This document shows, one piece after another, positions 1-64,000 of a stretch of 64,000 bases of DNA. The notes beneath the pieces are model-generated. The model did not search any database, had not been told where the DNA came from, and saw only the letters and a program-made list of their open reading frames with translations. The stretch comes from an uncultured archaeon (GTDB lineage: Archaea; Thermoplasmatota; Thermoplasmata; Thermoplasmatales; Thermoplasmataceae), in NCBI GenBank assembly GCA_000965745.1, contig CP009479.1:2162688-2226687 (forward strand), in the 5' to 3' direction. The position numbers and the translations under genes were made by a program. How positions within the stretch are numbered: position 1 is the first letter of the stretch; every line of letters starts with the position of its first letter.

Positions 1-1
1 T

Positions 2-1363
2 GGTGCGCATACATACAGAAGGCTGTGCCACGTGGGAGACAAGACCGGCCTGGAAATGATAAGAACACTTGAAGACCAGGTCCTGCACAGAGATATCAAG
101 GTACACGACGAAACTGTTGTAACCAAGATTTTCAAGAAAGATGGCAGGGCGGTAGGTGCGCTGGCTTTCGAGATGAGAACTGGAAAATTCATGGCGATCA
201 AGAGCAAGGCGGTTATTCTGGCCACTGGAGGAGGGGGCAGACTATTCAAGGTTACCTCGAACTCCTGGGAGTCTACAGGAGACGGTTTTGCCCTGGCTTT
301 CGATGCTGGTGCAACACTAATGGACATGGAAATGGTCCAATTCCACCCGACCGGGATGGTCTACCCGCCAGGTGTGAGGGGCATGCTGGTAACAGAGGGA
401 GTCAGGGGTGAGGGGGGAATTCTTCTAAACTCCAAGGGAGAAAGATTCATGAAAACCTACTCCCCCAACAAGATGGAACTTGATGCCAGAGATGTTGTAG
501 CAAGATCAATTTATAATGAGATACAGGAAGGAAGGGGGACTGAGCACGGCGGAGTGTACCTGCAGATTCACCACAAAGGCGCCAAGTTCATTCTTGACAA
601 GCTGCCCGGTATGCACTCGCAGTTCCTGGAATTCGCTGGTGTTGACATTACGAAGGAGAACATGGAGGTTGCTCCCACAACCCATTACTACATGGGTGGA
701 ATAAAGATAGATCCGGAAGACAACCAGACAACGCTTCCCGGGCTGTTTGCCTGTGGCGAGGCGGCAACTGGGCTTCACGGTGCAAACAGGCTTGGCGGGA
801 ACTCGCTTATCGACCTCCTCGTATTCGGAAGGAGGACGGGGCAGTCCGCGGCCAAATACACCAAAGATGCGCAACCGGCAGACGTGAGCGAGAATGACAT
901 AATTGAGGAAATATCCAGAGTGACGGGTTTCCTGAACAAGCCGAGTGCAGTAAATCCATATGAATTGATCAATGAGCTGAGAGACACAATGTCCAAGTAT
1001 GCAGGCATCAGGAGGACAGAAGAGAACCTGACGACTGCTCTTGACATACTGCTCAAGATAAAAGGGCGGTACAGTGAAATAGGTGTTGCCGGAAATGTCA
1101 GGTTCAATCCGGGGCTGATAGCCTGTTTTGAGCTTCACAGCCTTCTCACAACGGGTGAGCTCTTGCTGAGAGGTGCGATACAGAGGAAGGAAAGCAGGGG
1201 AGCCCATTTCAGAAGCGATTATCCAAAGATGAGTGAGGAGTTTAAGAGGAATATTACCTGGCACATGGAAGGCAATGAGGTCAAGAGCTCTTTCTCGACC
1301 ATGCCTGAGCTTCCGCCTGAAATGGTGAAAATAGTTGGTCAAGTGGAGGGGCATACTCAATGA
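2..1363 (+). CDS. sdhA: Succinate dehydrogenase/fumarate reductase flavoprotein (5'-truncated by window)
   Basis: Frame open from position 2 (GAHTYRRLCHVGDKTG...); motifs QFHPT, TEGVRGEGG, HYYMGG, LHGANRLGGNSL, ESRGAHFR. Confidence 0.95.
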   Translation, partial: GAHTYRRLCHVGDKTGLEMIRTLEDQVLHRDIKVHDETVVTKIFKKDGRAVGALAFEMRTGKFMAIKSKAVILATGGGGRLFKVTSNSWESTGDGFALAFDAGATLMDMEMVQFHPTGMVYPPGVRGMLVTEGVRGEGGILLNSKGERFMKTYSPNKMELDARDVVARSIYNEIQEGRGTEHGGVYLQIHHKGAKFILDKLPGMHSQFLEFAGVDITKENMEVAPTTHYYMGGIKIDPEDNQTTLPGLFACGEAATGLHGANRLGGNSLIDLLVFGRRTGQSAAKYTKDAQPADVSENDIIEEISRVTGFLNKPSAVNPYELINELRDTMSKYAGIRRTEENLTTALDILLKIKGRYSEIGVAGNVRFNPGLIACFELHSLLTTGELLLRGAIQRKESRGAHFRSDYPKMSEEFKRNITWHMEGNEVKSSFSTMPELPPEMVKIVGQVEGHTQ

Positions 1364-2100
1364 AAGAAGTGACGTTTATAGTCTATAGAAAAGACCCATC
1401 GGTCAGTGAAGAGGAGAAATTTGAAGAATACAAGGTTCCGGTGGAAGAAGGGATGGTCGTCCTCGATGGAATACATTACATTGAGAACAACATAGATCCA
1501 ACTCTTGCGGTAAGGTGGAACTGCAAGGCTGCAAGATGCGGCTCCTGTTCTGCTGAGGTGAATGGTTTCCCAAGGCTGATGTGCAAGACAAGGGTTGAGG
1601 ATATGGGAGACAGGATCAAGGTATCCCCCATGAAGGCTTACCCCGTTGTGAAAGACCTTGTCACCGACGTATCACAGAATTATGACATAGAGAGAAGGAT
1701 TCCCGAGTTCAAGCCCAAGGAAGGGCTGCAGGAACCATGGAGAGTTGACGAGATGGATGTGAAGAGATCCATGGAGTTCAGGAGATGCATTGAGTGCTTC
1801 CTTTGCCAGAACATCTGCCATGTGATCAGGGAGCATGAATCGAATTATGTCGGTCCAAGGCACATGGTTAAGATAGCATCCCTCGATATGCATCCACTTG
1901 ATGACGTCGACAGGTCTGAATTCCTCCATGATGAGGGGGGAGCTGGATACTGCAACATAACCAAATGCTGCCAGGAAGTCTGCCCGGAACACATTCACAT
2001 CACCGACAACGCCATAATACCGATGAAGGAGAGAATAGTTGGCAGTTACTATGATCCGATAGAGAGGGCAATTAAGAAAATCAGGAGGAAAAAGAGGTAG
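1360..2100 (+). CDS. sdhB: Succinate dehydrogenase iron-sulfur subunit
   Basis: CKAARCGSC..C, CIECFLC, CNITKCC.EVCP clusters; ATGA overlap with sdhA. Confidence 0.95.
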   Translation: MKEVTFIVYRKDPSVSEEEKFEEYKVPVEEGMVVLDGIHYIENNIDPTLAVRWNCKAARCGSCSAEVNGFPRLMCKTRVEDMGDRIKVSPMKAYPVVKDLVTDVSQNYDIERRIPEFKPKEGLQEPWRVDEMDVKRSMEFRRCIECFLCQNICHVIREHESNYVGPRHMVKIASLDMHPLDDVDRSEFLHDEGGAGYCNITKCCQEVCPEHIHITDNAIIPMKERIVGSYYDPIERAIKKIRRKKR

Positions 2101-2106
2101 GTAAAA

Positions 2107-2823
2107 ATGGTAGAGAAAACTAGCGGTTTTTTCAAGGTTATTCCAAGAGAGCTGTGGGAACCAAACTGGAGAGTGTGGTCATTCGTGCTTCTTCTTGTGG
2201 TTTCCGTGGGAACGTTCATAGAATTCCCAGTCGCACCATTCAATGGGTACGTTGATCCCTTCTATTCTCCAACAGTGCTCGTGCTTCCATTCGTAGGGCT
2301 CTTCAGGCTGACATGCTACGCTTACAGGAAAGACTATTACAGGCACGTGTTCAACCACCCGAGAAGTTGCATGACCCCTGCCAGAGCCGAGTCAAAGCAC
2401 AAAGGATACAGCGGTGAGACCAACCTCTTTGGAATAAGCAACCTCCACAGATACTTCCTTTACATAGGAATCGCAATCCTTCCATTCTTCTACTACGACT
2501 TTGTGACATCAATGTTCATAGGCGGGGCGTTCATGATCAGGCTTGGAAGCATTATCTTGCTTGTCAACGCAATACTTGTCTCACTCTGGACGTTCTCATG
2601 CCATGCATTCAGGCACCTGACCGGAGGAAACGTGGACTGCTACAGTTGCACTGCTGCCCCCAAGTTCAGGAAGGGATGGTTCAACAGGCAGTCACTCATG
2701 AATGAGCACCACGAGGCTTTTGCTTTCATCAGCCTTGCGTTTATTGTGGGAGTTGACCTTTACATGAGAGCACTGTCGGCAGGTTGGCCAATAGACTTCA
2801 CATTCCTGAGCTTCCACCTCTAG
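2107..2823 (+). CDS. Succinate dehydrogenase membrane anchor, Sdh1/type-F-like
   Basis: Hydrophobic helices with FRLTCYAYRK, HRYFLY, SCHAFRH..GG..DCYSC, H..FAF.SL motifs; directly after sdhB. Confidence 0.8.
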   Translation: MVEKTSGFFKVIPRELWEPNWRVWSFVLLLVVSVGTFIEFPVAPFNGYVDPFYSPTVLVLPFVGLFRLTCYAYRKDYYRHVFNHPRSCMTPARAESKHKGYSGETNLFGISNLHRYFLYIGIAILPFFYYDFVTSMFIGGAFMIRLGSIILLVNAILVSLWTFSCHAFRHLTGGNVDCYSCTAAPKFRKGWFNRQSLMNEHHEAFAFISLAFIVGVDLYMRALSAGWPIDFTFLSFHL

Positions 2824-2832
2824 GTGATCAAA

Positions 2833-3033
2833 ATGGAAGAAGAATATGAAAAGAAAAAATATCTCGGAACGGGTATAAGATACCCCCTGTTCTTCATCGG
2901 TGTCATGTTAATGGCCATAGGAGGAAACGCGTACAAATTCACGTCCTTCTCCCTGACCGGAATAGAAGCAATAGTCGGCATCGGGTTCGCAATTTTTGTG
3001 GCATCGATGCTTCCCGGCATGAAGAAGAAATAA
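2833..3033 (+). CDS. Small two-helix membrane protein, possible accessory Sdh subunit
   Basis: ATG at 2833 after GGTGA SD-like site; two hydrophobic stretches; ends the sdh operon. Confidence 0.6.
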   Translation: MEEEYEKKKYLGTGIRYPLFFIGVMLMAIGGNAYKFTSFSLTGIEAIVGIGFAIFVASMLPGMKKK

Positions 3034-3040
3034 TAACACA

Positions 3041-3075
3041 CTTTTTCCCTTAAACCCCCTTTTTGCTGCTTTTTG
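3041..3075 (+). terminator. Archaeal oligo-T terminator after sdh operon
   Basis: Several T-runs immediately after the last stop codon. Confidence 0.45.
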
Positions 3076-3114
3076 ATTGACTGGCAAACCTTAAATATTA
3101 TTTATTAATTATAG

Positions 3115-3137
3115 GTTGACAACTAATGGTTGTCAAC
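3115..3137. promoter_or_regulatory. Heat-shock operator palindrome GTTGACAAC-N5-GTTGTCAAC
   Basis: Perfect 9-bp inverted repeat between an AT-rich TATA region (~3090-3100) and the GAGGTG SD of hsp20. Confidence 0.75.
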
Positions 3138-3151
3138 AGAGGTGTAGATAT

Positions 3152-3691
3152 ATGGCAAGAAAAGACTTTGATGATTGGGATGAAGATTTCTTTGGAGACA
3201 TGTTCAGTGAGTTCGGCTTTGACTTCAAAAAGATGAACGAGCGCATGAGGAAGATATGGGACAGGATGCTTCACGACCCTGATTTTGCCACACAGGAACC
3301 TTACGTTTACGGGTTCACATACAAGGTCGGGCCGGAAGGCAAGCCCTATTTCCAGGAGTTCGGGAACATGCCGGGAATGAGGAGAGAAAGGGCAAACATC
3401 CAGCAGAAAGACGTTAGAGAGCCAATAACAGACATTACAGAAGACAAGGACAAGTCGTACTTCACGTTCGAGCTTCCAGGAATATCAAAAGAGAACATAG
3501 ACCTGAAAGTATCTTCCAGAAACGTAACCATCAGTGTAAAAGAGGGCACAAGGAAATACTACAAGAGCATCGATCTCGACTATGAGGTTAAGCCCGAATC
3601 TGCCAAGGCCAGGTTCGTGAACGGCATACTTGATGTTTCGCTGGAAAAAACAACGAAAGAAGGCTCCGGAAAAACCATAGACATCGAGTGA
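3152..3691 (+). CDS. hsp20: Archaeal small heat-shock protein Hsp20
   Basis: YGFTYKVGPEGKP..QEFGN, REP.TD, ELPG, A.F.NGILDV alpha-crystallin motifs; ATG 3152 with SD GAGGTG. Confidence 0.93.
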   Translation: MARKDFDDWDEDFFGDMFSEFGFDFKKMNERMRKIWDRMLHDPDFATQEPYVYGFTYKVGPEGKPYFQEFGNMPGMRRERANIQQKDVREPITDITEDKDKSYFTFELPGISKENIDLKVSSRNVTISVKEGTRKYYKSIDLDYEVKPESAKARFVNGILDVSLEKTTKEGSGKTIDIE

Positions 3692-3706
3692 CGTGAAGAG
3701 CGGAAA

Positions 3707-4309
3707 ATGGTTAAAGACGACCTTGATCTGTTCCTTACAGCCCTTGAAAACAGTACAAGAAGGGAGATACTCAAGAGGCTCACCCTTGAGGAATCCTACG
3801 CCCTTGAAATAAGCAAGTGGATCGGTGTATCACAGCAGGCAATAAACAAACAACTTGATCTGCTTGAAAAGTCGAGGCTGATAAGTTCGGCCGGGTTGAT
3901 GCCAAGCAACAGCGGCGCGCCAAGAAAGATCTACCGGCCAACCAATTTTTCCTCAATAATCATAGATTATTCTAGGAGTTTCTTCGAAGTAAAAAAATAC
4001 GAACTCGACTTCGATCTTGAAGAGAACCGGGAAAATGAATCAAGCACTGTGAAGGAGCTCATTGGGGAGCTTAAGGATGTCAACGAGAAACTCGATGATA
4101 TCATGAAAAAAAGAACAGAGCTGCTTTCCAGGAAAGACTCAATAATCATGAACATCAACAGCAGGATTGCGAGGGAGGCGAGCGACAACCTCCTGAGGGC
4201 GATTATTTCGACATTTCTTGAGACACTGGATGAGGAAGAAACGGCCGATAGGCTTTCCATGCCTCCCGAAGTTGTAAAAATCGTCGTCTCGGACTTCCTG
4301 AAGCTATAA
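3707..4309 (+). CDS. ArsR-like wHTH heat-shock regulator (Phr/HSR1-type)
   Basis: ALENSTRREILKRL...SQQAINKQLDLLEK...PRKIY plus coiled coil; downstream of hsp20. Confidence 0.8.
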   Translation: MVKDDLDLFLTALENSTRREILKRLTLEESYALEISKWIGVSQQAINKQLDLLEKSRLISSAGLMPSNSGAPRKIYRPTNFSSIIIDYSRSFFEVKKYELDFDLEENRENESSTVKELIGELKDVNEKLDDIMKKRTELLSRKDSIIMNINSRIAREASDNLLRAIISTFLETLDEEETADRLSMPPEVVKIVVSDFLKL

Positions 4310-5065
4310 TCTCTCCGCAAACTCATTCAGAAAAGTTTCCTCGGAGTCGTTCAGGGTCGAAGGTAACACCAGGGCGGCAGGATTTCCTTCCACACCACTT
4401 TTTTTAATTGACCCCATCGTGCCGAAAACCAGTCTCTGGCCCGGCTGAGAAACTGCTATTGCCACGCAAATATCCCTTTCAGGCTCAAGTATTCTGCCCT
4501 TTCTTCTCCTTTCGAGTTCCTCCAGGATTCTTACAGCCTCCTGCACAGGCATTGTCTTTCCGTCTTTCAGGTCAAGAAGAAGGAGTGTGTGTAGATCCAT
4601 TGAGATATTCTTCTCTATCTTGTCATAGACACTTGTTGGAAAGAAGCTCCTGCTTACGAATGGTATCGAGACAGGGGGGCCAAAACGATAGTGCATCAAT
4701 CCAAAAACGCCCGGAATTACGCTTATTATTGAAGAGTTTTCAAAAATTCGGACTTCGACGCCAGCCTTCATGGCGTCCAGGCGCAACTGGTTATGGGTGG
4801 TGGCGCTTAGAGGGTCTCCAGTAACTAGAAGGCAAACCTTTGTGTCCCTTGATTCGTCTATTATATCCTTTTCAGATTCAATGAAATCCCTGCCGGCTTC
4901 CAGGAGTTTCCTGCCCAGGGCGTTTCTGAGGTCAGCCATGGTTGAGCCCGGGGAGATGGAGGTGTAGGTTTCAAAATAGACTGAGTCGCAGGATTTCATC
5001 ACTTCAAATGATTCAAGGGTAATGCTTTTCGTGCCCCTCAGGCCCAGGCCAATTATGTTTAGCAT
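4304..5065 (-). CDS. dph5: Diphthine synthase
   Basis: IGLGL, ETYTS, GDPLSATTH, HTLLLLD motifs. Confidence 0.92.
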   Translation of the reverse strand: MLNIIGLGLRGTKSITLESFEVMKSCDSVYFETYTSISPGSTMADLRNALGRKLLEAGRDFIESEKDIIDESRDTKVCLLVTGDPLSATTHNQLRLDAMKAGVEVRIFENSSIISVIPGVFGLMHYRFGPPVSIPFVSRSFFPTSVYDKIEKNISMDLHTLLLLDLKDGKTMPVQEAVRILEELERRRKGRILEPERDICVAIAVSQPGQRLVFGTMGSIKKSGVEGNPAALVLPSTLNDSEETFLNEFAERL

Positions 5066-5067
5066 GC

Positions 5068-6282
5068 TCAGCGCGATATTTCCTCTTCTATCCTTACAAG
5101 CTCATTGAGCTTGGAAAGCCTCTCGCCACCGATGATTCCTGACTTTATGTATTTTGAGGAAAATGCCACAGCAAGGTGTGCAATGAAATCGTCTGTTGTC
5201 TCGCCGCTTCTGTGTGACACGACATTCTCCATGCCTGCGCGGGTAGCGAGGTCTACTGCCTCATACGTGGAGGTGAGTGTTCCGATCTGGTTGACTTTTA
5301 TAAGTATGGCATTGGTTGATTTTTCCTCTATGCCGCGCTCAATTCTCTTGGTGTTTGTAGTGTATAGGTCATCGCCGACTATGAGGCACCTGTTCCCTAC
5401 CGCCTTGGTTATCTCTGCGAACCCCTCGAAGGCATCTTCGTAAAGTGGGTCCTCCACAAGGGCAAACCCGTAATCGTTGACAAGTGATTTTACATAGTCT
5501 ATCTGCTCGTCCTCCGATTTCTTTGAATTCCTGTATACGTACTTTCCCTTCTCATAAAAAGAGGTCGCTGCCAGGTCCATTCCAAGATCGATTTTGACCC
5601 CGGTTTCTCCAGATACCTGTTCTGTCGCGTCCTTCAGTATATCTATGGCTTCTTCATCGGATATGCTCGCAGTCCAGGCACGCTCATCCCCAACGCCTAT
5701 GCTGACGTTTGGAAACTTGGCGGACAGAACTTCACCTATCTTCCTGTGCACCAGTGAGTTCACGTGTATCGATTTCAAAAAGGTGTCGCCATGTGCGGCT
5801 ACGTGGAATTCCTGAATAGTTGTTCCATTTGTCGAGTGCTTGCCTCCGCCGATCACGTTTCCGAGGGGCCATGGAATTCTATTGACAAAACTTCCTCCTA
5901 CAACTGAATACAACGGAATTCCCAGCTTGCATGCAGAGGCCTTAGCGTTAGCTATTGAGAGGGCAGTTGCCATATTTCCTCCCAGGAGGCCGAAGTTGTA
6001 TGTGCCGTCAAGCTCAGTGAGAACACGGTCAAATCCCCTCTGATCCAGAGAATTTCTTCCGATTATTGATGATTTTACGCTTGAATTAAAGAACTCAATT
6101 GAGGAATCGATTCCCTTGTTTGAGAACGCAATCACCTCGGTCGCTCCAGTGCTGGCTCCTGATGGTGCAGAGCAGCGACCGAAGGCTCCATCCAGGTAGA
6201 TATCTGCTTCTATCGTATACCTGCCCCTTGAATCCAGAACTTTCCTGACGTTTACGTCCCTGATTTCGAACCCTTTAACCAT
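5068..6282 (-). CDS. eno: Enolase
   Basis: [35 protein letters not shown]. Confidence 0.96.
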
Positions 6283-6324
6283 AACGATACCTAAACCAAA
6301 CTATTGATAAAAAACCTTCCCGGC

Positions 6325-6858
6325 TCATTCGTGTTTCTCAAGTGTACCGGAGTAGCTGACACAGAATGCGTTATACCTTTCCTTGTAAGCTGTCCAGAGT
6401 TGGACGTACCTGTCGGTCACTTCAGCCACAACCTTTGCCGGAATGCCAACGGCAATCTTCCTGTCCGGTATTACGTCCTTATTCTTGACGACCGCCCCTT
6501 CACCAACAGCGGACCACTCGCCCAGCTCCGCAAAATCTGAAACTACAGACCCCATTCCAATAACTGCCCAGTCCTTGATTTTCGCCGTATGGACAACTGC
6601 GTTATGCCCCATTGTGACATGACTGCCTATTCTGGTCGTCTCCCCGGGCCTGGAATGAACCACGCAGTTGTCTTCGATGGCGGTAAAGTCTCCAACCTCT
6701 ATCTTTCCATAATCCCCGCGCAGCACCGCACCGGGGCCAACCCATGTCCTCTTCCCTACTGTAACGTCGCCGATGACTGTCGCGTTGGGAAAAATATAAG
6801 CTTCCCCGTCAATCTTCGGTTTTCTCCCTTCATATCCATAGGAAGTCATTGGTTCCAA
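6325..6858 (-). CDS. Gamma-carbonic-anhydrase-like hexapeptide-repeat protein
   Basis: VIGDV, AVLRGD, IEDNCVVH, GHNAVVH. Confidence 0.9.
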   Translation of the reverse strand: MEPMTSYGYEGRKPKIDGEAYIFPNATVIGDVTVGKRTWVGPGAVLRGDYGKIEVGDFTAIEDNCVVHSRPGETTRIGSHVTMGHNAVVHTAKIKDWAVIGMGSVVSDFAELGEWSAVGEGAVVKNKDVIPDRKIAVGIPAKVVAEVTDRYVQLWTAYKERYNAFCVSYSGTLEKHE

Positions 6859-6880
6859 TCCCGTTTACGTATTAAAAACA

Positions 6881-7792
6881 TCATTCGCCCGCGATTACCT
6901 TCCTTTTTTCCCTGAACAGCTTCTCTATGTCGCCGTAGCCAAACCTGAACTCACTCATTGGAGTTTCTATGGCCTTCGATGAAACGATGATGCCCATGAT
7001 TATGGAATCGCTGATGCTCATTCCCTTCCACAGCCCCATGTACAGGCCTGACCTGAAAGAGTCACCTGCGCCTATTGTGTCGTACACTTTCTCTGCCGGA
7101 AGGATTGAAAAGTGATTGGAATCCCCATCCCGGAAAGCTGAAACCCCGCTCTGGCCACCGGTTATTATTATCGTTTCAATCTCCGACGTCAGTTCCTCAT
7201 GGGACTTTCCTGTCAGCTCCTTAAGTTTTTGGTATTCCGCTTCGTTCCCAACAAACATGTCTGCACGGTCTATGAATTTTTGAGCAGTTTCCCTGCTGTA
7301 CCTGTAGTGTATTTCCTGTCCCGGGTCAAATGTAACCTTGCTGCCCCCGAGCAGATCGAAAACTTTTGCGTATTCCTCCGGAGGGCCTGTTGAAAAATGT
7401 GCCCACTTGTAATCAGAATCAGCTGAAAAATTTACTGCGGGAGACCATGAATCCATGGGGCCCTGGAATACGTATGCCACCTGGTCATTGCCGTCGGAAG
7501 ATATATAGCAGACCGGACCGTAGCTGTCTTTCAGCTGGTCGACGTGTTTCAGGTCGATGCCAATGGACGAGAGGTATTCAAGGTATTCAGCGTGGGTCTT
7601 CGGAGATACTGCTGAGTAAAGGTCAAAATCAAGCCCAAGTTTTCTTGAGACTATTGCAAAATTCCCGGCCGTGCCACCAAAATTCTCGGATACGTCTGTC
7701 ACGTTGACCGACCCGACGCGCGGGAGTACTGGTACCCTTATCGATACATCAATGTTTATGTGACCAAAAAAAGCAAGGAAAGATGATGTCAT
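6881..7792 (-). CDS. PfkB-family carbohydrate/nucleoside kinase
   Basis: FGGTAGN, FDPGQE, DTIGAGDSF. Confidence 0.9.
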   Translation of the reverse strand: MTSSFLAFFGHINIDVSIRVPVLPRVGSVNVTDVSENFGGTAGNFAIVSRKLGLDFDLYSAVSPKTHAEYLEYLSSIGIDLKHVDQLKDSYGPVCYISSDGNDQVAYVFQGPMDSWSPAVNFSADSDYKWAHFSTGPPEEYAKVFDLLGGSKVTFDPGQEIHYRYSRETAQKFIDRADMFVGNEAEYQKLKELTGKSHEELTSEIETIIITGGQSGVSAFRDGDSNHFSILPAEKVYDTIGAGDSFRSGLYMGLWKGMSISDSIIMGIIVSSKAIETPMSEFRFGYGDIEKLFREKRKVIAGE

Positions 7793-7808
7793 CTCTCCCT
7801 TGATCCAA

Positions 7809-8465
7809 CTATCGTATTTGGTTATTGAGGTCTCTCAGGACGTTTCTGATTGTTACTTCGGAAACTCCTGCGAATTTTGAGATCTCGCCCTGAGTTCTCA
7901 GTTCACCCCTCTTCTGGCAGGAGATATACAAGCTTGCAGCTGCAATGGCGGAGGGCTTGAATGTTTTTGATCTCTTCTTCAGAGATTCTGAAAATTCAGA
8001 GCACGTGTCCTTTGCCATCTGGACGGTTCCCTCACTGATCATCAGCTTCTTCCCTATGGATGCTATCACAGCGTTGTGGTCAGGCATGCTCCTCTTGTAT
8101 TTTGGCTCCAGGTCAAGGATCTTCTTGTATGTCCTCATTACAAGAACCGGGTCCAGCTGGTCGGGGAACCTTTTGCTCTTTGACTTCCCATAGAACGAGT
8201 TTGGAGCAACATAGGTGTTCAGTTCCCTGGCGGCCGCAATTATGCACGCTGCTACGGTATACCTGAAATCCTTGCCCCTCATAAGATCCTTCTTGGTAAC
8301 ATTCTGGTAAACCTCAAGGCTCTTGATCTGAAGCTCCTTGGGAAGATTCAGAAATCTGTTGAGCTCGTCATAGTACTGCAGGAAAATCCTGTCAGATACA
8401 TTCCTTCTCATTATTGAAATTTTGAACTGGTTAAACCTTTTGGCAAATGATATTGAACTGTCCAT
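7809..8465 (-). CDS. TFB (TFIIB)-like protein, cyclin repeats only
   Basis: LMRGK....VAACI..AARE and AAASLYI....RTQ.EI...AGVSEVTIRN; no N-terminal Zn-ribbon. Confidence 0.8.
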   Translation of the reverse strand: MDSSISFAKRFNQFKISIMRRNVSDRIFLQYYDELNRFLNLPKELQIKSLEVYQNVTKKDLMRGKDFRYTVAACIIAAARELNTYVAPNSFYGKSKSKRFPDQLDPVLVMRTYKKILDLEPKYKRSMPDHNAVIASIGKKLMISEGTVQMAKDTCSEFSESLKKRSKTFKPSAIAAASLYISCQKRGELRTQGEISKFAGVSEVTIRNVLRDLNNQIR

Positions 8466-8470
8466 TCACT

Positions 8471-8863
8471 TCACCCCTTCACGATGTCCTTGTAGAAATT
8501 CTCTACATTCACAATTTCCGTTTTTTCACTCCGGCCCATTATGTCTTTTATCTCAGACGCCACCAGATTTTCTTTTCCATAGAGCATTGAATAAAATACC
8601 TGCCCCCCTTCGTGATGCATTACAATCTTCTCAGGAAATGAAAATTTTTCAAAGAATTTCGTGCATATTGCCCTGAACATTACATAGGATTCTTCCCCAA
8701 CGTAAGACAGAGATTCCACTATAATCCCTCTTCCTCTTCTGGTTATTTCGTTCACTTGGAGATTATCCTTTGTGAAATAGTAACCTACCTCGCGGATGCT
8801 TCCTTTATGTGCTTTTTCGCGCTTCGTCTGAAGGTACCGTACATTTCTCATGGATAGTTTCAT
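8471..8863 (-). CDS. Hypothetical protein
   Basis: 130-aa ORF, 5 bp upstream of the TFB-like gene, AT-rich promoter region upstream. Confidence 0.6.
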   Translation of the reverse strand: MKLSMRNVRYLQTKREKAHKGSIREVGYYFTKDNLQVNEITRRGRGIIVESLSYVGEESYVMFRAICTKFFEKFSFPEKIVMHHEGGQVFYSMLYGKENLVASEIKDIMGRSEKTEIVNVENFYKDIVKG

Positions 8864-9100
8864 TTCGACCCACTTCTAATACGTATTACTAAAGAAGGTA
8901 TATAAAAGTTACGCCATTTTTTTCATCAAAATTATTAAATAGGGATGATGCTTTGTTTCAAATTGTACCTGTCTTTTAAATACTCGATATCAAAAATTCG
9001 ACAAAAATGAACAAAACATTCACATTTCAAAAATATGAGAACCGGTAAAACCAGTTAAAATTGTCCAATTAAGTATTAGAATAATTGGACTCAGGTCAGA

Positions 9101-9532
9101 TTACAAAGTAAGTTCAAGCTCCACTTTGGCCATGTTGCCGAACACAATAGTGTCCTTGTCTGGACAGTCCACAGGGAGAGAGAGCGACTTGTTCTCCTTG
9201 AGAGATTTGAACGCGTCCAGAAACCTTCCAAGGTCGTTGCGGCTATCATGTATAATGAGGAAGTTCCTGGTGCCCGGCGTAACGCCGACTGCCCCATAAG
9301 CCTTAGGTATCTGAGAGTGCCCGGAAAGATATAGCATCAGTAGAGTTGCGTCATCCCTGACCTTTTTCCCCCTGTTCCGGTCCACATGTTCCATGGCAGC
9401 CCTGATTTGAACTTCAGAAAAGATCTTGTTTCTGTCCAACACGGCAAAAAAATTTTCAGCAGTCCGTAAAAAATCACGGACCTTGTTTGATTCCAGAGAT
9501 ATATTTGAACTGAGATATGTGAAATCAGGCAA
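9101..9532 (-). CDS. cgi121: KEOPS subunit Cgi121-like
   Basis: Q..AA.EH, LMLYLSG.SQI..A...VGV pattern. Confidence 0.7.
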
Positions 9533-11477
9533 CGTTTGTTCCTGCCCTTCCTTTCGGTGGGCCGAATTTTTTAGCGTTGAGGAATTCAGCTATTCTTCCG
9601 AAGAACCTCTGCCTCTCAGGTGAGGGGACGAGCGAGTTTTCGAGAACATCCTGGATGTTTGCTGCCGGAATTATTTCTATCTTCCCCATATGCTCCTGGT
9701 CAAGGACTATGTCCCCGAGGTTGGCTGCAGGCACTATTACTCTCTTCAGGCCGGAGTCTATGGCAGCTTCAATCTTTGCACTGACCCCTCCAACAGGAAG
9801 GACGTTTCCCCTTACACTGAGGGAGCCTGTCATGGCAACCTCCTGGTCTACTGGTATGTCCTCCATTGCAGATATCACTGCAGTTGCGATGGAAATGCTT
9901 GCCGAATCTCCTTCCACACCTTCGTATGTGCCGACAAACTGTATGTGAATGTCGACGTCTGAGATGTCCTTGCCACTCATCTTCTTAAAGACAGCAGAGA
10001 CGTTCTGGACCGCTTCCTTTGCAATATCGCCGAGCTTTCCCGTTGCGATTACAGTGCCGTTGCCCTTATGCTGCGCAGGGGTAACCTCAGCAACTATTGG
10101 CATCACGATTCCAGTATATTCTGCCATTCCAGAGCCGCCACCCATAACAGCCAGGCCGTTGATTGTCCCGATAGCCTCTCCTTCACTGAGGAAGGTCTTG
10201 TAGACTTTCTTGATCTCTATAGCCTTGTCAGCTACCTGCTGCTCGAGAGGCTTACTCAGAGCCCTTGCCCTTATCACGTGTTTTGCATTCACTATGGATG
10301 CGTTCTCGGATATTGCAATGTCACCAGCAACACGTATCAGACCACCAAGTTCCCTGAGCCTGAGGGTAAGCTTTCCTCTTCTTCCGGAGCGTTTCTGCGC
10401 TTCCTTGATTATCTCGATGACTGCAGATGTGTCAAAGTGTGGTATTTTTTTGTCCTTTGAGATTTCCTGGGCTATGAACTGAACCAGTTTTGTCCTGTTG
10501 TCATCGTTGTCATTCATTGTGTTGTTGACATATACTTCGTAACCGTAGCCCCTTATCCTTGACCTCAGTGCCGGGTGTATACCCTGAACTGCGTCCAGAT
10601 TCCCGGCAGCAACAAGAACAAAGTCACATGGGACCGGTTCGGTCTGCACCATTGCACCAGCACTTCTCTCACTCTGACCCGATATCGGGAATTTCTTCTC
10701 CTGCATAGCAGTAAGGAGAGCCTGCTGGCTTTCTGGCCTCAACAGGTTCATTTCATCCACGAAAAGGACTCCCCTGTGGGCCTTGTGGATATTCCCCGCT
10801 TCTACCCTGTCGTGAGACGGAGTTTCCAGTCCCCCGGACTGAAAGGGATCGTGCCTGACGTCTCCGAGCAGTGCTCCGGAGTGTGCGCCTGTTGAATCCA
10901 CGAAGGGCGGCTTGTCGCTGCCCGTGTGTGAAACGAGTAATTTCGGGATTAACGCCCGTTCGCTTCTCATTGCAGGATTAAAAGCCAGTGCCATGTAGAT
11001 GAAAGCGGCTGCCATAATTGCAAAGAATATGACTGTCCACTGCCCCAGGACCACGGCTGCGATAATTCCCAGGAATATTACCGAGAAAATTATGAACATT
11101 ACCCCCCTGGACCTGTCTTTCTTTTCCCTTTCAGCCTTTATCTGGTACTGCCTGACTATCTCCTTGCCTTTTCCGGCAGGAAGCGTCTTGACCTTTGGTC
11201 TGTTGTTGTCCTCGGGATTAGGGAGGATCATAATGTCTTCCAGCTCTTCCTTTGGCAGAAAGTCCACCATTGATTGAGCCAGCATGGATTTCCCAGTTCC
11301 GGGATCTCCTATAAGTAGGACATGCCTCTTTTGCAGGGCAGCTTTTTTGACTACCTGCCCAGCTTCATCCTGTCCTATTACTTGATCGAAAAGAACCTTG
11401 GGTATTTGTACATCCTTTGTGCTTTCTATGTTTAGCTTGGATACCCATTGTTCTACTTCTTCCATTTCTTCTTGCAC
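9525..11477 (-). CDS. lonB: Membrane-bound ATP-dependent protease LonB
   Basis: [10 protein letters not shown] insert, [21 protein letters not shown] catalytic Ser, PVGGVSAK. Confidence 0.96.
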
Positions 11478-11593
11478 GATACTTCATCTAAATTTAATAA
11501 ATAAGCCTTTCCTATTATTAGGGAGACAGAAAACGAAACGATTTTTCCCCGGTTTATAAAATCAAAATGGAAAAGTGGCTGTTGACTGTAAAA

Positions 11594-11941
11594 TTACCCT
11601 ATTTCAACAGCGAAGACTTTCCTCTGGTTAAACATGTTCTTCAGGGCTTTTACGTCCTCAATATATTCCATGTTTACCTTGAAGTACTTGAACCCGTTCT
11701 TTGTCTGCTCGACGTTGACAAGGCCAAGGCCGCATAGCGATTCCTCGCCGGTATACCTGACGCCTAGACCCTCAAGACAGCCTTTTACGTTTGAAGGATC
11801 GGACTTTATAGCTCTCGAAATCTCTGAAAGGTATGAACGGTACGGATAGATCGAAAGGAGGTAGAAGAGAACCTTTCTTCTGAGTTCGCTTCTGTTTAAT
11901 GATCTTATGACGTTGCCGTCTGCCACTAGTTCCATATCCAT
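11594..11941 (-). CDS. wHTH transcription regulator, EarA/DUF1495-like
   Basis: RSELRRKVL.YL..IYP..SYLSEISR....DPSNV.GCL.G.G.RY pattern. Confidence 0.7.
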   Translation of the reverse strand: MDMELVADGNVIRSLNRSELRRKVLFYLLSIYPYRSYLSEISRAIKSDPSNVKGCLEGLGVRYTGEESLCGLGLVNVEQTKNGFKYFKVNMEYIEDVKALKNMFNQRKVFAVEIG

Positions 11942-12155
11942 AAATGGCTTAGGGTGTATTTAAAATTTTTTTTCATCACAATTATATGTCGTACGAAATA
12001 CAGATAGTCATACCGTAACACCTACATAAACGGCATTCGCCGATTGGATTTTTGTCTGACATTACGCCTGCCCAGCAACATTGTGGCCATCAGCATTAAT
12101 GTAAGATCAGAGTTTCTGAGCATATAATATTTTATTCGATTAGATATCCCCTTTC

Positions 12156-13259
12156 GTGGCATTTGTTGCTGGAAAATCATTAAAACTCTCAATATTCGGA
12201 AGTTCGCATGGAGATCTTGTAGGATGCAGCCTCGACGGGTTGCCCGCGGGCCTGAAGATAGATGAAGATAATATCAGGAAATGGCTCAGCAGGAGAAGGC
12301 CTTCGCAAAGTGAGTACACCACACAGAGGAAGGAAAAGGATGTTGCAGAGATTGTGTCGGGTATGACGGACGGCTACACGGACGGAGGCCCGGTCACCAT
12401 CCTCATACGAAACGAGGACAGGATATCAGCCCATTATGAAGAGATGAGATTCAAGCCCAGGCCAGGCCACGGGGACCTGACGCTTTTTTACAAATACGGC
12501 GAACACAGGAATTACAAGGGTGGCGGTTTCCTCTCCGGAAGAATGACTGCCCCACTTGTTGCAGCTGGTGCAATAACAACCCAGCTGCTTGACAGATACG
12601 GCGTGACTGTGTCCTCCTACATAGAAAAAATTGGCGATGCAAGAACCTCAATGACAGAGAACGATGTCGGGCCGGATTTCGCTTATGAGTACAAGACGAG
12701 AATGCCGGATGCGGACTCCGATGCCATTGCTGACGGAATCCTCAAGGCACTGCTGAAAGATGGCGACAGCATAGGGGGAAGCATAAAGACCGTAGTGAGG
12801 AGCCCTCCCAGAGGTATTGGGGAGCCGTTTTATGATTCAGTGGAAAGCAGCCTCTCGAGGATGATGTTCTCAATTCCCGGGCTCAAGGGAATCGAGTTTG
12901 GTGCTGGGTTCAGGTTTTCGGGCCTGAAAGGTTCAGAAGCCAACGATGTATATTTCCTCGAGAACGGAGATGTGAAAACACGGAGCAACAACAATGGCGG
13001 GATACTTGGAGGCATAACCAACGGAATGCCCATAGTATTCAGTGTTGTAATGAAGCCAACTTCTTCCATCAGGAAGGAGCAGTCAACAGTAAACTTGAAA
13101 ACCTGGAAGGAGGATGCCCTCAGGATAGTCGGAAGGCATGACCCCTGCATCGCAATAAGGGCCGTCCCCGTAGTACAGACGCTGACTTCTGTGGCAATAG
13201 CAGACCTGATGCTTCAAAACCAGAACATCCCGCGGGTCCTAGATGATGGAGAGGAATGA
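12156..13259 (+). CDS. aroC: Chorismate synthase
   Basis: FGSSHG, RPGHGD, GGILGGITNG, GRHDPC. Confidence 0.96.
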   Translation: MAFVAGKSLKLSIFGSSHGDLVGCSLDGLPAGLKIDEDNIRKWLSRRRPSQSEYTTQRKEKDVAEIVSGMTDGYTDGGPVTILIRNEDRISAHYEEMRFKPRPGHGDLTLFYKYGEHRNYKGGGFLSGRMTAPLVAAGAITTQLLDRYGVTVSSYIEKIGDARTSMTENDVGPDFAYEYKTRMPDADSDAIADGILKALLKDGDSIGGSIKTVVRSPPRGIGEPFYDSVESSLSRMMFSIPGLKGIEFGAGFRFSGLKGSEANDVYFLENGDVKTRSNNNGGILGGITNGMPIVFSVVMKPTSSIRKEQSTVNLKTWKEDALRIVGRHDPCIAIRAVPVVQTLTSVAIADLMLQNQNIPRVLDDGEE

Positions 13260-15026
13260 GTCGAATATGACTATGGAAGTGATTATTGACAGTGGGATGG
13301 CGAGCATCAGGGTATATTTGGCAGTCTTGAGAGACGAGAAAACGAGTTCAATAAGGTCCTGAAAACTGTTTTCATCGCCCATTTTTACCTTTACAGTCTC
13401 AGTTGCCATGGCGACCCGGACGTCCTCCACATCAGCCATTGCCTTCTCGACGGCAACCACAACCTGGTCGGTGAGCTCCTCAACGTCGCACCTTGCACCT
13501 AGCGGGTTCATGTCCAGCGACCCCGCGTTGACAACGTGATTGTCGGTTGTGTAGATCTCAAGGCCATCGACCATTGACCGTGTTTTTTCCCTTGCTCTTT
13601 CTATAACCTCGGTCGTAACATTGTTTGAATCTGTCAGCACAATCGCCTGGTTAGTGTCACCTGCATTCATCACGAGAGCCTGGATCCCCATTGTCGCAAG
13701 GCCCTCAATTTCCGGCGTAACCTTCCCATAGCCCATTCTTGCTGGAAAACGTGTCTGCATCCTTGAAAATTCCCTCTCGAATGCGGGTATGAAAGTCGAG
13801 CAGTCGTCAAGTTCCCTCACTCCTTCCGTGAAATGGTTCTGTGCATCTATCAGGGCGAAATCCTTCAGGCAGCTTCCCCGGACTGAATCTATAACCTTCA
13901 GTCCTTCAGAGAGTGAGACGTCGTCGAAGGGGGTCTTCTCCGGAATTAGGGCCCCGTACGCAAAGTCACCGATTTTCTGCATGCCGACCACGTACTTCCC
14001 CACAGTGATTTTCTTGAACTTTGACATTGTATCGGAATATTTCATGCCTTCCATGGCCTTCCTTATTCCTTCAGCAATGGAATCCACATCCTGGTCTCCC
14101 CTGCAGTTGTTGCTGTTTGTCGTGGTTGTGTGAAAAACCATGAGATCTGTGTCGAGTTCGGCAAGACTTGTTTTGAGCCTCTCAGGAAGGTCGCTTGACC
14201 CGATTCTTCCGAAGGGCCCGGGGTGAATGTAGGGGAATACTGCTGTAACCTTTCTCTTTCCGTTTGCCGATACAATGTCCATTACCTTCACGGGCACTTT
14301 CCTGCTGTGCCGGTATATCTTCTCAAAGAATCTCTGCCCTATCCTCTCGGAATTTACCACTGATTTGTAGTTCAGGAAAAATTTGATCATCTCGGTAGGG
14401 CTTTCGTTGAACTCCTCAATGAATTTTCTGGTGGACCTCTTCACGAAAATTGCTCCTGCCGTGATATAAACAAGCGATGAAAGCAGGAAAGGCACTATTG
14501 TTGCGGGGTCCCTGAACACCAGGTAAAGAGCTATTATTGCCGCATAGGTGTAATTGAGCGATGGGAAGATTGTCTTGGAACTGTTTTCCGAATAATATCC
14601 GTAAAGAATAATCACTCTTACGAAAGATACCAGTGACAGTGAGATCATTATCAGGTACTCAGTTGTGGTGAAGTGAATAAGGTACACTATCCAGAAGAAT
14701 ATAGACCATATAAGGAGCGAGAGGAAGTTGAGGAACATTATTCTCCTGAATGGAAAGACGAATTTGGCTGCCTTGACGAATATCCAGTCAATGAGCAGTA
14801 CCAGGAGAAATGATCCTGCGATCCCCACTCCGACGAGGAAAACATCCTTCAGGAGAAAAAAATCTATCAGAAATATGGCTATTGTGGGTATTGCTAGATT
14901 CCGCCAGTGCGGTGACCTGTATATGAACCGTGAAAGCTCTGCGAACGTTCGTGATTTGTGGTTTGCTTCCATTAAAGTTGATGCCGTATCTTGCCCTGTA
15001 TAATAGTCTTTGCCATAGGAATTCAC
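13239..15026 (-). CDS. DUF2070-family membrane protein
   Basis: N-terminal TM bundle; HPGPFG..GSS.LP, DSNN, TTDNH motifs. Confidence 0.8.
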   Translation of the reverse strand: MNSYGKDYYTGQDTASTLMEANHKSRTFAELSRFIYRSPHWRNLAIPTIAIFLIDFFLLKDVFLVGVGIAGSFLLVLLIDWIFVKAAKFVFPFRRIMFLNFLSLLIWSIFFWIVYLIHFTTTEYLIMISLSLVSFVRVIILYGYYSENSSKTIFPSLNYTYAAIIALYLVFRDPATIVPFLLSSLVYITAGAIFVKRSTRKFIEEFNESPTEMIKFFLNYKSVVNSERIGQRFFEKIYRHSRKVPVKVMDIVSANGKRKVTAVFPYIHPGPFGRIGSSDLPERLKTSLAELDTDLMVFHTTTTNSNNCRGDQDVDSIAEGIRKAMEGMKYSDTMSKFKKITVGKYVVGMQKIGDFAYGALIPEKTPFDDVSLSEGLKVIDSVRGSCLKDFALIDAQNHFTEGVRELDDCSTFIPAFEREFSRMQTRFPARMGYGKVTPEIEGLATMGIQALVMNAGDTNQAIVLTDSNNVTTEVIERAREKTRSMVDGLEIYTTDNHVVNAGSLDMNPLGARCDVEELTDQVVVAVEKAMADVEDVRVAMATETVKVKMGDENSFQDLIELVFSSLKTAKYTLMLAIPLSIITSIVIFDSFLSII

Positions 15027-16135
15027 TTCATAAAGGACTGGTAAACTTCAAGCAGCTTTTCAGCGTGCTTCTTCGGGCTGAATTTTGTGCGTGCAAAGGC
15101 CGTTGCTTTTTCCGACAGTTCCCTGTACCTGCCTTCGTTCAAGAGGACAGCCTTCAGCGTTGCTGCGGTTTCTTCGATGTTGCTGAAATCTACGGGTACC
15201 ATCCCGCATTCACCGTCACAGTATGAAAGGAGGGGGAAATTCTCAGACACCAGCGCCGGCTTCCCCGTGGAAAGGGCTTCGAGGACCGCGAGGCCGAATG
15301 TATCAGACTCGGACGGGTGTATGAAAATGCTTGACTCCTTGAGGGTGTTCAGCTTCCTGTCCTCACTTACATACCCGTTTAGTGACACTGTTTCGCTGAG
15401 CCCGAGAGAACCGACCATCTTTTTTATTGCATGTTCCTCAGGGCCGATGCCCGAAATGGAAAACCTGACTTCGCTGTCATTCCTCATGTGGTCAGCAAGC
15501 TTGACTATCTTTTCAATACCCTTGTCCTTTGTCAGCCTTCCGATGTACTGGACGACTTTCCGGCCATTTCCGGGTTTGCCGTTGCTGAACTTTTCAGTGT
15601 CTACGAACAGTGTCAACTCCTCTACCCTGTGCATCCCGTTCTTCCGCATCGCATCAGCAGTGGAGGAGCTTGGGCAGAGTACAGCATCGCATCTTCTGTA
15701 CAGGAAAAGGTTATACCTCCATGAAATCCAGAAGAAAGTATCTTTCATGGGCATGTTTATTGATTCCTTCATCTTAGAGAAATCGGTGTGGAAAGTTGCT
15801 ATTATAGGGATGTTTTTCGCCCTTGCGATCCTGTAGCCGAGTGTCCCCATGAAGAATGAGCTGTGTATGTTGACTACATCAAGTTTAGTCTTCAGCATCT
15901 TCCTGTACAGGTTGAAGGGAAAGACGCTCACGGGGACCCTGTATTGCATGTAGAGAAAGAGAGGTATCGTGTATGGCTTGAAAACATTCTTTTCAGTAGT
16001 GTCTCCGGCAAGAGTGAAAACAAAAACTTCGTGGCCCATGGCCTCCAGTTCTTTCTTTATATCCCTGAGGTAGTGCGAAACCCCGTCAGGAGTCGGATAA
16101 TATGTCTCTGTGAAAAACCCTATGTTCATCTGCAT
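15023..16135 (-). CDS. GT4 glycosyltransferase
   Basis: FTETYYP..DGV, GRL..DKG, SDTFGLAVLEAL. Confidence 0.9.
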   Translation of the reverse strand: MQMNIGFFTETYYPTPDGVSHYLRDIKKELEAMGHEVFVFTLAGDTTEKNVFKPYTIPLFLYMQYRVPVSVFPFNLYRKMLKTKLDVVNIHSSFFMGTLGYRIARAKNIPIIATFHTDFSKMKESINMPMKDTFFWISWRYNLFLYRRCDAVLCPSSSTADAMRKNGMHRVEELTLFVDTEKFSNGKPGNGRKVVQYIGRLTKDKGIEKIVKLADHMRNDSEVRFSISGIGPEEHAIKKMVGSLGLSETVSLNGYVSEDRKLNTLKESSIFIHPSESDTFGLAVLEALSTGKPALVSENFPLLSYCDGECGMVPVDFSNIEETAATLKAVLLNEGRYRELSEKATAFARTKFSPKKHAEKLLEVYQSFMK

Positions 16136-17208
16136 CAGCGTTTGACTGGAATCATCCTGTAGCGTCCGTATCCGTACAGCACCTTAATGAAAGCCGGTAT
16201 CTTTATATCACGAGAATTGTCAATATCTACAAATAGATTTGCCATACTGCTGAGTTTTTCCTGGGACGATATGACCCATATGTTATTCCAGCCTATTTTT
16301 TCAACGATTCTTGAAGATATTTGCTTATTTCCTCTCCCCAGGAGAAAATTCTGGCCCCCGATTGGGGAGATGACCAGCACAGGCGGGTATTCTGATACGT
16401 ACCTGTAGATTTCGCTTTCATCCGCATCTGACACTGCAATTTTTCCGTCAATCAGAATGTCGAACCCGAGTATGTTTGTAGCTCCTATATTTTCCGGAAG
16501 CACGCTCTTGCAGGTGGACCCCGGGCCTATTACATAGCAAATGCCCCCCCTCATTCTCTCCCCTATGTATTCTGATATGCCCGTAAAATCAACGTGTGAG
16601 TACTCGGCTTTTGATTCCGACACCACCAGTGGGGTAACCGGGACAGTCATTTCGCCGAAGAGGGAGATGTCAAGCTCGCCTTTCCTGAATTTGTCCTCAT
16701 CTATGTCCACGACCTCACTCTTGGTGGTTTCCCATGTTCCCGATGAGGATAGTTGCTTTATGAGAGATACTGCAGACCTGACGCTTATTGAGAAGACTGA
16801 ACTGTACATCTTCATTCCCGCCGGAATGCCCACGACTGCAAGATCCTCCCTTACTGCCGCGAGGATATCCCTGGCTGTCCCGTCCCCTCCGACAAATGCC
16901 AGGATATCGGCATCCGTTCCGTTAAGTTCCCTGACGAAAGCTGCGGTGTCCTCTGAAGTAGTTGGCTCAGAGGGGGCATATATGACCCTGTACGAAGTGA
17001 TGCCTGCCTTGTCGAGGGCTTCTGATCCCATGATGCCTGATGGAACGTAGAATTCTATTTCCTCAGATTTTACCCCATCAAGGAATTTAAGCGCCCTTGA
17101 GACGGACTTTGAATCCTCGTGTGATTTCAGGACCAGACCGTCGGATCCCTTCAAATTGGAGATTATCCCGTATCCTGCGAGCGGATTGATGAAAAACCCG
17201 AGCTTCAC
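16135..17208 (-). CDS. ATP-NAD kinase family protein
   Basis: INPLAG, GGDGTARD, GIPAG.KMYS, GQ.FLLGRGN.QIS. Confidence 0.85.
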   Translation of the reverse strand: MKLGFFINPLAGYGIISNLKGSDGLVLKSHEDSKSVSRALKFLDGVKSEEIEFYVPSGIMGSEALDKAGITSYRVIYAPSEPTTSEDTAAFVRELNGTDADILAFVGGDGTARDILAAVREDLAVVGIPAGMKMYSSVFSISVRSAVSLIKQLSSSGTWETTKSEVVDIDEDKFRKGELDISLFGEMTVPVTPLVVSESKAEYSHVDFTGISEYIGERMRGGICYVIGPGSTCKSVLPENIGATNILGFDILIDGKIAVSDADESEIYRYVSEYPPVLVISPIGGQNFLLGRGNKQISSRIVEKIGWNNIWVISSQEKLSSMANLFVDIDNSRDIKIPAFIKVLYGYGRYRMIPVKR

Positions 17209-19001
17209 GACACTCCGGTGAATGCCCTGTTGTTGATTAACCTTTCAGGGGGTGCCTGCAGATTCTGCGCAAGTTTTGATCCCGCGGAAGAGCCGTTCTT
17301 CACAATGATGTGGGCTATCGCTGCGGAATAGTTGGCATCATAGGTGACCACCGTAATTGTGCCGTTACCCAATGTGGGCGTTATGGAGAGAACCATGCTC
17401 TTGCCGGCTTTTACGGAGAGCGGGAATGCTGCCTCCTGGGACTGGCCCAGTGGAATTGTCAGGTTCGAGCCCGTGAGGCTGTACTTGATTCCCGGGTCTG
17501 AAAACGAAATTACGTTCAGGTGCAGCGTTGAGAGGCCTGTATTGTACTCGGTAAAATTGTAGGTCTGGTTTTCGAATATGGTGGTCGAGAACGGGTTCTC
17601 ATTGTTCACTGAGAGTATGCCCGAAAGGTCGATAAGCATGATCTTCACAGGATATGTCTTGCTGATCTCGCCCGAGTATGTGGTAATGGAGTAATCATAC
17701 ATGCCTGTCTTGTTTACATTATAGAACGGTATAGTCAGCATGTACGTGGCATTCTCCCCTTTGGCGATGGTTTTGCTCGGCCCCTGGACTTTAAGTGAGG
17801 TCGCCGGGCTTATGGAGAAAGCAGGCACAATTGACGACTGTCCGCTGTTAACGAGGTGCACCATGAGCGTCACGTTCTCGTGGGTTCCGTTTACGATCAC
17901 TGCGTCCGGATTTTCGATCTGCACAGTAAAATCGCTGTTGACAATGTGGTATGGAAACGGCACCATACCCAGGATCAGGATGGCGAATGCGATGACCGCT
18001 AGTGCTTTGCCCGGGGCCAGTACCTTTGATACGTTGTTGAGGGGCTCAGGTCCCTTCATGCCGAGAAGCACCACGAAAACTGCCAGCAGGACCCATGGCG
18101 GATATATGATGCCCAGGCCAATGATTGCGATAATGGAGGCATAGGAGAGGTAAACTGACCTGTTCCCGAATAGTGCCGTGGCAATCAGGCCGCCGTCCAG
18201 GTACCCGGCAGGGAAAGCGTTGAATGAGTTTACTACGATTCCAATCCAGCCTGCGAAGGCTATCGGGTCGAGAATGCCATGGGAGGGCATAACCCTGTTG
18301 AAGAGAAGCTGGAAAATCAGGGGGGAGCTTAGAAGCTCAACCGGGGAATTGATGTTAGGGCTCGTGGGCGGGTTGATGATTGAGTTGAAATTTCCTATAA
18401 ATATTACAACAATTGATGAAGCGAATCCCGCAATGAGCGATGCTGCCCCGGTTTCAATCATTGAGTGCCTGGTCTTGAAAGCCTGCCTGGGGGTGTTTAT
18501 GAAACCCATGGTTCCCAGGCCCAGCGGATCCGGAACAAAGACGGGGAGGGAGTATTTCATTCCGTTCTTGGCCATAACAAAGAATTTCGTGAGCTCCCTT
18601 GAGAGGAAGATCAGAAATAGCGGGAGGGTGAAGTTGATCAGGGAGCTGAAGAGAACGTACGGCAACGAGTTCGAACCAGTGTATCCACGAACATAGGAGT
18701 ACCCGACATATACGACGCTTCCAAGTGATGCGACAAGAAGTATGACCCTCAACAGATAGTTCTGGTTCCTGGAGCCAATGCTCCTGATAACGGTTATCTG
18801 GTTCCTCTCGGAAGAGGACGTGAAACAGACAAAGTCTATGGTCGCGAGTTCATCTACAAGGTGGTTGAAATCATCTTCCAGGTAACTGTTCAGATCTTCG
18901 ATTATAAATGTTATAGAGTTTCCATCAGCAGAAACTTTCCTGTAGTCGTAATATTTGGCTACCGTCTTTTCGATCTGAGCTCTTTCCCTGTCAGAAATCA
19001 T
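17205..19001 (-). CDS. Site-2 protease (M50)-like membrane protein with C-terminal extracellular beta-rich domain
   Basis: SLPVFVP...GTMG, PIAFAGWIG, NAFPAGYLDGG; HExxH replaced by RELTK. Confidence 0.75.
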   Translation of the reverse strand: MISDRERAQIEKTVAKYYDYRKVSADGNSITFIIEDLNSYLEDDFNHLVDELATIDFVCFTSSSERNQITVIRSIGSRNQNYLLRVILLVASLGSVVYVGYSYVRGYTGSNSLPYVLFSSLINFTLPLFLIFLSRELTKFFVMAKNGMKYSLPVFVPDPLGLGTMGFINTPRQAFKTRHSMIETGAASLIAGFASSIVVIFIGNFNSIINPPTSPNINSPVELLSSPLIFQLLFNRVMPSHGILDPIAFAGWIGIVVNSFNAFPAGYLDGGLIATALFGNRSVYLSYASIIAIIGLGIIYPPWVLLAVFVVLLGMKGPEPLNNVSKVLAPGKALAVIAFAILILGMVPFPYHIVNSDFTVQIENPDAVIVNGTHENVTLMVHLVNSGQSSIVPAFSISPATSLKVQGPSKTIAKGENATYMLTIPFYNVNKTGMYDYSITTYSGEISKTYPVKIMLIDLSGILSVNNENPFSTTIFENQTYNFTEYNTGLSTLHLNVISFSDPGIKYSLTGSNLTIPLGQSQEAAFPLSVKAGKSMVLSITPTLGNGTITVVTYDANYSAAIAHIIVKNGSSAGSKLAQNLQAPPERLINNRAFTGVS

Positions 19002-19013
19002 TAGGAATCCGGG

Positions 19014-21701
19014 TTAGAGCTTATCAAAAACCTCCTTTATTAAGTTTTCATCCACAGTCTCATGTGAAACGGCTGTGGAGTAGCTTGGGGTTCCGCCGAC
19101 TTCAGCAGTGCTCCCGAGGATCGAGGCCAACACTGTTCTGCCATCAACCTTTCCCTTGGATATTACCACATAACCGTATTCACTCCCTCCGGCATCATTG
19201 ATGATGAGGAAAAGTTTGTACGGCTTGGAGAAAAGAGCCTTTGCAAGCAGTTTCATGCCCTCTTCTGTAAGATTTGACCTCATTACTGCAGCCCCGCCCC
19301 ATGGGTACTCAAGAACTTCTGCCTGATCTATTGTCTTGTTGACATTCCTCTTGAGGAGCGCCTCTTTTTCCTTCTTCAGTTCAATGTTCTCCCTGACGAT
19401 TGACTGCACCCTGCCGGGTATCTCGGAAATGTCTGTTGCAAGAGCAGACTGCAAAGCCCTCGCAGACGCATATATTCCCTGAACGTATTCAAGAGCAGCT
19501 TCGCCAGCTACAAAGGTGATCCGCTGTATCCCCTCCTGGACACTTTCAGTGTTGACTATCTTCAGGAACCCGAGTTCTGATGTATTGCTCAGGTGGGTTC
19601 CGCCGCAGCCTTCCACATCAACACCTTCGATCTCCACCAGCCTAAGCTTCGGTGAGAGGGGGACGCCTCCCTGAAAGACAGAGAAGCCATATTTCTCGAT
19701 TGCCTTGTTCCAGTCGACGTTTTTTACACGTATGTTGCGCCCTTCCCTGATCAGCTCCAGGCATCTTCTCTCGATCTTCCTTATATCTTCATCACTGAGC
19801 TTCCGGTAGTGCGTTATGTCAATCCGGGATGTTTCAACCCCTTTCTGCACACCGAACTGCCAAACGTGCGGGCCGAGTATTTCCTTCATCACCCCGAGGA
19901 TAAGGTGGGTTGCGGAATGGTGCGCCATGAGCCTGTGCCTGCGGAAAGTGTCGATATGCCCCATTATGCGGGAGCTCTTTGGTATGTCCCCTTCTATCCA
20001 GTGCACAATTGTATCGCCGTACCTTTCAACCTTCTTGACCTGGATCTTCTTTCCCCTGTATACAAAATACCCCAGATCCGTAGGCTGGCCCCCACCTTCA
20101 GGGTAGAATGCAGTCTGGTTGAGTATAATGTACCCATTGCCTGAATCCATGACTATTGCGTTGAACTCTGAAATCCTGACATCGTCATAGTACAGTGGTC
20201 GGGTTTTTATGCTGGGGAACTGGAGTTCCCGCTTCTTCCCGGGCTCAACGTTATCGTGAAGGGAAATAACACGAGTATGGAAATCATCTGGCACCTCGAT
20301 GACTTTGCCAGTCTTCTCCTTGACGATTGACGCGACAAAATCCGGGTGCAGGCCGTAAGAGTCGTAGAGTTTCAGCAGATCATCCGGCTTGATTTCTTTC
20401 TGCCTGCTCAATGACCTTTCGACTATACCCCTCCCCTTTTCAAGGGTTTCCTGATATTTCTCTGCCTCTTCCTGAAGCATAAGGTGCACAAAATCTCTGG
20501 GATAATTCTTTACTATGTTCCTGAGGCTTTCCCAGTGCATCTCTATGAGTTCCTCCATTGTGCCCCTGAAGTTAATCAGCTCAATGTGCCTGAGGGTTCT
20601 GCGTATCAGGAGCCTGGCCAGATATCCTGCCTTTACATTCGATGGTATAACATAATCTGAAAACAGAAGGAGGAGTGTCCTCGTGTGGTCTGCAACAACG
20701 AACGCAGACTTGAGTGTGTTGTATTCCTTCAGGAATTCCTCTTCCGTCATATTGTTGCCTATTCTTGCAACCTCCGGGAGAATCAGCCTTATAATTTCGT
20801 TTTCATGCAGATCCTCGTGCTCTGCAAAATTCTGGACAATTATCTCCAGAATCCTCCTGTCAATGAGGCTTGCATCGGAGTTTTCAAGAACATGATCAAC
20901 TATGCCGGGATATATGGCCTCATACACTGTCGGTGTCCCCTGGGAAAGCCATGTGAGCCTTTCAAGCCCATACCCGGTATCAACAACCTTCAGTTCCATC
21001 GGAGAATATGTGAGACCATCGATCTCTGTGGTGCCTTCGGGATCTGCCACCATGTCCATGAATACAAGGGTTGCGACCTCCAGACCTTCTACAAGAACCT
21101 CAAGAGCATTTCCGCCATTCCCGCCCCCCGACCAGGGCTTTTCCTTGTAGGTTACCAGCTTGGGTTCAATCCCAAGCTTCTCCGTCAGGAATGAGTGGCA
21201 GTAGGAAACAGTCTCTTCCTTCCAGTATACTTGCTTTCTGTTGTTGAATGAATCGTGGCACATCATCTCGAAAGTTGTAAGGTGCCTGCCCGTCTTGCCC
21301 ACATTGTCAACGTCGACCATCCTTATGCTCGGCTGGGACATAACGAGGGGGTTTGCCGGAGGAGGCACAACACCTGATGTCACGTGTGGCTGGAAATCAT
21401 AGATTGAGGCGTTGACAAGGAGGACATCGTCCCTCCACCTTGGAACTACAGGGTAAGGGCTTATGAAGGTGTGCCCGTCCCTGAAGAAGCTGATGAACTC
21501 CTCCCGCATCTCGTCCAGAGTGTATTTCCTGCTCACTGGAGGGGTGTTAATGAAAGTATACCTGTCACATGGCGGGTCCCCACAGGTCTTCCTGCCCGGA
21601 TCGCCAGTCCAGAAATAATGATGGCAATTGCTGCACTGTTTTCTAGTGAATCGGTTGTCCGAAAAGAATTTCAGTTCCAGTGGATTCTTCTGTTCAGTCA
21701 T
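19014..21701 (-). CDS. alaS: Alanyl-tRNA synthetase (archaeal type)
   Basis: ASIYDFQP, GRHLT.FEM, DTGYGLER, HSATH, CGGTH. Confidence 0.97.
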   Translation of the reverse strand: MTEQKNPLELKFFSDNRFTRKQCSNCHHYFWTGDPGRKTCGDPPCDRYTFINTPPVSRKYTLDEMREEFISFFRDGHTFISPYPVVPRWRDDVLLVNASIYDFQPHVTSGVVPPPANPLVMSQPSIRMVDVDNVGKTGRHLTTFEMMCHDSFNNRKQVYWKEETVSYCHSFLTEKLGIEPKLVTYKEKPWSGGGNGGNALEVLVEGLEVATLVFMDMVADPEGTTEIDGLTYSPMELKVVDTGYGLERLTWLSQGTPTVYEAIYPGIVDHVLENSDASLIDRRILEIIVQNFAEHEDLHENEIIRLILPEVARIGNNMTEEEFLKEYNTLKSAFVVADHTRTLLLLFSDYVIPSNVKAGYLARLLIRRTLRHIELINFRGTMEELIEMHWESLRNIVKNYPRDFVHLMLQEEAEKYQETLEKGRGIVERSLSRQKEIKPDDLLKLYDSYGLHPDFVASIVKEKTGKVIEVPDDFHTRVISLHDNVEPGKKRELQFPSIKTRPLYYDDVRISEFNAIVMDSGNGYIILNQTAFYPEGGGQPTDLGYFVYRGKKIQVKKVERYGDTIVHWIEGDIPKSSRIMGHIDTFRRHRLMAHHSATHLILGVMKEILGPHVWQFGVQKGVETSRIDITHYRKLSDEDIRKIERRCLELIREGRNIRVKNVDWNKAIEKYGFSVFQGGVPLSPKLRLVEIEGVDVEGCGGTHLSNTSELGFLKIVNTESVQEGIQRITFVAGEAALEYVQGIYASARALQSALATDISEIPGRVQSIVRENIELKKEKEALLKRNVNKTIDQAEVLEYPWGGAAVMRSNLTEEGMKLLAKALFSKPYKLFLIINDAGGSEYGYVVISKGKVDGRTVLASILGSTAEVGGTPSYSTAVSHETVDENLIKEVFDKL

Positions 21702-21740
21702 GATGTACTCCTGCCTAGGTTATCGCGGCATATTGCCGAC

Positions 21741-22505
21741 TTAAGCCGGTTTACCGGCAACGATGACTGCCCTCTTTTTTATGAAGGAAGTATCATCCTC
21801 CATAAATCCTATCAGTTTCTTAAATTCTGGTGTCGCATATGTCAGGAATTCAAGGCACTCCTTTCCTTCTTCTGATTCCATTGGAACCGGATGCAGCCAT
21901 TTCTCAAACCTTATCCTGTCCTCATACCCGATTGCTTCCCTTATTTGGAATCCTGCAGTCTTGAGCAGTCGTTTCCAGGAGGTAAGGGTTTCGGCCCCAG
22001 CATGTGAAGGGTCCCTTATGGCCTCAAATTTATCATACCTGCGTTCCACATCGCCCTCCGGCGATACCATGTCTGATATCCCAAGTGTCCCGCCCGGCTT
22101 CAGCACCCTGAAAGCCTCCGCAAGGAACGCCGGCTTGTCTGAGAAATGATGGGGTGCCCTCCTGCTGGTAACAATGTCGAATTCACCGTCACTGTATGGA
22201 AGTTTTTCAACGTCCCCAACAACAAATTCTATGTTAGCTGTATTTTCGGATTCTGCGAGCTTTCTCGCCTGTAAAAGCATTTCCGAGGTCTTGTCGAGCG
22301 CAGCAACATGCTTTACTTTTTTTGCCAATGCAACAGCGGTGAACCCTGTTCCGGTGGCAAGGTCAAGTGCATTGAGAGAAGCGTTAACGTTTAGGAGGCT
22401 TATCAGGAGCTCAAGGTCGGACCCCTTTGCATGGGAATCGCTCTTAGCGTACTCTTCTGCGTATTTTCCAAAAAATTCCTTGACGTCCATATGCACGTAT
22501 TCCAA
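21741..22505 (-). CDS. Class I SAM-dependent methyltransferase
   Basis: LDLATGTG, FDIV, RVLKPGG. Confidence 0.9.
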   Translation of the reverse strand: MEYVHMDVKEFFGKYAEEYAKSDSHAKGSDLELLISLLNVNASLNALDLATGTGFTAVALAKKVKHVAALDKTSEMLLQARKLAESENTANIEFVVGDVEKLPYSDGEFDIVTSRRAPHHFSDKPAFLAEAFRVLKPGGTLGISDMVSPEGDVERRYDKFEAIRDPSHAGAETLTSWKRLLKTAGFQIREAIGYEDRIRFEKWLHPVPMESEEGKECLEFLTYATPEFKKLIGFMEDDTSFIKKRAVIVAGKPA

Positions 22506-22544
22506 TGCAGAATAAAATATCGTTTATGACCCTATGCCGGTCCC

Positions 22545-23198
22545 TTACCTTTCCAGATAAATGAAGTAATGGGCCTTGTGGAAGGGCTTCAGGTTGATAA
22601 CTTCCTTGACCCTGAAGCCCTCGATTTCCTCGAGTGATCTGTTGAGTATCTGTTTTTCAGAAAGCCTTGATGATATTGCTCTCATTTTCAGAATGAGAAT
22701 GGCGCTTGATGCATTCGGGCAGCTTGCTGCGTTATTGTTGAATATCTGGACCTGGTTCCGCTGTGATATATCCTGGTATATCGTATCGATACGATCCAGA
22801 AAATGCACGTAACGCTCAACAAAATTCGCATCTTCGAGGATTGGGAAAATGTTCCTCCTCCCCTCTGACAGCTTGATTAGCTTCACAAACGATTCGTACG
22901 AGGACTCCACAGCGAATATCCTGCCCTCATAGCACACATCGGAAATGTGGCTCACAGTTGTGCCTGTTGAAGCTCCCAGATAGAGGACATTGCTGTCGGC
23001 CCTGAAGCTGAAATGCTCAAGGCCAAGGTTCAGGGCTGCTGAGAGCTTGCTTCTCTTAGGGTCCCAGTATCTGACGTATTTTCCCTTTTTCTTCGAAACC
23101 CGTTCACCATAAACGCTTACCGGGTAATCGGATACTGTGTAGTAATTCCGGTTAAGATGCGAAAGCCTGCTTTCGCCGAGTTTGATTTCAGCCACCAC
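22545..23198 (-). CDS. flpA: Fibrillarin-like rRNA/tRNA 2'-O-methyltransferase
   Basis: VYGE, WDPKRSKLSAA, VLYLGASTGTTVSHISD, YQDISQ. Confidence 0.95.
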   Translation of the reverse strand: MVAEIKLGESRLSHLNRNYYTVSDYPVSVYGERVSKKKGKYVRYWDPKRSKLSAALNLGLEHFSFRADSNVLYLGASTGTTVSHISDVCYEGRIFAVESSYESFVKLIKLSEGRRNIFPILEDANFVERYVHFLDRIDTIYQDISQRNQVQIFNNNAASCPNASSAILILKMRAISSRLSEKQILNRSLEEIEGFRVKEVINLKPFHKAHYFIYLER

Positions 23199-23351
23199 TA
23201 TAACGTAAGCCCGGGATGGTTAAAATAAGTTGCCGGAAGCCGGTGCTGATTCCGGCCAGACTCACGGGAGGTGTTATATGGCAAACTTTAACTGGTCATG
23301 GGGTGAGAGCCTAAATTATTAAAGCTCGATTCCATTTTCATCTGGATCAAA

Positions 23352-23807
23352 ATGGAATGTGAAATGTGTGGCAGGAAGACCACAAAGACCAACAGAGTCA
23401 GAATAGACCACGCAATTCTGAACGTGTGCGACACCTGCGCAAAGTTCGGTGAACCAGTCAACCCAATTCATGGATACGACAAGGTCCGTTACAATAAACC
23501 AGATGAGATTACTGTGACAATCCCTGAAAAGAAACCCTCCTACGTGAGGACTGGCCCAAGGCCGACGCCAAAGCCCAAACCGAAGAGGAAGCCTAACGTT
23601 GAGGAACTGGACATAGTTCCTGAATATGCCGAACTGATTAAAGAGGCAAGGTCAAGGCATTCAATGACACAGGAGGATCTCGCAAAAAAGATTCTGGAGA
23701 GGAAGCACGTCCTCTCTAACATCGAGAGAGGTGAATTACTTCCGGACATAAAAACAGCCAGAAAGCTTGAAAAAGCCCTCGGCATAAAACTTGTTGAGAG
23801 CGCGTGA
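23352..23807 (+). CDS. mbf1: Archaeal multiprotein bridging factor aMBF1
   Basis: CEMCG...VC..CAKFG Zn-ribbon plus C-terminal HTH (IERGEL.P..ARKLEK.L). Confidence 0.92.
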   Translation: MECEMCGRKTTKTNRVRIDHAILNVCDTCAKFGEPVNPIHGYDKVRYNKPDEITVTIPEKKPSYVRTGPRPTPKPKPKRKPNVEELDIVPEYAELIKEARSRHSMTQEDLAKKILERKHVLSNIERGELLPDIKTARKLEKALGIKLVESA

Positions 23808-23952
23808 ATGAGTGTCACGGTGAAGTGCTGTCTGACTGCCTTACTGGTTGATAACTCTTGCGTTCCCATGTATGCTTAACGAAATCTTGACTAATTCTCA
23901 ACTAAAAAAAACTTAAATAACTTGGTTTTTTTAGTTATCTCAGGTAGACAAA

Positions 23953-24240
23953 TTGAAAATCGATGTAGGACAGAGATTTGATTTCGAAGTTGATCGAGAA
24001 GATATTGAGGAGATAGAGGAAGGATCAATAATCGCCACATGGTACCACATGGGATCCCCTATTTATGTGGAGCTTATGGTCAACAAGAGCCTCGTGAAGG
24101 AAATCCGAAAGATTTTCAAAGACAACCTTAGAAAAACAGCTCTGGTATCAATAACAAGAGTCTCAAAATCGAGATACGTCGTGGAGCCTACGGTCGTGCT
24201 TGTTAACAAACAGGGCAATGGCATAACAACAGTAAAATAA
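23953..24240 (+). CDS. Hypothetical protein
   Basis: 95-aa ORF, TTG start with AGGTAG upstream and TTAAATA box. Confidence 0.7.
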   Translation: MKIDVGQRFDFEVDREDIEEIEEGSIIATWYHMGSPIYVELMVNKSLVKEIRKIFKDNLRKTALVSITRVSKSRYVVEPTVVLVNKQGNGITTVK

Positions 24241-24351
24241 CCCCGATAGGAACCTATTTTTACATCATTTTAGGTCACGCCCTCACGTTTTATCGAACAT
24301 CGAATAAGAAAATGTTAAATACATGAATTTAGTACATTCATGTGGTCACCA

Positions 24352-24492
24352 ATGGCACGGAAGAAAGTCTTTGATTATGACCTTGATGACACAGCCAGTT
24401 TTGAAGAGCTCGAAAGAGATATTTTTGGAGAAGGTGATTTAGGTAAAAAAAGGAATTCAGGGGACAATTCTCGTCCTGTCTCTCGGAAATAA
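24352..24492 (+). CDS. Unannotated small acidic protein (46 aa)
   Basis: MARKKVFDYDLDDTASFEELERDIFGEGDLGKKRNSGDNSRPVSRK*; TTAAATA box and 8-bp palindrome upstream. Confidence 0.5.
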   Translation: MARKKVFDYDLDDTASFEELERDIFGEGDLGKKRNSGDNSRPVSRK

Positions 24493-25755
24493 TGTTGCCT
24501 CGCGTATATTGGGCAGGCCGCACAGGATCATCACGAGCCTTTCCAGGCCGATTGCCCACCCCGCGTGAGGGGGCATCCCGTATTTAAATGCTTTAATGTA
24601 GAAATCAAATTCGCTTGGATTAAGGCCTTTATCCAAGAATCTTTTTTCTAATATTTCCGGATTGTGGACCCTCTGTGCTCCAGAGGTAATCTCGAGTTCA
24701 TTAAACTGCAGGTCAAATGAATTTGTCAATGCCGGATCTTCAGGTTTGGGCATTGTGTAAAAGGGCCTCATTGAGGACGGCCAGTCGATTATGAAGTAGA
24801 AGCCATTGAACTTGTTCCCGATAACCTTAAGCTGTTCCGGTGAGAAATCATCGCCGAACTCAAGGTTCATTCCAGCGTCGTTGATCAACTTCCTGCATTC
24901 TTCGTATGTGATCCTGGGAAAGGGAGTTTTCACCCTGTCAACATGGATTCCGTGCTTCTCCATCTGATCAGAGTGTCTGGACAGCATTTCATCCACACCG
25001 TGCTTAATCGCATTTTCAAGGAATGCCATTGCGTCGTTGTGGTCAGCGAAACTTACTTCTATGTCTATTGACGTGAATTCATTCAGGTGCCTGGTCGTGT
25101 TATGCTGCTCAGCCCTGAAGGCAGGTCCAACCTCGAATACGCGGTCCAGGCCGCATGACATAAGGATCTCCTTGTATAGCTGGGGTGACTGGTTAAGGTA
25201 AGCTTCCTTCTCGAAGTACTTCACGCTGAAAAGGTCTGCACCACCCTCTGTTGCTGCAGCCACTATCTTTGGCGTGTGGACTTCAATGAATTCCTGGCTG
25301 TTGAAAAATTTGCGTATCCCCCACAGCATTGTGCTCTCTATCTGGAAAATCAGTGCTTTCTCCGGTTTTCTGATATCAATGAACCTGTTGTTGAGCCTTG
25401 TATCGAAATCCGCTTCAACCGGATCATCAACGCCCAGAGGAAGCGGTGCCAGGGATTCATTAAGAATTTCTATTTTCTCAGCGACTATATCAACGCCGAG
25501 TTTTGAGGCTGACTTCCTGTCCCATTTTCCCTTTACTGCTATGACGGATTCCCTGTTTAGGCCAACGATTTTCTCTTCATTGTCGAGTGTGCCTTTCCTT
25601 ATTGTCACCTGGGCCATGCCCGACGTATCCCTGACTGTCAGGAATATAACATTCTTGAGTGATCTTGTGTCCTGTATCCAGACGGCAATGTTCACTTCCC
25701 CTTCAATGTCGTTGGCAATTATGTCGCTGATAAGGCTCCTCTGCATGGGTTCCAA
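24457..25755 (-). CDS. aspS: Aspartyl-tRNA synthetase
   Basis: TRLNNR..D.R, QSPQLYK, FRAE, GAQR, PPHAG..IGLER, FPRD. Confidence 0.96.
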   Translation of the reverse strand: MEPMQRSLISDIIANDIEGEVNIAVWIQDTRSLKNVIFLTVRDTSGMAQVTIRKGTLDNEEKIVGLNRESVIAVKGKWDRKSASKLGVDIVAEKIEILNESLAPLPLGVDDPVEADFDTRLNNRFIDIRKPEKALIFQIESTMLWGIRKFFNSQEFIEVHTPKIVAAATEGGADLFSVKYFEKEAYLNQSPQLYKEILMSCGLDRVFEVGPAFRAEQHNTTRHLNEFTSIDIEVSFADHNDAMAFLENAIKHGVDEMLSRHSDQMEKHGIHVDRVKTPFPRITYEECRKLINDAGMNLEFGDDFSPEQLKVIGNKFNGFYFIIDWPSSMRPFYTMPKPEDPALTNSFDLQFNELEITSGAQRVHNPEILEKRFLDKGLNPSEFDFYIKAFKYGMPPHAGWAIGLERLVMILCGLPNIREATLFPRDRTRIVP

Positions 25756-25842
25756 AGCTCATCCATCTTAATAAAAATACTCAGTAGCCCGCGAAAAAGA
25801 AATTAGTGTAAAACTTAATAATATTGTTTATAATTAATAAAT

Positions 25843-27114
25843 GTGCCACGAAGGTTTGCGCTTTTGATTATTCTCGGGCTGATTTCAATTCTGCTCATTT
25901 CCGCTTTTCCGGCTCACGCACAGCAGAAGAGCGTAGTAGTGATACATCTCAACCAGGAGATTGACCCGGGGTCAGCAAACCTTATCGTTCAGACGCTGAA
26001 TTCGGTGAGCAAGCAGGACACCCAGGCAGTTGTCATTGAAATGAACACACCCGGAGGGTTGCTTAGCAGCATGCTGCAGATGATAAACGCAATAAACCAG
26101 ACAGAGGCTGCGGGGATTCCGGTGTACACATACATACCGACTGATGCGATGGGCGCATCGGCTGGGTCCTATGTCGCGATGTCCACCGACGTGATTGGCA
26201 TGGGCAACGGTTCATACATCGGCCCTTCAACGCCGATTGTTGTTGGAGGCAGTTCACTTCAGCAGAACCACACAGAAGCTGCAATGCAGGCACTCATGGT
26301 TAGCATGGCTGCCTCACATAACCGGAATACGACCGCAGCAGCCCTCATGGTCTCCAACAATGTTGCATATGATGCCAGAACTGCTGTGAACATCCATATA
26401 GCAGACAGGCTTTCAGACAACCTTTCCTCGTTCCTTGCCTCGGAGAATTTGTCATCGTACCACATAGGGAATGCATACCCTTCAGTTTATGACAGCTTCA
26501 TCAGCTTCCTGAGCAATCCCTTTGTTGACGGCATATTCATACTCCTTGGGGCAATAGCCATAATGGCGGATTTCTACCATGGTTCAGTGGTGCTGTCAGT
26601 TGCGGGCATCGTTCTGATCGCCCTTGGATTTCTTGGGGCTGAAGTCATAAGCGCTTCAATAGTCGGGCTCGTACTGCTCATAGTTGGGGCAGCGCTGATA
26701 CTGATTGAGATAAAAACAGGACACGGTGCGGCACTCATCTCAGGAGTGGTTGTGGGAATGATTGGAACCTTCCTCCTTGCAGCCCCGTATTCCTCAACAA
26801 ATCCCGGGTATTCACCTTCACCGTACGGCACGGGAGATTACGTTGCCGCCATAGCAATAATTATATTAGCCGTGATACTAGGATTGCTGTTCAAGCATCT
26901 GGTGGGTTCCTTGAAAAGAAAACGTTATACCGGGGCTGAGAGCCTCATAGATAAGACTGCAACAGTCAAGAAAGAGCTGTCCCCAACAGGTTGGATTTCA
27001 ATTGAGGGTGTCATGTGGAAAGCCGTAAGCACAGACGGTTCCACCATCCAGGAAGGAGATACCGTTGTGGTAACGGGGATCGATGGGCTCACCCTGAAAG
27101 TCAGGCGCGAGTGA
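25843..27114 (+). CDS. nfeD: NfeD1 membrane-bound serine protease (ClpP-like domain + TM + OB-fold)
   Basis: MNTPGG, ASAGSY, TM bundle, C-terminal G..WKA...I..GD.V.V. Confidence 0.88.
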   Translation: MPRRFALLIILGLISILLISAFPAHAQQKSVVVIHLNQEIDPGSANLIVQTLNSVSKQDTQAVVIEMNTPGGLLSSMLQMINAINQTEAAGIPVYTYIPTDAMGASAGSYVAMSTDVIGMGNGSYIGPSTPIVVGGSSLQQNHTEAAMQALMVSMAASHNRNTTAAALMVSNNVAYDARTAVNIHIADRLSDNLSSFLASENLSSYHIGNAYPSVYDSFISFLSNPFVDGIFILLGAIAIMADFYHGSVVLSVAGIVLIALGFLGAEVISASIVGLVLLIVGAALILIEIKTGHGAALISGVVVGMIGTFLLAAPYSSTNPGYSPSPYGTGDYVAAIAIIILAVILGLLFKHLVGSLKRKRYTGAESLIDKTATVKKELSPTGWISIEGVMWKAVSTDGSTIQEGDTVVVTGIDGLTLKVRRE

Positions 27115-27164
27115 GAGGCTCCTCCTCCGGCTCATATTTATATGGTAGCAGAAAATTAACTTCG

Positions 27165-28130
27165 ATGACTCGGTTTATCCTCGGCTTCGACGTGGGCGGG
27201 ACAAAGATATCGGCTGTCGTCGGGGATGAAGACGGACACATATTTTCACGTGTGAGAAAGCCGACAATCAGGCATCTCGGCAAGAAACGGCTGACACAGC
27301 AGCTTGAATCCATGGGGAAAGAAGCGCTCCTGAAGGCTGAAGTCGAAAAACCGGACCTTGTGGGCATTATTTTTGCAGGGCTGGTTGACTCCGAAAAGGG
27401 AGCAGTGATATCATCGCCGAACATTCTTGGGCTTAACAATTTTGCAATAGTGGAGCCAATGGAGGAGTTTTTTGATGCTCCTGCAACACTTGAAAACGAC
27501 GCCACGGCAGCAACGATTGCCGAAAGCCTCTTCGGATCAGGGAGAGGGATCGAGAATTTCGTTTACCTTACCCTCAGCACGGGGATAGGGGGCGGCGCCT
27601 TCATCAACGGGAAGCTTTACAAGGGGAGCCATGGGCTCGCCGGAGAGATGGGGCACATGGTCATAATGTCGAACGGGCCTACCTGCGGATGTGGAAGGAA
27701 AGGCTGCCTTGAAGCCATAGCAGGGGGCAAAGGAATAGCAAGGCGTGTGTCTGAGAATGTGAGTGCGGTGAGGGATTCTGAGACACTTTCGTCTCTGCGG
27801 CCTTACGAGATCGATGCCTCGAAAGTCTTCCAGGCAAGGAGAAAAGGCGATATGTTTGCCCAGCTGATGATTGAGGAAACCATCTATTACCTTGCCGTGG
27901 GGATAGTCAACATAATTTCAATACTGGACCCCGAAGTTGTGATAATTGGAGGGGGGATATCGAGAGCAGGAAAGGAGCTTTTCAGCCCGCTCAATGCTGC
28001 AATCAAGGAGGAGTTCAAGAGCATGAGGAGGCCGGTTAAAATTCTAAGGGGGCTCCAGGACGGCTCTGATCTGGCAGCAATTTCCGTGCCCCTCTACAAG
28101 GAGAAAGTAAGCGGGAATCCTGCAAGATAG
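27165..28130 (+). CDS. ROK-family sugar kinase (glucokinase-like)
   Basis: GFDVGGTK, ENDA, STGIGGG, GEMGH, CGCG..GCLEA; ATG at 27165 preferred. Confidence 0.92.
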   Translation: MTRFILGFDVGGTKISAVVGDEDGHIFSRVRKPTIRHLGKKRLTQQLESMGKEALLKAEVEKPDLVGIIFAGLVDSEKGAVISSPNILGLNNFAIVEPMEEFFDAPATLENDATAATIAESLFGSGRGIENFVYLTLSTGIGGGAFINGKLYKGSHGLAGEMGHMVIMSNGPTCGCGRKGCLEAIAGGKGIARRVSENVSAVRDSETLSSLRPYEIDASKVFQARRKGDMFAQLMIEETIYYLAVGIVNIISILDPEVVIIGGGISRAGKELFSPLNAAIKEEFKSMRRPVKILRGLQDGSDLAAISVPLYKEKVSGNPAR

Positions 28131-28162
28131 AGAAGGTTCCTGAAGCGAGCTGGTTTCCCTTG

Positions 28163-29923
28163 TCATGAAGCGAGAACATTCTGTGTTTCATACAGCTTGA
28201 AGAAAAGCCCCCTGTGGGAAATAAGCTCGTTGAATTCGCCCTCCTCTGCTATCTTGCCATGGTCAAGCACCACTATCTTGTCCGCAAAGGAGATTGTAGA
28301 GAGCCGGTGTGCAATTATTATGACGGTCCTGTTCTTCAGGAACCGTGCAAGCGCATCCTGTATTTTCCTTTCGGTGTAAAGGTCAAGCTGTGATGTGGCT
28401 TCATCCATTATTATCAGTTTAGGGTCGCGTATTATTGCCCTGACTATTGAGATTGCCTGTTTCTGGCCTTCGGACAGCCCGTTCCCCCTCTCTCCAATCT
28501 CGGTGTCAAGGCCGTCGGGAAGATTGCTGAATATGTCGTCAAGCCCAAATCCCGTGAATATTTCCTTGATATGGTCATCCGTGCTTCCGGGGTTTGAGTA
28601 CCTTACATTCCCGAGGATAGTGTCTTTGAAAAGCAGCGGCTCCTGAAGCACGACTGAAGTGATGTCCCTGTACTTTGCAGTCCTGATGTCCTCAAGATCA
28701 ACACCGTCAAGGGATATCCTTCCTGCCGAAGGGTGGAAGAACTTCAGTATCAGGTTTGCCAGAGTGGTTTTTCCCGCGCCGGTGTGGCCGACTACTGCGA
28801 CTTTTTCACCCGCTCCTATAGAGAATGTCACGTTCTTCAGTGCATAGCTGTTCCCGAATTTCATGGAAACGTTATCGAAGGTGATTCCCTGGGCAATGCC
28901 TTCGGGTTCATGGGTGCCCTCGTCCCTTTCCTCCTCGTAGTCGATTATCTGGTACAGCCTTCCGAGGCCTATTGTAGCAGACTGGTATGAGTTGTAGAAC
29001 TGTGAAAGCTGTATTACGGGGTCGAAGAAACCCTGAACATAGGAGAGGAAAGAGACAAGAAGGCCGATCGTGATAACCCCCGAAATTGCCTGCCCTGCAC
29101 CTATGTAAATTACAAGTGCAATGCCCGATGCTTCGATTATCCGCACTATGCTTCCAAACATTGATGCCAGCTTCGAGGCTGAAAGGTTTGCATGCAGGTT
29201 AGCATCATTGAGGCCGGAGAACCTGCCTGTCATCCTTCCCTCCGTCGCAAACCCTTTTATAGCCCGTATTCCGCCAATGTCCTCCGCGACCGTTCCCGTC
29301 AGGCTTGCAATTGCCCTTCTGGTGTTGAGGTACCTCTGCCTGACCTTTCCCTGGATTGAGAATGAGAATATGAACAAAACGGGGATAACTGCTATTGCAT
29401 ACAGTGTGAGCGACGGATCGAGTATCCCCATGATGGCTATGGATGCAACGACTGTTGTTATGCCGGACACGACCTGCGAGACCTGAAATGTGAGGAAATC
29501 GCTCAGTGCTTCCGCATCGTTTGTGAGCCTGCTTATGATCCTTCCAGTCTTTATCTCCGTGAAGAATGAGATCGGTACGGACTGGAGTTTACGGAATGCA
29601 TTGTCCCTCAGTTCCTTGATGTACCATTGTGCAAGCACCATGACATCGCGCATCTGTATTTTCCTTGCTACATAATTGATGATGTAGAGAACGGCATAAA
29701 TAAGGGCAAACAAGAGAAGCATTTCCGGGATTCCCGATGTGATTGCATTAACAGCCAGCCCCAGGACCAACGGTGCGGTCATGCCGACGGCGCTTATTGC
29801 CAGAACTGAAGCAATTACCTTTGCAGATTCCCGCCTGTTTTTCAGCAGATCGGATAGCATCCGCTTCATCAGAGACATTGAGCCGTATTTTTCCCGTGCA
29901 TCGTTAAGGTCCCATTCAGTCAT
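28163..29923 (-). CDS. ABC exporter TMD-NBD subunit
   Basis: GHTGAGKT, LSEGQKQ, DEATS, IAHRLST; start MTEW at 29923. Confidence 0.92.
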   Translation of the reverse strand: MTEWDLNDAREKYGSMSLMKRMLSDLLKNRRESAKVIASVLAISAVGMTAPLVLGLAVNAITSGIPEMLLLFALIYAVLYIINYVARKIQMRDVMVLAQWYIKELRDNAFRKLQSVPISFFTEIKTGRIISRLTNDAEALSDFLTFQVSQVVSGITTVVASIAIMGILDPSLTLYAIAVIPVLFIFSFSIQGKVRQRYLNTRRAIASLTGTVAEDIGGIRAIKGFATEGRMTGRFSGLNDANLHANLSASKLASMFGSIVRIIEASGIALVIYIGAGQAISGVITIGLLVSFLSYVQGFFDPVIQLSQFYNSYQSATIGLGRLYQIIDYEEERDEGTHEPEGIAQGITFDNVSMKFGNSYALKNVTFSIGAGEKVAVVGHTGAGKTTLANLILKFFHPSAGRISLDGVDLEDIRTAKYRDITSVVLQEPLLFKDTILGNVRYSNPGSTDDHIKEIFTGFGLDDIFSNLPDGLDTEIGERGNGLSEGQKQAISIVRAIIRDPKLIIMDEATSQLDLYTERKIQDALARFLKNRTVIIIAHRLSTISFADKIVVLDHGKIAEEGEFNELISHRGLFFKLYETQNVLAS

Positions 29924-31664
29924 TGACTGCGGTCGCCCCCAGAAACATTTTTGAAAATGCGCCTTCACTCCCGGAAAGCTCATACAATGGCCCGGATTGA
30001 ATGAGCTCGCCCCCTTCAATGACGAATATCCTGTCAGCAAGCTTCATGGTGGAAAGCCTGTGGGAAATAGTTATGGTTGTAAGCCCATCTACTGCGTCCT
30101 TGAGCGACTCTATGATGTTTGATTCGGTTTCGGCATCGAGAGATGATGTTGCGTCGTCCAGAATCAGTACCCTTGGCCTGGAGGCTATTGCCCTCGCTAT
30201 GGCCACCCTCTGCCTCTGGCCTCCGGAGAGGGTTATCCCCCTTTCGCCGACTTTCGTATCAAGACCGTATTCCTGGTCTTCGACAAAATCGTAAATTGAA
30301 GCAGTTTTCAGGGCACTCACCACATCATCGTCCGTTATTTCAGGATCACCTAGTGTGACATTCTCCCTTATTGACCCTGAAAATATCACAACATCCTGTG
30401 GCACAAGGGCAACAAACTTCCGAAGGTAAGAGAGGTCGATCGTGGAAGTATCCGCACCTCCAACATACACCCTGCCTTCTGTCGGAAGATAGAACCTGGG
30501 AATCATGTCCACGAGGGACGACTTTCCGGATCCCGTTCTTCCAACAATTCCAACGGTCTCGCCTTCCCTTATCTCCATGGAGATGTTCCTGATCACCTGC
30601 TGCCTGCCTCTGACCAGTGAAACGTTATGGTATGATATGCTGTTTTTTTCAGGCTTCTCATTGGAACTTCCGGTTGAGGCATAATCAGCCCTTGAGTCGT
30701 TTTCAACTCCTCCGATTCGCTCCACGCCTGATCTGGCGTTCTCAATAAAAGCCCCAATTCTTCCCAGAAAAGTGACAGGAAACAGCAGCATGGAGTATAT
30801 GTTTATTGACGCCACGAGATTTCCTATGTTCCAGGACGAGTTTATAACCTGGATTCCCGCCTCATAGATTATGAAAGCAGCGCCCAGGCTCACTATGAGG
30901 GAAAGAAGTGGGGTGTAGAAACCCCTGATGGAGGATATGCTCTCATAGTCTGAAAAGTACTTTCCAGTGATTCCAGTAAATTTGCTGTTCTCCCTTTTTT
31001 CAGCGTTAAAGCTCCTTATCACCCTGTGGGCAGTGAGATTCTCCTGAAGATGGTCTCCCATGAAACCGTATCTTTTCCTCAATGACCTCCAGAATGGTCT
31101 CTGGAGCTTCTGCTGATATGCGCTCACTAAGAGAAGGGTCGGTATGAGTGCAACGAATACCAGGAAGTAGTAAAAGCCAAGGCTGAAGAGTATTGCTCCG
31201 GCAACAACTATCATGAATATCGTTGTAAGGAACTGCGACAATCCAACCGATACCAGCCTTCTTACGGCTTCAACGTCCATGGTCATCCTGGAAAGTAGAT
31301 CTCCGGACCCGCTTGAGTCAAAGAATGTGAAGTTCTTGTTGAGCATTGATCTGTAAAGGTCGCTCCTGGCTTCCCTGGCAAGTGTGTGCGACAGGTACAT
31401 TGAGCCATAGCTCACTGCATACTGGACTACCGCTGCTACAGCAGATATTATAACGATAATAACAGAAATGTTCACAACACCGGCAACATTTCCACTTACC
31501 ACCCGGTTAACCGAATCCCCTATGAGCACCGGTATCAGGATCCTGAACAGAATGGATAAGGACGAGAGCGGGATCACCAGCCACAGTGCTCTCTTGTGAT
31601 TCCTGAGATAAGTCCACAGGAAAGAGAAAACAGGCTCAGTTCTACCAAAAACCCCACTTGCCAT
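29916..31664 (-). CDS. ABC exporter TMD-NBD subunit (heterodimer partner)
   Basis: GRTGSGKS, LSGGQRQR, LDDATS (degenerate Walker B). Confidence 0.92.
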   Translation of the reverse strand: MASGVFGRTEPVFSFLWTYLRNHKRALWLVIPLSSLSILFRILIPVLIGDSVNRVVSGNVAGVVNISVIIVIISAVAAVVQYAVSYGSMYLSHTLAREARSDLYRSMLNKNFTFFDSSGSGDLLSRMTMDVEAVRRLVSVGLSQFLTTIFMIVVAGAILFSLGFYYFLVFVALIPTLLLVSAYQQKLQRPFWRSLRKRYGFMGDHLQENLTAHRVIRSFNAEKRENSKFTGITGKYFSDYESISSIRGFYTPLLSLIVSLGAAFIIYEAGIQVINSSWNIGNLVASINIYSMLLFPVTFLGRIGAFIENARSGVERIGGVENDSRADYASTGSSNEKPEKNSISYHNVSLVRGRQQVIRNISMEIREGETVGIVGRTGSGKSSLVDMIPRFYLPTEGRVYVGGADTSTIDLSYLRKFVALVPQDVVIFSGSIRENVTLGDPEITDDDVVSALKTASIYDFVEDQEYGLDTKVGERGITLSGGQRQRVAIARAIASRPRVLILDDATSSLDAETESNIIESLKDAVDGLTTITISHRLSTMKLADRIFVIEGGELIQSGPLYELSGSEGAFSKMFLGATAVND

Positions 31665-32122
31665 GCAATGAATCCTTATCAAAACAAGTATATAGGGATT
31701 GTTGACGATAAAAATATACAAACCTTGCCCGCTTGAGCATATATGTTGAAATCGTTGGAAATTAAATATCCCTCATGCTGCCATATAAAATAAACAGGGT
31801 TGGTCAGGAAGCGTCTGCCATCGTTTATTTCCTTATAGCGTGTGGAGAGAACTGGTTTTTGCAGAATTTATCGTATCGAGTACTTCGTCCTTTCCGGAAG
31901 AGCCCTCATTGCTTTGAGGACATCCCTATTCATTGTATGGAAATGCAGGTGGTGGATTTATTCCACCTCCATGAATAAGATACATTGTGCGCCTATTCAA
32001 CCTGCTGTTCTTTTCAATATAATTCGAGTGCCTGAAAGGATAAGGCCGCTGTTATTTCAATAGAGCAGCGACTTACATTGAGGGATTAAATGTTATACCC
32101 TCCTTCAAATTTGTATATTGGA

Positions 32123-32704
32123 ATGCAGGACTGGAAAATCGAGTACTTCGACAGGAACTACGAGGATTATGATCAGTGGTATGACGAACACCCAAAGGAG
32201 TTCAGTGACCAGGTTGAGTTCATATCATCCATTCTCCCTCACGGAAGGGGCGTCGAGATCGGAGTTGGGACAGGAAGGTTCGCCTCAAAGCTGGGGGTTG
32301 AGGTAGGAATTGACCTGTCTGAAAACATGGTAAAACTTGCCTCCGAAAGAGGAGTTCATGCAATTCTGGCAAACGCTGAGCATCTCCCCTTTGATGACAA
32401 TGAGTTTGATTATTCGCTCAATATGGTGACCATATGCTTTCTGTCGAATCCACTGAAGACACTGATAGAGGCAAAGAGAGTTTCAAGAATCGTTGTAACT
32501 GTGATACTTGACCGGGACTCGGAATATATTTCCAATATAATGAAAGAAAGGAGGGGTTTTTACAAGTTCGCAAAATTCTACACGAGAGACGAGCTTGTTG
32601 AACTGTACAAATCGGCCGGGATTTCCGTTATAAAGGTAAAGGAAAAAGTTCTAAGAACCATGGATGACATTGAGTACAAGCTAGTTGCAGTCACCGGCCA
32701 ATAA
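32123..32704 (+). CDS. Class I SAM-dependent methyltransferase
   Basis: YD.WYD, EIGVGTGRFA, AE.LPF. Confidence 0.88.
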   Translation: MQDWKIEYFDRNYEDYDQWYDEHPKEFSDQVEFISSILPHGRGVEIGVGTGRFASKLGVEVGIDLSENMVKLASERGVHAILANAEHLPFDDNEFDYSLNMVTICFLSNPLKTLIEAKRVSRIVVTVILDRDSEYISNIMKERRGFYKFAKFYTRDELVELYKSAGISVIKVKEKVLRTMDDIEYKLVAVTGQ

Positions 32705-32718
32705 GCACAAAGTCCATT

Positions 32719-33708
32719 CTATTCGGTAAATTTCCGCATATAGAATTTAATGCCGTTGTACTCGACTTCGCTGATCAGCCCCTCTGAGATCATCCTTTCG
32801 ATCAGCTCCCAGCTTTCACCGGACCTTTGCAGCAAATCCTCGACCCCTTCCCTCCTTATCGGGTGAACAGAAGCGACACCCGTGATATCCTCAACTATAT
32901 CCCCTGTGTACGTGAAGAGATTGCCTTCATAGCCTGTTATGCACTCGGTTTTTTCCACAATGCTGCTCATCACCTGATAGGCCCGGTTTAATGAGAATTC
33001 GTCGGGAGGCTCCACCCAGCTTTCTGCCGGAGGGCGCGTAGGTACAGACAGATAAGCGGTCTGGGGCTTCAGTTCGTTAATGTATTTTCCTGTTTCCCTT
33101 ATTGCCTGAACGCCATCATTCAAGCCTGAAACCAGCATGGTTTCTGTGGTAAGAGTACCCGGGAATTCTTTACTAAATTTGATCTGCCCATCCATTATTG
33201 CTTCGAGCGACAGTTGCCTGGAAGGCCTGTTTATCTTTTTCCAAACTTTCGTGTCAACGGTGTCTACCTTCAGGGAAACCCAGTCTGCGAGCATGAGGTT
33301 CTCCCTTACCTCCTTCATCCATAGCAATGATGAGTTTGTAATCACTGCAATTTTTATTCCAGTCTCTTTCAACGATTCAATTTCTGTTCCGAGATTCTTG
33401 TCGAGAGTAGGTTCCCCGTCTGGAACAAAAGTGATGTAATCAACCCTGCCGCCTGACAGTTTGGTCTTCTTGACCCTGTTCTCCACAGCCCTGCTGATTT
33501 CATGAAGATCGAAAAATTCCCGCCTCACTATATCCTCCTCCGGGGTAATGCCAAGCTGGCAGTAAACGCAGGAATAGCTGCATACCTTTGGAGGTATGTT
33601 GTTTACTCCAAGGCTCATTCCAAGCCTCCTGGAAGGGACCGGGCCGTATGCTAGTGAATTCATGGGTACCATCTGGTGATTTCTTGGTGCATGGTTATCC
33701 AAGCTCAT
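32719..33708 (-). CDS. Radical SAM protein
   Basis: YGPVPSRRLG.SLGVN, CSYSCVYC, GEPTL. Confidence 0.9.
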   Translation of the reverse strand: MSLDNHAPRNHQMVPMNSLAYGPVPSRRLGMSLGVNNIPPKVCSYSCVYCQLGITPEEDIVRREFFDLHEISRAVENRVKKTKLSGGRVDYITFVPDGEPTLDKNLGTEIESLKETGIKIAVITNSSLLWMKEVRENLMLADWVSLKVDTVDTKVWKKINRPSRQLSLEAIMDGQIKFSKEFPGTLTTETMLVSGLNDGVQAIRETGKYINELKPQTAYLSVPTRPPAESWVEPPDEFSLNRAYQVMSSIVEKTECITGYEGNLFTYTGDIVEDITGVASVHPIRREGVEDLLQRSGESWELIERMISEGLISEVEYNGIKFYMRKFTE

Positions 33709-33917
33709 ACCGTATAATAATTGAGCGGGTTATCTTTGAGTCCCTAATCATTCTGGCCTTTCAACGTCGTTTCCTGCATTTTCTCGCTTGAAGATGAGAT
33801 CACTGCCTGAAATCAAATAGACAGATATTTGGATGCCAAATAGATGTCCCTTCAGGCTGCTGTCCCATGATGGCGTGGATTGCCGCCTGGGCACACTGAA
33901 AAGTATTGGTTGGTTGA

Positions 33918-34880
33918 ATGAACAGAATAGGAATAACATTGGGAGACCCTTCCGGAATAGGGCCAGAAATCGTTGCAAAATCGGTACTTTCTGAAGATAT
34001 GGATGGCTCCGGCCTGGTGCTGTTAGGGAACCGTGCAAATTTCATAAGTGTGGCAGAGGAGTTGAGCCTGCCACTTGAAAATATTGAAAGTGCCACCTTT
34101 GTGGACATTGAAGCTGGCAGGATTCCAGTAGGCAGAGTGTCCGGAGAATCCGGCAGGGTGGCCAGAGAGAGCATCGAAAAGGCCGTCCAACTGGCGCTTG
34201 ATGGGAAGATAAACGGGATCTGTACAGCACCGGTTAACAAAGAATCTATCCTAATGGCAGGCTCAAAATACAAAGATCATACCGATATGCTGGCTGGCCT
34301 GACCGGTTCAACGGATGTGGTCACCGTTTTTGAGGTTGAAGCCCTGAGGATAATATTCCTCAGCAAACACGTTTCATTAAGGCAGGCGTGCGATCTTGTC
34401 AATGAGGAGAATGTGTACCATTTCATAGAGCTTTCAAAACGCTCTCTGGATTATCTCGGCATATCGCGCAAGAAGATTGCTGTAGCAGCGTTAAATCCGC
34501 ATGGAGGGGAAAATGGCCTTTTTGGAAGAGAGGAGATCGATGAGATTATCCCGGCAATCAAGAGGGCGAAAGCGGAATTTGATGTGGAGGGACCCATTCC
34601 TGCGGATTCTGTTTTCCACCAGGCAGCGTCTGGAAGATATGACATTGTTCTGTCCATGTATCACGATCAGGGCCATATCGCTGCCAAAATGCTCAATTTC
34701 TCGAAAACTGTAAGCATGAATCTGGGGTTGCCGTTCCTGAGGACATCCGTCGATCACGGCACGGCCTTTGACATTGCCGGCAAAGGTATTGCAGACCACA
34801 CCAGCATGAAAGAAGCGATCCTCAAGTGCATCAAATATTCTCCTGCATACAGGGAAAAATTGCAGAAAAACGGGAGTTGA
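33918..34880 (+). CDS. pdxA: PdxA-family dehydrogenase
   Basis: GDPSGIGPE, NPHGGE, MYHDQG, RTSVDHGTAFDIAG. Confidence 0.93.
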   Translation: MNRIGITLGDPSGIGPEIVAKSVLSEDMDGSGLVLLGNRANFISVAEELSLPLENIESATFVDIEAGRIPVGRVSGESGRVARESIEKAVQLALDGKINGICTAPVNKESILMAGSKYKDHTDMLAGLTGSTDVVTVFEVEALRIIFLSKHVSLRQACDLVNEENVYHFIELSKRSLDYLGISRKKIAVAALNPHGGENGLFGREEIDEIIPAIKRAKAEFDVEGPIPADSVFHQAASGRYDIVLSMYHDQGHIAAKMLNFSKTVSMNLGLPFLRTSVDHGTAFDIAGKGIADHTSMKEAILKCIKYSPAYREKLQKNGS

Positions 34881-34953
34881 AACCGGGGAGTTTGCGATAT
34901 TGGATAGATTCTCCCATCAGGCAGGCAAAAGCAAAAAAATTGGTCGAGATGAC

Positions 34954-35289
34954 CTAATCCGGCAAATCGACTTCCACAAATCCACCTGATTCCCTAATTT
35001 CGTAGGTCTTCAGGCCAAGTTTCTCCATCGGGGCATTTTTTGCCACATAGGGCGGTTCTATCATTTTCCCGTTTTCCAGCTCGAAGACTGCATCGTGGCA
35101 CCAGCATTTTACTGTCTTGTTTTCCTGAACCAAGGTTCCAAGTATGCATCTGGCGTGTGAACATACTCCATCCATTGCATACAGTTTTCCGTCAGAGTGC
35201 GCTATAAAAACTACTTTGTCGCCCACCTGCACGGAGGTGTTTCCAGCTTTCTCAAGAGCCTTGAGGGTAATTGTTTTCTTCCAGGCCAT
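34954..35289 (-). CDS. Rieske [2Fe-2S] protein, sulredoxin-like
   Basis: CSHARC...CWCH Rieske ligands; resembles Sulfolobales sulredoxin as recalled. Confidence 0.85.
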   Translation of the reverse strand: MAWKKTITLKALEKAGNTSVQVGDKVVFIAHSDGKLYAMDGVCSHARCILGTLVQENKTVKCWCHDAVFELENGKMIEPPYVAKNAPMEKLGLKTYEIRESGGFVEVDLPD

Positions 35290-35368
35290 ATAGCATCCAA
35301 TTCTATCGATTCAAGTCATATATTAATCATTTATGATCTGTTTGGCTAACCGTGGGTATAGATTAATT

Positions 35369-35475
35369 TGTCCTGGATTCCCCCCGTATGATCTTGGAAT
35401 CTGCTTTCCCTTGGCTAGTTAAAGGCAACTTTATTGCTGGATTCATGCATAACAGTGATCCTGTCCTGGATTCCC
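35369..35475 (+). repeat. 14-bp direct repeat TGTCCTGGATTCCC x2
   Basis: Copies at 35369-35382 and 35462-35475. Confidence 0.7.
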
Positions 35476-35477
35476 GT

Positions 35478-35792
35478 TTACTCCACAAGAAGGGTGTTTG
35501 AAATCACGTCCCTGATAACGACCGTATCTCCTTTTTCAGCGTAGTTTGAGCCGATCACTCTTGCCTTCCAAATCTGCGAGTCGAACTTCACCTCGATGTA
35601 ACCCTGCTTTACGAGTGTAACGGTTGCACTCTTCCCGATCATGGCTTCCCTGCCGGTAAGGGGATTCAGGCCGAACGGGTACCAGACAAACAGCCTTTGG
35701 ACCCATACACCCAATGCAAAGCCGCCCACTATGGATAGTGAAATAAACAGGACAAGAACATATTCCGAGATAATCACGACTGCCACTTCCAT
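35478..35792 (-). CDS. Short NfeD-like protein (TM + OB-fold)
   Basis: TG.EAMIG, WKAR, GD.V.I. Confidence 0.75.
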   Translation of the reverse strand: MEVAVVIISEYVLVLFISLSIVGGFALGVWVQRLFVWYPFGLNPLTGREAMIGKSATVTLVKQGYIEVKFDSQIWKARVIGSNYAEKGDTVVIRDVISNTLLVE

Positions 35793-36351
35793 TCACCTTC
35801 AGGCATAGTTTGAACATACGGGAAGATTAAAGGGTTATGCTTCCAGGGAAGGAGATAAGATTTTCACATGTTGAGGAGACAAGAAGCTCCTTTCTTCTCC
35901 TTGCCCTCCTTTCCCGTATAATGCCGATGATCAGTGTAGGTACGCCGGAAAACATCATCGTGTCACCTGATATACCATCCGACACGAACGTGGCAGTGAG
36001 TTGTTCCCATCTATATCACTGTCCAGATTGTAAAGAGGAGTTTCCGAGTAAGAGAATCACCGTTCATTTCACAAGAAACAATCATATCCGTACTTTCAGG
36101 CTTATTTCCGGATTGACAGTATATGGGGAATCGCCGAAGATTTTGGTCTGAAACCTTACCTGTGGAAAAAAAAGGATTATGCATGTTGGTATGAGTAATC
36201 GTACACATGTCCTAGTGGTTCGTGCAGACGAAGGATAAAGGCAGTACACTATAAAGGGATAGATTTTCCTTGGAAGGCATACAGATTCGGAATTTAGCGA
36301 TCTATTGGGTTAAATCAACGAGTCTGGAAGAGAAAGGTGCCGTTGTATTCC

Positions 36352-36666
36352 TCAAGAGGCACGCTTCTTGGTGGCCGCCCCAACTATCGTGAGGATAAGT
36401 CCAATAACTGCGAGAACGGCCGTTATCGCAAGGAATATTTCTGCGGTTGTCAATGCAGCATCAGGAGATTGCGAAGAATTCAACGACATTAGACCCAATG
36501 AGTTCAACAAGTGATAGCCAAGATTGTTATTGATTGCAGCATATTCACCAAAAAAGAGACTAAAACCTGCCGAGTTTATAACAGAAAGTAGCGCCTCATA
36601 CAAAGTATAGAACTGATAGGCCAGAAATCCGCCAACTATCAGTAAAAACATTCCAACACCAAACAT
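36352..36666 (-). CDS. Hypothetical two-TM membrane protein
   Basis: GGAGG SD before ATG; two hydrophobic helices. Confidence 0.6.
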   Translation of the reverse strand: MFGVGMFLLIVGGFLAYQFYTLYEALLSVINSAGFSLFFGEYAAINNNLGYHLLNSLGLMSLNSSQSPDAALTTAEIFLAITAVLAVIGLILTIVGAATKKRAS

Positions 36667-36772
36667 TCCTCCCCTAATATGATCTCCCCCGTTCTTATAA
36701 TTAACACAAAGGTTCTGTATTTAAATGTTACTTAAAGAGATCAAATACGACAATTTTCATGTTCTATGAGAA

Positions 36773-36846
36773 AGCCGCCGACGGGATTCGATCCCGCGGC
36801 CTCGTGCTTACCAAGCACGCGCTCTACCAGGCTGAGCTACGGCGGC
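36773..36846 (-). tRNA. tRNA-Thr(GGT)
   Basis: GCCGCCG acceptor stem; anticodon arm CGTGC-TTGGTAA-GCACG. Confidence 0.95.
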
Positions 36847-36968
36847 ATTATGCATGGGATAACCCTTCTCTATAAATAATTTCCACGCCTGATTAAGTTG
36901 GGCGCCCTTTTACTCATTTTCTGATGACATACAAAATTCTATTAATCTTCAGCAACATAGGTGGATGG

Positions 36969-39074
36969 ATGCTTTCTCCCAACGAAATTGAAGTGGATAC
37001 GGTCAGGGCCCTGTGGGAAGGGTTCTTTGACCAGTTCGAGTACAGGGACAGGATCAATAAGTTGAGTGAATTGTATCCTGATGAAAAGTCGCTCTACATC
37101 TCCTTCAGGGAGATAACAGACTACAATAATGAGTTTTCAAGCAATCTGATAGAATATCCTGAGATTTACCTTTCGATCGGGGAATCCGTGATCAGAGAAG
37201 ACATTTACCCTGCACGAATCAATGACTCAAGAAGGGTTAACATAAGGCTTCTTGAAGTGCCAGAGCAGGATGTCCAGTATGAAATAAGGAACATACGGAG
37301 CCAGAATGTCGGGAAGCTCATAAGTGTCAGCGGGATTATAAGAAAGAACACGGAAGTTCTCCCCCGGCTTCAGATTGCAGCTTTTGTGTGCAGTGCATGT
37401 GGCGAGATCAACAACGTACCACAGGACAGGGGCAGGCTTGACGAGCCCTCAAGGTGCCAGCATTGCGATACTGAGAAGCCCAAGACAAGGTTCAAGCTCG
37501 ACACTTCTGAGTCCGAGTTTGTTGATGTCCAGAAGATAGAAATTCAGGAGAATCCTGAAACGCTTGACGGCGGAGCCCAACCCCAGAGGATAACTGTGAT
37601 TCTTGAAGATGATATTACGGGGAGGATATTCCCGGGTGACAGGGTCACTATTTACGGAGTCCTCAAAGCTGAGCAGAAGAGGGCTGGAGCTGTGCCTCTC
37701 ACCGAATTCAACATTTATGTTTACTGCGTCAACTTCAAGAAGGACAGCAAGGAAGTCGAAAGCGTAAAGGTCACGCAGGAAGATGAAAAAACAATAATTG
37801 AGCTCTCCAAGCAACCGGAGATAATTGAGAAATTAGCCCGTTCCATAGCGCCAACGATATATGGAATGGAAATGGTAAAAACAAGCCTTGTTCTGCAGAT
37901 GTTCGGAGGGATCAGGAAAACAATGAAAGACGGGACTACCATGAGGGGAGACATACACATTCTCATGGTTGGTGACCCGGGAACAGCCAAATCTCAATTG
38001 CTCAAATATATGGCTGAAGTTTCACCCAGAGGTGTTTTCGCATTCGGAAGAGGTTCCAGCGCAGCAGGCCTGACCGCGGCTGCAGTCAGGGATGATTTTG
38101 GAGAAGGCAGGTGGACTCTTGAAGCAGGAGCCCTTGTCCTTGCAGATAATGGATTTGCCGCCATTGACGAACTGGACAAGATGGATGAGCGGGATACGGC
38201 AGCGATGCATGAGGCCATGGAACAGCAAACGGTAACAATTTCCAAGGCGGGAATTATGGCCACACTGAAATCCAGATGTTCGATACTAGGTGCAGCCAAC
38301 CCCAAATTCGGGAGATATGACCAGAACAGGCCCATTGTAGACCAGATTGATTTTCCGCCCCCTTTAATCTCAAGGTTTGATGTTATATTCAAGATCATTG
38401 ACCAGCCCAGCAGGGAAAAAGACGAAAAGCTTGCATTGCACATACTTGCTGCCCACAAAGTGGGTGAAATATACAAGAGCCTTGAGAGCAGCAAGATTGA
38501 GGATATCGAGGTCGAGGAGGAGAAGGGAATGGTCCCTCCCGTTGATAAGGAGACCCTGAGGAAATATGTCTCGTATGCAAGGTCAAAGGTATTTCCGAGG
38601 CTTTCAGAGGAAGCTATAGAGATCCTGAAGGACGAATACGTCAATACCAGAAACGCAGGTGGAGAGTCAATTCCAATTACTGCAAGGCAGCTCGAATCTA
38701 CAATCAGGCTTGCAGAAGCAGCAGCCAAGGCAAGGCTTTCCCCCATTGTCACTCCGAAGGATGCATTGCTGGCCAAGGCTGTTGTTGATTTCTATCTGAA
38801 AGACGTCTCCATGAACAATGGCGTCGTTGATATCGACATACTCCTTACAGGCATGAGCTCCGGGCAGAGGAACGAAGTTGAAACCGTCCACGATATAATC
38901 AGGGACATGAAGAGGGAAAACAAGAGAGCCCCAACAGTCCAATCAGTTATTGAAACTGCGGTTAGCAGGGGCATATCCAAGGAGAGGGTCACCACAATCA
39001 TAAACAATATGAAGAAGAATGGAATGATATACTCCCCCAACGACAGGACAGTTGACCTGGTAAGCCGTGATTAG
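36969..39074 (+). CDS. mcm: MCM replicative helicase
   Basis: Zn finger, GDPGTAKSQ, IDELDKM, SRFD, TARQLE; C-terminal wHTH. Confidence 0.97.
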   Translation: MLSPNEIEVDTVRALWEGFFDQFEYRDRINKLSELYPDEKSLYISFREITDYNNEFSSNLIEYPEIYLSIGESVIREDIYPARINDSRRVNIRLLEVPEQDVQYEIRNIRSQNVGKLISVSGIIRKNTEVLPRLQIAAFVCSACGEINNVPQDRGRLDEPSRCQHCDTEKPKTRFKLDTSESEFVDVQKIEIQENPETLDGGAQPQRITVILEDDITGRIFPGDRVTIYGVLKAEQKRAGAVPLTEFNIYVYCVNFKKDSKEVESVKVTQEDEKTIIELSKQPEIIEKLARSIAPTIYGMEMVKTSLVLQMFGGIRKTMKDGTTMRGDIHILMVGDPGTAKSQLLKYMAEVSPRGVFAFGRGSSAAGLTAAAVRDDFGEGRWTLEAGALVLADNGFAAIDELDKMDERDTAAMHEAMEQQTVTISKAGIMATLKSRCSILGAANPKFGRYDQNRPIVDQIDFPPPLISRFDVIFKIIDQPSREKDEKLALHILAAHKVGEIYKSLESSKIEDIEVEEEKGMVPPVDKETLRKYVSYARSKVFPRLSEEAIEILKDEYVNTRNAGGESIPITARQLESTIRLAEAAAKARLSPIVTPKDALLAKAVVDFYLKDVSMNNGVVDIDILLTGMSSGQRNEVETVHDIIRDMKRENKRAPTVQSVIETAVSRGISKERVTTIINNMKKNGMIYSPNDRTVDLVSRD

Positions 39075-39383
39075 ATGACAGACAGAATAAACATGAACCT
39101 CATAAACACACAGGGAGAGACTCTTCTGGCAGCAGCCGATTCAAATCTTCTGGGAAGGGAGCTGAGGGAAGGGATACTTCATCTTAAAGTCATAAGGGAA
39201 TTCTACGGAGACGTGATTGTATCCAGGGATACTTTCATATCATCTCTCAGGATGTGCACCATTGCAAACCTTGTTGGTGAGAAAGTAGTGAAGATAGCAA
39301 TAATGGAAGGCTTTGTAGATGAGGAAAACATCATCTACATAGAAGGTGTTCCTCACGCACAGTTCGCCACTTTGCAGGAGTAG
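39075..39383 (+). CDS. DUF424-family protein
   Basis: LLAAAD..LLG, FYG, IANLVG, GVPHAQ. Confidence 0.85.
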   Translation: MTDRINMNLINTQGETLLAAADSNLLGRELREGILHLKVIREFYGDVIVSRDTFISSLRMCTIANLVGEKVVKIAIMEGFVDEENIIYIEGVPHAQFATLQE

Positions 39384-39406
39384 CAGCATTCCTTCCGGAG
39401 TGTGCC

Positions 39407-40084
39407 ATGGTTGAGAAAGAAGTTCATGTCAGGGGTGTTTTCGAGGCCATTCAGGACAAGTATGACCTTCTGGATTCCATCATAAGCTTTGGAATGGACC
39501 AGCCGTGGAGGAAAAAGGTACTCATGCTCATGGGGCTGCAGCCCGGCATGACTGTGCTTGATTCAGGTGCCGGCACCGGCAAGCTCACCAAAATGATTAG
39601 AAACAGCTGCGGCAACTGCAAGGTCATATCGCTTGACATAACCGAGAAGATGTTCCGCCCGTCGCTGCTGTCCGGTGTTGAGTTTGTAGTCGGGTCCGCG
39701 GAAGATATGCCAATTGAGTCTTCATCCGTCGACAGGGCCGCCTCATGTTTCCTGACAAGGAACCTTTCAAGCGTTGACAGCTATCTCGATCAGCTGAACC
39801 GTGTTCTCAAGCCTGGCGGAATTTTCGTGAACCTTGACATATACCCTCCGGAAAACCCTGTTTTCAGCAGGCTTTTCGGCTTCTACTTCTACAGGATAGT
39901 CCCGAGGATCGGGGACAGGGCAACAAATTCAGATTCCTACAGCTATCTGGCCGATTCTGTCAGGAATTTCATCTCCCCGGAGCAGATGGGGGCAAAGATC
40001 AGGAATCACGGCTTCGAGCTGGTTGAGCAGAAGGTAATGGCCCTTGGGACGGTAGCAATACACGCCGGTAAGAAAGTACAGTAA
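39407..40084 (+). CDS. ubiE: UbiE/MenG-family quinone methyltransferase
   Basis: YD....ISFG.D..WR, GAGTG, RVLKPGG, YSYL..SV..F. Confidence 0.85.
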   Translation: MVEKEVHVRGVFEAIQDKYDLLDSIISFGMDQPWRKKVLMLMGLQPGMTVLDSGAGTGKLTKMIRNSCGNCKVISLDITEKMFRPSLLSGVEFVVGSAEDMPIESSSVDRAASCFLTRNLSSVDSYLDQLNRVLKPGGIFVNLDIYPPENPVFSRLFGFYFYRIVPRIGDRATNSDSYSYLADSVRNFISPEQMGAKIRNHGFELVEQKVMALGTVAIHAGKKVQ

Positions 40085-40144
40085 AATAACTATACATAGA
40101 TAATTAGCATTAATGCTTAAATAATATACATATCTTCAGAGGTT

Positions 40145-41395
40145 ATGATCACCTCACAGGCTGAGGACGTAATTCCAGACTCGTGGTACAACATTGTTCC
40201 CGATCTTCCTGAACAACTGGCTCCTCCAAGGGATAACACGGAGGATTTTTCCTCGATTGAGCTTCTGAACAGGATAATTCCCAAGGAGGTTCTCCGCCAG
40301 GAGTTCACGTTCAAGAAGTTCCAGAAGATTCCCGAGGAAGTCGCCGAGGCATACAGGCAGATAGGCAGGCCAACACCCCTTGTAAGGGCCAGAAACCTGG
40401 AGAAATTCCTTGGGTACAAGGGGAAGATTTTCTTCAAGTATGAGGGGGCAACAGTTACCGGTTCCCACAAGATCAACACGGCAATACCCCAGGCTTACTA
40501 TGCGGCCCAGGAGGGCGTAAACGGCATTGTCACTGAAACCGGCGCGGGACAGTGGGGAACTGCCACTGCGCTGGCATCTTCCCTTTACGGCATGCCAAGC
40601 AAGGTTTTCATGGTGGGCATAAGCTACAGGCAGAAGCCACTGAGAAAGAAGATAATGGGAATATACGGTGCGCAGGTTTTTGCCAGCCCCTCCAGCGAAA
40701 CGAAGTTCGGGAGGGAAATGCTGGGGAAGGACCCGGACCATCCCGGCTCTCTGGGCATAGCAATCAGCGAAGCCGTGGAATATGCGCTGGAGAATGATTA
40801 CAGATACCTTCTGGGAAGCGTCATGAATTCAGTTCTGACCCACCAGAGCATTATAGGGCTCGAGACGAAAAAGCAGCTGGAGGTGCTTGGAGAATACCCG
40901 GATGCACTCATAGGCTGCGTTGGGGGAGGGAGCAATTTCGGCGGCTTTACCTACCCATTCATCCCTGACAGCAGGGAAATTGACATGATTGCCTCAACAG
41001 CTTCTGAAGTACCCAAATTCGGCAAGGGCGAGTTCAAGTATGATTTGCTCGACACCGCGGGAATCCTTCCTTCAATGAAGATGTATTCACTCGGCGCTGA
41101 CTTCGTGCCTCCGCCAATTTATGCTGGCGGACTAAGGTACCATGCTGCGGCACCAAGCCTTTCACTTCTCATGCAGAAGGGCAAAATCAAGCATGACGAA
41201 GCCGATGAGCCAGCGGTGAAGGATGCTCTTAGGGTATTCTCGAAAACTCAGGGAATAGTGGCGGCCCCTGAGTCAGGACATGCCATAGCTTCTGCAATAA
41301 AATACGCGAAGGAGAGTTCGAATTCAGGAAAAACCATCGTCCTGAACGTGAGCGGCCATGGGCTCCTTGATCTCTCCATTTTCAAGGATGATTAA
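40145..41395 (+). CDS. trpB: Tryptophan synthase beta, TrpB2 type
   Basis: WYNIVPDLP, GSHKINTA, ETGAGQWG, YAGGLRYH. Confidence 0.95.
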   Translation: MITSQAEDVIPDSWYNIVPDLPEQLAPPRDNTEDFSSIELLNRIIPKEVLRQEFTFKKFQKIPEEVAEAYRQIGRPTPLVRARNLEKFLGYKGKIFFKYEGATVTGSHKINTAIPQAYYAAQEGVNGIVTETGAGQWGTATALASSLYGMPSKVFMVGISYRQKPLRKKIMGIYGAQVFASPSSETKFGREMLGKDPDHPGSLGIAISEAVEYALENDYRYLLGSVMNSVLTHQSIIGLETKKQLEVLGEYPDALIGCVGGGSNFGGFTYPFIPDSREIDMIASTASEVPKFGKGEFKYDLLDTAGILPSMKMYSLGADFVPPPIYAGGLRYHAAAPSLSLLMQKGKIKHDEADEPAVKDALRVFSKTQGIVAAPESGHAIASAIKYAKESSNSGKTIVLNVSGHGLLDLSIFKDD

Positions 41396-41396
41396 G

Positions 41397-42137
41397 ATGA
41401 GGAAGAACCTGATACTCTACTTCACACTGGGATTTCCGGATCAGGGTACCCTGGAATCTTTCTCCAGAAGAATATCGCAGGATGAGGTGGATTACGTCGA
41501 GTTTGGTTTTCCATCCGGAAACCCTGTGTACGACGGACCAAAGATAAGAGGTACTCATAAAACAGCCATGAGCAACTACAGGCCTGAGGACGGGGAGAAG
41601 CTCTTCAGGGACCTCCTTGGGAAAGGCATAAAGCTGTACTCCCTCACCTACTACAGGGACATTCGGGACGACGGTGGCAAATTCCTGTCATACCTCAAGC
41701 GGGAAGGGTTCAGCGGAATCATTGTCCCTGACCTTCTCGTGGACTACTCGGATTCAGCCTTTTCAGCCATAGGGAGGATCCATGAAGCAGGGCTCGATTT
41801 CATACCCTTCTTCAACCCGTCGACGCCTGACAGAATCATAAAGGAAATATCGTCAAAGACTGGTTCATGGATATACTATGGCCTTCAGCCCTCAACCGGT
41901 ATAAATGTGCCATTCGACACGGGAGAGGTTGCGGAAAGGATCAATGAACTTGTTCCCGGGAGGGAGATAAATTTCGGGTTCGGGATAAGAAACAACGACC
42001 AGGTGAGGGAACTGGTCAGCTACGGTGCAAGCGGTGTAGCCATTGGAACTGCCCTCATAGAAATGCTCTCTTCAGGGGATGAAGAGGCCTTTTACAGTTA
42101 CCTGAAGGAGATGAGAGGTGTGCTTGATGGAAAGTGA
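41397..42137 (+). CDS. trpA: Tryptophan synthase alpha
   Basis: YFTLGFP, P.YDGP.IR, PDL, GFGI. Confidence 0.9.
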   Translation: MRKNLILYFTLGFPDQGTLESFSRRISQDEVDYVEFGFPSGNPVYDGPKIRGTHKTAMSNYRPEDGEKLFRDLLGKGIKLYSLTYYRDIRDDGGKFLSYLKREGFSGIIVPDLLVDYSDSAFSAIGRIHEAGLDFIPFFNPSTPDRIIKEISSKTGSWIYYGLQPSTGINVPFDTGEVAERINELVPGREINFGFGIRNNDQVRELVSYGASGVAIGTALIEMLSSGDEEAFYSYLKEMRGVLDGK

Positions 42138-43143
42138 TAGATACATACTGAAGCTGATCAACGGGGAATCGCTCAAAAGAAAGGATGCGGAGTCCCTTAT
42201 GAACTGCCTTGTCTCTTCTGAAACGTCGGATATCAGGAGGGCGGCTTTCCTGACCGGGCTTCACTTCAAGGGAGCGACAACCGAAGAGATAATCGGTTTT
42301 TCTGAGTCCCTCAGAAGCCATTCGATCGCATCCAGGATCCCTGGGCTGACTGATATAGTCGGGACGGGCGGAGACGGAAAGAACACAATAAATGTCAGTA
42401 CCGGAGCCTCCATTGCTTCGTCTGCGCTTGGGATAAAGATAGCAAAGCATGGAAACGTGGGGATTACAAGCAGGCATGGAAGCGCGGATTTCATGAAATA
42501 CATAGGGTACAACTTTGAAAGGGGAGTAAGCGACCCGGAAGGTGCACTGAATCAGAACAGTTTCCTTTATGTGTTCGCACCAAGGTTCAACAACAGCTTC
42601 GCGAGTTTCGCGGATGTGAGGAAGAAGATCGGCCACAGGACAATTTTCAACATCATGGGCCCGATCACGAACCCTTTTGATCCCGACAGACTTGTGATCG
42701 GGACTGCAGACGAGAAAACATCCGAATCCTATGCTCAAGTATTGAAAGTAAGAGGAAAGAGGGGATATGTGTTTCATTCAGCTGACGGACTGGACGAGAT
42801 CTCCCCCTCTGCCGAAACAGCGGGGTTTCTTATAAGTGGAGGCGTCAGGAGTGTCACCATAGTCCCTGAAGACATAACAGGCAGGGGCATTGACCTGAAA
42901 AATGTCACAACGCAGGATCCTGAAGAATGCTTCACAAAGACGCTGAAAGGACTTCTCGGAAGGGACAGGGACGCCTCATCATTCATAGCGCTTAACGCAG
43001 CACCTGCCCTTGTCCTGAATGGGGTTGCCGGAAGCATTGAAGACGGTTATCAAGCGGCAATGAATGCCATCGGGGAAGGGACAGTGGAGAAGCAGATCAG
43101 AAAGCTTGCAGCCGGAGAGGCGGAACTGAATGAAGCTTCGTGA
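42127..43143 (+). CDS. trpD: Anthranilate phosphoribosyltransferase
   Basis: DIVGTGGDG, NVST, KHGN, GSAD, DGLDE. Confidence 0.95.
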   Translation: MESDRYILKLINGESLKRKDAESLMNCLVSSETSDIRRAAFLTGLHFKGATTEEIIGFSESLRSHSIASRIPGLTDIVGTGGDGKNTINVSTGASIASSALGIKIAKHGNVGITSRHGSADFMKYIGYNFERGVSDPEGALNQNSFLYVFAPRFNNSFASFADVRKKIGHRTIFNIMGPITNPFDPDRLVIGTADEKTSESYAQVLKVRGKRGYVFHSADGLDEISPSAETAGFLISGGVRSVTIVPEDITGRGIDLKNVTTQDPEECFTKTLKGLLGRDRDASSFIALNAAPALVLNGVAGSIEDGYQAAMNAIGEGTVEKQIRKLAAGEAELNEAS

Positions 43144-43735
43144 GGGCATGCTTGTAAAGGTCTGCGGTGTGGCAAACATCGATGATGCAGTTTTTGCAAG
43201 CCGCTTGGGGGCCGACATCATAGGCGTGGTTCTTGACCCTACAATTCCAAGGCATGGCGACACTGATCTGGTGACCGACATCCACAGGTCGGGAATCAGG
43301 GTTGCCGGTGTGTACACGTCGCTGGAATCTGCACTTGGCAGAAATCTCGACGAGGATCTGATACAGCTTCATTTCCCCCATGACGGTGAAACTGTGGAGT
43401 ATGTGAAGAATGAGACCGGCAAAGAAGTGATCTCGGTGATACAGTATTCTGAAACGAATGGGCTGTCAGACGAGGCGAGGGCCCGATATTCTGCCGGTGC
43501 GGACATAGTGCTTATAGAGAACAGGAACGGAATGATAACGACGCTTGACCGGATAGCTGAGATCCAGAAGATCGTGCGCACTGGAATTTCAGGGAGGATC
43601 AGCCCGGGAAATGCACTGGAATTCGCAAGAATAAACCCCCTGATGATAGACCTGAGCAGTTCACTGGAACTCTATCCTGGAAAGAAGGACCCATCGCTGG
43701 TTTCGGAACTTTTCAGGAACCTGGAGGTCGCATAG
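43130..43735 (+). CDS. trpF: Phosphoribosylanthranilate isomerase
   Basis: VKVCG, IQLH, D.SSSLE..PGKKD. Confidence 0.88.
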   Translation: MKLREGMLVKVCGVANIDDAVFASRLGADIIGVVLDPTIPRHGDTDLVTDIHRSGIRVAGVYTSLESALGRNLDEDLIQLHFPHDGETVEYVKNETGKEVISVIQYSETNGLSDEARARYSAGADIVLIENRNGMITTLDRIAEIQKIVRTGISGRISPGNALEFARINPLMIDLSSSLELYPGKKDPSLVSELFRNLEVA

Positions 43736-44914
43736 ATGCTATTCAGCGATATAGTGCAATATGCCCGGGAGTATTCCAACTTTGCATACATCTGCAAATT
43801 CGACAGGGACAGCAAGACAGAAGGCGAGGAGAGGCTCTACCTTTCCAACAGGGAACCCCTGTTAGCTGAAAACAGTGTCAGGGAATTCTTCAATGCTATT
43901 GGGGAATTGAGTTCGTCGGGCATTTCCGAAAATCAGGAAATACCGTTCTTCCTGGGATACGATTCGGTTCCGGAGTTCTACCCCGTTGGAAAGATAAAAC
44001 AGTCCGGGTGGCCAAAGGCAGCTGCAATGGTCCCTGATAAGGTATTGAAGGGGAGATTTGACAGGGACCCTGATGCGGCGGTAAGGGGACGCGTAGAGAA
44101 CTCTTTCTCAGACCACGAAATGCAGGAGAAGATCAGGGAGCTCAGGGACAGGATAATATCAGGAGAGCTGCTCCAGGTTGTTCTTTCCAGGAGGTTCGAC
44201 CTGAACGGGCTGGATCCGTTTGCGCTGCTGCAGCACTTCATGGAGGGGGACAGGTCACTTTATGTATTCTACTACAAGCTTGGGGAATACGAGATCATTG
44301 GAAGTTCCCCGGAAAATATAGTATCAAGATCGGGAAGAGACCTTGAGGTCCATCCCATTGCAGGAACCATAAAAAGGGGGTCCGACGATGCGGAGGACAT
44401 TGAGCTTGGAAGAAAACTTCTCCAGGACAGGAAGGAGCTGAGGGAACACAGGATGCTTGTCGACCTCGCCAGGAATGATCTCGGAATCGTTTCAGAGCCC
44501 GGAAGCGTGAAAGTCGTGAAATCCATGGAGATCCAGAGATTTGCCTCCGTGCAGCATATTGTCAGCACGGTCCATTCCACCCTGAAAGAAGGGCTCGGGA
44601 ACTATGAGATCGCCAGGACACTCTTCCCCGCAGGAACGGTTAGCGGAGCCCCAAAAGTCAGGGCTATCGAGCTTATAGACAGGTATGAGGATGTGGCAAG
44701 AGGCCCATATGCAGGCGGTTTGGGAGTGATGTCACAGGATTCAATGGAAATGGCCCTCCTGATCAGGTCAGTATTCAGGAATGGGTCCGAGACCTACACT
44801 CAGGCTGGCGCAGGCCTCGTCATGGACTCAGATCCTGAAAAGGAAGTGAGGGAATTCTACTCAAAGGCTGCAACAGTAATGGGAGGTTTGAGAAGTGCGA
44901 GTATTGATCATTAA
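43736..44914 (+). CDS. trpE: Anthranilate synthase component I
   Basis: GSSPE, PIAGT, EH.MLVDLARND, PAGTVSGAPK. Confidence 0.93.
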   Translation: MLFSDIVQYAREYSNFAYICKFDRDSKTEGEERLYLSNREPLLAENSVREFFNAIGELSSSGISENQEIPFFLGYDSVPEFYPVGKIKQSGWPKAAAMVPDKVLKGRFDRDPDAAVRGRVENSFSDHEMQEKIRELRDRIISGELLQVVLSRRFDLNGLDPFALLQHFMEGDRSLYVFYYKLGEYEIIGSSPENIVSRSGRDLEVHPIAGTIKRGSDDAEDIELGRKLLQDRKELREHRMLVDLARNDLGIVSEPGSVKVVKSMEIQRFASVQHIVSTVHSTLKEGLGNYEIARTLFPAGTVSGAPKVRAIELIDRYEDVARGPYAGGLGVMSQDSMEMALLIRSVFRNGSETYTQAGAGLVMDSDPEKEVREFYSKAATVMGGLRSASIDH

Positions 44915-45458
44915 CAATTATGACTCGTTTGTGTACAACATAGTGCAGGCAATCCAGAAAACAGGGGCGGAAGTGGATGTTGTAGAGAACGACAGGATTC
45001 GTGATATAGCTGATCTTGACGGGTACTCTGCATCAATAATCTCCCCTGGGCCGGGAAATCCGGCTAATGAAAAGGACAGGGGAGAGATATTCAATTTCAT
45101 CGACAGGTTCTCTGACAGGAAGATACTGGGCATATGCTTCGGCCACCAGGTCCTTGCATACTATCTCGGAAGCAGGATCAGGCAGTCAAGGTCAGTTATG
45201 CATGGTGAAGTGGACAGCATCAGCCATTCAGGCGGAGCCCTCTACAGGAATGTGCCTCAGACCTTCAGGTCAACCAGGTACCATTCACTGGAGATAGAGG
45301 CCGGCGATGGAATAGTTGTGGATTCCAGATCCACTTCGGATGGTGCAGTCATGGGGTTCCATTCAAAGGAGGGGAGGATGTTCGGCATACAGTTCCACCC
45401 TGAGAGCTATTATTCAGAACATGGAGAAACTATTCTCCAGAATTTCCTGGTTATCTAA
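44895..45458 (+). CDS. trpG: Anthranilate synthase component II
   Basis: NNYDSF, SPGPG, GICFGHQ, RYHSL, QFHPES. Confidence 0.95.
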   Translation: MRVLIINNYDSFVYNIVQAIQKTGAEVDVVENDRIRDIADLDGYSASIISPGPGNPANEKDRGEIFNFIDRFSDRKILGICFGHQVLAYYLGSRIRQSRSVMHGEVDSISHSGGALYRNVPQTFRSTRYHSLEIEAGDGIVVDSRSTSDGAVMGFHSKEGRMFGIQFHPESYYSEHGETILQNFLVI

Positions 45459-46208
45459 ATGAGCGTAGTTGATGAAATATACAGGAATAACAGGAATCGT
45501 GCTTCCATCGGGTCTTCGAGAAGGAGCCGCCCCGTCATAAGCCTGAAAGAGTCTGTTGAGGAGAAGAACTCGAAGGGGAGGCTGGGGCTCATAGCGGAGT
45601 TCAAGAAACGCTCGCCTTCGGGGTTCGAGTCAAAGGGCCTTGTTTCCACTACCAGTTACTTCGGGAAACTTGACCTGTCAAAGCTGGCGGGATTAAGTGT
45701 GCTAACTGAGCCGGACAGGTTCGGGGGATCGTGGGATGATCTCGCGGAAAGCCAGCCCTTCAATATCCCACTGCTTGCCAAGGACTTCTTTGATTCCGAA
45801 AATATGATCCGTGATGCTTATTTCTGTGGAGCAGATTCAGTTCTCCTGATTGCGGACTTCATGAAGGGCGAGCGGCTCGCTGCCCTTGCAGAATCTGCAT
45901 CGGAATACGGAATGGACGCACTCATAGAGTTCCACGACTTTGAGAGTGCGGAAAGAATTCCTGTTCACGACAACGTGATTGTCGGGTACAACAGGCGTAA
46001 CCTCAGGACAATGAAGATGGAAAGCCGGGAGAAAGAAGCAGCAGAGATGTTTGACAGGAAGGACGTGCCTTTCATACTTGAAAGCGGAATAGACAGCACG
46101 AATGCAAGGACCATGGATTTCACAGGATTCAGTGGGCTACTCGTCGGGTCCTCCATAATCAATGGGGAATCGGTTGTTGATGTGCTGCAATCAAGGGGAT
46201 TGCTATGA
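45459..46208 (+). CDS. trpC: Indole-3-glycerol-phosphate synthase
   Basis: IAEFK.RSPS, SVLTE, KDF, N.RNL, ESG. Confidence 0.92.
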
Positions 46209-46984
46209 TAGCTTCAGCCACGCTTGACAGCCTGCTCTTTGACAACAAGAGGCTGCTTATGATCGCAGGGCCATGTGCAGTGGAGTCTGAAAAGCAGCTT
46301 ATGGATACTGCACAGTTTCTGAAACAGGCAGGAGCCCACGTCCTGAGAGGTGGGGCATTCAAGCCGCGGACATCGCCGAGAACCTTCCAGGGCCTGGGTG
46401 AGGAGGGCCTTAAGCTTCTCAGCAGGGCAAGGGACAAAACCGGCCTGCCTGTTGTTTCAGAAGTTATGGACATAGAGCACCTCAACCTTGTTTCATCCTA
46501 CGTAGACATCCTGCAGATAGGATCCAGGAATTCCCAGAATTTTTCTCTCCTGAAGGAGGCCGGGAAGGTGGACAAGCCCATAATCCTCAAGAGAGGGTTC
46601 GGCGTAACGGTTAGCGAGCTTCTCAGCGCTTCCGAGTATATTACATCCGCAGGAAACAACCGCCTGATTCTTGCCGAAAGGGGTATCAGGACATTCGAGA
46701 ATTCAACAAGGTTCACGCTTGATGTTTCGGCGGTTCCGGTAATACATGACAGGTCCGACTTTCCGGTCCTTGTTGACCCCAGCCATCCGGCAGGCATGAC
46801 AAAATACGTGGAACCGCTCGCACTCGCTGGTGTAGCCGCAGGTGCAGACGGGCTCATGGTTGAAGTTCACCCTGACGCAAGGAATGCCCTGAGCGATTCC
46901 TCACAGCAGGTATCGTTTGACGAGTATACGCGACTATACGAGAAGGCCAGGGGAATTGCTGCGGTTCTGGGCCGCCATTTTTAG
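46205..46984 (+). CDS. aroF: DAHP synthase (type I-beta, no regulatory domain)
   Basis: [25 protein letters not shown]. Confidence 0.93.
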
Positions 46985-47601
46985 GCATATTGGATCTTCC
47001 GGTTTCAAAGATTCGACATTCATTGGGTTCTGCCGGGTTTTCGGGTAAAATCCGATAGCTCCACCGGGTCGAAGCCCATTCCATGATTGGATGACTGCTT
47101 GAATTCCGTTCCATCCGCAACACCGGATTGGTTTCCAAAAGATTCCAGCCTGCCTGGTTCCACTCATTCCCCCTGCTTCGTAAAATGATGTGAAATCTTC
47201 CATTTCCCTGCAGCCGGATGGAAGAAATATTTCAAGCCCGGCATAGGACAGATCATACATCTGTCCCGGGTTGATTCATCTTTCCAGCCTGATGCCGCCT
47301 CTATTCCGGATTCCCTAGGCTCTACCCTCATTTCTTTTCTCATTATCCAGGAGGAATGATGCCTCATTTTCAGTCGTGTCGACAGCATGGATTTTCAGCA
47401 GGACTGCAGCCATTTCCTGAAGGTAACTGGCCAAATCATCAGGTGAAAATTCTGCCTCTCCACCGACTACCCTGTGATAACAATTTTGCATTCTTCATCG
47501 GCACTGCAGCTGTACAGCGGTTCTGGAGCCATAATCTATTTTTCCCTTGCCGCCCCAACAATTTTCAACAATATTTTTACTATTAAAACATTACCTTGAT
47601 C

Positions 47602-49287
47602 ATGGCTCAGACGAAAATTGTCGCAACCATAGGCCCAAGCAGCGACAATGCTTCCACGCTCAGGGAAATGGTTAAAAACGGCCTCTCTGCCGTAAGGGTT
47701 AACACCGCCCACATAAAGGAGGGGTACATTACAAAAGTCAGGAAAATGGTAGATTCCGTGAATTCTGATATGGGATCAAATATCGGGATAATGATTGATC
47801 TGAAGGGTCCGGAACTAAGGACCGGAACATTCGAGGGCGGCCGTTTCAGTGTTGAAGAAGGTGATACATACAGGCTGGTTTCAACGGGGGGAAGCCCCGG
47901 AGACATACTGATAAATTACCCTTCAGTCTTCAGGAGCCTGCAGAAGGGCGATGAAATCGTGATGAGTGATGGAAAGGTTAAATTCAGGGTGCTGGAAAAG
48001 GGGAGCAATTCGGCTGAACTGCTTGCAGGGTCGTCAGGCGATCTGCGGGACAGGAGCCGGGTCAACATTCCCGGAAGGTACCTTGACCTTGGCGTTCTCA
48101 CGGAGAGGGACAAGGACTTCTTGATGGAGGGGGTGAAGAATTCAATTGAATTCTACGCACTGTCGTTTGTCCAGGACAAGTCGAACGTGATTCATCTGCA
48201 GAAACTTCTCTATGATAACGGGCAGAACGCTTCAATAATCGCCAAGATAGAGACAAAGAGCGGTTATGACAACATCGACTCCATTTCCAGCGTTTCGGAT
48301 TATGTAATGGTGGCAAGAGGCGATCTAGGGGTGGAAATGCCACTCGAAGAAGTTGTGCTTGCGCAGAAGACTATAATAAATGAGGCACATAAGCACGGTG
48401 TCCCCACAATTGTGGCCACACAGATGCTTGAATCCATGGTGGAGTCGTCCTCACCGACAAGAGCCGAGGTTGCAGATGTTACAAACGCGATACTTGACAA
48501 TGCTGACTCAGTTATGCTCTCGGAGGAGACTGCCATAGGGAAGCACCCTGCAGATGCAGTTGGTTACCTCAGCAGGATCGCAGACTATGTTGAAGGTGTT
48601 TACAGGGATTTCCCTGAACCCGAGCAGTTCTTCGGAAACAGGATTGCATATTCAATCGCCAGGGCATCCAAGATTATAGCCAGGGAGATCAAGGCAGACG
48701 CAATACTTGCCTTTACCCTCACGGGAAACACTGCGAGGATGATTTCAGCGGTGAGGCCGGAAATCCCGATATATGCTGCAGTCGCTGACAGCATGGTCGG
48801 AAGAAGGCTCAACCTGCTCCGCGGCGTAATACCCATTTCAATGCCTGAAGAATTCAGGAAAACGTCAGACCTGATAGAGGCCCTTGCATTTATCGAGTCG
48901 GGAGACTATTTCAGGAAAGGGGAACGGATTGTTATTACATCCGGTGCCCCTTATTTCCTCTTCGGCGGAACCAATGACGTCAGGGTGCTTACCGTTGGCA
49001 CATTCAACGGCAGAGGTTACCCGATGGGTCCTTCCCTTCAGGGAGTCCTTACCAAGAAGGCCGATGGAAAGGGAGATATCGTGCTCATAGGGGACAGGTC
49101 ATGGGACAGGGAAGCTGTTGCTTCAAGGTTCAAGGGGATAGTCTTCACCATAGACATTTCTGACCAGGACAAGGAATATCTTTCGCAGCAGAACAAGACT
49201 GTCCTTTTCAATACAAAAATTGTAAAGGAGCTGGAAGAGGGGGGGACCGTTACAATAGATGGGGGAACCGGGATTATAAACAGCTGA
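47602..49287 (+). CDS. pyk: Pyruvate kinase
   Basis: TKIVATIGP, DLKGPELR, MVARGDLGVE, ATQMLESM, PTRAE. Confidence 0.96.
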   Translation: MAQTKIVATIGPSSDNASTLREMVKNGLSAVRVNTAHIKEGYITKVRKMVDSVNSDMGSNIGIMIDLKGPELRTGTFEGGRFSVEEGDTYRLVSTGGSPGDILINYPSVFRSLQKGDEIVMSDGKVKFRVLEKGSNSAELLAGSSGDLRDRSRVNIPGRYLDLGVLTERDKDFLMEGVKNSIEFYALSFVQDKSNVIHLQKLLYDNGQNASIIAKIETKSGYDNIDSISSVSDYVMVARGDLGVEMPLEEVVLAQKTIINEAHKHGVPTIVATQMLESMVESSSPTRAEVADVTNAILDNADSVMLSEETAIGKHPADAVGYLSRIADYVEGVYRDFPEPEQFFGNRIAYSIARASKIIAREIKADAILAFTLTGNTARMISAVRPEIPIYAAVADSMVGRRLNLLRGVIPISMPEEFRKTSDLIEALAFIESGDYFRKGERIVITSGAPYFLFGGTNDVRVLTVGTFNGRGYPMGPSLQGVLTKKADGKGDIVLIGDRSWDREAVASRFKGIVFTIDISDQDKEYLSQQNKTVLFNTKIVKELEEGGTVTIDGGTGIINS

Positions 49288-49290
49288 GGG

Positions 49291-50766
49291 TCACCGGAAA
49301 AGGTCCTCCCTCACTGTGTTTATGTGAAGTTCCTTCCCGGAATACCCTACATATACATTCTTCAGCTTCACGTATTCCTCGATTCCGTACTTGGAGCCTT
49401 CCCCTGCCTGCCCGGTCAGCCTGAAACCTGTATGATATCCCTGTGATTCCTCTGGCCCGGGCGTGTTGACATACAGTTCACCGAACCTTATCCTCTCGGC
49501 AGCCTGGAATATCAGGTCTGGGTTGCTGGTGAAGAGGTATGAGGAGAGCCCGTACTTTGAATCGTTCGCTTTTCTGAAAAGTTCTTCTTCGCCTGATACC
49601 GATGTTGCACCAATAATCGGGCCGAATATTTCCTCCTGGAATATCTTTGAGTCCTGTTTAGCGTTCCCTATTATCGTTGGCTCATAGAAGTACCCGTTCT
49701 TGAGGCTCTTCTCCAGGCTTGGCCTCTTTCCCCCAAGGAGTATCTGCATGTCAGAGCCCGATGCCTCCTCCACGAATTTCTCTGTTGTCTGCAGGGCAGA
49801 GCTGTTTATAAGAGGGCCAACATCGGCGGTCCTCGGGTCTCCCACCTTCAATCTTCTGGCCGCTTCGACAAATTTGCTTACAAACCTTTCGTAAAGGTCC
49901 TCATGAACATACAACCTCTCCGCTGCAATGCATGACTGGCCAACGTTCCAGAATTTCGCCCACATAAGCCCCTTCAGGGCATTCTTGATGTCAGCGTCCT
50001 TCCATACCATGAAGGGTGCTTTCCCCCCCAGTTCCAGAATCAGCTTGCTCATGTTGCTTGACGACTTTTCCATTATCCTCTGCCCGACCTCTGTTGATCC
50101 TGTCATCGTTATCAGCGACACTTTCCTGTGGGACACTATGTAGTCCCCAATGTCCGATCCCTTTCCTGTCACAAAATTCAGGACTCCCTTCGGAACCCCG
50201 GCTTCTATGAATTTCCTTACAATCCATTCAGCCGAGCCCGGAGTGTCGCTGCTCGGCTTCAGGACTACGGAGTTGCCTGTCATGAGGGCTGGAGCCAGCT
50301 TTCTCGCCACCATCCCTGCCGGGAAGTTCCAGGGCGTTAGCGCAACAACTACTCCGTGAGGGACCTTGTACTGCAGTATTTTTCTGTCACTGGTGCTGCT
50401 CTCCACAATGCTTCCCGTGATCTTCCGTGCAAATTCAGCATAGTACTGTATCTGATCCAGGACTCCATCCACCTCTTCCTTGGCTTCCTTCACGACTTTC
50501 CCATTTTCAGATATAAGAATATTTTCAAGTTCGCTCCTGTTTTTCTCAATAAGTTCCCTGGTTTTGTATACAATCCTGGATCTCTCCAGTGATCCGATTT
50601 CGTTCCATTTTTCATAAGATGATTCTGCTGCACTTACCGCCCTGTCCACATCCGCTTTCTTTCCTGCGGGAAATTCCTCCAATAGTTCCCCTGTAGAGGG
50701 ATTATACTTCTTCAATGTCTCTCCGCTGGAAGAATCTGTCCATTCCCCATCTATGTACATCTGCAT
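49291..50766 (-). CDS. Aldehyde dehydrogenase, probably NADP-dependent glyceraldehyde dehydrogenase
   Basis: PWNFP, TGSTEVG, LELGGKAP, GQSC, EEIFGP. Confidence 0.88.
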   Translation of the reverse strand: MQMYIDGEWTDSSSGETLKKYNPSTGELLEEFPAGKKADVDRAVSAAESSYEKWNEIGSLERSRIVYKTRELIEKNRSELENILISENGKVVKEAKEEVDGVLDQIQYYAEFARKITGSIVESSTSDRKILQYKVPHGVVVALTPWNFPAGMVARKLAPALMTGNSVVLKPSSDTPGSAEWIVRKFIEAGVPKGVLNFVTGKGSDIGDYIVSHRKVSLITMTGSTEVGQRIMEKSSSNMSKLILELGGKAPFMVWKDADIKNALKGLMWAKFWNVGQSCIAAERLYVHEDLYERFVSKFVEAARRLKVGDPRTADVGPLINSSALQTTEKFVEEASGSDMQILLGGKRPSLEKSLKNGYFYEPTIIGNAKQDSKIFQEEIFGPIIGATSVSGEEELFRKANDSKYGLSSYLFTSNPDLIFQAAERIRFGELYVNTPGPEESQGYHTGFRLTGQAGEGSKYGIEEYVKLKNVYVGYSGKELHINTVREDLFR

Positions 50767-50990
50767 AATTTTTGAGTACAGAAAGCAATAAAAAGTTTAC
50801 CGGTGTGTGTGGTGGTGTTTCAGGTATCCTGTACAAGATTGAAGAAGCTGGCACCATATGGCAGAATGTTGTCCAATCGGCTCATCAAGCTAATTTTTTG
50901 GCAAACCATGATTAATTATCCAGTTTTGTCTGAATCTTTAAATATATTTTTAGGCTTTCGGCATTCAGCATATTGCATTGGTGAAATTAG

Positions 50991-51872
50991 ATGAACGAAG
51001 GTGACTTTATCAAGCTCGACTTTACGATGATGGTTGGAGACGACAAAAAGATAGTAGCTACCAATCAGGAAAAAGTCGCTAAGGAAAATGATATTTACGA
51101 TGAAAACACGAGATACAGGGATGCTGTCCTCGTAGTGGGTTCAGATAAGGTCTTCCCGGAGATTAATGACTCATTCAAGAATGCCGAAGTAGGAAAAGAG
51201 AACGAGGTCAAGATAGATGCCCCCAACGCTTATGGAATAAGGGATACGAAGAATATCAAGGTCCACACAATGAGGGAATTCCAGAGGCATAACATAGAGC
51301 CTGCAGTTGGTAAGGAAGTTAATCTCCACAACAAGACGGGAAGAGTTATTTCTGTCACACCCGGAAGAGTGCTTGTGGATTACAACCACCAGTGGGCAGG
51401 AAAACAGGTATACTACCAGTACACGGTCAAAGAGGTTCTGCAGGACAACCTCGAGAAGGTCAAGGCTGTTGTTGACATGAACTACAACATTGACTCTGAG
51501 AAGTTCGAGTTCGAACTCAAGGACAACGAGGTTGTAATCACTGTACCCGAAGAGGCAAAATTCGACCCTGCCTGGTTCGAGGCCAAATACAGGATTGTAA
51601 ATGACATGAGGCAGAACCTGAAGGGCATAAACGTCTCATTCATTGAGAAATACCTCAACGAGAAGGAAGAGGAGAAGGAGGAAGAAGCCAAGGCCGAAGA
51701 AGAAGCTCCTGCTGCAGAAGAGCCAGCAAAGGAACAGCAGGAGGAAAAGCCAGAAGAGAAGAAAGAGGAGCCGAAAGGGGAGGAAAAGAAAGAGGCAAAG
51801 CCAAAAGCAGCGCCTAAATCCAAGCCCAAAGAGGCAAAAAAGCCTGAAGGGGAGAAAAAGACCTCCCCATAA
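50991..51872 (+). CDS. Long-type FKBP peptidyl-prolyl isomerase (SlyD-like) with Glu/Lys-rich tail
   Basis: GDFIKLDF, AYG.RD, VDYNH..AGK; low-complexity C-terminus. Confidence 0.88.
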   Translation: MNEGDFIKLDFTMMVGDDKKIVATNQEKVAKENDIYDENTRYRDAVLVVGSDKVFPEINDSFKNAEVGKENEVKIDAPNAYGIRDTKNIKVHTMREFQRHNIEPAVGKEVNLHNKTGRVISVTPGRVLVDYNHQWAGKQVYYQYTVKEVLQDNLEKVKAVVDMNYNIDSEKFEFELKDNEVVITVPEEAKFDPAWFEAKYRIVNDMRQNLKGINVSFIEKYLNEKEEEKEEEAKAEEEAPAAEEPAKEQQEEKPEEKKEEPKGEEKKEAKPKAAPKSKPKEAKKPEGEKKTSP

Positions 51873-51886
51873 CCCACCTTTTGTTG

Positions 51887-52639
51887 ATGAATCTAGATCC
51901 TGAAAAACTGAAGAAACTTTCTGACAGGGTTTCAATCATTCTTGTTGAGCCGAAGTACCAGGGCAATGTTGGCGCCGTTGCCAGGCTCCTGAAGAATTTT
52001 GGACTTAGAAACCTTATCATCGTCAATTTTGAGGAATTTACGGATGAGGCTCTTTCAAGGGCCATGGGCGGAAAAGAGATACTTCTCAGGGCGAAGAGGG
52101 TTGAAACGTTTGAAGAGGCTGTGAAGGATTTTGACATTGTGGCCGGAACTTCCAGCACAATAACTGGAAATTACAAGAAATTCAGGAGGGTCCCAATCGT
52201 TCCCGATGAATTCTGGGAGTCTGTGTCCAGCAGGCCGGGAAGGATTGCACTTGTTTTTGGGAGGGAGGTTGATGGCCTAAGGAACGAGGAACTTGAAAAG
52301 TGCCATTATTTCCTGCACATTCCCGCGAACCCGGAGTTCCCTGTGCTTAACCTCTCACATGCAGTTTCTGTTGTCCTGTACGACATGATCAGGAATGTAG
52401 ACCTTGTTGTAACGGACCTCATGAGAAAAGCCAACGGGTTTGAAACAGAGAAGATGCTTGACCGGATAGGGCTTGTGCTTGAAAAAACCGGTTATCCCGA
52501 TTACAGGCTGAAGAATACAACTGTAATGCTGAGAAGGATAATATCCAGGTCGGACCTCACAGACATGGAATTCTACAAGATAATGGGAATAATAAGAGGC
52601 ATCCTCCATGCTATCGATCCGGGCTCGGAAAATGAGTAG
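51887..52639 (+). CDS. trmJ: TrmJ/TrmH-family SPOUT RNA methyltransferase
   Basis: LVEP...GNVGAVAR, FGRE..GL.N.EL, LNLSHAV. Confidence 0.88.
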   Translation: MNLDPEKLKKLSDRVSIILVEPKYQGNVGAVARLLKNFGLRNLIIVNFEEFTDEALSRAMGGKEILLRAKRVETFEEAVKDFDIVAGTSSTITGNYKKFRRVPIVPDEFWESVSSRPGRIALVFGREVDGLRNEELEKCHYFLHIPANPEFPVLNLSHAVSVVLYDMIRNVDLVVTDLMRKANGFETEKMLDRIGLVLEKTGYPDYRLKNTTVMLRRIISRSDLTDMEFYKIMGIIRGILHAIDPGSENE

Positions 52640-52732
52640 CAGCATGATGCCCGGAAGTTGTGAGTGTACTTTTTTCCAAAAGCTGGAAAATTTTATTAAT
52701 AAACTCGCATTGACGCTGTAGAATTGGTTGCC

Positions 52733-53101
52733 ATGTCGCTCAAAGCTAACAGAAAATCCAACCCCTTGCTCAAGGATGTAATAAACGGGTTAATTGAAGT
52801 TTCACGGGAAAGCGGTTCCTTAATATGGAGAGATATCGCTAAAAGACTGAACGGAGGAGACAGGAGATACGCCTCCGTTAACGTAAGCAAGATAAGCAGG
52901 CTCAGCTCCGACGGCGACCTGGTAGTAATACCCGGATCGCTTCTTGGGTCCGGTTACATAGATAAGAAAGTAACAGTTTCAGCCCTGAGAATAAGTGATA
53001 AGGCGAAGAAGAAGCTGGATGAAGCAGGCGGGTCCTACAAGCCGCTTCTTGAATTAGCGAAGGAAAACCCCAAGGGCACTAATGTCAGGATAATGAGGTA
53101 A
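52733..53101 (+). CDS. rpl18e: 50S ribosomal protein L18e
   Basis: IW.DIA..L, VNVSKI, PG.LLG.G, NPKG. Confidence 0.93.
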   Translation: MSLKANRKSNPLLKDVINGLIEVSRESGSLIWRDIAKRLNGGDRRYASVNVSKISRLSSDGDLVVIPGSLLGSGYIDKKVTVSALRISDKAKKKLDEAGGSYKPLLELAKENPKGTNVRIMR

Positions 53102-53106
53102 GACAG

Positions 53107-53526
53107 ATGTTGTACATAGATGCTGACAACTCAATTTATGGAAGGCTTTCCACTTATGTGGCAAAATCTCTTCTTAATGGAGAGGAAGTTGTTGTAGTAA
53201 ATGCAGCAAAGGCCGTAGTTACAGGCAGGAGAGATTCTGTCCTTCAGAAGTTCCTTCACATGAGAGATATAGGAAGTGTAAGGAAAGGTCCATACTATCC
53301 CCGGACTCCGGACAAGATACTCAGAAGGTCAATCGGCGACATGCTTCCAAAAAAGCAGACCAGGGGAAAGGAAGCCCTAAGAAGATGCACTGTGTATGCA
53401 TTTGTGCCGGATGAGCTAAAGGGCAAGGATTTTCTCAAGATAGACAAGTTTGCAAACGAAAAGGTTAATGGCTTTGTAACACTCGCAGAAATAGCAAAAA
53501 TTATGGGCCAGAAGGTGCGAGAATGA
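53107..53526 (+). CDS. rpl13: 50S ribosomal protein L13
   Basis: GRL...VAK.LL.GE.V.VVNA, GPYYPR.P, MLP. Confidence 0.95.
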   Translation: MLYIDADNSIYGRLSTYVAKSLLNGEEVVVVNAAKAVVTGRRDSVLQKFLHMRDIGSVRKGPYYPRTPDKILRRSIGDMLPKKQTRGKEALRRCTVYAFVPDELKGKDFLKIDKFANEKVNGFVTLAEIAKIMGQKVRE

Positions 53527-53930
53527 AGAACGCTAACATCATAGCCACATCAGGAAAAAGGAAGACAGCCATCGCCAGGGCTGTTACAAAGAAAGGCAAA
53601 GGCATAATTACCATCAACGGTGAGCCTGTTGAATTTCATCCTGTTCTGATTCTTAAGGACAAGATAATGGAACCACTCAAGCTTCTGGGAGACAGAGTCA
53701 ATGAAGTGGACATAGAAGTAAAGGTTGCAGGCGGCGGAAACACCGGACAGGCTGATGCAGCCAGAACAGCAATAGCAAAGGGTATAGTGCAGTATTTCAA
53801 GGACGACTCCATAGAAGATATGTACAGGCAATATGACAGGACCCTTCTTGTAAATGACATTAGAAGAAAAATGCCCAAGAAACCTGAAGGAAAAGGTGCA
53901 AGGGCAAGGAAACAGAAATCATACAGGTGA
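53523..53930 (+). CDS. rps9: 30S ribosomal protein S9
   Basis: GKRKTAIARA, GGG..GQA, GARARKQKSYR. Confidence 0.96.
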   Translation: MKNANIIATSGKRKTAIARAVTKKGKGIITINGEPVEFHPVLILKDKIMEPLKLLGDRVNEVDIEVKVAGGGNTGQADAARTAIAKGIVQYFKDDSIEDMYRQYDRTLLVNDIRRKMPKKPEGKGARARKQKSYR

Positions 53931-53936
53931 TTTGAT

Positions 53937-54155
53937 TTGATTATACCGGTAAGGTGCTTTAGCTGCGGCAAGGTAATTGCCTCAGACTACAAGCAATTTA
54001 AGGAAAAGATTTCGGAACTGAGCGCTGGAGGGAAGAAACCCACTCCTAAAATGATCGTCCAGACCCTAGACGATCTGCACGTAGAGAGATACTGCTGCAG
54101 AAGAATGATTCTGTCGCATACCGATCTAATCGACGAAGTCCTTCCGTTTTCGTGA
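53937..54155 (+). CDS. rpoN: RNA polymerase subunit N (Rpo10)
   Basis: MIIPVRCFSCGK, RYCCRRM. Confidence 0.96.
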   Translation: MIIPVRCFSCGKVIASDYKQFKEKISELSAGGKKPTPKMIVQTLDDLHVERYCCRRMILSHTDLIDEVLPFS

Positions 54156-54156
54156 A

Positions 54157-54229
54157 GGGACCGTGGGGTAGCTTGGTATCCTACCAGCTTGGGGTGTTGG
54201 TAACCTGAGTTCAAATCTCAGCGGTCCCA
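54157..54229 (+). tRNA. tRNA-Pro(GGG)
   Basis: GGGACCG/CGGTCCC acceptor stem, anticodon arm CCAGC-TTGGGGT-GTTGG, T-loop TTCAAAT; starts 1 bp after rpoN stop. Confidence 0.93.
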
Positions 54230-54239
54230 TCATATTCAT
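54225..54239 (+). other. Candidate 15-bp target site (duplication) of the casposon, TCCCATCATATTCAT
   Basis: Last 5 nt of tRNA-Pro plus 10 nt, directly before GGGGATATA; second copy expected outside the window. Confidence 0.6.
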
Positions 54240-54283
54240 GGGGATATAGATAAGACCGAAAAACGTGCCGCTTTTTATATCCC
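54240..54283 (+). repeat. Probable left terminal inverted repeat of the casposon
   Basis: Starts GGGGATATAG; internal IR GGGATATA (54241-54248)/TATATCCC (54276-54283); true TIR length unknown without right end. Confidence 0.65.
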
Positions 54284-54295
54284 ATTTTAAAAATT

Positions 54296-54392
54296 TTAGT
54301 CGCCTTTATCCGATTTCAGGTAAATCTCTAAAAGGGTTTTGGAAATTCTTGATTGAGTCTTCAACTAATTTCCATTTCTGTTTGAAATTCTT
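54296..54392 (-). pseudogene. Degenerate duplicate of casposon polB 3' end
   Basis: Reads NFKQK/NGN*LKTQSRISKTLLEIYL vs polB NFKQKIRNGNGLKNKSKISKMLFESYL; shared 16-mer at 54375-54390 and 55813-55828. Confidence 0.75.
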
Positions 54393-54421
54393 ACCCTACT
54401 GACTTATTAGATTTTGTAGGA

Positions 54422-55663
54422 TCATTTATTTTGATCTCCCATCCATAAGGGTCTACTGAGTATGCATTGTAATACAATGATAGTGGGTACAAAGAAATCA
54501 TAAAACCACTGAGAAATGGTAGGTTCTTCGACAATATTCGAATGAACATAGTCATTAAGCTTGGAATATATCTCCGAGTAAATTATATCTCCAAAATATG
54601 AACCTTTTGCACTCTTTTGTATCTCTCTAAAAGAATCTACTACACACGAATTAATTCCCTCTAATTCTTCCCTTTGTAATTGAAGTTTAATCAACTTAGA
54701 CATTGCTCTAGTGTCAGGTCTTGAATAAATCCCGTAAATGGTTGCATTGTTCTCACAATCAGAATAACCACAAAGATAACCTTCTCCCTTATCAAATTCT
54801 GGCCCAATGAAAGTTAACTGAGAAAGTTCTTGTTTCAGGTCTTTAGTCAGTTCATTTTTGATTCCGAATCTCTTTTTTAAATCTTCTAACAAATTGCCTT
54901 CGTGTTGCTTGCACGCTCTCAAAGTAAACTCATCGTTGCTCATCAATATCCAGTAAAAATATTCCGTATTCCCAAGAGTCTTAGTTGCGATATCTGGCCA
55001 TTCATCAGTATCCTTTATCAAGTTCATAAAAAATTCATTGAGTGATTTTTCCAATAATTTTTTCAATCTTTGCTCTTCCTTGGTTGTAATTTTATCCTTA
55101 TCAAAATCAAACTTTGAAACGATATCTGGATAAAATTTATCTGATAGTTCTCGCAATGAGCTTATTGCACGTTTTCTTTCTTCCCCAAATTCTAATATTG
55201 GAAGAACTAAACCGTCTAAACTCAAAGGTTTCATTTTATCCCAATATCCAGAAAAAAAGGCATCTGCCATTGGATTAGTGCCTTCCTCATTTTTTTGGCT
55301 ATCTGGTACCCATGAAGAAACAGTAAACAGACCTGCGAAAAGAAGGTCTAACACCGATCTAATCTCCCTAAGTGAATACTTGATGTATCCCTCTCCAGCC
55401 AACTTTATTGAAATCCCTAATTCTCCAAAAATATCTGCAAGTAGAAGTTTAAACTGTTCTTCAATCTTCTTTCTAGTATTATCCGATGAAATAGATTCCA
55501 CATACCATGAATAATTGTCAAAGAGTTCAGATAAGTGGGAAATAGCTTTAGAAATCTCTTCATAAGTTGGATATGGAATATTGAAAATTTCATAAAAATC
55601 TTTGAGAAGAAGTCCTTTTTGTGCCCATTGGGTGATTCCGATGATATCTAGTTTTCTTGACAC
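54422..55663 (-). CDS. Casposon cargo protein, possibly HEPN-like (DUF5677-type)
   Basis: 413-aa ORF with LREIRSVLD and IYSKLNDYVH motifs; TTTATAAA box at 55681-55688. Confidence 0.6.
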   Translation of the reverse strand: MSRKLDIIGITQWAQKGLLLKDFYEIFNIPYPTYEEISKAISHLSELFDNYSWYVESISSDNTRKKIEEQFKLLLADIFGELGISIKLAGEGYIKYSLREIRSVLDLLFAGLFTVSSWVPDSQKNEEGTNPMADAFFSGYWDKMKPLSLDGLVLPILEFGEERKRAISSLRELSDKFYPDIVSKFDFDKDKITTKEEQRLKKLLEKSLNEFFMNLIKDTDEWPDIATKTLGNTEYFYWILMSNDEFTLRACKQHEGNLLEDLKKRFGIKNELTKDLKQELSQLTFIGPEFDKGEGYLCGYSDCENNATIYGIYSRPDTRAMSKLIKLQLQREELEGINSCVVDSFREIQKSAKGSYFGDIIYSEIYSKLNDYVHSNIVEEPTISQWFYDFFVPTIIVLQCILSRPLWMGDQNK

Positions 55664-55728
55664 TCTATTCTCGCCTTCGATTTATAAAGGAATTGACCTA
55701 TTTTAAACCTGCTTTGTCGTAGGTCACT

Positions 55729-56539
55729 CTAAATGTCCGTCAAACTCAAATAACTCTCAAAAAGCATCTTGCTAATCTTTGATTTGTTCTTCAATCCATT
55801 TCCATTTCTGATTTTCTGTTTGAAATTCCTTAAACCCCTTTCTGAAATACCCAACGCCTTGACTTCACTGGGCTTGAGTTTTAACGTCCATTGCATAAAC
55901 GCTTGTTTGTTCTCGTATTCAAGATAAGAATCATTGCTTACCCCGAATACACTAACTTCATCGATATTATTTGATTCCTTCCCAATGTATCTGATTCGGT
56001 CTGCGAATACGTGTTTCCTTTGGGCCTTGTTGTTAACATAATCGAACTTGTTATCGTTATGTCTCACGTACGCTGTTAACACATCTTCAAGGGATTTCCA
56101 GTATTCATTAGAAGGCAAAGTCAATGCAATTGAAGATTTTCCAGTCCTGTAATCTACAAATTCCCTATACTGGATTCCGTTTATGTCCTTTGAAAATGGT
56201 AATGACGGAATAACATCATTCTTCTCAGACCCTACGAGAATGAAATTGAAGGGCTTTATCTGTCTATTAAAGGGCTTCTTGTGATTCATCTCCTTGAAGC
56301 GATTAAGAATTGAAGGTTTCGAGATGGTAATTTGAGATACTGCAATCTTTTCTGAGTAATCTTCAAATTTATTGTTCAAGATATCTTTCCAAATCTGTTT
56401 TCCATTTATACCAAGGAGATGGCCCAATCCATGGGTGGAATACTTGAGTATTTCTACCTCTCCTTTGACAATCCTATACAGACAATATCGCTTTGCTGAA
56501 ATTCCATAAAACAAGATATCGTTCAACGGATTCTTGTTT
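55729..56539 (-). pseudogene. polB: Casposon family-B DNA polymerase, C-terminal fragment
   Basis: FYGISAKRY (KxY motif), HGLG, IKPFNF, IGKE; cut by IS3 left end. Confidence 0.85.
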
Positions 56540-56617
56540 TGTGCTGGCCCCTTAAATAATTGGACAACATTGGCTTATAGTAATAGAAAAGTATATATAG
56601 GGGGGTTCTAGGGGGAA

Positions 56618-56920
56618 ATGACTCGCAGATACTGGAAAGCGGAAGAGAAACTGGCACTCATCAACGAGATCAAAGAAAGCGGACATGTCGTTGAAACCTG
56701 CAGAAAATATTCTGTGGATCCATCCATGTTCTACCGTTGGAAACAGGCCTTCGATGCACTAGGCATGGATGGGCTCAGATCCCGTACAAGGTCCTTGGAA
56801 CCAGGCCTCAGAAAGCTGAAGAAGGAGAACGAGAGATTGAAGAAGATGCTTGCAGAGAAGGAACTGGAGGTATCACTGCTCCAGGAAGCATATAAAAAAA
56901 CGAGGAGGAAACCGCGTTGA
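56618..56920 (+). CDS. IS3 transposase OrfA (HTH + leucine zipper)
   Basis: CRKYSV.PS.FYRWK, LKKENERLKK.LAEKELE. Confidence 0.92.
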   Translation: MTRRYWKAEEKLALINEIKESGHVVETCRKYSVDPSMFYRWKQAFDALGMDGLRSRTRSLEPGLRKLKKENERLKKMLAEKELEVSLLQEAYKKTRRKPR

Positions 56921-57813
56921 TCAATGAGTATGCTGGACGTGGGCTCTCAACGACCAGAATCCTGGAACTTCTAAGGATACCACGGAGCACATTCTATCAT
57001 TCATCGCCTGCATTGCATCTCAAGAGAGGGAGGAAGCCTTCATCGATGACTGAACGCATTGTTGGCCAGGATATCATAATGATTCCCGATGATCAGGTCC
57101 TTGCCGACATCATTGAGTTGCTGTCAAGGGAATTTGTATGCTATGGATACAGGAAGGTCACCAAACATTTGCAGCGCACTGGCTACAGGATCAACAGGAA
57201 GAAGGTCTTCCGCATCATGAAAGAGAACCATCTTCTCAACCACACATACAACTACCGCAGCCCTGCAAAGAGGGTGGTTGAATCCATTGTCAGGGTTCAT
57301 AACCCGAATAAAGTCTGGGAGATGGACATCAAGTATGTGTACATACAGGGAGAGAATCGGACAGCATACCTGTTTGCAATGATTGACTGTTATACAAGAG
57401 AAGTTGTCGGAAAGTACCTGGGATACCACTGCACCTCTTCAGATGTGAAGATGGCAATGGATTTTGCCTTCATGGACAGGGGAATAGAGGCAATATCCAG
57501 TGTCAGGATCCGCAGTGATAATGGGACTCAATTCGTATCACGGATAGTGGAGCTGTTTCTCGCTTCATCCCATATCGAACATGAGAGGATCCATCCTGCA
57601 ACGCCCAAGGAGGACGGTTTCATCGAATCCTTCAATTCCATCCTTGAGAAGGAAGTGATCAGAAGGTTCGAGTTCTCTTCATTCCAGGATGCTGATGACA
57701 CCATTGATAGGTTCATTGCATTCTACAACAACGAGAGACTACACTCAGCCATAGGCTATAAAGCACCAAGGGAGGTTTATGAAAGATGGAAAGAAAATCT
57801 AATAGAAGAATGA
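56917..57813 (+). CDS. IS3 transposase OrfB (DDE)
   Basis: YGYRKV, WEMDIKY, SDNGTQF, IESFN, YNNERLHSAIGY..P; -1 frame relative to OrfA. Confidence 0.93.
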   Translation: MINEYAGRGLSTTRILELLRIPRSTFYHSSPALHLKRGRKPSSMTERIVGQDIIMIPDDQVLADIIELLSREFVCYGYRKVTKHLQRTGYRINRKKVFRIMKENHLLNHTYNYRSPAKRVVESIVRVHNPNKVWEMDIKYVYIQGENRTAYLFAMIDCYTREVVGKYLGYHCTSSDVKMAMDFAFMDRGIEAISSVRIRSDNGTQFVSRIVELFLASSHIEHERIHPATPKEDGFIESFNSILEKEVIRRFEFSSFQDADDTIDRFIAFYNNERLHSAIGYKAPREVYERWKENLIEE

Positions 57814-57863
57814 GCATGACTCATAAGCCAATCCTGTCCACAATTAGGGGACCAAACCACAGA

Positions 57864-58586
57864 CTAATACAATTCAGATGTTATTCTAACGTCATTTATG
57901 TTGTAGTCGATGTATTTCTCGTTGATTTTCCCATGCTGTTCAATCTGAGTTTTTCTTGAAACGCTAAAATCCCTGCATGCAGAATCCAGAGAATGTGATC
58001 TGTCAGTTAAAGCAAAAGTGAGGGTCTTGAGGTCAACAAAGTATCCGGAATAATGCCTGTATTTCTTGTCGCTAGCTTTTCTCATGGGTTTCGCAAAGGA
58101 AATGAAAGACCTTTTCTGGTCTATGTTCTGTATCCGAATTCGTGGATTCCTCACATCCTCTGACAGCTTCAGTGAAAATCCGTCTTTTGTTTTGCGTGAG
58201 ATTCCATATCCAATGGCCAATCTTGACAGGTCAAAGGGCAAATTGAAGCCAATGACCTCAGCCCGCATTCTGAATGCGTATGGGTAGAACACATTATCCA
58301 CAAAGTCCCTGATTCGCATAACAACTATGTTATTCTCAGACCCGTAATCTTCTATGATTTTCCCGTCATTATCAGAAATATCACCATAAAACAGATACCA
58401 GTCCTCTTTGAAGCCGGTGCTAATCCTTGTTCTGATAAGACATGATCCAAAATTCAGGTTCTGATACTGGTCTGTGGTGGTTTCAGTATCAAGAATCAAA
58501 ACGATGTTTGAATTGTGAGATTCCGGTTCTTTGTGTTTGAGTTCCGACCTGTTATCTGTGTATGCCCTCACAAAGATATCGCTCAC
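57864..58586 (-). pseudogene. polB: Casposon family-B DNA polymerase, N-terminal 3'-5' exonuclease fragment
   Basis: ExoI LDTETT, ExoII GFNLPFDL, ExoIII YNINDV; ends 2 bp from IS right end. Confidence 0.87.
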
Positions 58587-58984
58587 AGGATCACCGGATA
58601 TCTTGATGTCAGGTATTCAGCAATCCTCTTGTATATGCCAATACCAGTTCTTTCATGCTTCAATTCACAAATGTCAATAATTCCCCTCTCCAAGAGAATT
58701 TCAGAATTCTGGTAATTCCATAATCTATGTTTGTCTGTTAGCTTCCTATGACATTCCAAACATACCGTTATAACCTCGTTGCCATGACTCCTGCCTCTGA
58801 TGTGATGTACTTCCAACTTTATTGGTGATCTGCAAATCTCACACTCGTTCTTTTTGTCTCTATGTTCATTCTCTAAAATATCTGTTATCCAGTCTTTTGC
58901 CTCTTGGTATTCATTGTCTACTATTTCCTTTGCTCTGAACAGGGTCTCGAATATTGTGCTGGATATGGATATCTTGGAAATCAA
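58583..58984 (-). CDS. HNH endonuclease
   Basis: CEIC...LEVHHI......N..TVC..CH. Confidence 0.85.
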   Translation of the reverse strand: MISKISISSTIFETLFRAKEIVDNEYQEAKDWITDILENEHRDKKNECEICRSPIKLEVHHIRGRSHGNEVITVCLECHRKLTDKHRLWNYQNSEILLERGIIDICELKHERTGIGIYKRIAEYLTSRYPVIL

Positions 58985-59631
58985 GACTTGTAAATCTCCC
59001 AGAATTCCGGTTCTTCCTGACTTTCAGCTATTTCGTAAAGCTTATCTGGGTCAGTTTCAAAGTGATGTAATTTACCATTTGCATCTTTGAAAGGTTTCTT
59101 GAATGGCTTCAAAACATCTGTGTTTCCTGTTCTCAGAAATTCTCTGATAGCAGAGTTATACTTTCCTATTCTTGATGCAGTTCGTGAATCTCTAACTTCA
59201 ATCCATGACTGTTTTCCATTTTCGTTTATGCTCATTACTCTTGATATTCTATCCTGAGACTTTGCAACCCATTTTCCTCTGATTTTTCTAAAAGAATTGG
59301 TGTTCTTGATAACTGTCTCTGGTGAAGTGTGCAACTCTCTAGATGCACTTGAAAGTGATTCTCCATTCCTGACTTTCCTCAGAACTTCAAGCGATTTTTC
59401 CCTTTGATTCAGGTCTTTCTTTGAAATGGATTTCCATGAACGTCTGTATATTGGTTCTGGTTTTGTTGCTGATACAACTCTTTCCCTGGATTTCGGATGA
59501 CCCCTAAGCTGTGATAATGAAGCGGTTGGATATTTTGCATGCAACCTGGCGATACGATTCCTGTAGGATTCTGATCCTTTGAAACTGGATAACCAATCCT
59601 GAAATGACCGGTATTCCGGTGAAAATGTCAT
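58981..59631 (-). CDS. Casposon-associated basic HTH protein
   Basis: GESLSSASRELHTSPETV HTH-like segment; 4-bp overlaps with neighbours. Confidence 0.65.
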   Translation of the reverse strand: MTFSPEYRSFQDWLSSFKGSESYRNRIARLHAKYPTASLSQLRGHPKSRERVVSATKPEPIYRRSWKSISKKDLNQREKSLEVLRKVRNGESLSSASRELHTSPETVIKNTNSFRKIRGKWVAKSQDRISRVMSINENGKQSWIEVRDSRTASRIGKYNSAIREFLRTGNTDVLKPFKKPFKDANGKLHHFETDPDKLYEIAESQEEPEFWEIYKS

Positions 59632-60101
59632 CTGAAATCGCCCTTGAGCAAGTTAAGGAAATTTTCATACGCAATGCTGTTAAACAGCTTCTCAAATAAT
59701 CTTATGTCAGACTCAAAAAACCGGTGTTTTTTGAAGATTTCAGCAAGGTTGGAGACTTCAATATCCGAGATGGGTTCTTTTGTTGTTAGTGAAGTAACAT
59801 TCTTATTGAGGGCCAAGGCAGTAAGAACTTCAAATATTACCCCGATTGTTTTTCCCCTGTACCAAAATGAATCACATTCTGACACTGACAAAATGTAAGG
59901 CTTCATTGACCTCTTACCTTTGAACTCAAGGCCATTCGGGTTAACCGTTATTGAATGCCCAAATGAATTCAGGAAATCAAGGTCATCCTTCTCAATTGAT
60001 ACGTTGTATAATCTGATTGAATGGGCATAGTGGATTTTATTCATTCTGTGAGCATTTGCATTTGGCTTGTGGGTCTGGTTATCCGCATAATCAGACATCA
60101 T
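59628..60101 (-). CDS. Hypothetical protein
   Basis: 157-aa ORF translationally coupled within the operon. Confidence 0.65.
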   Translation of the reverse strand: MMSDYADNQTHKPNANAHRMNKIHYAHSIRLYNVSIEKDDLDFLNSFGHSITVNPNGLEFKGKRSMKPYILSVSECDSFWYRGKTIGVIFEVLTALALNKNVTSLTTKEPISDIEVSNLAEIFKKHRFFESDIRLFEKLFNSIAYENFLNLLKGDFR

Positions 60102-60286
60102 TTTTTCTCACTCTCAGGATTCCAAATACCGAATGTCTCACGATTCAGCTTATTCCGTACAGAACCACATCTTGGGCATTTCACCCTGTACTTTGGAATG
60201 CCCTTGGAATAATTCCATTCATGTCCACAGACCAAGCATTTTACTGCTGTCTTCACAATTTTTTGTTTCCTCGCATTTATCACCAC
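60098..60286 (-). CDS. Small Zn-ribbon protein
   Basis: CLVCGHEW...CPRCGS; first gene of the leftward operon. Confidence 0.72.
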   Translation of the reverse strand: MVINARKQKIVKTAVKCLVCGHEWNYSKGIPKYRVKCPRCGSVRNKLNRETFGIWNPESEKK

Positions 60287-60288
60287 AT

Positions 60289-60339
60289 CACATATTATGT
60301 GGAAATATTCTAATAGACAGTTGACTATACTTTAGTCAA
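60289..60339. promoter_or_regulatory. Divergent control region with two palindromes
   Basis: CACATA-T-TATGTG (60289-60301) and TTGACTA-N5-TAGTCAA (60321-60339). Confidence 0.65.
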
Positions 60340-60968
60340 TGGCTTATGACAAATTCCGAACTCAAAAGGAAACGAAAGACAAGAATGAGAGGAAAATTTT
60401 GAATTTGCTCTATGATTCACCAATGAGATTCAAGGACTTACTTGAAGAAACAAGACTGTCAAGAGCTGGTCTTGATATTATATTGAAAAGACTTCAAGAC
60501 ACAAAACAGATAGAATCCATTATCGATGGTGGGAAACCTGCTTATTCACTAACAAAGAAAGGGGAGAAAACAGTCAAATCTATCCCCATTATTCAGGATA
60601 ACATAGAATCGATACTCAATGTAAAACACGAATATTCCAATGAAATGGGAAAATTTCGTCTTGGATATAAGGGAATAGACTTTGATGTGTTGAGGGATGC
60701 CCAAGTAGATGCCAACCTCACAAACACCTTTGAGGAAATTGCCAAGGAATGTCTCAAGAAATCCGAGAATACAATAGCAGATATTCCTGATATTGTCAGG
60801 GATAAATCAGAACTCAAAGGAAAAATGGTTCTTGCTCTCACAATAGATTTTGATGACATGAGAGAGCAATTTATGAAAAGAAACAATAAAGCTTGGAAAA
60901 AATTTGGCCTGAAATGGGAAAATGAGGAAGGTTGGGAAAGACTATTATCAGGGGAGGATCCAAAATGA
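60339..60968 (+). CDS. wHTH (MarR/ArsR-like) transcription regulator
   Basis: KIL.LL...PMRFKDL...T.LSRAGL...LKRL...Y.LT.KG. Confidence 0.8.
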   Translation: MAYDKFRTQKETKDKNERKILNLLYDSPMRFKDLLEETRLSRAGLDIILKRLQDTKQIESIIDGGKPAYSLTKKGEKTVKSIPIIQDNIESILNVKHEYSNEMGKFRLGYKGIDFDVLRDAQVDANLTNTFEEIAKECLKKSENTIADIPDIVRDKSELKGKMVLALTIDFDDMREQFMKRNNKAWKKFGLKWENEEGWERLLSGEDPK

Positions 60969-62230
60969 ACCCATTGCTGTTATCTGGATTTGGAATAAGC
61001 ATTGAGGTTAACAAAGCTCGCCTGACCATAAAGCAAAAGAATGACATTTTGACGTTTGAGCCTCACAGAATGCCATACGATTCCATTGTCATTGACGGTC
61101 ATTACGGTTCTATGAGTTTTGAGGCCATGCGTTGGTTATCCAAACATGATGTACCCGTAATTTTGTTAAACTGGAATGGCAATCTTTTATCAATAATGTC
61201 TCCAAAAGAGGGCAATAGTGGTCAACTGAGAATGAAACAGTACGAAAAATACCTTAAAAAAGAGGAAAGAACGGTAATAGCAGAAAAAATAATTAAAGAA
61301 AAAATAGGAAAATCGCTTGCTTTGCTTGAAAATTTAGCAGATTTTCATCAGGAAATAAACTTTGAAAAAATTAAAAAGGCATTTTCTAAGGAATTTGAGG
61401 ATTTTAACCTGAAAAAAGAGAAAATAAACATTCTAAAAGATGAAAAAACCAAGAAAAATAAAACAAATGCAGAAAAAAGGGATTTAAAAAAGAAAATAGC
61501 TGACCTAATGATGTATGAAGGCAGAATAGCATCAGCCTACTGGTCAGAATTGTCAGGAATTTTCAATAAAATAGCACCAGAATTTAATTTTGAGTCCAGA
61601 AAAAATCTCTCTTATTCCTGGAATATGAATGCATCAGACCCGATAAATGCACTACTGAATTATGGATATGCAATTCTTGAAGGAATGGTCAGAAAATACG
61701 TAAACACAATAGGGCTTGACCCATCTATTGGATTCTTGCATGAAATAGCACCCTCAAAATATCCACTGGTATATGATTTACAGGAATTGTTCAGACACGT
61801 TGTGGATTATTCGGTTATACAGATTCTTGAATCCGGTTTAAAAAAATCAGATTTCATTATCACTGAGAATTATCACATCCGGTTGAAGCCCAATACTGCA
61901 AGGTTATTGATTGAAAGAATAAAAGAGAATTTCAATCAACGTTATGATTTCAGAAATAAAAAGCATAGCCTTGAAAATATAATGCTTGAGAATATTCGGG
62001 AATTCAGCAAATATCTGGTGGATAAAAAAAATACACTTGATTTTGTAATGCCTGATATTGAGATAAAGAGGAATGACAGCACCAAGGTTCGGAAAAAAAT
62101 TGAGTCAATAACACCAGAGGGAAGAAAAAAACTAAAAATCAATAAATCTACATTGTGGTATCAGCAAAAGAAAATTAAAGAAGGGAAGCCGGTTAAACTC
62201 TATGAGAAGACTAAAGTGAGAATCTCATGA
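60965..62230 (+). CDS. cas1: Casposase (solo Cas1 with C-terminal HTH)
   Basis: YEG..A..YW, DPINALLNYGY, GLDP.IGFLH, LVYDLQELFR, C-terminal LKINKSTLWY; ATG 60965 overlaps upstream stop. Confidence 0.93.
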   Translation: MNPLLLSGFGISIEVNKARLTIKQKNDILTFEPHRMPYDSIVIDGHYGSMSFEAMRWLSKHDVPVILLNWNGNLLSIMSPKEGNSGQLRMKQYEKYLKKEERTVIAEKIIKEKIGKSLALLENLADFHQEINFEKIKKAFSKEFEDFNLKKEKINILKDEKTKKNKTNAEKRDLKKKIADLMMYEGRIASAYWSELSGIFNKIAPEFNFESRKNLSYSWNMNASDPINALLNYGYAILEGMVRKYVNTIGLDPSIGFLHEIAPSKYPLVYDLQELFRHVVDYSVIQILESGLKKSDFIITENYHIRLKPNTARLLIERIKENFNQRYDFRNKKHSLENIMLENIREFSKYLVDKKNTLDFVMPDIEIKRNDSTKVRKKIESITPEGRKKLKINKSTLWYQQKKIKEGKPVKLYEKTKVRIS

Positions 62231-63144
62231 ATAGCGGTAATTTTCCTAAATTTGATGAATTTTTATCCCCAATACTGAATTCCTGCAAGGATAGACAAGA
62301 GCATACACTTTCAGAGACCATAGAGAAAATGGCCACTGAATTCGGAATGAGTGATAACCAGAAAAATGCACTTTTACCAAGCGGTAAACGAACATATATT
62401 TATGACCGGGTTGAATGGGCCATCACTTATCTTGTTCAAGCGGGATTATTAGAAAGAACTGGACGGTCAAAGTTCAGAATTTCTGATGCTGGCTTGACAG
62501 AGCTTCCTGTGATGCCAAAAAAAATATCTCACTCCTATCTGCAAAAGTTTCCGTCTTTCGTAAGATTCAAGGAACTTCGACATCCAAAAAAACAAAATAC
62601 TGATGACTCAAATGGTATGACCCCCGATGAGGAACTAGAAGTTCTCTTTGAAAGAAGGGAAGACATTCTGATACAGAATTTGCTAAGTTCTATCTCCAAC
62701 ATCAAACCGTCAGACTTTGAAAGACTCATTATAGATTTGGTTCTTGCTCTTGGCTATGGCAAAAATCATGAAGAAATGGCTAGAGTTTTGGGGAAGTCAG
62801 GCGACCAGGGAGTTGACGGGGAGATATCTCAAGATAAATTGGGATTAGACAAGATTTATCTTCAAGCAAAAAAGTGGGATTCCAAAAGTTCAATTGGGTC
62901 TGGTCAAATAAGAGATTTCATAGGTGCGTTAACAATTAAGAACGCTCTAAAGGGGATTTTTATAACGACAGCTTCTTTTTCAAAGGATGCTAAAGAAACT
63001 GCCTTGAAAGATAACACTCACAAGATAGTTCTGATAGATGGAAATGAATTGGCAAGTTTGATGATTGAACATGGGATTGGAGTAAGAACTGTCAGAAATT
63101 ATGAATCAAAGGAAATTGATGAGGATTACTTTGAATCATTTTGA
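62227..63144 (+). CDS. mrr: Mrr-family type IV restriction endonuclease
   Basis: Mrr_N (LPSG....DRV.WA..YL..AGL) plus SGDQGVDG, YLQAKKW, GIFITT, LIDG. Confidence 0.93.
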   Translation: MNSGNFPKFDEFLSPILNSCKDRQEHTLSETIEKMATEFGMSDNQKNALLPSGKRTYIYDRVEWAITYLVQAGLLERTGRSKFRISDAGLTELPVMPKKISHSYLQKFPSFVRFKELRHPKKQNTDDSNGMTPDEELEVLFERREDILIQNLLSSISNIKPSDFERLIIDLVLALGYGKNHEEMARVLGKSGDQGVDGEISQDKLGLDKIYLQAKKWDSKSSIGSGQIRDFIGALTIKNALKGIFITTASFSKDAKETALKDNTHKIVLIDGNELASLMIEHGIGVRTVRNYESKEIDEDYFESF

Positions 63145-63158
63145 ATTGGTGAATTGAA

Positions 63159-64000
63159 ATGAAGAATTCCGGGGGTCACGAAGAATACAACATTGATTTC
63201 GAAAGAATTGTAGAGCTCATATCAAAATTTGAACATGCCAAGAAATCCGGTGAAATCAAGAATTACAATGAAGAATCAACAAAGAAGGATTTCATCTTAC
63301 CTTTGTTTGAAGCTCTTGGATGGAATGTATCCAATAGAGCCAAGAAAAACGATTCCATAAGTGCGGAAGAAACCATTTCCAAGAAGAGAGTGGATTATGG
63401 ATTCCGCATAAACGGTATTCCCAAGTTTTTCCTTGAAGCAAAATCCCTGAAAGAAGATTTCATACATACCAACAGGTCTTATGTCACACAGGCAATAGAT
63501 TATTCGTGGATGAAATCGTGCAGTTGGGCCATACTTACAAATTTTGAAACCATATCGGTAATAAATGCAGACATAAGAGAGAGCAATTTCACCAACAGTA
63601 TTTTCTTTACACTTCATCCAAGCGATTTCCTTAATGATGACAGATTCACACTACTTTCAAGAGATGCCATAGAGAACGGTGAGCTTGACAAACTTGCTAC
63701 AAAATGGGGAAGGAAACAGGTCAAAAATCCAATCAATAAACAACTTCTACAGGACATGATACATTTCCGTGAGATTCTTTCAAAGGATATTGTGAAAAAT
63801 AATCAAAACAAGCATCTAACTCAAGAAGATTTAGATGAATCGGTCCAAAGGATTCTTGACCGACTCATTTTCATAAGAAATGCTGAAGATAGGGAACTTG
63901 AAGAAAATCGTTTGCAGTCCGATCTAAGGCAATGGGCATCAAAAGGGAAGGGTCAACTGGTCAGAGAAATTTCAAAGGTATATGCTTATTTCGATCAACA
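63159..64000 (+). CDS. Type IIG/HsdR_N-like restriction-modification enzyme, N-terminal part (runs off window; absent from ORF track)
   Basis: NEESTK..FI.PLFEALGW, RVDY, FLEAK, QA..Y, ILTNFE, QRILDRLIFIR.AEDR; no stop to window end. Confidence 0.85.
   Translation, partial: MKNSGGHEEYNIDFERIVELISKFEHAKKSGEIKNYNEESTKKDFILPLFEALGWNVSNRAKKNDSISAEETISKKRVDYGFRINGIPKFFLEAKSLKEDFIHTNRSYVTQAIDYSWMKSCSWAILTNFETISVINADIRESNFTNSIFFTLHPSDFLNDDRFTLLSRDAIENGELDKLATKWGRKQVKNPINKQLLQDMIHFREILSKDIVKNNQNKHLTQEDLDESVQRILDRLIFIRNAEDRELEENRLQSDLRQWASKGKGQLVREISKVYAYFDQ

Follow-up and report, generated by a model that had tools for sequence, protein, structure and literature searches.

Directly downstream of a tRNA-Pro gene in the genome of an uncultured archaeon lies a sequence that resembles the end of a mobile element. 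Is a casposon integrated there, and by which rules was its target chosen? It has been proposed that the CRISPR adaptation module descends from casposons, and to our knowledge only few of them have been studied in any detail. The window analyzed here is the last 64 kb (64,000 nucleotides) of a single contig of 2,226,687 bp. It closes a one-contig genome, so that the DNA downstream of the window is the start of the same record (L001). Five-digit positions below refer to the window, and all others are genome positions or are given with their locus.

The original prediction was made from the letters of the window. It placed a casposon left end and a 15-bp target site beside the tRNA, and took the Aciduliprofundum boonei element as its model. 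This element is AciBoo-C1, a family-2 casposon of strain T469 (Krupovic et al. 2014, PMC4046053; Beguin et al. 2016, PMC5137440; Beguin et al. 2019, PMC6614799).

The two junctions of the element

The junctions contain the following features.

54157–54229, plus strand: intact tRNA-Pro(GGG) gene (ARAGORN), ending in ...AGCGGTCCCA; its 3' part is the integration 'leader'
54211–54217, plus strand: T-loop motif TCAAATC, with 8 bp between it and the duplicated segment downstream
54226–54239, plus strand: left copy of the 14-bp duplication CCCATCATATTCAT, whose only other genomic copy is at 3409–3422
54240–54334, plus strand: left TIR, 95 bp, with the tip GGGGATATAG (blastn against the right end)
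54241–54283, no strand assigned: internal inverted copy of the terminal motif, GGGATATA ... TATATCCC
L001:3315–3408, outside the window: right TIR

The sequence at 54157–54290 is exactly as it had been written down in the original prediction, with the tRNA end, ten nucleotides and then the TIR tip. The ten nucleotides directly 3' of tRNA-Pro are TCATATTCAT (54230–54239), and GGGGATATAG follows at 54240–54249. CCCA forms both the last four nucleotides of the tRNA and the first four of the 14-mer. It starts at 54226 and is separated from TCAAATC by the 8 nt at 54218–54225.

A right junction of the form ...TATATCCCC followed by CCCATCATATTCAT had been expected outside the window. It was found across the record origin at genome 3399–3422, where the inverted TIR tip CTATATCCCC (3399–3408) abuts the 14-mer (3409–3422). 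The element is therefore 13,169 bp long, with its right end at genome 3408, and crosses the origin of the circular record. Alignment of the left end with the reverse complement of the right end by blastn gave 83 identical positions of 95 (87%) with one gap (E 6e-22). At the 15th position the left side has T and the right side has C, the last base of the TIR, so that the exact duplication is 14 bp. Of the predicted 15-bp target site, the duplication itself was borne out, and its length was corrected to the 14 bp at 54226–54239.

An element that spans the start and the end of a record lies where assemblies are sometimes mis-closed, and the agreement between the two ends and 14-mers could then be a coincidence or an artefact of joined contig ends. 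However, the 14-mer has exactly two copies in the 2.23-Mb genome, with about 0.017 further copies expected by chance, and the E value of the TIR alignment argues against coincidence as well. The type IIG restriction-modification gene of the element aligns without a break across the origin to its homologue in a related casposon (L002), which indicates circularity of the record at this position. In L002, a single contig holds an element of the same structure, and an empty site in a relative, G019, joins both flanks exactly. The probability of a coincidence or an assembly artefact is practically negligible.

No further copies of the junction geometry were found in this genome. The other genomic occurrences of GGGGATATA, the start of the TIR, are unrelated, apart from one possible match. 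With no tRNA nearby, GGGGATATAGATAACGCCGAA at genome 1809030 agrees with the TIR tip in 19 of 21 positions; it may be a chance match or a solo TIR relic.

The empty site and the right flank

The rpoN–tRNA-Pro flank was searched in 40 relatives, and the same tRNA follows rpoN in all of them. In G019, which belongs to the same family and another genus, tRNA-Pro is followed by TCATATTCAT and then by the sequence found here 3' of the right duplication. G019 thus has the uninterrupted site, with a single copy of the 14-mer, no element and the two flanks joined exactly. In the three genomes of the same genus (G001–G003), GGGGATATAG does not occur after tRNA-Pro. A missing right junction, or GGGGATATAG after tRNA-Pro in element-free relatives, had been named beforehand as evidence against the casposon end. 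Since the junction was found and these relatives lack GGGGATATAG, both objections fall away. These results confirm that the predicted casposon left end beside tRNA-Pro is real.

The same tRNA is used elsewhere too. In G009 and L033, from another genus, a different casposon end lies at this tRNA with an equal 10-nt spacing. The right flank was also considered as mobile DNA shared with G019 and was rejected as such; the match to G019 is limited to its first 195 bp.

Just past the right end, an ORF at L001:3256–3678 reads towards the tRNA and weakly resembles tyrosine integrases in their C-terminal part (3e-4 with Pfam Phage_integrase, which is below the gathering score). At L001:5690–5715, 2.3 kb downstream of this ORF, the tRNA-Pro 3' end is partially repeated as TTCGAATCTCAGCGGTCCCA, and thioredoxin-like and NTase/HEPN genes are found between the two or just beyond. 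The ORF and the partial tRNA copy look like the remnant of an older integrase-type element at tRNA-Pro. In another relative (G018:C41:205867–217875, the start of which is covered by L037), a 31-bp copy of the tRNA-Pro 3' end with TCATATTCAT is located 11.4 kb downstream of tRNA-Pro. No GGGG tip follows tRNA-Pro there, and an integrase-type element probably occupies the same tRNA.

The element studied here could accordingly be read as a plasmid or provirus of the tyrosine-integrase type, with the tRNA-Pro 3' end as its att site and Cas1 as a passenger. Integrase-type elements do use tRNA-Pro in this group, as suggested by the fragment at L001:3256–3678 with the partial tRNA copy near genome 5690–5715, and by the 31-bp copy about 11 kb downstream of tRNA-Pro in G018. 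However, the flanking repeat here is only 14 bp long, and each copy directly adjoins a perfect inverted tip; this is the signature of a transposon and not of an att core. Among the genes of the element, searches with Pfam found no integrase. The integrase remnant is located past the right duplication, and G019 has it too, next to its empty site. An integrase-type origin is highly improbable. The segment at 54226–54334 almost certainly forms the left junction of a family-2 (A. boonei-type) casposon, which is 13,169 bp long and located just downstream of tRNA-Pro(GGG).

Gene content of the element

Within the window, the element contains the following genes.

54422–55663, minus strand: 413-aa cargo ORF, adjoining the left TIR
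55729–56526, minus strand: C-terminal PolB remnant, residues 595–867 of L002 PolB (tblastn, 78% identity; 38% to A. boonei PolB)
56561–57840, plus strand: IS3-family IS of 1280 bp with orfA/orfB (Pfam HTH_Tnp_1 and rve; NCBIfam transpos_IS3, 4e-58)
57864–58586, minus strand: N-terminal exonuclease remnant of PolB, residues 1–244 (tblastn, 86% to L002, 50% to A. boonei PolB)
58583–58984, minus strand: HNH endonuclease (Pfam HNH 1e-4, above the gathering score)
58981–59631, minus strand: conserved casposon protein of 216 aa, probable HTH (identity of 87% with its L002 counterpart and of 54% with that of A. boonei)
59628–60101, minus strand: conserved 157-aa protein (75% identical to its L002 homologue)
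60339–60968, plus strand: winged-helix (HxlR/ArsR-like) HTH protein of 209 aa, upstream of the casposase (weak Pfam matches)
60932–62230, plus strand: intact casposase (Cas1 with a C-terminal HTH; Pfam Cas_Cas1 7e-57)
62227–63144, plus strand: Mrr-type restriction endonuclease, cargo (Pfam Mrr_cat 4e-31, Mrr_N 1e-23; also in L002)
63159–64000, plus strand: N-terminal part of a type IIG restriction-modification gene, cargo (Pfam HSDR_N; Eco57I/N6_Mtase)

The casposase is 56% identical to that of A. boonei over the full length, and both the E/H/E motifs and the INKSTLWYQ helix at the C-terminus are conserved. Its best match among solved structures is the M. mazei casposase 6OPM (4.6e-78), and its true start is likely the ATG at 60965. 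The elements of L002 and A. boonei each have a homologue of the HNH endonuclease in this position. The L002 homologue of the 216-aa protein has weak HTH matches, and that of the winged-helix protein scores above the HxlR gathering score. No family match was obtained for the 157-aa protein in Pfam and NCBIfam. The type IIG gene continues across the record origin, with its remainder at L001:1269–3236, and is collinear with the intact 897-aa gene of L002. The 413-aa ORF has no match in Pfam, NCBIfam or PDB, shows no homology to the gene that takes its place in L002 and is not common to the L002 or A. boonei elements; it is variable cargo.

No Cas2 family was found among the ORFs of the element by Pfam, and no CRISPR-type repeat array was found with the element. 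Without its IS copies, the element has a G+C content of 36% versus 46% for the genome. A stand-alone Cas1 with a C-terminal HTH, HNH and HTH proteins and TIRs are features of family-2 casposons, and all are present here. The same holds for the duplication of 14–15 bp overlapping the last 4–7 nt of an intact tRNA, which here overlaps by 4 nt (CCCA). The element is a newly found, decayed member of the known A. boonei-type family-2 casposons.

Decay of the element

The IS3 copy (56561–57840) stands in place of PolB residues 245–594, the core with motifs A–C. It has 18-nt terminal inverted repeats (TGGACA.../...TGTCCA) and two other genomic copies that are 100% identical. The missing PolB core was found nowhere else in the genome by tblastn. 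Searches of Pfam, NCBIfam and PDB for PolB gave no match for the ORFs at 54422–55663 and 55729–56526 or for the 883-aa protein of L002, and PolB was recognized from the motifs of the L002 homologue together with homology to the A. boonei element. The L002 protein contains DTETT, YNINDV, DFTSMYPT, KIIANATSYG and YCDTDS, which correspond to Exo I/II and motifs A, B and C. Only remnants of the family B polymerase are left here, residues 1–244 and 595–867 relative to L002 PolB. A second IS, at about genome 17–1268, splits the type IIG gene; it is flanked by an 11-bp direct repeat and has a second copy that is 99.8% identical.

Judged by sequence, the PolB ancestry is clear and the gene is predicted to be non-functional. 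This copy of the element is decayed, with an intact casposase and two intact TIR tips. It can probably no longer copy itself, and its own casposase might still cut or join it. Because the PolB core is missing, the term 'self-synthesizing' does not apply to this copy today.

Relics of other elements were matched elsewhere in the genome by tblastn. At genome 2153436–2153911, which ends about 8.8 kb short of the window, there is a second fossil PolB C-terminus of the casposon type (77% identity with L002 PolB), and a Cas1 remnant, also short, lies at 1601727–1601945. Casposons have colonized this host more than once. The Cas1 at genome 1251505–1252314 (26% identity) is of the CRISPR type.

Related elements and their tRNA targets

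A casposase-based search of GTDB species genomes gave 26 loci, mostly from Thermoplasmata. The nearest relative found is the L002 casposon, from the Thermoplasmata MAG LSA5.bin55 (L002:3268–15052). It is collinear with the element studied here and, across roughly 6 kb of the core, about 84% identical to it in DNA sequence; it has a casposase that is 85% identical, a near-identical TIR, a 14-bp duplication and the same Mrr and type IIG cargo. In contrast, its PolB (883 aa) and restriction-modification gene (897 aa) are intact, a different gene lies beside its left TIR, and it sits at tRNA-Val(TAC) instead of tRNA-Pro. Two elements that share a near-identical TIR, and whose casposases are 85% identical, thus occupy different tRNA genes.

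When 17 tRNA-adjacent ends were compared, with this element and that of A. boonei counted, the T-loop motif was exactly 22 nt from the GGGGATATA tip in 16 of them. The 16 ends adjoin tRNA-Val, Ile, Met and Pro, and a few lie beside a tRNA-like end that was not called. The exception is L004 (Thermogymnomonas), which has three extra G between the 14-mer and the TIR. The spacing between TIR and target is therefore not absolutely invariant.

In this genome, TCAAATC-N8-CCCA occurs only five times. Four sites coincide with the 3' ends of tRNA-Val(CAC), Val(TAC), Ile(GAT) and Pro(GGG), and the fifth resembles the 3' end of a tRNA but was not called by ARAGORN. The tRNA targets of the relatives are the same kinds of tRNA that carry the motif here. 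At genome 749417 (tRNA-Pro TGG), 1491892 (tRNA-Pro CGG) and several tRNA-Gly, Glu and Asp genes, the T-arms read GTCCAAATC or GTCCGAATC, not GTTCAAATC; in these arms C replaces the usual T54/U55 region.

Two further observations concern the relatives. At L003:6096–6129 (MAG TVZ.SD19.226), the tips of two casposon TIRs point towards one another with only one 14-mer, CCCACTTTTATTTC, between them; this 14-mer is also found 3' of a tRNA at L020:5598 in the same MAG. L003 and L020 are apparently a tandem casposon pair sharing one duplication, an arrangement that had been predicted as possible (PMC5137440). Related casposases from acidic sites were also found in MAGs assigned to other phyla: L012 (Marsarchaeota), L007 (Micrarchaeota), L005 (labelled 'bacterium'), L025 and L026. 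They are 51–74% identical to the casposase studied here, or are C-terminal fragments with 87% identity, and L012 and L026 also have a GGGGATATAGATAAG tip. Either horizontal spread or binning error could account for them.

The internal inverted repeat of the TIR

The original prediction also pointed to an internal inverted repeat in the left end, and this is present, with GGGATATA at 54241–54248 and TATATCCC at 54276–54283. The repeat might act as a hairpin or offer the casposase a second site, as a requirement of excision or replication priming, and be more than sequence conserved within the TIR. What it repeats in inverted form is exactly the terminal motif, and across the eight closest related ends it is retained in 94% of cells, with one compensatory change in L021. 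An analogous GGGGAT...ATCCCC lies within the first 20 nt of the A. boonei TIR, and TIR conservation beyond the five terminal nucleotides implies other roles (PMC6614799). However, the covariation among the eight ends is not significant, being matched or exceeded in 116 of 500 shuffles, and folding predicts no unusual stability for the ssDNA hairpin (z from -2.1 to +0.2 for both strands of both ends). Other TIR subgroups (L003, L013 and L020; L004; L006) are without the repeat, and A. boonei integration in vitro needs only TCCCC (PMC6614799). A function of the internal repeat in excision or priming is unlikely.

Target recognition and its wider meaning

The casposon end beside tRNA-Pro can be compared with the A. 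boonei casposase's target rules. The mapped determinants are TCAAATC 8 bp upstream, CC at +1/+2, the TIR 3' end TCCCC and a 14-bp yardstick, and TCAAATC at that distance is required by the enzyme in vitro (PMC6614799). TCAAATC, CC at +1/+2 and the TCCCC 3' end are all at the expected positions in the element studied here, and they recur in 16 of the 17 tRNA-adjacent ends, with this element and that of A. boonei counted.

By analogy, the casposase would read the T-loop motif TCAAATC. One casposon 3' end (...TCCCC) would be joined 8 bp on, just before the CC of the final CCCA of the tRNA, and the other 3' end would be joined 14 bp downstream on the opposite strand. Gap repair would duplicate the 14-bp CCCATCATATTCAT and leave the tRNA intact. 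We infer the integration chemistry, the order of strand transfer and the present mobility; the proposed mechanism draws on the biochemistry of the 56%-identical A. boonei enzyme and on the exact conservation of all mapped determinants.

It seems rather likely that one casposon lineage in acidophilic Thermoplasmata recognizes its targets by a generic tRNA code (T-loop TCAAATC, 8 bp, CCCA). Reading such a code, the lineage could move between tRNA-Val, Ile, Met and Pro without changing its ends. If true, this would be an in vivo confirmation and a generalization of rules known only from in vitro work with one enzyme. The element, its intact L002 cousin and a dozen related ends form a natural series, which agrees with the A. 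boonei in vitro target rules (leader motif, CC dinucleotide and 14-bp yardstick) and displays the same geometry at four kinds of tRNA gene. The locus also supplies a clean pair of a filled and an empty site, and an example of decay in which host IS copies destroyed PolB and the restriction-modification cargo and the casposase survived. For annotation, the casposon explains a 13-kb AT-rich island that spans the record origin.

Comparison with the A. boonei and M. mazei casposons

The published oligonucleotide LE26r, GGGGATATATATACATCCCCTCTTAA (PMC6614799 supplement), was used as a pattern against 401 Thermoplasmata genomes. It matched one of them (G029), at 380324 and, inverted, at 389399. The G029 locus carries the published target GGTTCAAATCCGGGCGGCCCCACT..., with the palindrome AGTCCCCCTTTGGGACT downstream, and G029:380324–389399 is taken to be the A. 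boonei casposon on this sequence evidence. This element is 9,076 bp long and is flanked by CCCCACTACGAGGAG. Two A. boonei features on which the original prediction had relied agree with this locus and with the published oligonucleotides. The A. boonei TIR begins with GGGGATATATATACATCCCC..., as in LE26r, and the A. boonei duplication starts with CCCA at the end of tRNA-Pro and leaves the tRNA intact.

The A. boonei target is the 3' end of tRNA-Pro (PMC5137440). Both elements show TCAAATC, 8 bp, CCCA, 10 bp and then the TIR, both lie in the same orientation relative to the tRNA, and both share the TIR start GGGGATATA and the 3' end TCCCC, the first 9 nt of the left TIR being identical to the A. 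boonei TIR. The gene order is also shared, with PolB, HNH and the 216-aa protein on the minus strand, the casposase on the plus strand and methylase-type cargo. The casposases are 56% identical, and A. boonei PolB is 48% identical to L002 PolB. These results support the A. boonei-like reading of the left end and its target.

The two elements differ in several respects. The element studied here is larger (13.2 kb versus 9.1 kb), and its TIR is 95 bp (87% identical) versus 37 bp as given for A. boonei in PMC6614799. Its PolB was destroyed by an IS3-associated deletion, unlike that of A. boonei, and its cargo adds Mrr, the IS-split type IIG restriction-modification gene and the 413-aa ORF. The tRNA-Pro gene here is the GGG isoacceptor and was called without an interruption, whereas the A. 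boonei gene has an intron (PMC5137440) and was missed by ARAGORN. The exact repeat is 14 bp here versus 15 bp in A. boonei, where the base at -1 is also C; only because of this C does the A. boonei repeat read as 15 bp. The base at -1 is T in the element studied here and G in L002, and both repeats are 14 bp. These natural 14-bp duplications with a base other than C at -1 settle the ambiguity between 14 and 15 bp at the A. boonei site.

The M. mazei elements, which belong to a different host class, presumably target tRNA-Leu. Comparison with them covers the casposase and the duplication. These family-2 casposons (PMC6977970, PMC4779613) also encode a casposase with a C-terminal HTH, represented by 6OPM, the best PDB match of the enzyme studied here (4.6e-78). 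The M. mazei duplication is likewise 14 bp, and its first four leader-proximal nucleotides are conserved (PMC6614799).

Follow-up and report, generated by a model that had tools for sequence, protein, structure and literature searches.

How does a casposon take up a cargo gene at its very tip, and what trace does the event leave? Casposons have been proposed as the source of the CRISPR adaptation module. It is poorly understood how genes enter and leave them and which segments of their long and variable terminal inverted repeats (TIRs) are important. The question is raised by a stretch of 64,000 nucleotides of archaeal DNA (the window), the final 64 kb of a single contig of 2.227 Mb, in which a gene for a 413-aa protein stands between the present end of a polB gene and the left TIR. 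The first-pass annotation reported a fossil copy of the polB 3' end on the far side of this gene. It proposed that polB once ended next to the left TIR and that a new polB tail had arrived together with the 413-aa gene, by recombination with a related casposon or by duplication-insertion, at an element end that thereby served as a route for cargo capture.

The casposon and its target site

The locus belongs to a 13.2-kb family-2 (A. boonei-like) casposon, the tRNA-proximal half of which lies inside the window. The element runs past the end of the genome record and continues at base 1; positions in this continuation (locus L001) are given as G000:C1. The integration target is a tRNA-Pro (GGG) gene at 54157..54229 on the plus strand (ARAGORN). 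Its 3' end is targeted and the gene is left undisrupted, its last 4 nt (CCCA) falling within the target site duplication (TSD). The left TSD copy, CCCATCATATTCATG, is 15 bp long (54226..54240) and has an exact direct second copy immediately outside the right TIR (G000:C1 3409-3423), in line with the TIRs and 14-15-bp TSDs of family 2. The left TIR covers 54241-~54392, the right TIR covers G000:C1 ~3283-3408, and GC content falls from ~50% to ~35% directly after the tRNA gene. The empty site is seen in a genome of the same genus, G604, where tRNA-Pro is followed directly by the host flank; in G000 this flank picks up again only at C1 ~5693. Directly past the casposon is a remnant, ~2.3 kb long, of a tyrosine-integrase element (G000:C1, L001, 3424-5709). 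It has an ORF with a weak match to the Phage_integrase C-terminal part (3256-3678, minus strand), thioredoxin-like ORFs and an MNT/HEPN pair (4689-5674), and it closes with a 17-nt copy of the tRNA-Pro 3' end (5693-5709). G604 carries neither the casposon nor this remnant.

Rightward of tRNA-Pro, the gene order is the 413-aa ORF, a polB piece, an IS3-family element, a second polB piece, HNH and HTH genes, cas1, mrr and a type IIG restriction-modification (R-M) gene. The casposase gene cas1 (60932..62230, plus strand; Pfam Cas_Cas1, E=7e-57) stands alone, and its product has a C-terminal HTH. The core further comprises an HNH nuclease (58583-58984, E=1e-4) and two HTH proteins, one a winged-HTH protein with weak HxlR/ArsR matches (60339-60968) and the other (58981-59631) a homologue of a 227-aa protein with a weak HTH_28 match in the sister element L002 described below. 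The type IIG (Eco57I-like) R-M gene occupies 63159-64000 of the window and continues over L001 (G000:C1) 1-3236, so that both this gene and the casposon straddle the point where the genome record ends and begins. A second insertion sequence of ~1.25 kb (L001 ~17-1268), encoding a 399-aa transposase with weak ISH6/IS1-type matches, interrupts the R-M gene.

The polB gene is dead. Its C-terminal fragment (55729..56565, minus strand) matches residues 617-889 of the 905-aa frame in L002 (tblastn, 78% identity), and its N-terminal, exonuclease fragment (57855..58652, minus strand) matches residues 1-266 (tblastn, 86% identity). Codons 267-616, i.e., the 350 codons of the polymerase core, are missing from the tblastn alignment and are replaced by the IS3-family element (56561..57840, plus strand; Pfam HTH_Tnp_1 and rve), which has 18-nt inverted repeats (56561-78 / 57823-40) and the reading frames orfA (56618-56920) and orfB (56917-57813). 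Since the polymerase core is lost to this insertion, the casposon is unable to replicate itself. No Pfam, NCBIfam or PDB match was found for polB in sequence and profile searches, and PHROG returned a weak DNA-polymerase match for a full-length relative only. Full-length relatives contain the motifs DxE, NxxFD, YxxxD, DFLSMYPT, KxxxNxxYG, DTDS and KRY, and several homologues have precomputed PF00136/PF03175 assignments. Judged by these motifs and assignments, the gene is a family B polymerase, and the family B polymerase with C-terminal HTH that is typical of family 2 is represented here by two fragments only. Only two TIR cores occur in the whole genome. Because polB lacks its core codons, the R-M gene is split and no more than these two cores are present, the element is regarded as a single, non-autonomous copy. 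It is a further member of the family-2 casposons, one that bears an informative trace of terminal cargo capture.

Three copies of the polB tail

The live-type tail of polB lies on the minus strand at 55729..55835 and, read from 55835 to 55729, encodes NFKQKIRNGNGLKNKSKISKMLFESYLSLTDI followed by the stop codon of ORF 55729-56526. An identical tail ends the intact 873-aa polB P0038. The fossil lies at 54296..54392 on the same strand. Read from 54392 to 54296, it gives NFKQK, a frame shift at an 8-bp gap, NGN, an in-frame TAG, and then LKTQSRISKTLLEIYLKSDKGD up to its stop codon at 54296-54298. The TAG stands where the live tail has a Gly codon. Reading the sequence bore out the details on which the fossil had first been proposed, namely 13/20 identical residues over NGN..YL, an exact 16-mer (GAATTTCAAACAGAAA) shared by fossil and live tail, and an 8-bp deletion between CAGAAA repeats in the fossil.

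The significance check against shuffles that had been suggested for this similarity was run. Fossil and live tail align locally with a score of 47, compared with 17.9 +/- 2.9 for 2000 dinucleotide shuffles, none of which reached 47 (z=10). When the fossil was compared by blastn with the whole 2.23-Mb genome, the best non-self match was the polB tail (E=2.5e-5), and in a repeat search the pair emerged as the top direct repeat (68 nt, 74%, spacing 1430). The region is short and AT-rich (34-38% GC), and it could be argued that no fossil exists and that the likeness is due to chance or to shared A-rich, low-complexity composition. This is extremely improbable, as 0/2000 shuffles reach the score (z=10-16 for the TIR tail copies), the polB tail is the best genome-wide match, and frame, stop position and distance to the terminus agree with live polB genes in at least 14 relatives. 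The shuffle test together with the comparative register rules it out. The stretch thus has significant similarity, a lost frame and a position that fits the ancestral arrangement, and the proposal of a fossil polB 3' end is upheld. Its similarity to several polB tails is about equal (62-67% identity), and therefore its source lineage cannot be named.

The fossil is also the inner part of the left TIR. The outer, non-coding part (54241..54295), with the terminus GGGGATATAGATAAG..., is identical to the right end at 51/56 positions, i.e., only ~91%, and to the polB-side end of L002 at 54/55 positions (98%). The TIR core GCGGCACGTTTT..CTTATCTATATCCCC is common to relatives. With blastn, left positions 54240-54334 match G000:C1 3316-3409 in inverted orientation over 95 nt at 87%, and the left/right similarity runs inward past the fossil's stop codon to at least 125 nt. 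The right TIR accordingly contains a twin of the fossil at G000:C1 ~3283-3353, reading ..IAKILFESYLKSDKAE and a stop codon; on the plus strand toward the terminus the right end gives ..IEKKSKIAKILFESYLKSDKAE and a stop, followed by the same 55-nt outer repeat. Because the last gene stops at 3236, this right tail copy lies under no ORF. It is the better preserved of the two, and its match to the live tail (42/50 nt by blastn, z=15.7) is closer than that of the left copy (z=10). The two TIR copies match each other with z=11. Both end in ..YLKSDK(G/A)(D/E), whereas the live gene ends in ..YLSLTDI. The right copy is clear over only ~70 nt; an alignment extended as far as the NFKQK codons falls short of significance (z=1.5). 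An inverted TIR copy at the junction of polB and cargo was searched for and not found, and neither was a TIR with a TSD copy at ~55700 that could serve as an alternative left end of the element. The initial interpretation proves right for the most part, though not complete, and it changes on two points. A former position of polB beside the left TIR is well supported. On the first point, the fossil is not a free-standing leftover and forms part of the inner TIR, with a twin on the right. For annotation, the lesson is that a short polB-like stretch beside a tRNA gene belongs to the repeat and marks no second element.

The element tip in relatives and its cargo

The annotation had also called for relatives in which polB abuts the TIR, and at least 14 loci of this kind were found. 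A scan with the polB C-terminal fragment yielded 69 loci, and in ten of them (L008, L009, L011, L013, L014, L015, L018, L021, L022, and L023) the stop codon of a live polB is 52-71 nt from the terminus ..CTTATCTATATCCCC. More loci with the same 52-71-nt distance, among them G634, G073, G091, and G659, came from a terminus pattern search in 401 genomes of the class. In these at least 14 loci the terminus is followed by a TSD-like stretch and mostly then by a tRNA 3' end. Given live stops at 52-71 nt across relatives, a polB that abuts the tip is the norm for the lineage. The fossil's stop, 55 nt from its terminus, is in the register of the live polB stops of these relatives, which lends good support to the view that polB once ended adjacent to the left TIR. 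In other relatives the gap between polB and terminus is 146-711 nt, and no duplicate of the element's own polB tail was found in the gaps of L003, L005, L006, L007, and L010. In L021, large polB-like ORFs are interspersed three times in succession with C-terminal pieces of Cas1 (..LWYQKKKIKEGK..) before the terminus (1928-10351), an array that resembles tandem or partially duplicated casposons.

In some relatives the TIR itself contains the polB end. The two ends of the G545 element, which sit on two contigs of a MAG (L086 and L097, contigs C17 and C28), are identical over 376 nt that comprise 56 nt plus the last ~106 polB codons; this is the clearest case of a TIR containing a polymerase 3' end. 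At least 76 intact polB codons are present at the distal end of the G633 element. As the fossil's stop is in register and the TIRs of some relatives contain the polB end, polB here will once have ended inside the TIR. Tails of the fossil type occur in real full-length polBs, with P0049 ending in ..YYLKSDKPD and P0057 in ..NYLESDKVE. The exact pre-insertion state, in which this polB with a KSDK-type tail is set against this TIR, was not found among the relatives compared.

The closest complete relative is L002, from a Thermoplasmata MAG. It is syntenic gene for gene with the casposon described here, its polB frame is intact (905 aa), its polB C-terminal region is ~78-79% identical, and its Cas1, which ends ..STLWYQQKKIKEGKPVKLYEKTKVKIS, is 83% identical over the full length. 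The slot between polB and TIR is occupied in L002 by a 461-aa ORF that is unrelated to the 413-aa protein. A 39-nt stretch between this ORF and the outer TIR matches the right fossil of the present element at 29/39 positions (z=4.9), and the distal TIR of L002 retains ..KSDKVK before a stop codon. The assignment of the L002 fossil as specifically L011-like was not significant. Two close elements thus carry different cargo in this slot, and both have their own fossil; this supports the idea of the element end as a route for cargo capture.

The cargo of the present element is the 413-aa gene (54422..55663, minus strand), of which 29 nt of 3' flank (54393..54421) separate the stop codon from the fossil. 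In the spacer between cargo and polB (55664..55728, minus strand), an archaeal-type TATA box, TTTATAAA (55681-55688), was read from the sequence. It stands 17 nt ahead of the GTG start and resembles a promoter belonging to the gene itself. The protein family is conserved, with 36 homologues, all unnamed (P0003, one of the nearest, is at 87%), and it is rare, being found in 4/151 genomes sampled from the order. The AF2 model of the protein has a pLDDT of 86. No match was found in Pfam, NCBIfam and PHROG, Foldseek with the AF2 model found nothing, and an ESM Atlas search gave sub-threshold leads only. VIA-align of the model listed small HEPN proteins (2hsb, Z 9.4; 3o10, Z 9.1; 1ufb, Z 8.4) amid generic helical bundles of equal Z. 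When compared with the HEPN motif Rx4-6H, the protein contains RACKQH, in which H254 is invariant and R249 lies outside the invariant and near-invariant columns. Residues C251, H254, C298, C303, H374, and C400 (CxxH ... CxxxxC) are invariant in the family, a pattern that hints at possible metal binding in a protein that is otherwise helical.

Outside any casposon, a homologue with 73% aa identity is found in genome G254. The DNA match there covers ~54370-55763 of the window at 77% identity, includes the spacer and takes in the last 33 nt of polB (FESYLDMKDI and stop). It ends at the 14-mer TTTGAGAGTTATTT, the point from which the sequence resembles the TIR tail copies; preservation of the inner start of the left fossil in G254 was not significant (z=1.1). 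The intact polB P0038 is 99% identical to the window's fragment and ends in the same ..FESYLSLTDI, and the intact P0040 ends in ..FESYLDMKKL. From the linkage in G254 and the tails of P0038 and P0040 it follows that the live-type tail and the 413-aa gene are an old, linked pair. This is the second point of change: the polB tail that had been called new accompanies the 413-aa gene in another genome, and it is a natural tail type of the nearest polBs. In the metagenome fragments L078 and L084, a homologue of the 413-aa gene is found directly downstream of cas1; in a third fragment, L085, one is close to a casposon-like terminus at the same tRNA-Pro target. The 413 family is roving casposon cargo. 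Scans of viral contigs with the cargo and the polB tail returned nothing. In G254, the module is flanked by two ~100-nt copies that are 72% identical (L074 14815-14922 and 16349-16457). Further copies of this repeat are found at four or more sites elsewhere in G254, and at least six more genomes of the family contain it; it may be a MITE-like dispersed repeat. The notion that the 413 module is a cassette that makes ~100-nt target duplications was ruled out, as the flanking repeats are a dispersed multi-copy sequence.

Possible routes of cargo capture and known systems

The best explanation of the whole locus, and in our view a highly probable one, is that a module of promoter and 413-aa gene wedged itself in beside a tail-bearing TIR and that the tail copy left behind decayed into the fossil. 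This explanation builds on the three tail copies, the geometry of TIRs and TSDs, the ancestral arrangement in relatives and the different cargo in the slot of the sister element, all of which are established. In this lineage polB would be the terminal gene, and the TIR would extend beyond its stop codon into the last codons, which encode the C-terminal HTH. Because the TIR overlaps the polB end, every element would carry the polB tail a second time, as a non-coding copy in its opposite TIR. In an ancestor, the module would have come between the polB stop and the terminus. The polB gene would have retained its working tail, and the tail copy joined to the terminal 55 nt would have lost its coding role and decayed through a stop codon and an 8-bp slippage deletion. 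The present fossil would be this decayed copy, with its twin persisting in the right TIR.

For the duplication of the tail, we lean, by a little, toward the exchange of a whole end (a TIR with its tail, plus cargo) through a crossover in or beside the conserved polB tail. The partners might have been related casposons, the two arms of one casposon, or members of a tandem array. End exchange is favored because the TIR tails share one type that differs from that of the live tail, the cargo is found elsewhere at the cas1-side end, and long tail-bearing TIRs provide homology. Ranked second, and rather unlikely in our judgment, is insertion in situ, in which a circle with the 413-aa gene and a tail copy would have undergone a single Campbell-type recombination with the resident tail, which would have placed a direct copy of the tail on either side of the cargo. 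The structure is exactly that, a ~97-nt direct repeat, 1430 bp apart, around a unique segment, and recombination between the two copies would bring polB back to the TIR. Casposon circles have been proposed as an intermediate (PMC10359463), but no circle or excised form is known, the similar-looking repeats of G254 are a dispersed repeat and no target duplication, and the last 7 codons differ wholly between the copies, which is unexpected unless the circle came from another lineage.

An origin from two elements at the same target has also been considered and is unlikely. An older casposon at tRNA-Pro would have decayed to its left TIR with tail and the 413-aa gene, beside a second casposon; the internal, head-to-head TIRs would have been deleted, and both would now move, or have moved, as one element. 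The fossil and the live polB would then come from different elements, in keeping with the difference between the KSDKxx and SLTDI tails. Cases in which one target holds tandem casposons, remnants or solo TIRs are on record (PMC4046053, PMC4779613), the two outer TIRs are not more than ~91% identical, and the 413 family is terminal cargo in other casposon fragments. Against a composite origin, the window contains no internal TIR core and no third TSD copy. The two TIRs resemble a matched pair in that both carry the same KSDK-type tail; in G254 the live-type tail is physically joined to the 413-aa gene, and L002 has the same layout with different cargo.

Returning to end exchange, we tentatively extend it to a more general possibility: the coding sequence of the polB C-terminal HTH might double as inner TIR and thus as a homology landing pad for swaps of ends (TIR, tail and neighboring cargo) among casposons or between the arms of a single element, in which case the polB-proximal tip would be a general cargo slot and tail fossils would record the events. 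In the A. boonei casposon, TIRs of 37 bp are enough for integration in vitro (PMC5137440). The inner TIR may therefore be dispensable, and the fossil may reflect neutral drift. Does the inner TIR have a role in excision or replication, and are casposon ends exchanged as modules? The present locus and its relatives document the insertion of cargo at one end in a concrete and datable form, and they reveal a lineage of A. boonei-like elements in which the TIR overlaps the polymerase gene.

In poxviruses, adenoviruses, linear plasmids and Polintons, terminal repeats reach into the terminal gene and leave a partial copy of it at the other end, and the ends of such TIR-bearing replicons can be swapped or extended by recombination. 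Unlike these replicons, a casposon is an integrated transposon that is moved by a Cas1 integrase, and we know of no established mechanism of replication or end repair for casposons. In the casposon literature searched, no description of a polB-TIR overlap or of a terminal cargo slot was found.

Among casposons, the A. boonei element targets the 3' end of tRNA-Pro with a 15-bp TSD (PMC5137440, PMC4046053). The element described here resembles AciBoo-C1 and family 2 (PMC4046053, PMC5137440) in that Cas1 and PolB each have a C-terminal HTH and are accompanied by HNH and two HTH proteins, and in its TIRs, 15-bp TSD, tRNA-Pro 3' end overlapped by 4 nt and cargo of the R-M type. It differs from them in its dead polB, in the interruption of its type IIG R-M gene by a second IS, and in a TIR (at least 125 nt) that at each end of the element includes a decayed polB tail. 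Methanosarcina mazei is known to have solo TIRs and tandem remnants of casposons (PMC4779613). As in M. mazei, decayed casposon pieces stay at the target site and tyrosine-integrase elements use the same tRNA target, here at G000:C1 3424-5709. Unlike in M. mazei, the decayed piece is located inside a TSD-bounded element, where it is part of a working-looking TIR and not a free remnant. Overall, the locus is a tidy record of cargo capture, with 1.4 kb of cargo set between polymerase and tip, in a known kind of mobile element and not a new system.

Follow-up and report, generated by a model that had tools for sequence, protein, structure and literature searches.

A casposon (a Cas1-driven transposon) of a Thermoplasmatales-like archaeon has lost the polymerase core of its family B DNA polymerase gene (polB) beside an insertion sequence (IS) of the IS3 family, and we consider an IS-associated deletion, in a polB gene hit by an active element of this family, to be the best explanation (probability of around 0.8). 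Here we analysed a 64,000-nucleotide stretch of an archaeal genome (the window; positions refer to it unless given as genome bases). The IS3-family element separates an exonuclease piece of polB from a C-terminal piece, the motifs of the polymerase core occur in neither, and this copy of the IS lacks the target duplication that its sister copies have. The ends and the Cas1 of the surrounding casposon are intact.

The host element of the broken polB is a complete 13.2-kb family-2 casposon at tRNA-Pro that wraps round the ends of the contig (Table 1). The 3′ end of the tRNA gene overlaps the left copy of a 15-bp target duplication; the right copy lies past the end of the window, at genome bases 3409-3423, and the right terminal inverted repeat at genome bases ~3349-3408. 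A 31-nt pattern of these repeats occurs twice in the genome, once per casposon end. The casposon frame is established by the tRNA-Pro gene, the 15-bp duplication, the inverted ends, Cas1, HNH and HTH. The family-2 core set (HNH, winged-helix/HTH and the broken polB) is present and syntenic with the intact element of genome G114, in which polB is intact (88% amino acid identity) and which served as our reference for DNA comparison. The HNH gene is 88% identical and syntenic in G114, and the 216- and 157-aa ORFs have full-length matches of 87% and 75% in its casposon, with no family match in Pfam, PHROGs or NCBIfam. The 413-aa cargo ORF has no match in these three collections either, and is missing from the G114 casposon. 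A polB tail fossil also lies within the casposon (54296-54392), and a further polB remnant is found ~9 kb before the window.

Table 1 Features of the casposon and its integration site in the window
Feature	Position	Strand	Evidence
tRNA-Pro (GGG), casposon integration target	54157..54229	+	ARAGORN
Left copy of 15-bp target-site duplication, CCCATCATATTCATG	54226..54240	.	Exact repeat, window joined to genome start
Left terminal inverted repeat of casposon	54241..54300	.	Reverse complement of right end matches left end
413-aa cargo ORF between polB and left end	54422..55663	-	ORF list
polB 3′ fragment (KxY motif, thumb, C-terminal extension)	56539..55729	-	Translation, alignment, P0004 identity, G114 DNA homology
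IS3-family insertion sequence, 1320 bp, TG...CA ends	56540..57859	+	Pfam, NCBIfam, comparison of three identical copies
IS3 orfA	56618-56920	+	HTH_Tnp_1 7.6e-14 (Pfam)
IS3 orfB, -1 frame	56917-57813	+	rve 5.5e-20 (Pfam)
polB 5′ fragment (3′-5′ exonuclease domain)	57860..58586	-	Translation, homologue alignment, own-genome match, junction alignment against G114
HNH endonuclease, family-2 casposon core gene	58583..58984	-	Pfam HNH 1.1e-4, PHROGs HNH
Two conserved casposon ORFs, 216 and 157 aa	58981..60101	-	Full-length G114 matches
Winged-helix/HTH protein, 209 aa	60339..60968	+	Weak HTH matches HxlR and HTH_5; 86% identical in G114
Casposase (Cas1-solo with C-terminal HTH), intact	60932..62230	+	PF01867 7.1e-57
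Mrr-type restriction endonuclease, intact cargo	62227..63144	+	Mrr_N and Mrr_cat; 89% identical full length in G114
Type IIG-like restriction-modification gene, 5′ part	63159..64000	+	HSDR_N

By translation and alignment, the 5′ fragment of polB comprises codons 1-242 plus 1 nt. It contains a 240-aa ORF (58586..57864, minus strand) and a TAG (57864-57866) at the position of Gln241 of homologues; its own-genome match covers residues 1-243 of a full-length homologue with 1 TAG. Exo I (LILDTETT), Exo II (GFNLPFDLSRL) and Exo III (YNINDV) are present in the ORF, and the Exo residues D33/E35, N115/F118/D119 and Y228/D232, invariant in 22 homologues, are kept. The 3′ fragment is out of frame and encodes 270 aa (~residues 604-873 of the intact protein); its KxY motif (ISAKRY) begins 12 residues into the piece and aligns with the invariant K620/R621/Y622. 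Each piece matches one protein family with E about 1e-140, and on these matches the split is not a chance pattern. Neither piece reaches the Pfam threshold, nor does P0004, the closest known relative with an intact polymerase, and searching PDB and Pfam with the pieces on their own was uninformative. More distant homologues match PF00136 (2.6e-9) or PF03175 (3.2e-8), and a profile of 22 homologues matches Pol alpha and Thermococcus PolB chains weakly (E about 1e-3).

A sequence-only reading of this DNA had described polB as split by an IS3 element and missing its polymerase core, and had proposed aligning both fragments to full-length casposon PolB. That description stands. Full-length homologues are 870-885 aa (~875 aa), and ~residues 243-604 are absent from the window. 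Motif A (YLDFTSMYP), motif B (KIIANATSYG) and motif C (YCDTDS), at D317-P323, K487-G496 and D567/D569 in homologues, fall within alignment columns 241-606, covered by neither piece. DNA homology with the intact G114 gene reaches both ends of the IS, skipping 1084 bp. Searching the 2.23-Mb genome itself with a full-length homologue recovered the two polB pieces and one small older remnant and nothing else, and the core was found nowhere. Without the deleted palm, fingers and polymerase motifs, the exonuclease-only ORF and the 3′ remnant are predicted to be incapable of polymerising DNA.

Homologues that naturally lack the segment were not found among those examined: neither full-length nor short relatives show an internal deletion, and the 430-540-aa homologues, considered as natural core-less forms, were rejected as colinear N-terminal truncations. 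The missing core (P0004 residues 244-606), compared with short proteins, yielded no fragment of the window’s own lineage; the two best candidates, P0127 and P0153, come from different lineages, P0153 showing 88% identity with the 5′ piece. Three loci with an apparent large insertion in polB (L068, L072 and L074) proved to contain the fossil of a polB tail and, after it, a second polB, without similarity to IS3. The polB query was unmatched in three genomes of the same genus.

The IS that lies between the pieces has the termini TGTGCTGG... and ...CCAAACCA, an 18-nt inverted-repeat core (56561-56578 and 57823-57840) and an A7 run (56894-56900) within the overlap of orfA and orfB; its NCBIfam transpos_IS3 match scores 197 bits against a cut-off of 160. 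The genome has three full copies, 100% identical, and the ends were placed by comparing them. Whereas each of its two sister copies sits between perfect 4-bp duplications (CCTT/CCTT and AAAG/AAAG), the copy in polB has none (GTTT versus CAGA). The earlier reading had thus correctly noted a missing duplication and a left flank of GTTT; its right flank, GACT, is corrected to CAGA, with the end of the IS three bases further in. Absence of the duplication at this copy and its presence at the sister copies is the mark of a later rearrangement, and for this reason IS-associated deletion is the best explanation. The same contrast points to what had been suggested before, an IS-mediated adjacent deletion or recombination between two IS copies.

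In such an IS-associated deletion, an active IS3-family element would have inserted into the casposon polB, and the adjoining 1084 bp (codons ~243-604, with palm, fingers and motifs A, B and C) would then have been lost. Two routes fit equally well. In route (a), two copies in the same orientation would insert at the present junctions, and homologous recombination would remove the core with one copy. In route (b), after a single insertion, one end of the IS would attack a nearby site of the same molecule and generate an adjacent deletion. Both would leave one IS between unrelated 4-bp sequences, as observed, and neither is demonstrable, as the deleted side is lost and an intact copy of the exact lineage was not found. 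Metagenomes scanned for an intact, near-identical element gave no match above 88%. Route (a) matches the deletions of the Escherichia coli rbs operon by an adjacent IS150 (IS3 family), which are attributed to recombination between two identical elements in a passage of Raeside et al. (2014, PMC4173774) citing Cooper et al. (2001). [quoted passage not shown]

Metagenome data were used in the form of Logan contigs rather than raw long reads. In the best-matching run (X1), contigs cross both IS junctions of polB. Every other IS-end flank listed for this run belongs to a known genomic copy and no IS-core junction is among them (16 loose ends lie outside the listing), and the depth of the IS is 42 versus about 14 for unique flanks, which fits the three assembled copies. 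These observations weigh against an assembly artefact, in which two IS copies around a retained core would have been collapsed by the assembler. The IS is a 1.3-kb exact repeat, and the contig starts at the first base of another IS, so repeats did shape the assembly; however, the core is absent from the whole of a 99.4%-complete, single-contig genome, and we regard such an artefact as extremely unlikely.

Run X1 also holds a second allele at the IS site of polB. In one contig (depth 7), 56540 is joined directly to 57860 with no IS present. Should this be a deleted allele that never had the IS, the simple order with the IS first would be wrong, and the core would have been lost independently of the IS (by slippage, illegitimate recombination or as a natural core-less variant), with the IS landing later on the scar. 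An insertion into an old scar should, however, have left a 4-bp duplication like those at the other two copies, and simple insertions do leave duplications in this genome, such as the 8-bp duplication at a second IS described below. The second allele also has a different base at 57866, where the TAG stop codon begins, which, as we infer from the contig ends, would be expected of an intact gene with Gln there. As no internally deleted homologue was seen among the relatives examined either, we consider a deletion that preceded the IS very unlikely. The inactivation of polB is probably still variable within the population. Runs X9-X14 contain parts of the stretch only, for the most part the IS, or else relatives, and were set aside as evidence on habitat or strain.

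With P0004, the 5′ piece shares 90% identity and the 3′ piece 98.5%; on these identities the window polB is a mosaic relative to P0004, and recombined with another casposon at some point. A chimera might produce such a pattern, if two related casposons (for example, in tandem at tRNA-Pro) carried the IS at different places in polB and recombination between the IS copies fused the arms and deleted what lay between. The 3′ part is usually the less conserved in other relatives, and tandem and remnant casposons are known (PMC4046053). A chimera would also suit the polB tail fossils that lie beside a further polB in metagenome loci, the fossil at 54296-54392 of this casposon and the additional remnant ~9 kb before the window. 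Nevertheless, the same mosaic can come equally well from ordinary homologous exchange in either lineage, whether this preceded or followed the deletion, and the genome has just two casposon ends. Moreover, in run X4 the abundant strain matches the window at every base of 55791-56513, after which 7 of the 27 bases leading to the IS junction differ; this places the lineage switch 26 nt away from the IS, not at it. We therefore think a chimera unlikely and retain the IS-associated deletion.

Outside polB, the casposase had been called intact-looking, and this is borne out: the 432-aa protein aligns end to end with the Methanosarcina mazei casposase (6OPM, 4.6e-78, up to residue 424) and keeps the E/H/E catalytic residues equivalent to E162/H232/E247. 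The accompanying claim that defence genes were kept holds for Mrr, which is intact, but not for the type IIG-like restriction-modification gene: G114 has it as one 899-aa ORF, but in the window casposon it is cut at 64000 by a second IS. This element (ISH6/IS1-like, identified by transposase matches) occupies genome bases 1-1268, its first base being exactly the start of the contig, and has a clean 8-bp duplication, GATCAACA, at 63993-64000. All of its copies are 100% identical. Because this is true of both ISs, the insertion and deletion events look recent. The suggestion that the element was possibly becoming a fixed defence island is not supported, in view of the split restriction-modification gene, the identical IS copies, the same-genus genomes that have no polB match and the second allele in X1. 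That the neighbouring genes are intact is explained more simply by too little time to decay than by selection.

With no other casposon polB in the genome, it is a fair inference from gene content that the element has lost its autonomy and no longer has an enzyme of its own with which to copy itself. Since the ends, the target duplication and the casposase are all intact, the PolB-less casposon could in principle still be excised and integrated by Cas1. It may be a natural ‘mini-casposon’ that is excised and reintegrated by Cas1 alone, or it may be retained in the population for its Mrr cargo, which would be a first step in the domestication of Cas1; we find these readings improbable. If such an element moved by Cas1 alone, casposon PolB would be dispensable for movement, and the second X1 allele would be the inactivation caught while still polymorphic. 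In the published mini-casposon experiment, the host still had a resident PolB (PMC10359463).

The element shares with AciBoo-C1 and other family-2 casposons (Krupovic et al. 2014, PMC4046053; Beguin et al. 2016, PMC5137440) the Cas1-solo with a C-terminal HTH, a family B polymerase, HNH and HTH proteins, terminal inverted repeats, a 14-15-bp target duplication, integration at the 3′ end of tRNA-Pro and a host related to Thermoplasmata. Unlike those casposons, it has a polB pseudogene without motifs A, B and C, a cargo consisting of the 413-aa ORF without assigned function, Mrr and the type IIG-like restriction-modification gene, and two IS insertions. IS elements also parasitise MetArv-C1 and NitAL212-C1, in which the ISs (ISNCY, IS1595) have reported inverted repeats and target duplications and are thus simple insertions (PMC4046053). 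The second IS of the window casposon behaves like these cases, whereas the IS3 copy lacks a duplication and is accompanied by the loss of 1084 bp of polB. Inactivation and decay in place are likewise known for MetBur-C3 and the decaying second element of M. psychrophilus, through amber mutations or loss of inverted ends (PMC4046053); in the window casposon, by contrast, the lesion is an IS-linked deletion within polB, and both the inverted ends and Cas1 remain intact.

The main use of the finding is in annotation: both polB ORFs belong to a single pseudogene and should be labelled as its fragments, the copy of the IS in polB should be flagged as rearranged, and the casposon should be drawn across the ends of the record. 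We conclude that the loss of polB reflects the ordinary, probably recent, decay of a mobile element rather than a new kind of system, and that it provides a clean natural example of a self-synthesizing transposon that loses its polymerase while keeping its integrase and ends.

The genome is a single contig of 2,226,687 bp (99.4% complete) from a Thermoplasmatales-like archaeon, and the window is its final 64 kb. The ribosomal protein genes L18e, L13 and S9 stop at 53930, and at around 54 kb G+C drops from about 0.47 to about 0.36. The two copies of a 15-bp target duplication enclose long imperfect inverted repeats (1 mismatch in the first 31 nucleotides), the 31-mer of which occurs in two places in the whole genome, one at each end of the element. 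The duplication and the repeats thus delimit an element of 13.17 kb, two insertion sequences included, that starts at window position 54241, crosses the contig end and stops at genome base 3408 (genome bases are numbered from the start of the contig). In its genes, the structure of its ends and its tRNA-Pro target, it matches the family-2 casposons, of which AciBoo-C1 is an example (PMC4046053; PMC6977970). Our verdict is that the element is a decayed new member of this known casposon family, bearing a textbook insertion sequence (IS) scar.

Features of the casposon and its surroundings (window positions unless marked as genome bases; genes 1–8 run from left to right)
Feature	Position	Strand	Details
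tRNA-Pro(GGG)	54157–54229		
Target duplication, left	54226–54240		15 bp, CCCATCATATTCATG; directly after tRNA
Target duplication, right	genome 3409–3423		15 bp, CCCATCATATTCATG; past the contig ends
Fossil polB 3′ tail	54296–54392	minus	NFKQK..., then RNGN*LKTQSRISKTLLEIYL past frameshift
Gene 1		minus	413-aa unknown ORF
Gene 2		minus	polB, broken
polB 5′ piece	58586–57864	minus	240-aa ORF with Exo I, II and III
polB 3′ piece	56539–55729	minus	270 aa; begins 12 residues upstream of KxY motif (ISAKRY)
Gene 3		minus	HNH
Gene 4		minus	two small conserved ORFs
Gene 5		plus	winged-helix protein
Gene 6		plus	Cas1 (PF01867, 7.1e-57)
Gene 7		plus	Mrr
Gene 8		plus	type IIG-like restriction-modification gene
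Second IS	63993–64000 and genome 1–1276		1268 bp; 8-bp duplication GATCAACA
Older polB remnant	genome 2153436–2153911		residues ~636–794, 77–81% identity; 7437–7912 of the stretch before the window, ~9 kb upstream
Possible older element	genome 3424–5709		beyond casposon right end
Second copy of tRNA-Pro 3′ end	genome 5693–5709		17 nt, AATCTCAGCGGTCCCAT

The two polB pieces flank an IS3-family element (56540–57859), as the sequence-only reading had recognized. Searched against a database, the 5′ piece retrieved 468 proteins longer than itself; close relatives have 870–885 amino acids, and the best match, P0004, is 90% identical. The window pieces occupy alignment columns 1–240 and 607–887; columns 241–606, which neither covers, hold motifs A (YLDFTSMYP), B (KIIANATSYG) and C (YCDTDS), which bears out the earlier claims that the polymerase core is missing and that all three motifs are absent from both pieces. 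Across 22 homologues, with identities as low as 39%, residues D317, S320, Y322, P323, K487, N491, Y495 and G496, as well as D567, D569, K620, R621 and Y622, do not vary, so the intact family looks like an active polymerase and the catalytic part is gone from the window copy. Nor do the homologues examined naturally lack the segment: those of 430–540 amino acids, considered as internal-deletion forms, proved to be colinear truncations in which the start of the core is still present. A full-length homologue used as query found no core elsewhere in the same genome, matching both pieces and the small older remnant. The core is lost rather than relocated.

The IS carries orfA (HTH_Tnp_1) and, in the −1 frame, orfB (rve), with an A7 run within the overlap, and its transpos_IS3 score is 197 bits (cut-off, 160). 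Three full copies, 100% identical, are present in the genome, together with a 463-bp partial copy (a 5′ fragment, 100% identical; genome 735224–735686) and a 75%-identical relative (709392–710618); the fragment and the relative suggest further IS-linked rearrangements in other parts of the genome. Comparison among the genomic copies fixed the ends in polB as TG at 56540 and CA at 57859. Perfect 4-bp duplications (CCTT and AAAG) flank the full copies at 1.11 Mb and 1.64 Mb, and none flanks the copy in polB (GTTT on the left versus CAGA on the right); the earlier observation of a missing duplication therefore holds, with its right flank, GACT, misplaced by three bases. The second IS of the casposon (ISH6/IS1-like) serves as an internal control: it has a clean 8-bp duplication, and its sister copy has the duplication AAAATAAG.

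A related genome, G114, contains a syntenic casposon that likewise lies beside a tRNA-Pro end and whose polB is uninterrupted (88% amino acid identity to P0004 over residues 1–867). DNA homology with the window extends from the start of the gene as far as 57860, then picks up again at 56539, with 1084 bp of G114 skipped in between; the T at 56540 is assignable to either polB or the IS. The 5′ part ends one base after codon 242, and the 3′ part begins with the last base of codon 604; removal of the IS would still leave the two pieces in different frames. Codon 241, four bases from the IS, is TAG, where relatives encode Gln (CAA in G114). A lone IS copy that has unrelated flanks and stands in for part of the target gene is what an IS-associated deletion typically leaves behind, which supports the original reading of the lesion. 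After a second IS3 insertion, the two identical copies could have recombined with each other, a route documented at Escherichia coli rbs for IS150, also of the IS3 family (PMC4173774); or one IS end may have attacked the same molecule. The retained flanks fit both routes alike.

Read evidence consisted of Logan contigs from metagenome runs, of which X1 holds 96% of the sampled words and may be the source sample of the genome, so that its support is not independent. Short X1 contigs span both IS junctions (56511–56567, depth 6.5; 57831–57896, depth 11.2). The remaining IS-end flanks listed for X1 all belong to known genomic copies and the IS depth of 42 is about three times that of the flanks (about 14), both of which argue against a collapsed repeat with two IS copies around a hidden core. 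Another X1 contig (depth 7; shorter side 30 letters, intervening letters not given) links 56540 to 57860. Flank contigs in X1 end at 56540 and begin at 57867, from which we infer a second allele that branches there and differs at 57866. This is the first base of the TAG codon, as expected of an intact allele with Gln241, which we consider more likely than an IS-free deleted allele; whichever it is, the locus appears to be polymorphic in X1. In relatives from runs X4, X9 and X10, contigs continue from 57860 directly into core sequence, and in X4 likewise beyond 56513.

Identity to P0004 is 98.5% for the 3′ piece and 90% for the 5′ piece; among other relatives, conservation is lower in the 3′ part. 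An abundant X4 strain is 100% identical to the window over 55791–56513, after which 7 of 27 bases differ up to the IS (74% identity). This places the lineage boundary 26 nucleotides from the IS junction, which argues against two casposons having simply fused by way of their IS copies. The switch is a recombination boundary beside heterology, and the mosaic fits homologous exchange halting where homology ends.

The casposase, previously noted as intact-looking, is intact: Cas1 (432 amino acids; match to the Methanosarcina mazei casposase structure 6OPM, 4.6e-78) has counterparts of E162, H232 and E247, and its C-terminal HTH is preserved. Alignments to G114 cover nearly the full length of Mrr, HNH, the winged-helix protein and both small ORFs, with no stops. 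The restriction-modification gene, a single 899-amino acid ORF in G114, is split by the second IS, whose 399-amino acid transposase has weak ISH6/IS1 and IS1/IS1595 zinc-domain matches; the contig starts exactly at the first base of this IS, and an identical copy lies at genome 319654–320921. A polB query had no match in the three same-genus genomes (completeness 88–96%). Identical IS copies and the second X1 allele point to a recent event, and recency, rather than selection, accounts for the intact neighbours. The proposal of a fixed, domesticated defence island is thus not supported, given the split gene, the recent event and the lack of same-genus matches.

The fossil polB tail adjoins the left inverted repeat, below the 413-amino acid ORF; the beginning of this stretch is also found in G114, with other cargo there, which suggests a site of cargo exchange that has a duplicated polB tail as its boundary. 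In several metagenome contigs (loci L068, L072 and L074), another polB closely follows a tail fossil. No casposon ends were found near the older polB remnant, and the sole tRNA in the 17-kb stretch analysed there is a tRNA-Val. Beyond the right end, a possible integrase C-terminal fragment, a nucleotidyltransferase–HEPN pair and the second tRNA-Pro end look like an older element integrated at the same tRNA and displaced by the casposon.

Across the order, 31 of 169 genomes (this one included) have polB matches, only two with an uninterrupted full-length gene. Most are 3′ remnants that begin near residue 585 or 740 and reach the end, so decay of polB is common; such remnants and the tail fossils fit repeated integration and decay at one site. 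In published work, a mini-casposon was mobile with no polB in cis, but its host contained a resident casposon (PMC10359463). As this genome has no other casposon polB, self-replication by the casposon's own enzyme would have been lost.

Follow-up and report, generated by a model that had tools for sequence, protein, structure and literature searches.

The closest described systems are the family-2 casposons, exemplified by AciBoo-C1 of Aciduliprofundum boonei (PMC4046053, PMC5137440). They have in common with the element studied here the genes for a Cas1 casposase, PolB, an HNH endonuclease and HTH proteins, long TIRs beginning GGGGATATAG, and a 15-bp target duplication sharing about 4-5 bp with the 3' end of tRNA-Pro. 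The CRISPR adaptation module has been proposed to descend from casposons. The regulation of their mobility is little known according to a 2023 review (PMC9939771), and no cis-regulatory site for casposons is described in the searchable literature. The only experimental report that we found on transcriptional control of a casposon cas1 concerns MM_0565, a CARF-wHTH protein which affects cas1-solo transcription in the Methanosarcina mazei casposon; it is host- and CRISPR-encoded, and an inducer when overproduced (PMC7465815). The candidate regulator described below differs from it in being encoded by the casposon itself, in cis.

The window, i.e. the whole stretch of 64,000 nucleotides that was analysed, carries a complete casposon of the family-2 type, about 13.2 kb long and integrated at tRNA-Pro, and its right end lies across a contig junction in L002. 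The element and its target are made up as follows:

54157..54229, + strand: tRNA-Pro (GGG), the integration target (ARAGORN)
54226..54240: left copy of the 15-bp target-site duplication, CCCATCATATTCATG, overlapping the tRNA-Pro 3' end by about 4-5 bp; right copy at L002:3409-3423 (genome C1:3409-3423)
54241..54325: left TIR, about 85 bp, beginning GGGGATATAGATAAG; the partner TIR ends at L002:3408
54422..55663, - strand: cargo ORF, 413 aa, without Pfam family
55729..56565, - strand: C-terminal polB fragment, residues 595-867 of the L003 PolB (tblastn)
56618..57813, + strand: IS3-family insertion sequence (orfA, HTH_Tnp_1, 56618-56920; orfB, rve, 56917-57813)
57864..58586, - strand: N-terminal polB fragment, 240 aa, residues 1-244 of the L003 PolB (tblastn)
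58583..58984, - strand: HNH endonuclease, 133 aa (Pfam HNH, 22.6 bits with the cut-off at 21.4, E 1e-4)
58981..59631, - strand: 216-aa protein, possible HTH (sub-threshold matches only, E 0.04-0.15)
59628..60101, - strand: 157-aa protein without family
60098..60286, - strand: Zn-ribbon protein (CxxC...CxxC), 62 aa, first leftward gene, GTG start
60339..60968, + strand: wHTH protein, 209 aa, first rightward gene, ATG start
60965..62230, + strand: casposase (Cas1), 421 aa (Pfam Cas_Cas1, 6.5e-57)
62227..63144, + strand: Mrr-type restriction endonuclease, 305 aa (Pfam Mrr_cat, 4e-31)
63159..64000, + strand: start of a restriction-modification cargo ORF (HSDR_N), continuing across the contig junction into L002

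The first approximately 45 nt of the TIR are kept in the TIRs of relatives, and an ORF for an Eco57I/MmeI-type methylase follows the HSDR_N ORF in L002. ORF and repeat analysis found no CRISPR-like tandem array in the element, and cas1 is flanked by the wHTH and Mrr genes, with no cas2 adjoining. The element differs from the described family-2 casposons in two respects. Its 209-aa wHTH protein, with a distinct C-terminal domain, stands before cas1 where the HTH protein of L053 and L054 has about 345 aa, and its polB is broken by the IS3 element. The first-pass annotation had polB closing the leftward operon, and the gene is there, but only as the 240-aa N-terminal fragment: compared by tblastn with the intact 883-aa PolB of the relative L003, residues 245-594 are replaced by the insertion, leaving two pieces (1-244 and 595-867). 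This implies that the replication arm of this copy cannot work. Positions 59600-61000 are identical to the window in DNA contigs from four soil runs of two studies, so population variation is absent there, and the remaining soil-run contigs over cas1 carry different casposases.

The leftward genes overlap by 4 bp throughout (60098/60101, 59628/59631, 58981/58984 and 58583/58586), as do wHTH and cas1 (ATGA, 60965-60968) and cas1 and mrr (62227-62230), all as first annotated. The gene identities given at that stage hold for cas1, mrr and HNH by Pfam and for wHTH by fold, but the second HTH and the Zn-ribbon have sub-threshold matches only. Most relatives have a gene of the 216-aa protein's length at the matching position, and likewise one of similar length in the place of the 157-aa protein. 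The Zn-ribbon protein sequence is conserved in L004, L006, L008, L009, L011 and L015, where gene callers mostly miss the gene; its start codon is GTG in the window and ATG in L006. In every relative compared, the two gene blocks diverge from one short spacer.

In the window this spacer is 52 bp long (60287-60338), as described earlier, with the start codons 53 bp apart. It and its edges hold the following sequence features:

60283-60302: looser dyad CCACAT-N8-ATGTGG, overlapping the Zn-ribbon GTG start
60289..60301: left palindrome CACATA-T-TATGTG, 3-15 nt before the leftward start
60301..60316: BRE/TATA-like AT-rich core GGAAATATTCTAATAG, upstream of both start codons, by 23-36 nt for the rightward ATG and by 17-30 nt for the leftward GTG
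60313..60328: dyad 1, ATAGaCA-GT-TGACTAT, imperfect in the window copy (A at 60317)
60321..60339: dyad 2, TTGACTA-N5-TAGTCAA, its left arm common with dyad 1, its last A being the A of the wHTH ATG

The spacer is most likely the control region of this family-2-type casposon. The core, with the consensus GAAATATT(A/C)(A/T)AATA, is conserved across relatives, and the TATA-like peak of the host genes lies 25-26 nt upstream of the ATG. We infer that one TATA box is shared by both directions, and the geometry would allow leaderless or near-leaderless transcription both ways from it. In Pyrococcus furiosus, bidirectional promoters with a shared TATA box have their starts 49-50 bp apart (PMC6640164). 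As in those promoters, one nearly symmetric AT-rich element lies about midway between divergent starts, the 53 bp here being counted between start codons. The window differs in that both directions serve real operons and not a gene and an antisense RNA, and in that no purine-rich BRE is evident on the leftward side of the core.

Both perfect palindromes reported by the start codons are present, at 60289-60301 and 60321-60339, but dyad 1, which is better conserved, had been missed. Taken one by one, the two palindromes are not beyond chance. In 20,000 shuffles of 60284-60342, a perfect inverted repeat with arms of at least 6 and a loop of at most 8 occurred in 17%, and arms of at least 7 in 5%; both repeats as separate sites occurred in 0.3%, a pairing which is unusual only post hoc. 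The close relatives add conservation, with a gap identity of 51/52 to L003, 47/52 to L004 and 50/52 to L006, while third codon positions of the wHTH, cas1 and 157-aa genes are 67-76% identical in the same comparison. The synonymous sites of the Zn-ribbon gene are unusually conserved too, at 83-87%, and the signal from close relatives may therefore stem in part from a segment that is conserved regionally or was exchanged recently.

These frequencies, the silent-site conservation of the adjoining Zn-ribbon gene and the poor conservation of the left palindrome could all be taken to mean that there is no operator, the palindromes having arisen by chance in an AT-rich core promoter and being kept by BRE, TATA and initiator constraint and by recent common ancestry. 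We regard this as unlikely, since dyad 1 behaves otherwise. Three TAGTCA half-sites (60314-19, 60322-27 and 60333-38) lie to the right of the TATA-like core, before the wHTH start, and form the two overlapping dyads, and dyad 1 is the best conserved among the approximately 15 related elements compared. Four relatives have T at position 60317, which makes dyad 1 perfect there (ATAGTCA-GT-TGACTAT in L003, L004, L006 and L026), and in L008, L009, L011, L013 and L022 it reads (A)ACTCA-G(G/T)-TGAGT(T). The dyad thus changes on both arms together (AGTCA/TGACT to ACTCA/TGAGT), and three of its seven pairs have changed on both sides, although these changes come from about two clades and represent few independent events. 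Paired cells in dyad 1 amount to 80.6% as compared to 72% in shuffles, of which 1 in 500 scores as high, and the pairing collapses to 26-40% when the partner columns are slid.

Further from the window, perfect dyads of differing sequence adjoin the start codon, at the same place, in L016, L018, L020 and L022, one in each, and without the discovery clade the Fisher-combined shuffle P is 0.004. Symmetry between TATA box and start is moreover nothing that an archaeal promoter needs. Among L008, L009, L011 and L013 the 28-nt core of TATA plus dyad 1 is 86-96% identical, the wHTH proteins being 63-68% identical, and in the 30 nt to the left of this core the identity is down to 30-57%. In both L008 and L009, the real start codon is in a different frame from the conserved TCAATG. 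The alignments indicate that the right-hand site is conserved as DNA rather than as coding sequence. The spacing of half-sites 2 and 3 varies by clade, with a loop of 5 or 3. The more distant family-2 casposons L053 and L054 have no alignable dyads, but they agree with the window in their divergent arrangement and in having a core of the GGAAAATATTAT type. The expectation that palindromes would be conserved upstream of orthologues is hence borne out for the right-hand dyads, with changes on both arms, but the left palindrome is kept in the nearest relatives only.

The first rightward gene encodes a protein that could read such a site. In the AlphaFold2 model its residues 10-80, approximately, form a winged helix in the order H-H-H-strand-strand (pLDDT 85-94), for which Foldseek finds MepR, ZitR, PadR-like proteins and YodB (E 1e-4 to 1e-3), and the family profile matches YodB in the PDB at E 3e-4. 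Pfam scores are all below the curated cut-offs (HxlR 18.3 against 20.8, HTH_5 17.5 against 22, HVO_A0261_N 19.7 against 35). By its modelled fold, the protein is MarR/HxlR/PadR-like. A homodimer model scored 0.74, and the best of three controls scored 0.00. Of 30 proteins solved as one-chain pairs, 20 attained this mark of 0.74, as did 1 of 23 solved as single chains; the runs agree in at least 71% of the contacts, with a partner pLDDT of at least 68. The modelled interface comprises residues 83-205, i.e. the C-terminal domain, which has no family. The model supports a homodimer formed via this new C-terminal domain. In these features the protein resembles the MarR, HxlR (YodB) and PadR repressors, with their winged-helix fold, the YodB profile match, the modelled homodimer and a candidate palindromic site overlapping the protein's own promoter. 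It differs from MarR, which dimerises via N- and C-terminal helices, in the predicted use of a C-terminal domain of about 120 residues, and from all three groups in its setting at an archaeal promoter. In the class-wide genome search, only 2 other genomes of 400 had the wHTH family. The scan of the genome collection gave one relative, and neither the single-protein metagenome scan nor the viral-contig scan gave a match.

It is also conceivable that the right palindrome works as RNA, as a hairpin masking the wHTH start codon to control translation. In the RNA fold of 60316-60375 the ATG is covered by a stem of 8 bp (-10.6 kcal/mol, z = -2.1), and 5 of 200 shuffles fold equally well. However, the TATA-like core is only 23-36 nt before the ATG, and the transcript should therefore start within the hairpin or downstream of it. 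Dyad 1 is even further upstream, and a match in Rfam was not found, so we hold this explanation to be extremely improbable.

A natural recombinant, L008, connects the right-hand site to the wHTH protein. Its flanks are window-like on both sides (identity 0.64-0.96), but the segment between the TATA box and approximately codon 90 of wHTH resembles L011 (0.70-0.88, as compared to 0.40-0.54 to the window clade). This mosaic implies that the operator and the DNA-binding domain moved as one cassette of about 280 bp, though the two are adjacent and a single pair of crossovers would carry both by position alone. The start of the predicted recognition helix differs by operator class, being SRAGLD, SHTGLS or S(P/Q)MGLT.

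Target-recognition roles have been proposed for the conserved HTH proteins of casposons (Krupovic et al. 2014, PMC4046053), and the wHTH protein might accordingly be mainly a transposition accessory that recognises target or ends together with the casposase, with the dyads serving a host factor or some other purpose. The overlap of its stop codon with the cas1 start would suit such a role, and so would the HTH gene that immediately precedes cas1 in the other family-2 casposons examined. Against this, the TIRs, the target and the rest of the element contain no operator-like dyad, and copies of dyad 1 elsewhere in the window and L002 are only chance-level matches with 3 mismatches. A link between TIR and operator was rejected, the TAGTC-like word of the left TIR not being conserved in the TIRs of relatives. 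An accessory role alone also leaves unexplained why the operator travels with the DNA-binding domain. We consider it very unlikely as the main function, and a dual role as regulator and transposition accessory is possible.

Support for the left palindrome is weak. It is kept in L003, L006 and L026 and broken in L004 and L005 (AACATATTACGTA), where the proteins are 84% identical. In L008 there is a different 6-4-6 dyad, centred as CCACAT-N8-ATGTGG, and no dyad with arms of at least 5 is found at this position in L009, L013, L015, L027 and L028. Some product of the leftward module may perhaps use it as an operator, but as it is confined to the closest relatives, the idea that the Zn-ribbon protein reads a second operator here is conjecture.

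The first-pass annotation had seen in the two palindromes a phage-like switch. In its full form, the wHTH protein would read the right-hand dyads and the Zn-ribbon protein or the 216-aa putative HTH protein the left palindrome, with the two operons antagonising each other. Each operon does start with a small putative DNA-binding protein, and the left palindrome, just before the leftward start, mirrors the right-hand site. The left region of the recombinant L008 has remained with the leftward module, and the outer pair of the palindrome has changed from C..G to G..C. Such a switch is nevertheless improbable, given the losses of the left palindrome described above and a Zn-ribbon protein without known DNA-binding family. 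In lambda, both repressors share the same operators, but the two palindromes of this spacer have unrelated sequences. With a left palindrome that is not conserved and nothing that points to a second repressor, the phage switch is reduced to an analogy. The narrower claim of an autorepressor with its operator fares better: the conserved right-hand dyads, the fold, the dimer model and the co-inheritance in L008 argue for its right half, while its left half holds up poorly.

We therefore lean, with somewhat better than even confidence, towards a wHTH dimer that binds the right-hand dyads and represses its own casposase operon from a spacer with a shared TATA core. The 209-aa protein would bind the TAGTCA half-sites as a homodimer held together by the C-terminal domain. 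Repressor sites between the TATA box and the start codon are in the usual place in archaea, and the protein, when bound between the TATA box and the transcription start, would block the recruitment of RNA polymerase. In this way it would repress its own operon, i.e. wHTH, the casposase, Mrr and the restriction-modification cargo. Since dyad 1 reaches with its left arm into the edge of the TATA core, the leftward replication operon is probably affected too. What the analysis shows is the arrangement of the sequence, the conserved sites with their joint changes on both arms, the protein fold and the common inheritance of operator and DNA-binding domain; from these we infer the binding, repression as its sign and the transcription starts.

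Autorepression at a divergent promoter is a common theme; what is gained is not a new principle but a first concrete point of attack on casposon control. A candidate regulator encoded by the element and a candidate site of about 27 bp with defined half-sites can now be named. Natural specificity variants are at hand as well, the window-type AGTCA and the L008-type ACTCA, together with a ready-made chimera.

Among the divergent-promoter repressor systems of mobile elements are TetR of Tn10 with tetO1/O2, TnpR of Tn3 at res, and the lambda immunity region. The casposon resembles them in having a regulator gene beside its own palindromic sites, which are candidates here, and in the short divergent spacer, and it differs from them in using archaeal transcription machinery. 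The likeness to the imm regions of lambdoid phages goes one step further, as there too operator and DNA-binding domain are swapped between relatives as one cassette. It is tempting, if rather doubtful, to see in the operator and the wHTH DNA-binding domain an exchangeable 'immunity region' whose dimeric product would sit beside the shared TATA box and set the output of both the integration operon (casposase) and the replication operon (PolB). If so, the resident element would be kept in a silent state, and the specificity classes would decide which incoming relatives are repressed.

The spacer between the two divergent operons of the casposon lies at 60287–60338, 52 bp long as stated in the first-pass annotation, with a Zn-ribbon ORF on one side and the ORF of a 209-aa winged-helix protein (wHTH) on the other:

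60098–60286, minus strand, Zn-ribbon ORF with a GTG start
60339–60968, plus strand, wHTH ORF with an ATG start

Both palindromes described there are present, CACATA-T-TATGTG at 60289–60301 and TTGACTA-N5-TAGTCAA at 60321–60339, the final base of the latter being the A of the wHTH ATG, and every 4-bp overlap claimed for the two operons was verified. The gene identities held for Cas1 (6.5e-57), Mrr and HNH by Pfam, but the Zn-ribbon and wHTH gave only sub-threshold Pfam scores, and the 216-aa protein named as HTH had matches no better than E 0.04–0.15. Taken alone, either palindrome is unremarkable against chance. In 20,000 shuffles of 60284–60342, a perfect inverted repeat was found in 17% with arms of at least 6 and in 5% with arms of at least 7; both repeats as separate sites appeared in 0.3%. 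The case must therefore rest on a comparison among relatives.

A set of 5.8 billion proteins gave 18 homologues of wHTH (86–39% identity); we used the DNA of 13 loci, and more distant loci were added by a metagenome profile scan. Almost all loci with sufficient flank share a layout with HNH and PolB leftward and wHTH and Cas1 rightward, and the 157-aa and 216-aa genes usually precede HNH and PolB. Of these loci, L013 is truncated and L011 has different small genes. In L053 and L054, two more distant family-2 casposons of the same archaeal family, a gene for an HTH protein (about 345 aa) lies directly upstream of cas1, and the N-terminal wHTH of the L053 protein is 27% identical to the window wHTH over 95 residues (E 1e-5). 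The Zn-ribbon ORF is mostly missed by gene callers, and its protein sequence is kept in L004, L006, L008, L009, L011 and L015, with an ATG start in L006 as compared to the GTG at 60286. In the 86%-identical relative L003 (L003:7760–7948) an arginine takes the place of one Zn-ribbon cysteine out of four, KRPRCG for KCPRCG; either decay of the gene or a sequencing error could account for this.

L003, L006 and L026 retain the left palindrome; L004/L005 have a broken version, AACATATTACGTA, despite a wHTH protein 84% identical to that of the window. In L008 there is a different dyad, ACATGA-CACA-TCATGT, centred as the looser CCACAT-N8-ATGTGG of the window, and this region goes together with the leftward module. 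Dyads with arms of at least 5 were not found at this place in L009, L013, L015, L027 or L028. The evidence from these sequences is too thin to regard the left palindrome as an operator, and an origin of the palindromes by chance and core-promoter constraint accounts for the left one as well as any other idea.

The spacer is identical at 51 (L003), 47 (L004) and 50 (L006) of 52 positions in close relatives, where the third codon positions of wHTH, cas1 and the 157-aa gene are 67–76% identical. Identity at third positions is likewise high in the Zn-ribbon gene, 83–87%, so the entire stretch 60100–60340 is conserved, and this is a caveat on the spacer signal. The upstream regions share an AT-rich core (60301–60316), GAAATATT(A/C)(A/T)AATA, with three half-sites to the right of it. 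Dyad 1 (60313–60328) is perfect, ATAGTCA-GT-TGACTAT, in four close relatives and has one mismatch in the window, A for T at 60317; its right arm is the left arm of TTGACTA-N5-TAGTCAA. In L008, L009, L011, L013 and L022 it reads (A)ACTCA-G(G/T)-TGAGT(T), the G/C position being flipped on both arms. Scored on an ungapped 14-sequence alignment (A2), dyad 1 is paired in 80.6% of the cells as compared to 72% in shuffles, with 1 of 500 shuffles as high, and in only 26–40% when the partner columns are slid. Both members are changed in three of the seven pairs, the changes coming from about two clades and thus from few independent events. Chance and core-promoter constraint leave these symmetric changes unexplained. 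In L008, L009, L011 and L013 the 28-nt core of the TATA-like sequence and dyad 1 is 86–96% identical, the proteins 63–68%, and the 30 nt leftward 30–57%. TCAATG is conserved but out of frame with the true start in L008 and L009, which implies that it is kept as DNA, with no coding constraint. The distant members each have their own perfect dyad abutting the start codon:

L018, ACTTTA-C-TAAAGT
L022, TAAAGTATACTTTA
L020, TAGTATA-G-TATACTA
L016, TATAGT-TAT-ACTATA

The combined per-lineage shuffle P was 0.004 with the discovery clade left out. Palindrome conservation upstream of orthologues was found for the right-hand dyads, and for the left palindrome only in the nearest relatives.

AlphaFold2 predicts a confident winged helix at about residues 10–80 of wHTH (pLDDT 85–94). 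Prediction of the C-terminal half as a monomer is poor, which a dimer interface there would explain. Foldseek matches were MepR, ZitR, YodB, PadR-like and ArsR-type repressors, and the family profile matches YodB (3e-4). A homodimer model scored 0.74, as compared to 0.00 for the best of three controls, a mark reached by 20 of 30 proteins solved as same-chain pairs and by 1 of 23 solved as single chains. Contact agreement between runs was at least 71% and partner pLDDT at least 68. The modelling supports a wHTH homodimer, with the modelled interface in the C-terminal domain (residues 83–205), and a predicted dimer carrying two winged helices fits a dyad site.

L008 is a mosaic. Between 700 bp left of the anchor and the TATA core, its identity to the window clade (the window and the closest relatives of the window) is 0.64–0.96, and it is window-like once more from about +300 on, but the middle segment is 0.70–0.88 identical to L011, as compared to just 0.40–0.54 for the window clade. 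What was exchanged, about 280 bp, coincides exactly with the dyads plus the N-terminal winged-helix domain and ends at the conserved IPIIQD linker. This indicates that the candidate operator type goes with the DNA-binding domain, as opposed to the C-terminal domain or the leftward module. Each operator class also has its own residues opening the predicted recognition helix, SRAGLD, SHTGLS and S(P/Q)MGLT. A matched operator-repressor pair would produce such a swap; it is a single event, however, and adjacency alone could co-transfer both.

In long host ORFs, TATA-like hexamers peak 25–26 nt upstream of the start codon, the hallmark of leaderless mRNAs; Shine-Dalgarno-like motifs mark a second class of host genes. 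The AT-rich core lies 23–36 nt before the rightward ATG and 17–30 nt before the leftward GTG, and these start codons are 53 bp apart. In the shared-TATA bidirectional promoters of P. furiosus, with a BRE-TATA-BRE motif, the starts are 49–50 bp apart (PMC6640164), so a single TATA box serving both casposon operons would be geometrically possible. A purine-rich BRE (GGAAA) is visible for the rightward direction only. On the rightward unit the three half-sites extend from about −26 to +1, a region in which archaeal repressors typically keep the polymerase from being recruited. Dyad 1 reaches over the edge of the TATA core and the expected place of the leftward BRE, so a protein bound at the dyads could reduce leftward transcription too, or conceivably raise it. 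Since the stop codon of wHTH overlaps the start of cas1, autorepression by wHTH would keep casposase output low and steady. Much less probably, the right palindrome could act as an RNA hairpin over the wHTH ATG (−10.6 kcal/mol, z = −2.1), but this hairpin would be mostly upstream of the expected transcription start and has no match in Rfam. The observation in the first-pass annotation is confirmed, and its interpretation as an autorepressor with operators is partly supported, by the right-hand dyads, the L008 swap and the fold and dimer model of wHTH, but not with the left palindrome as an operator.

The window runs to the last base of a single 2.23-Mb contig, and the sequence resumes at the first base of the contig (L002). 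The casposon is about 13.2 kb, with a GC content of about 33–41% as compared to 45–52% for the host.

54226–54240 and L002:3409–3423, 15-bp direct repeat, CCCATCATATTCATG, left copy overlapping the 3' end of tRNA-Pro(GGG)
immediately inside these repeats, terminal inverted repeats (TIRs) of about 85 bp, starting GGGGATATAGATAAG
55729–58586, split polB, about 350 residues gone (245–594 of an intact relative)
56618–56920 (orfA) and 56917–57813 (orfB), IS3-family element within polB, HTH_Tnp_1 and rve domains

Only residues 1–244 and 595–867 of polB were matched by tblastn with the 883-aa PolB of L003. Interrupted in this way and with its middle part missing, the gene leaves this copy unable to make its own polymerase or replicate itself; the casposase and wHTH genes are intact. 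An accessory role in transposition has been suggested for conserved casposon HTH proteins (PMC4046053) and could apply to wHTH, but no operator-like motif was found in the TIRs or the target.

The restriction-modification cargo spans the contig junction (63159–64000 and L002:1–3236) as two overlapping ORFs, an HSDR_N-containing one of about 700 aa and then an Eco57I/MmeI-type methylase of 707 aa. The counterpart in relatives is one protein of 897–976 aa, and the two ORFs could be due to a frameshift or insertion. Directly past the right end lies a stretch of about 2.3 kb (L002:3424–5709) with a thioredoxin-like ORF and a nucleotidyltransferase/HEPN pair, closed by a further copy of the 3' end of tRNA-Pro, AATCTCAGCGGTCCCAT (L002:5693–5709); it looks like what is left of another element that had integrated at the same tRNA-Pro. 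L004/L005 show a related casposon in reversed orientation at the same rpoN/tRNA-Pro locus, in a related host, the tRNA adjoining the restriction-modification end, not the polB end, with a tyrosine integrase gene just outside the other end. In the 11.3-kb contig L009, the 20 nt outside both TIRs (L009:129, L009:11191) are mutual inverted copies, which could be an artefact of the assembly or could mean that the inverted terminus is longer. Soil samples matching the window also hold other casposase genes, whose upstream sequence diverges from the wHTH gene (60964), which indicates that several casposon types coexist in that community.

The window casposon itself is of a known kind; that of A. boonei has the same geometry, its 15-bp duplication likewise overlapping the end of tRNA-Pro (PMC5137440). 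Casposon regulation had been called poorly characterised, and a review agrees that little is known (PMC9939771); the sole experimental study found in our literature search concerns a host CARF-wHTH protein of M. mazei (PMC7465815). New here are the comparative evidence for a defined candidate site, the predicted dimerisation domain of wHTH, the possible single shared TATA box and the exchange of an operator-plus-domain cassette. Also new is the casposon setting, for a design that is itself familiar from TetR, Tn3 TnpR and phage immunity regions: a winged-helix repressor that regulates itself at a divergent promoter.
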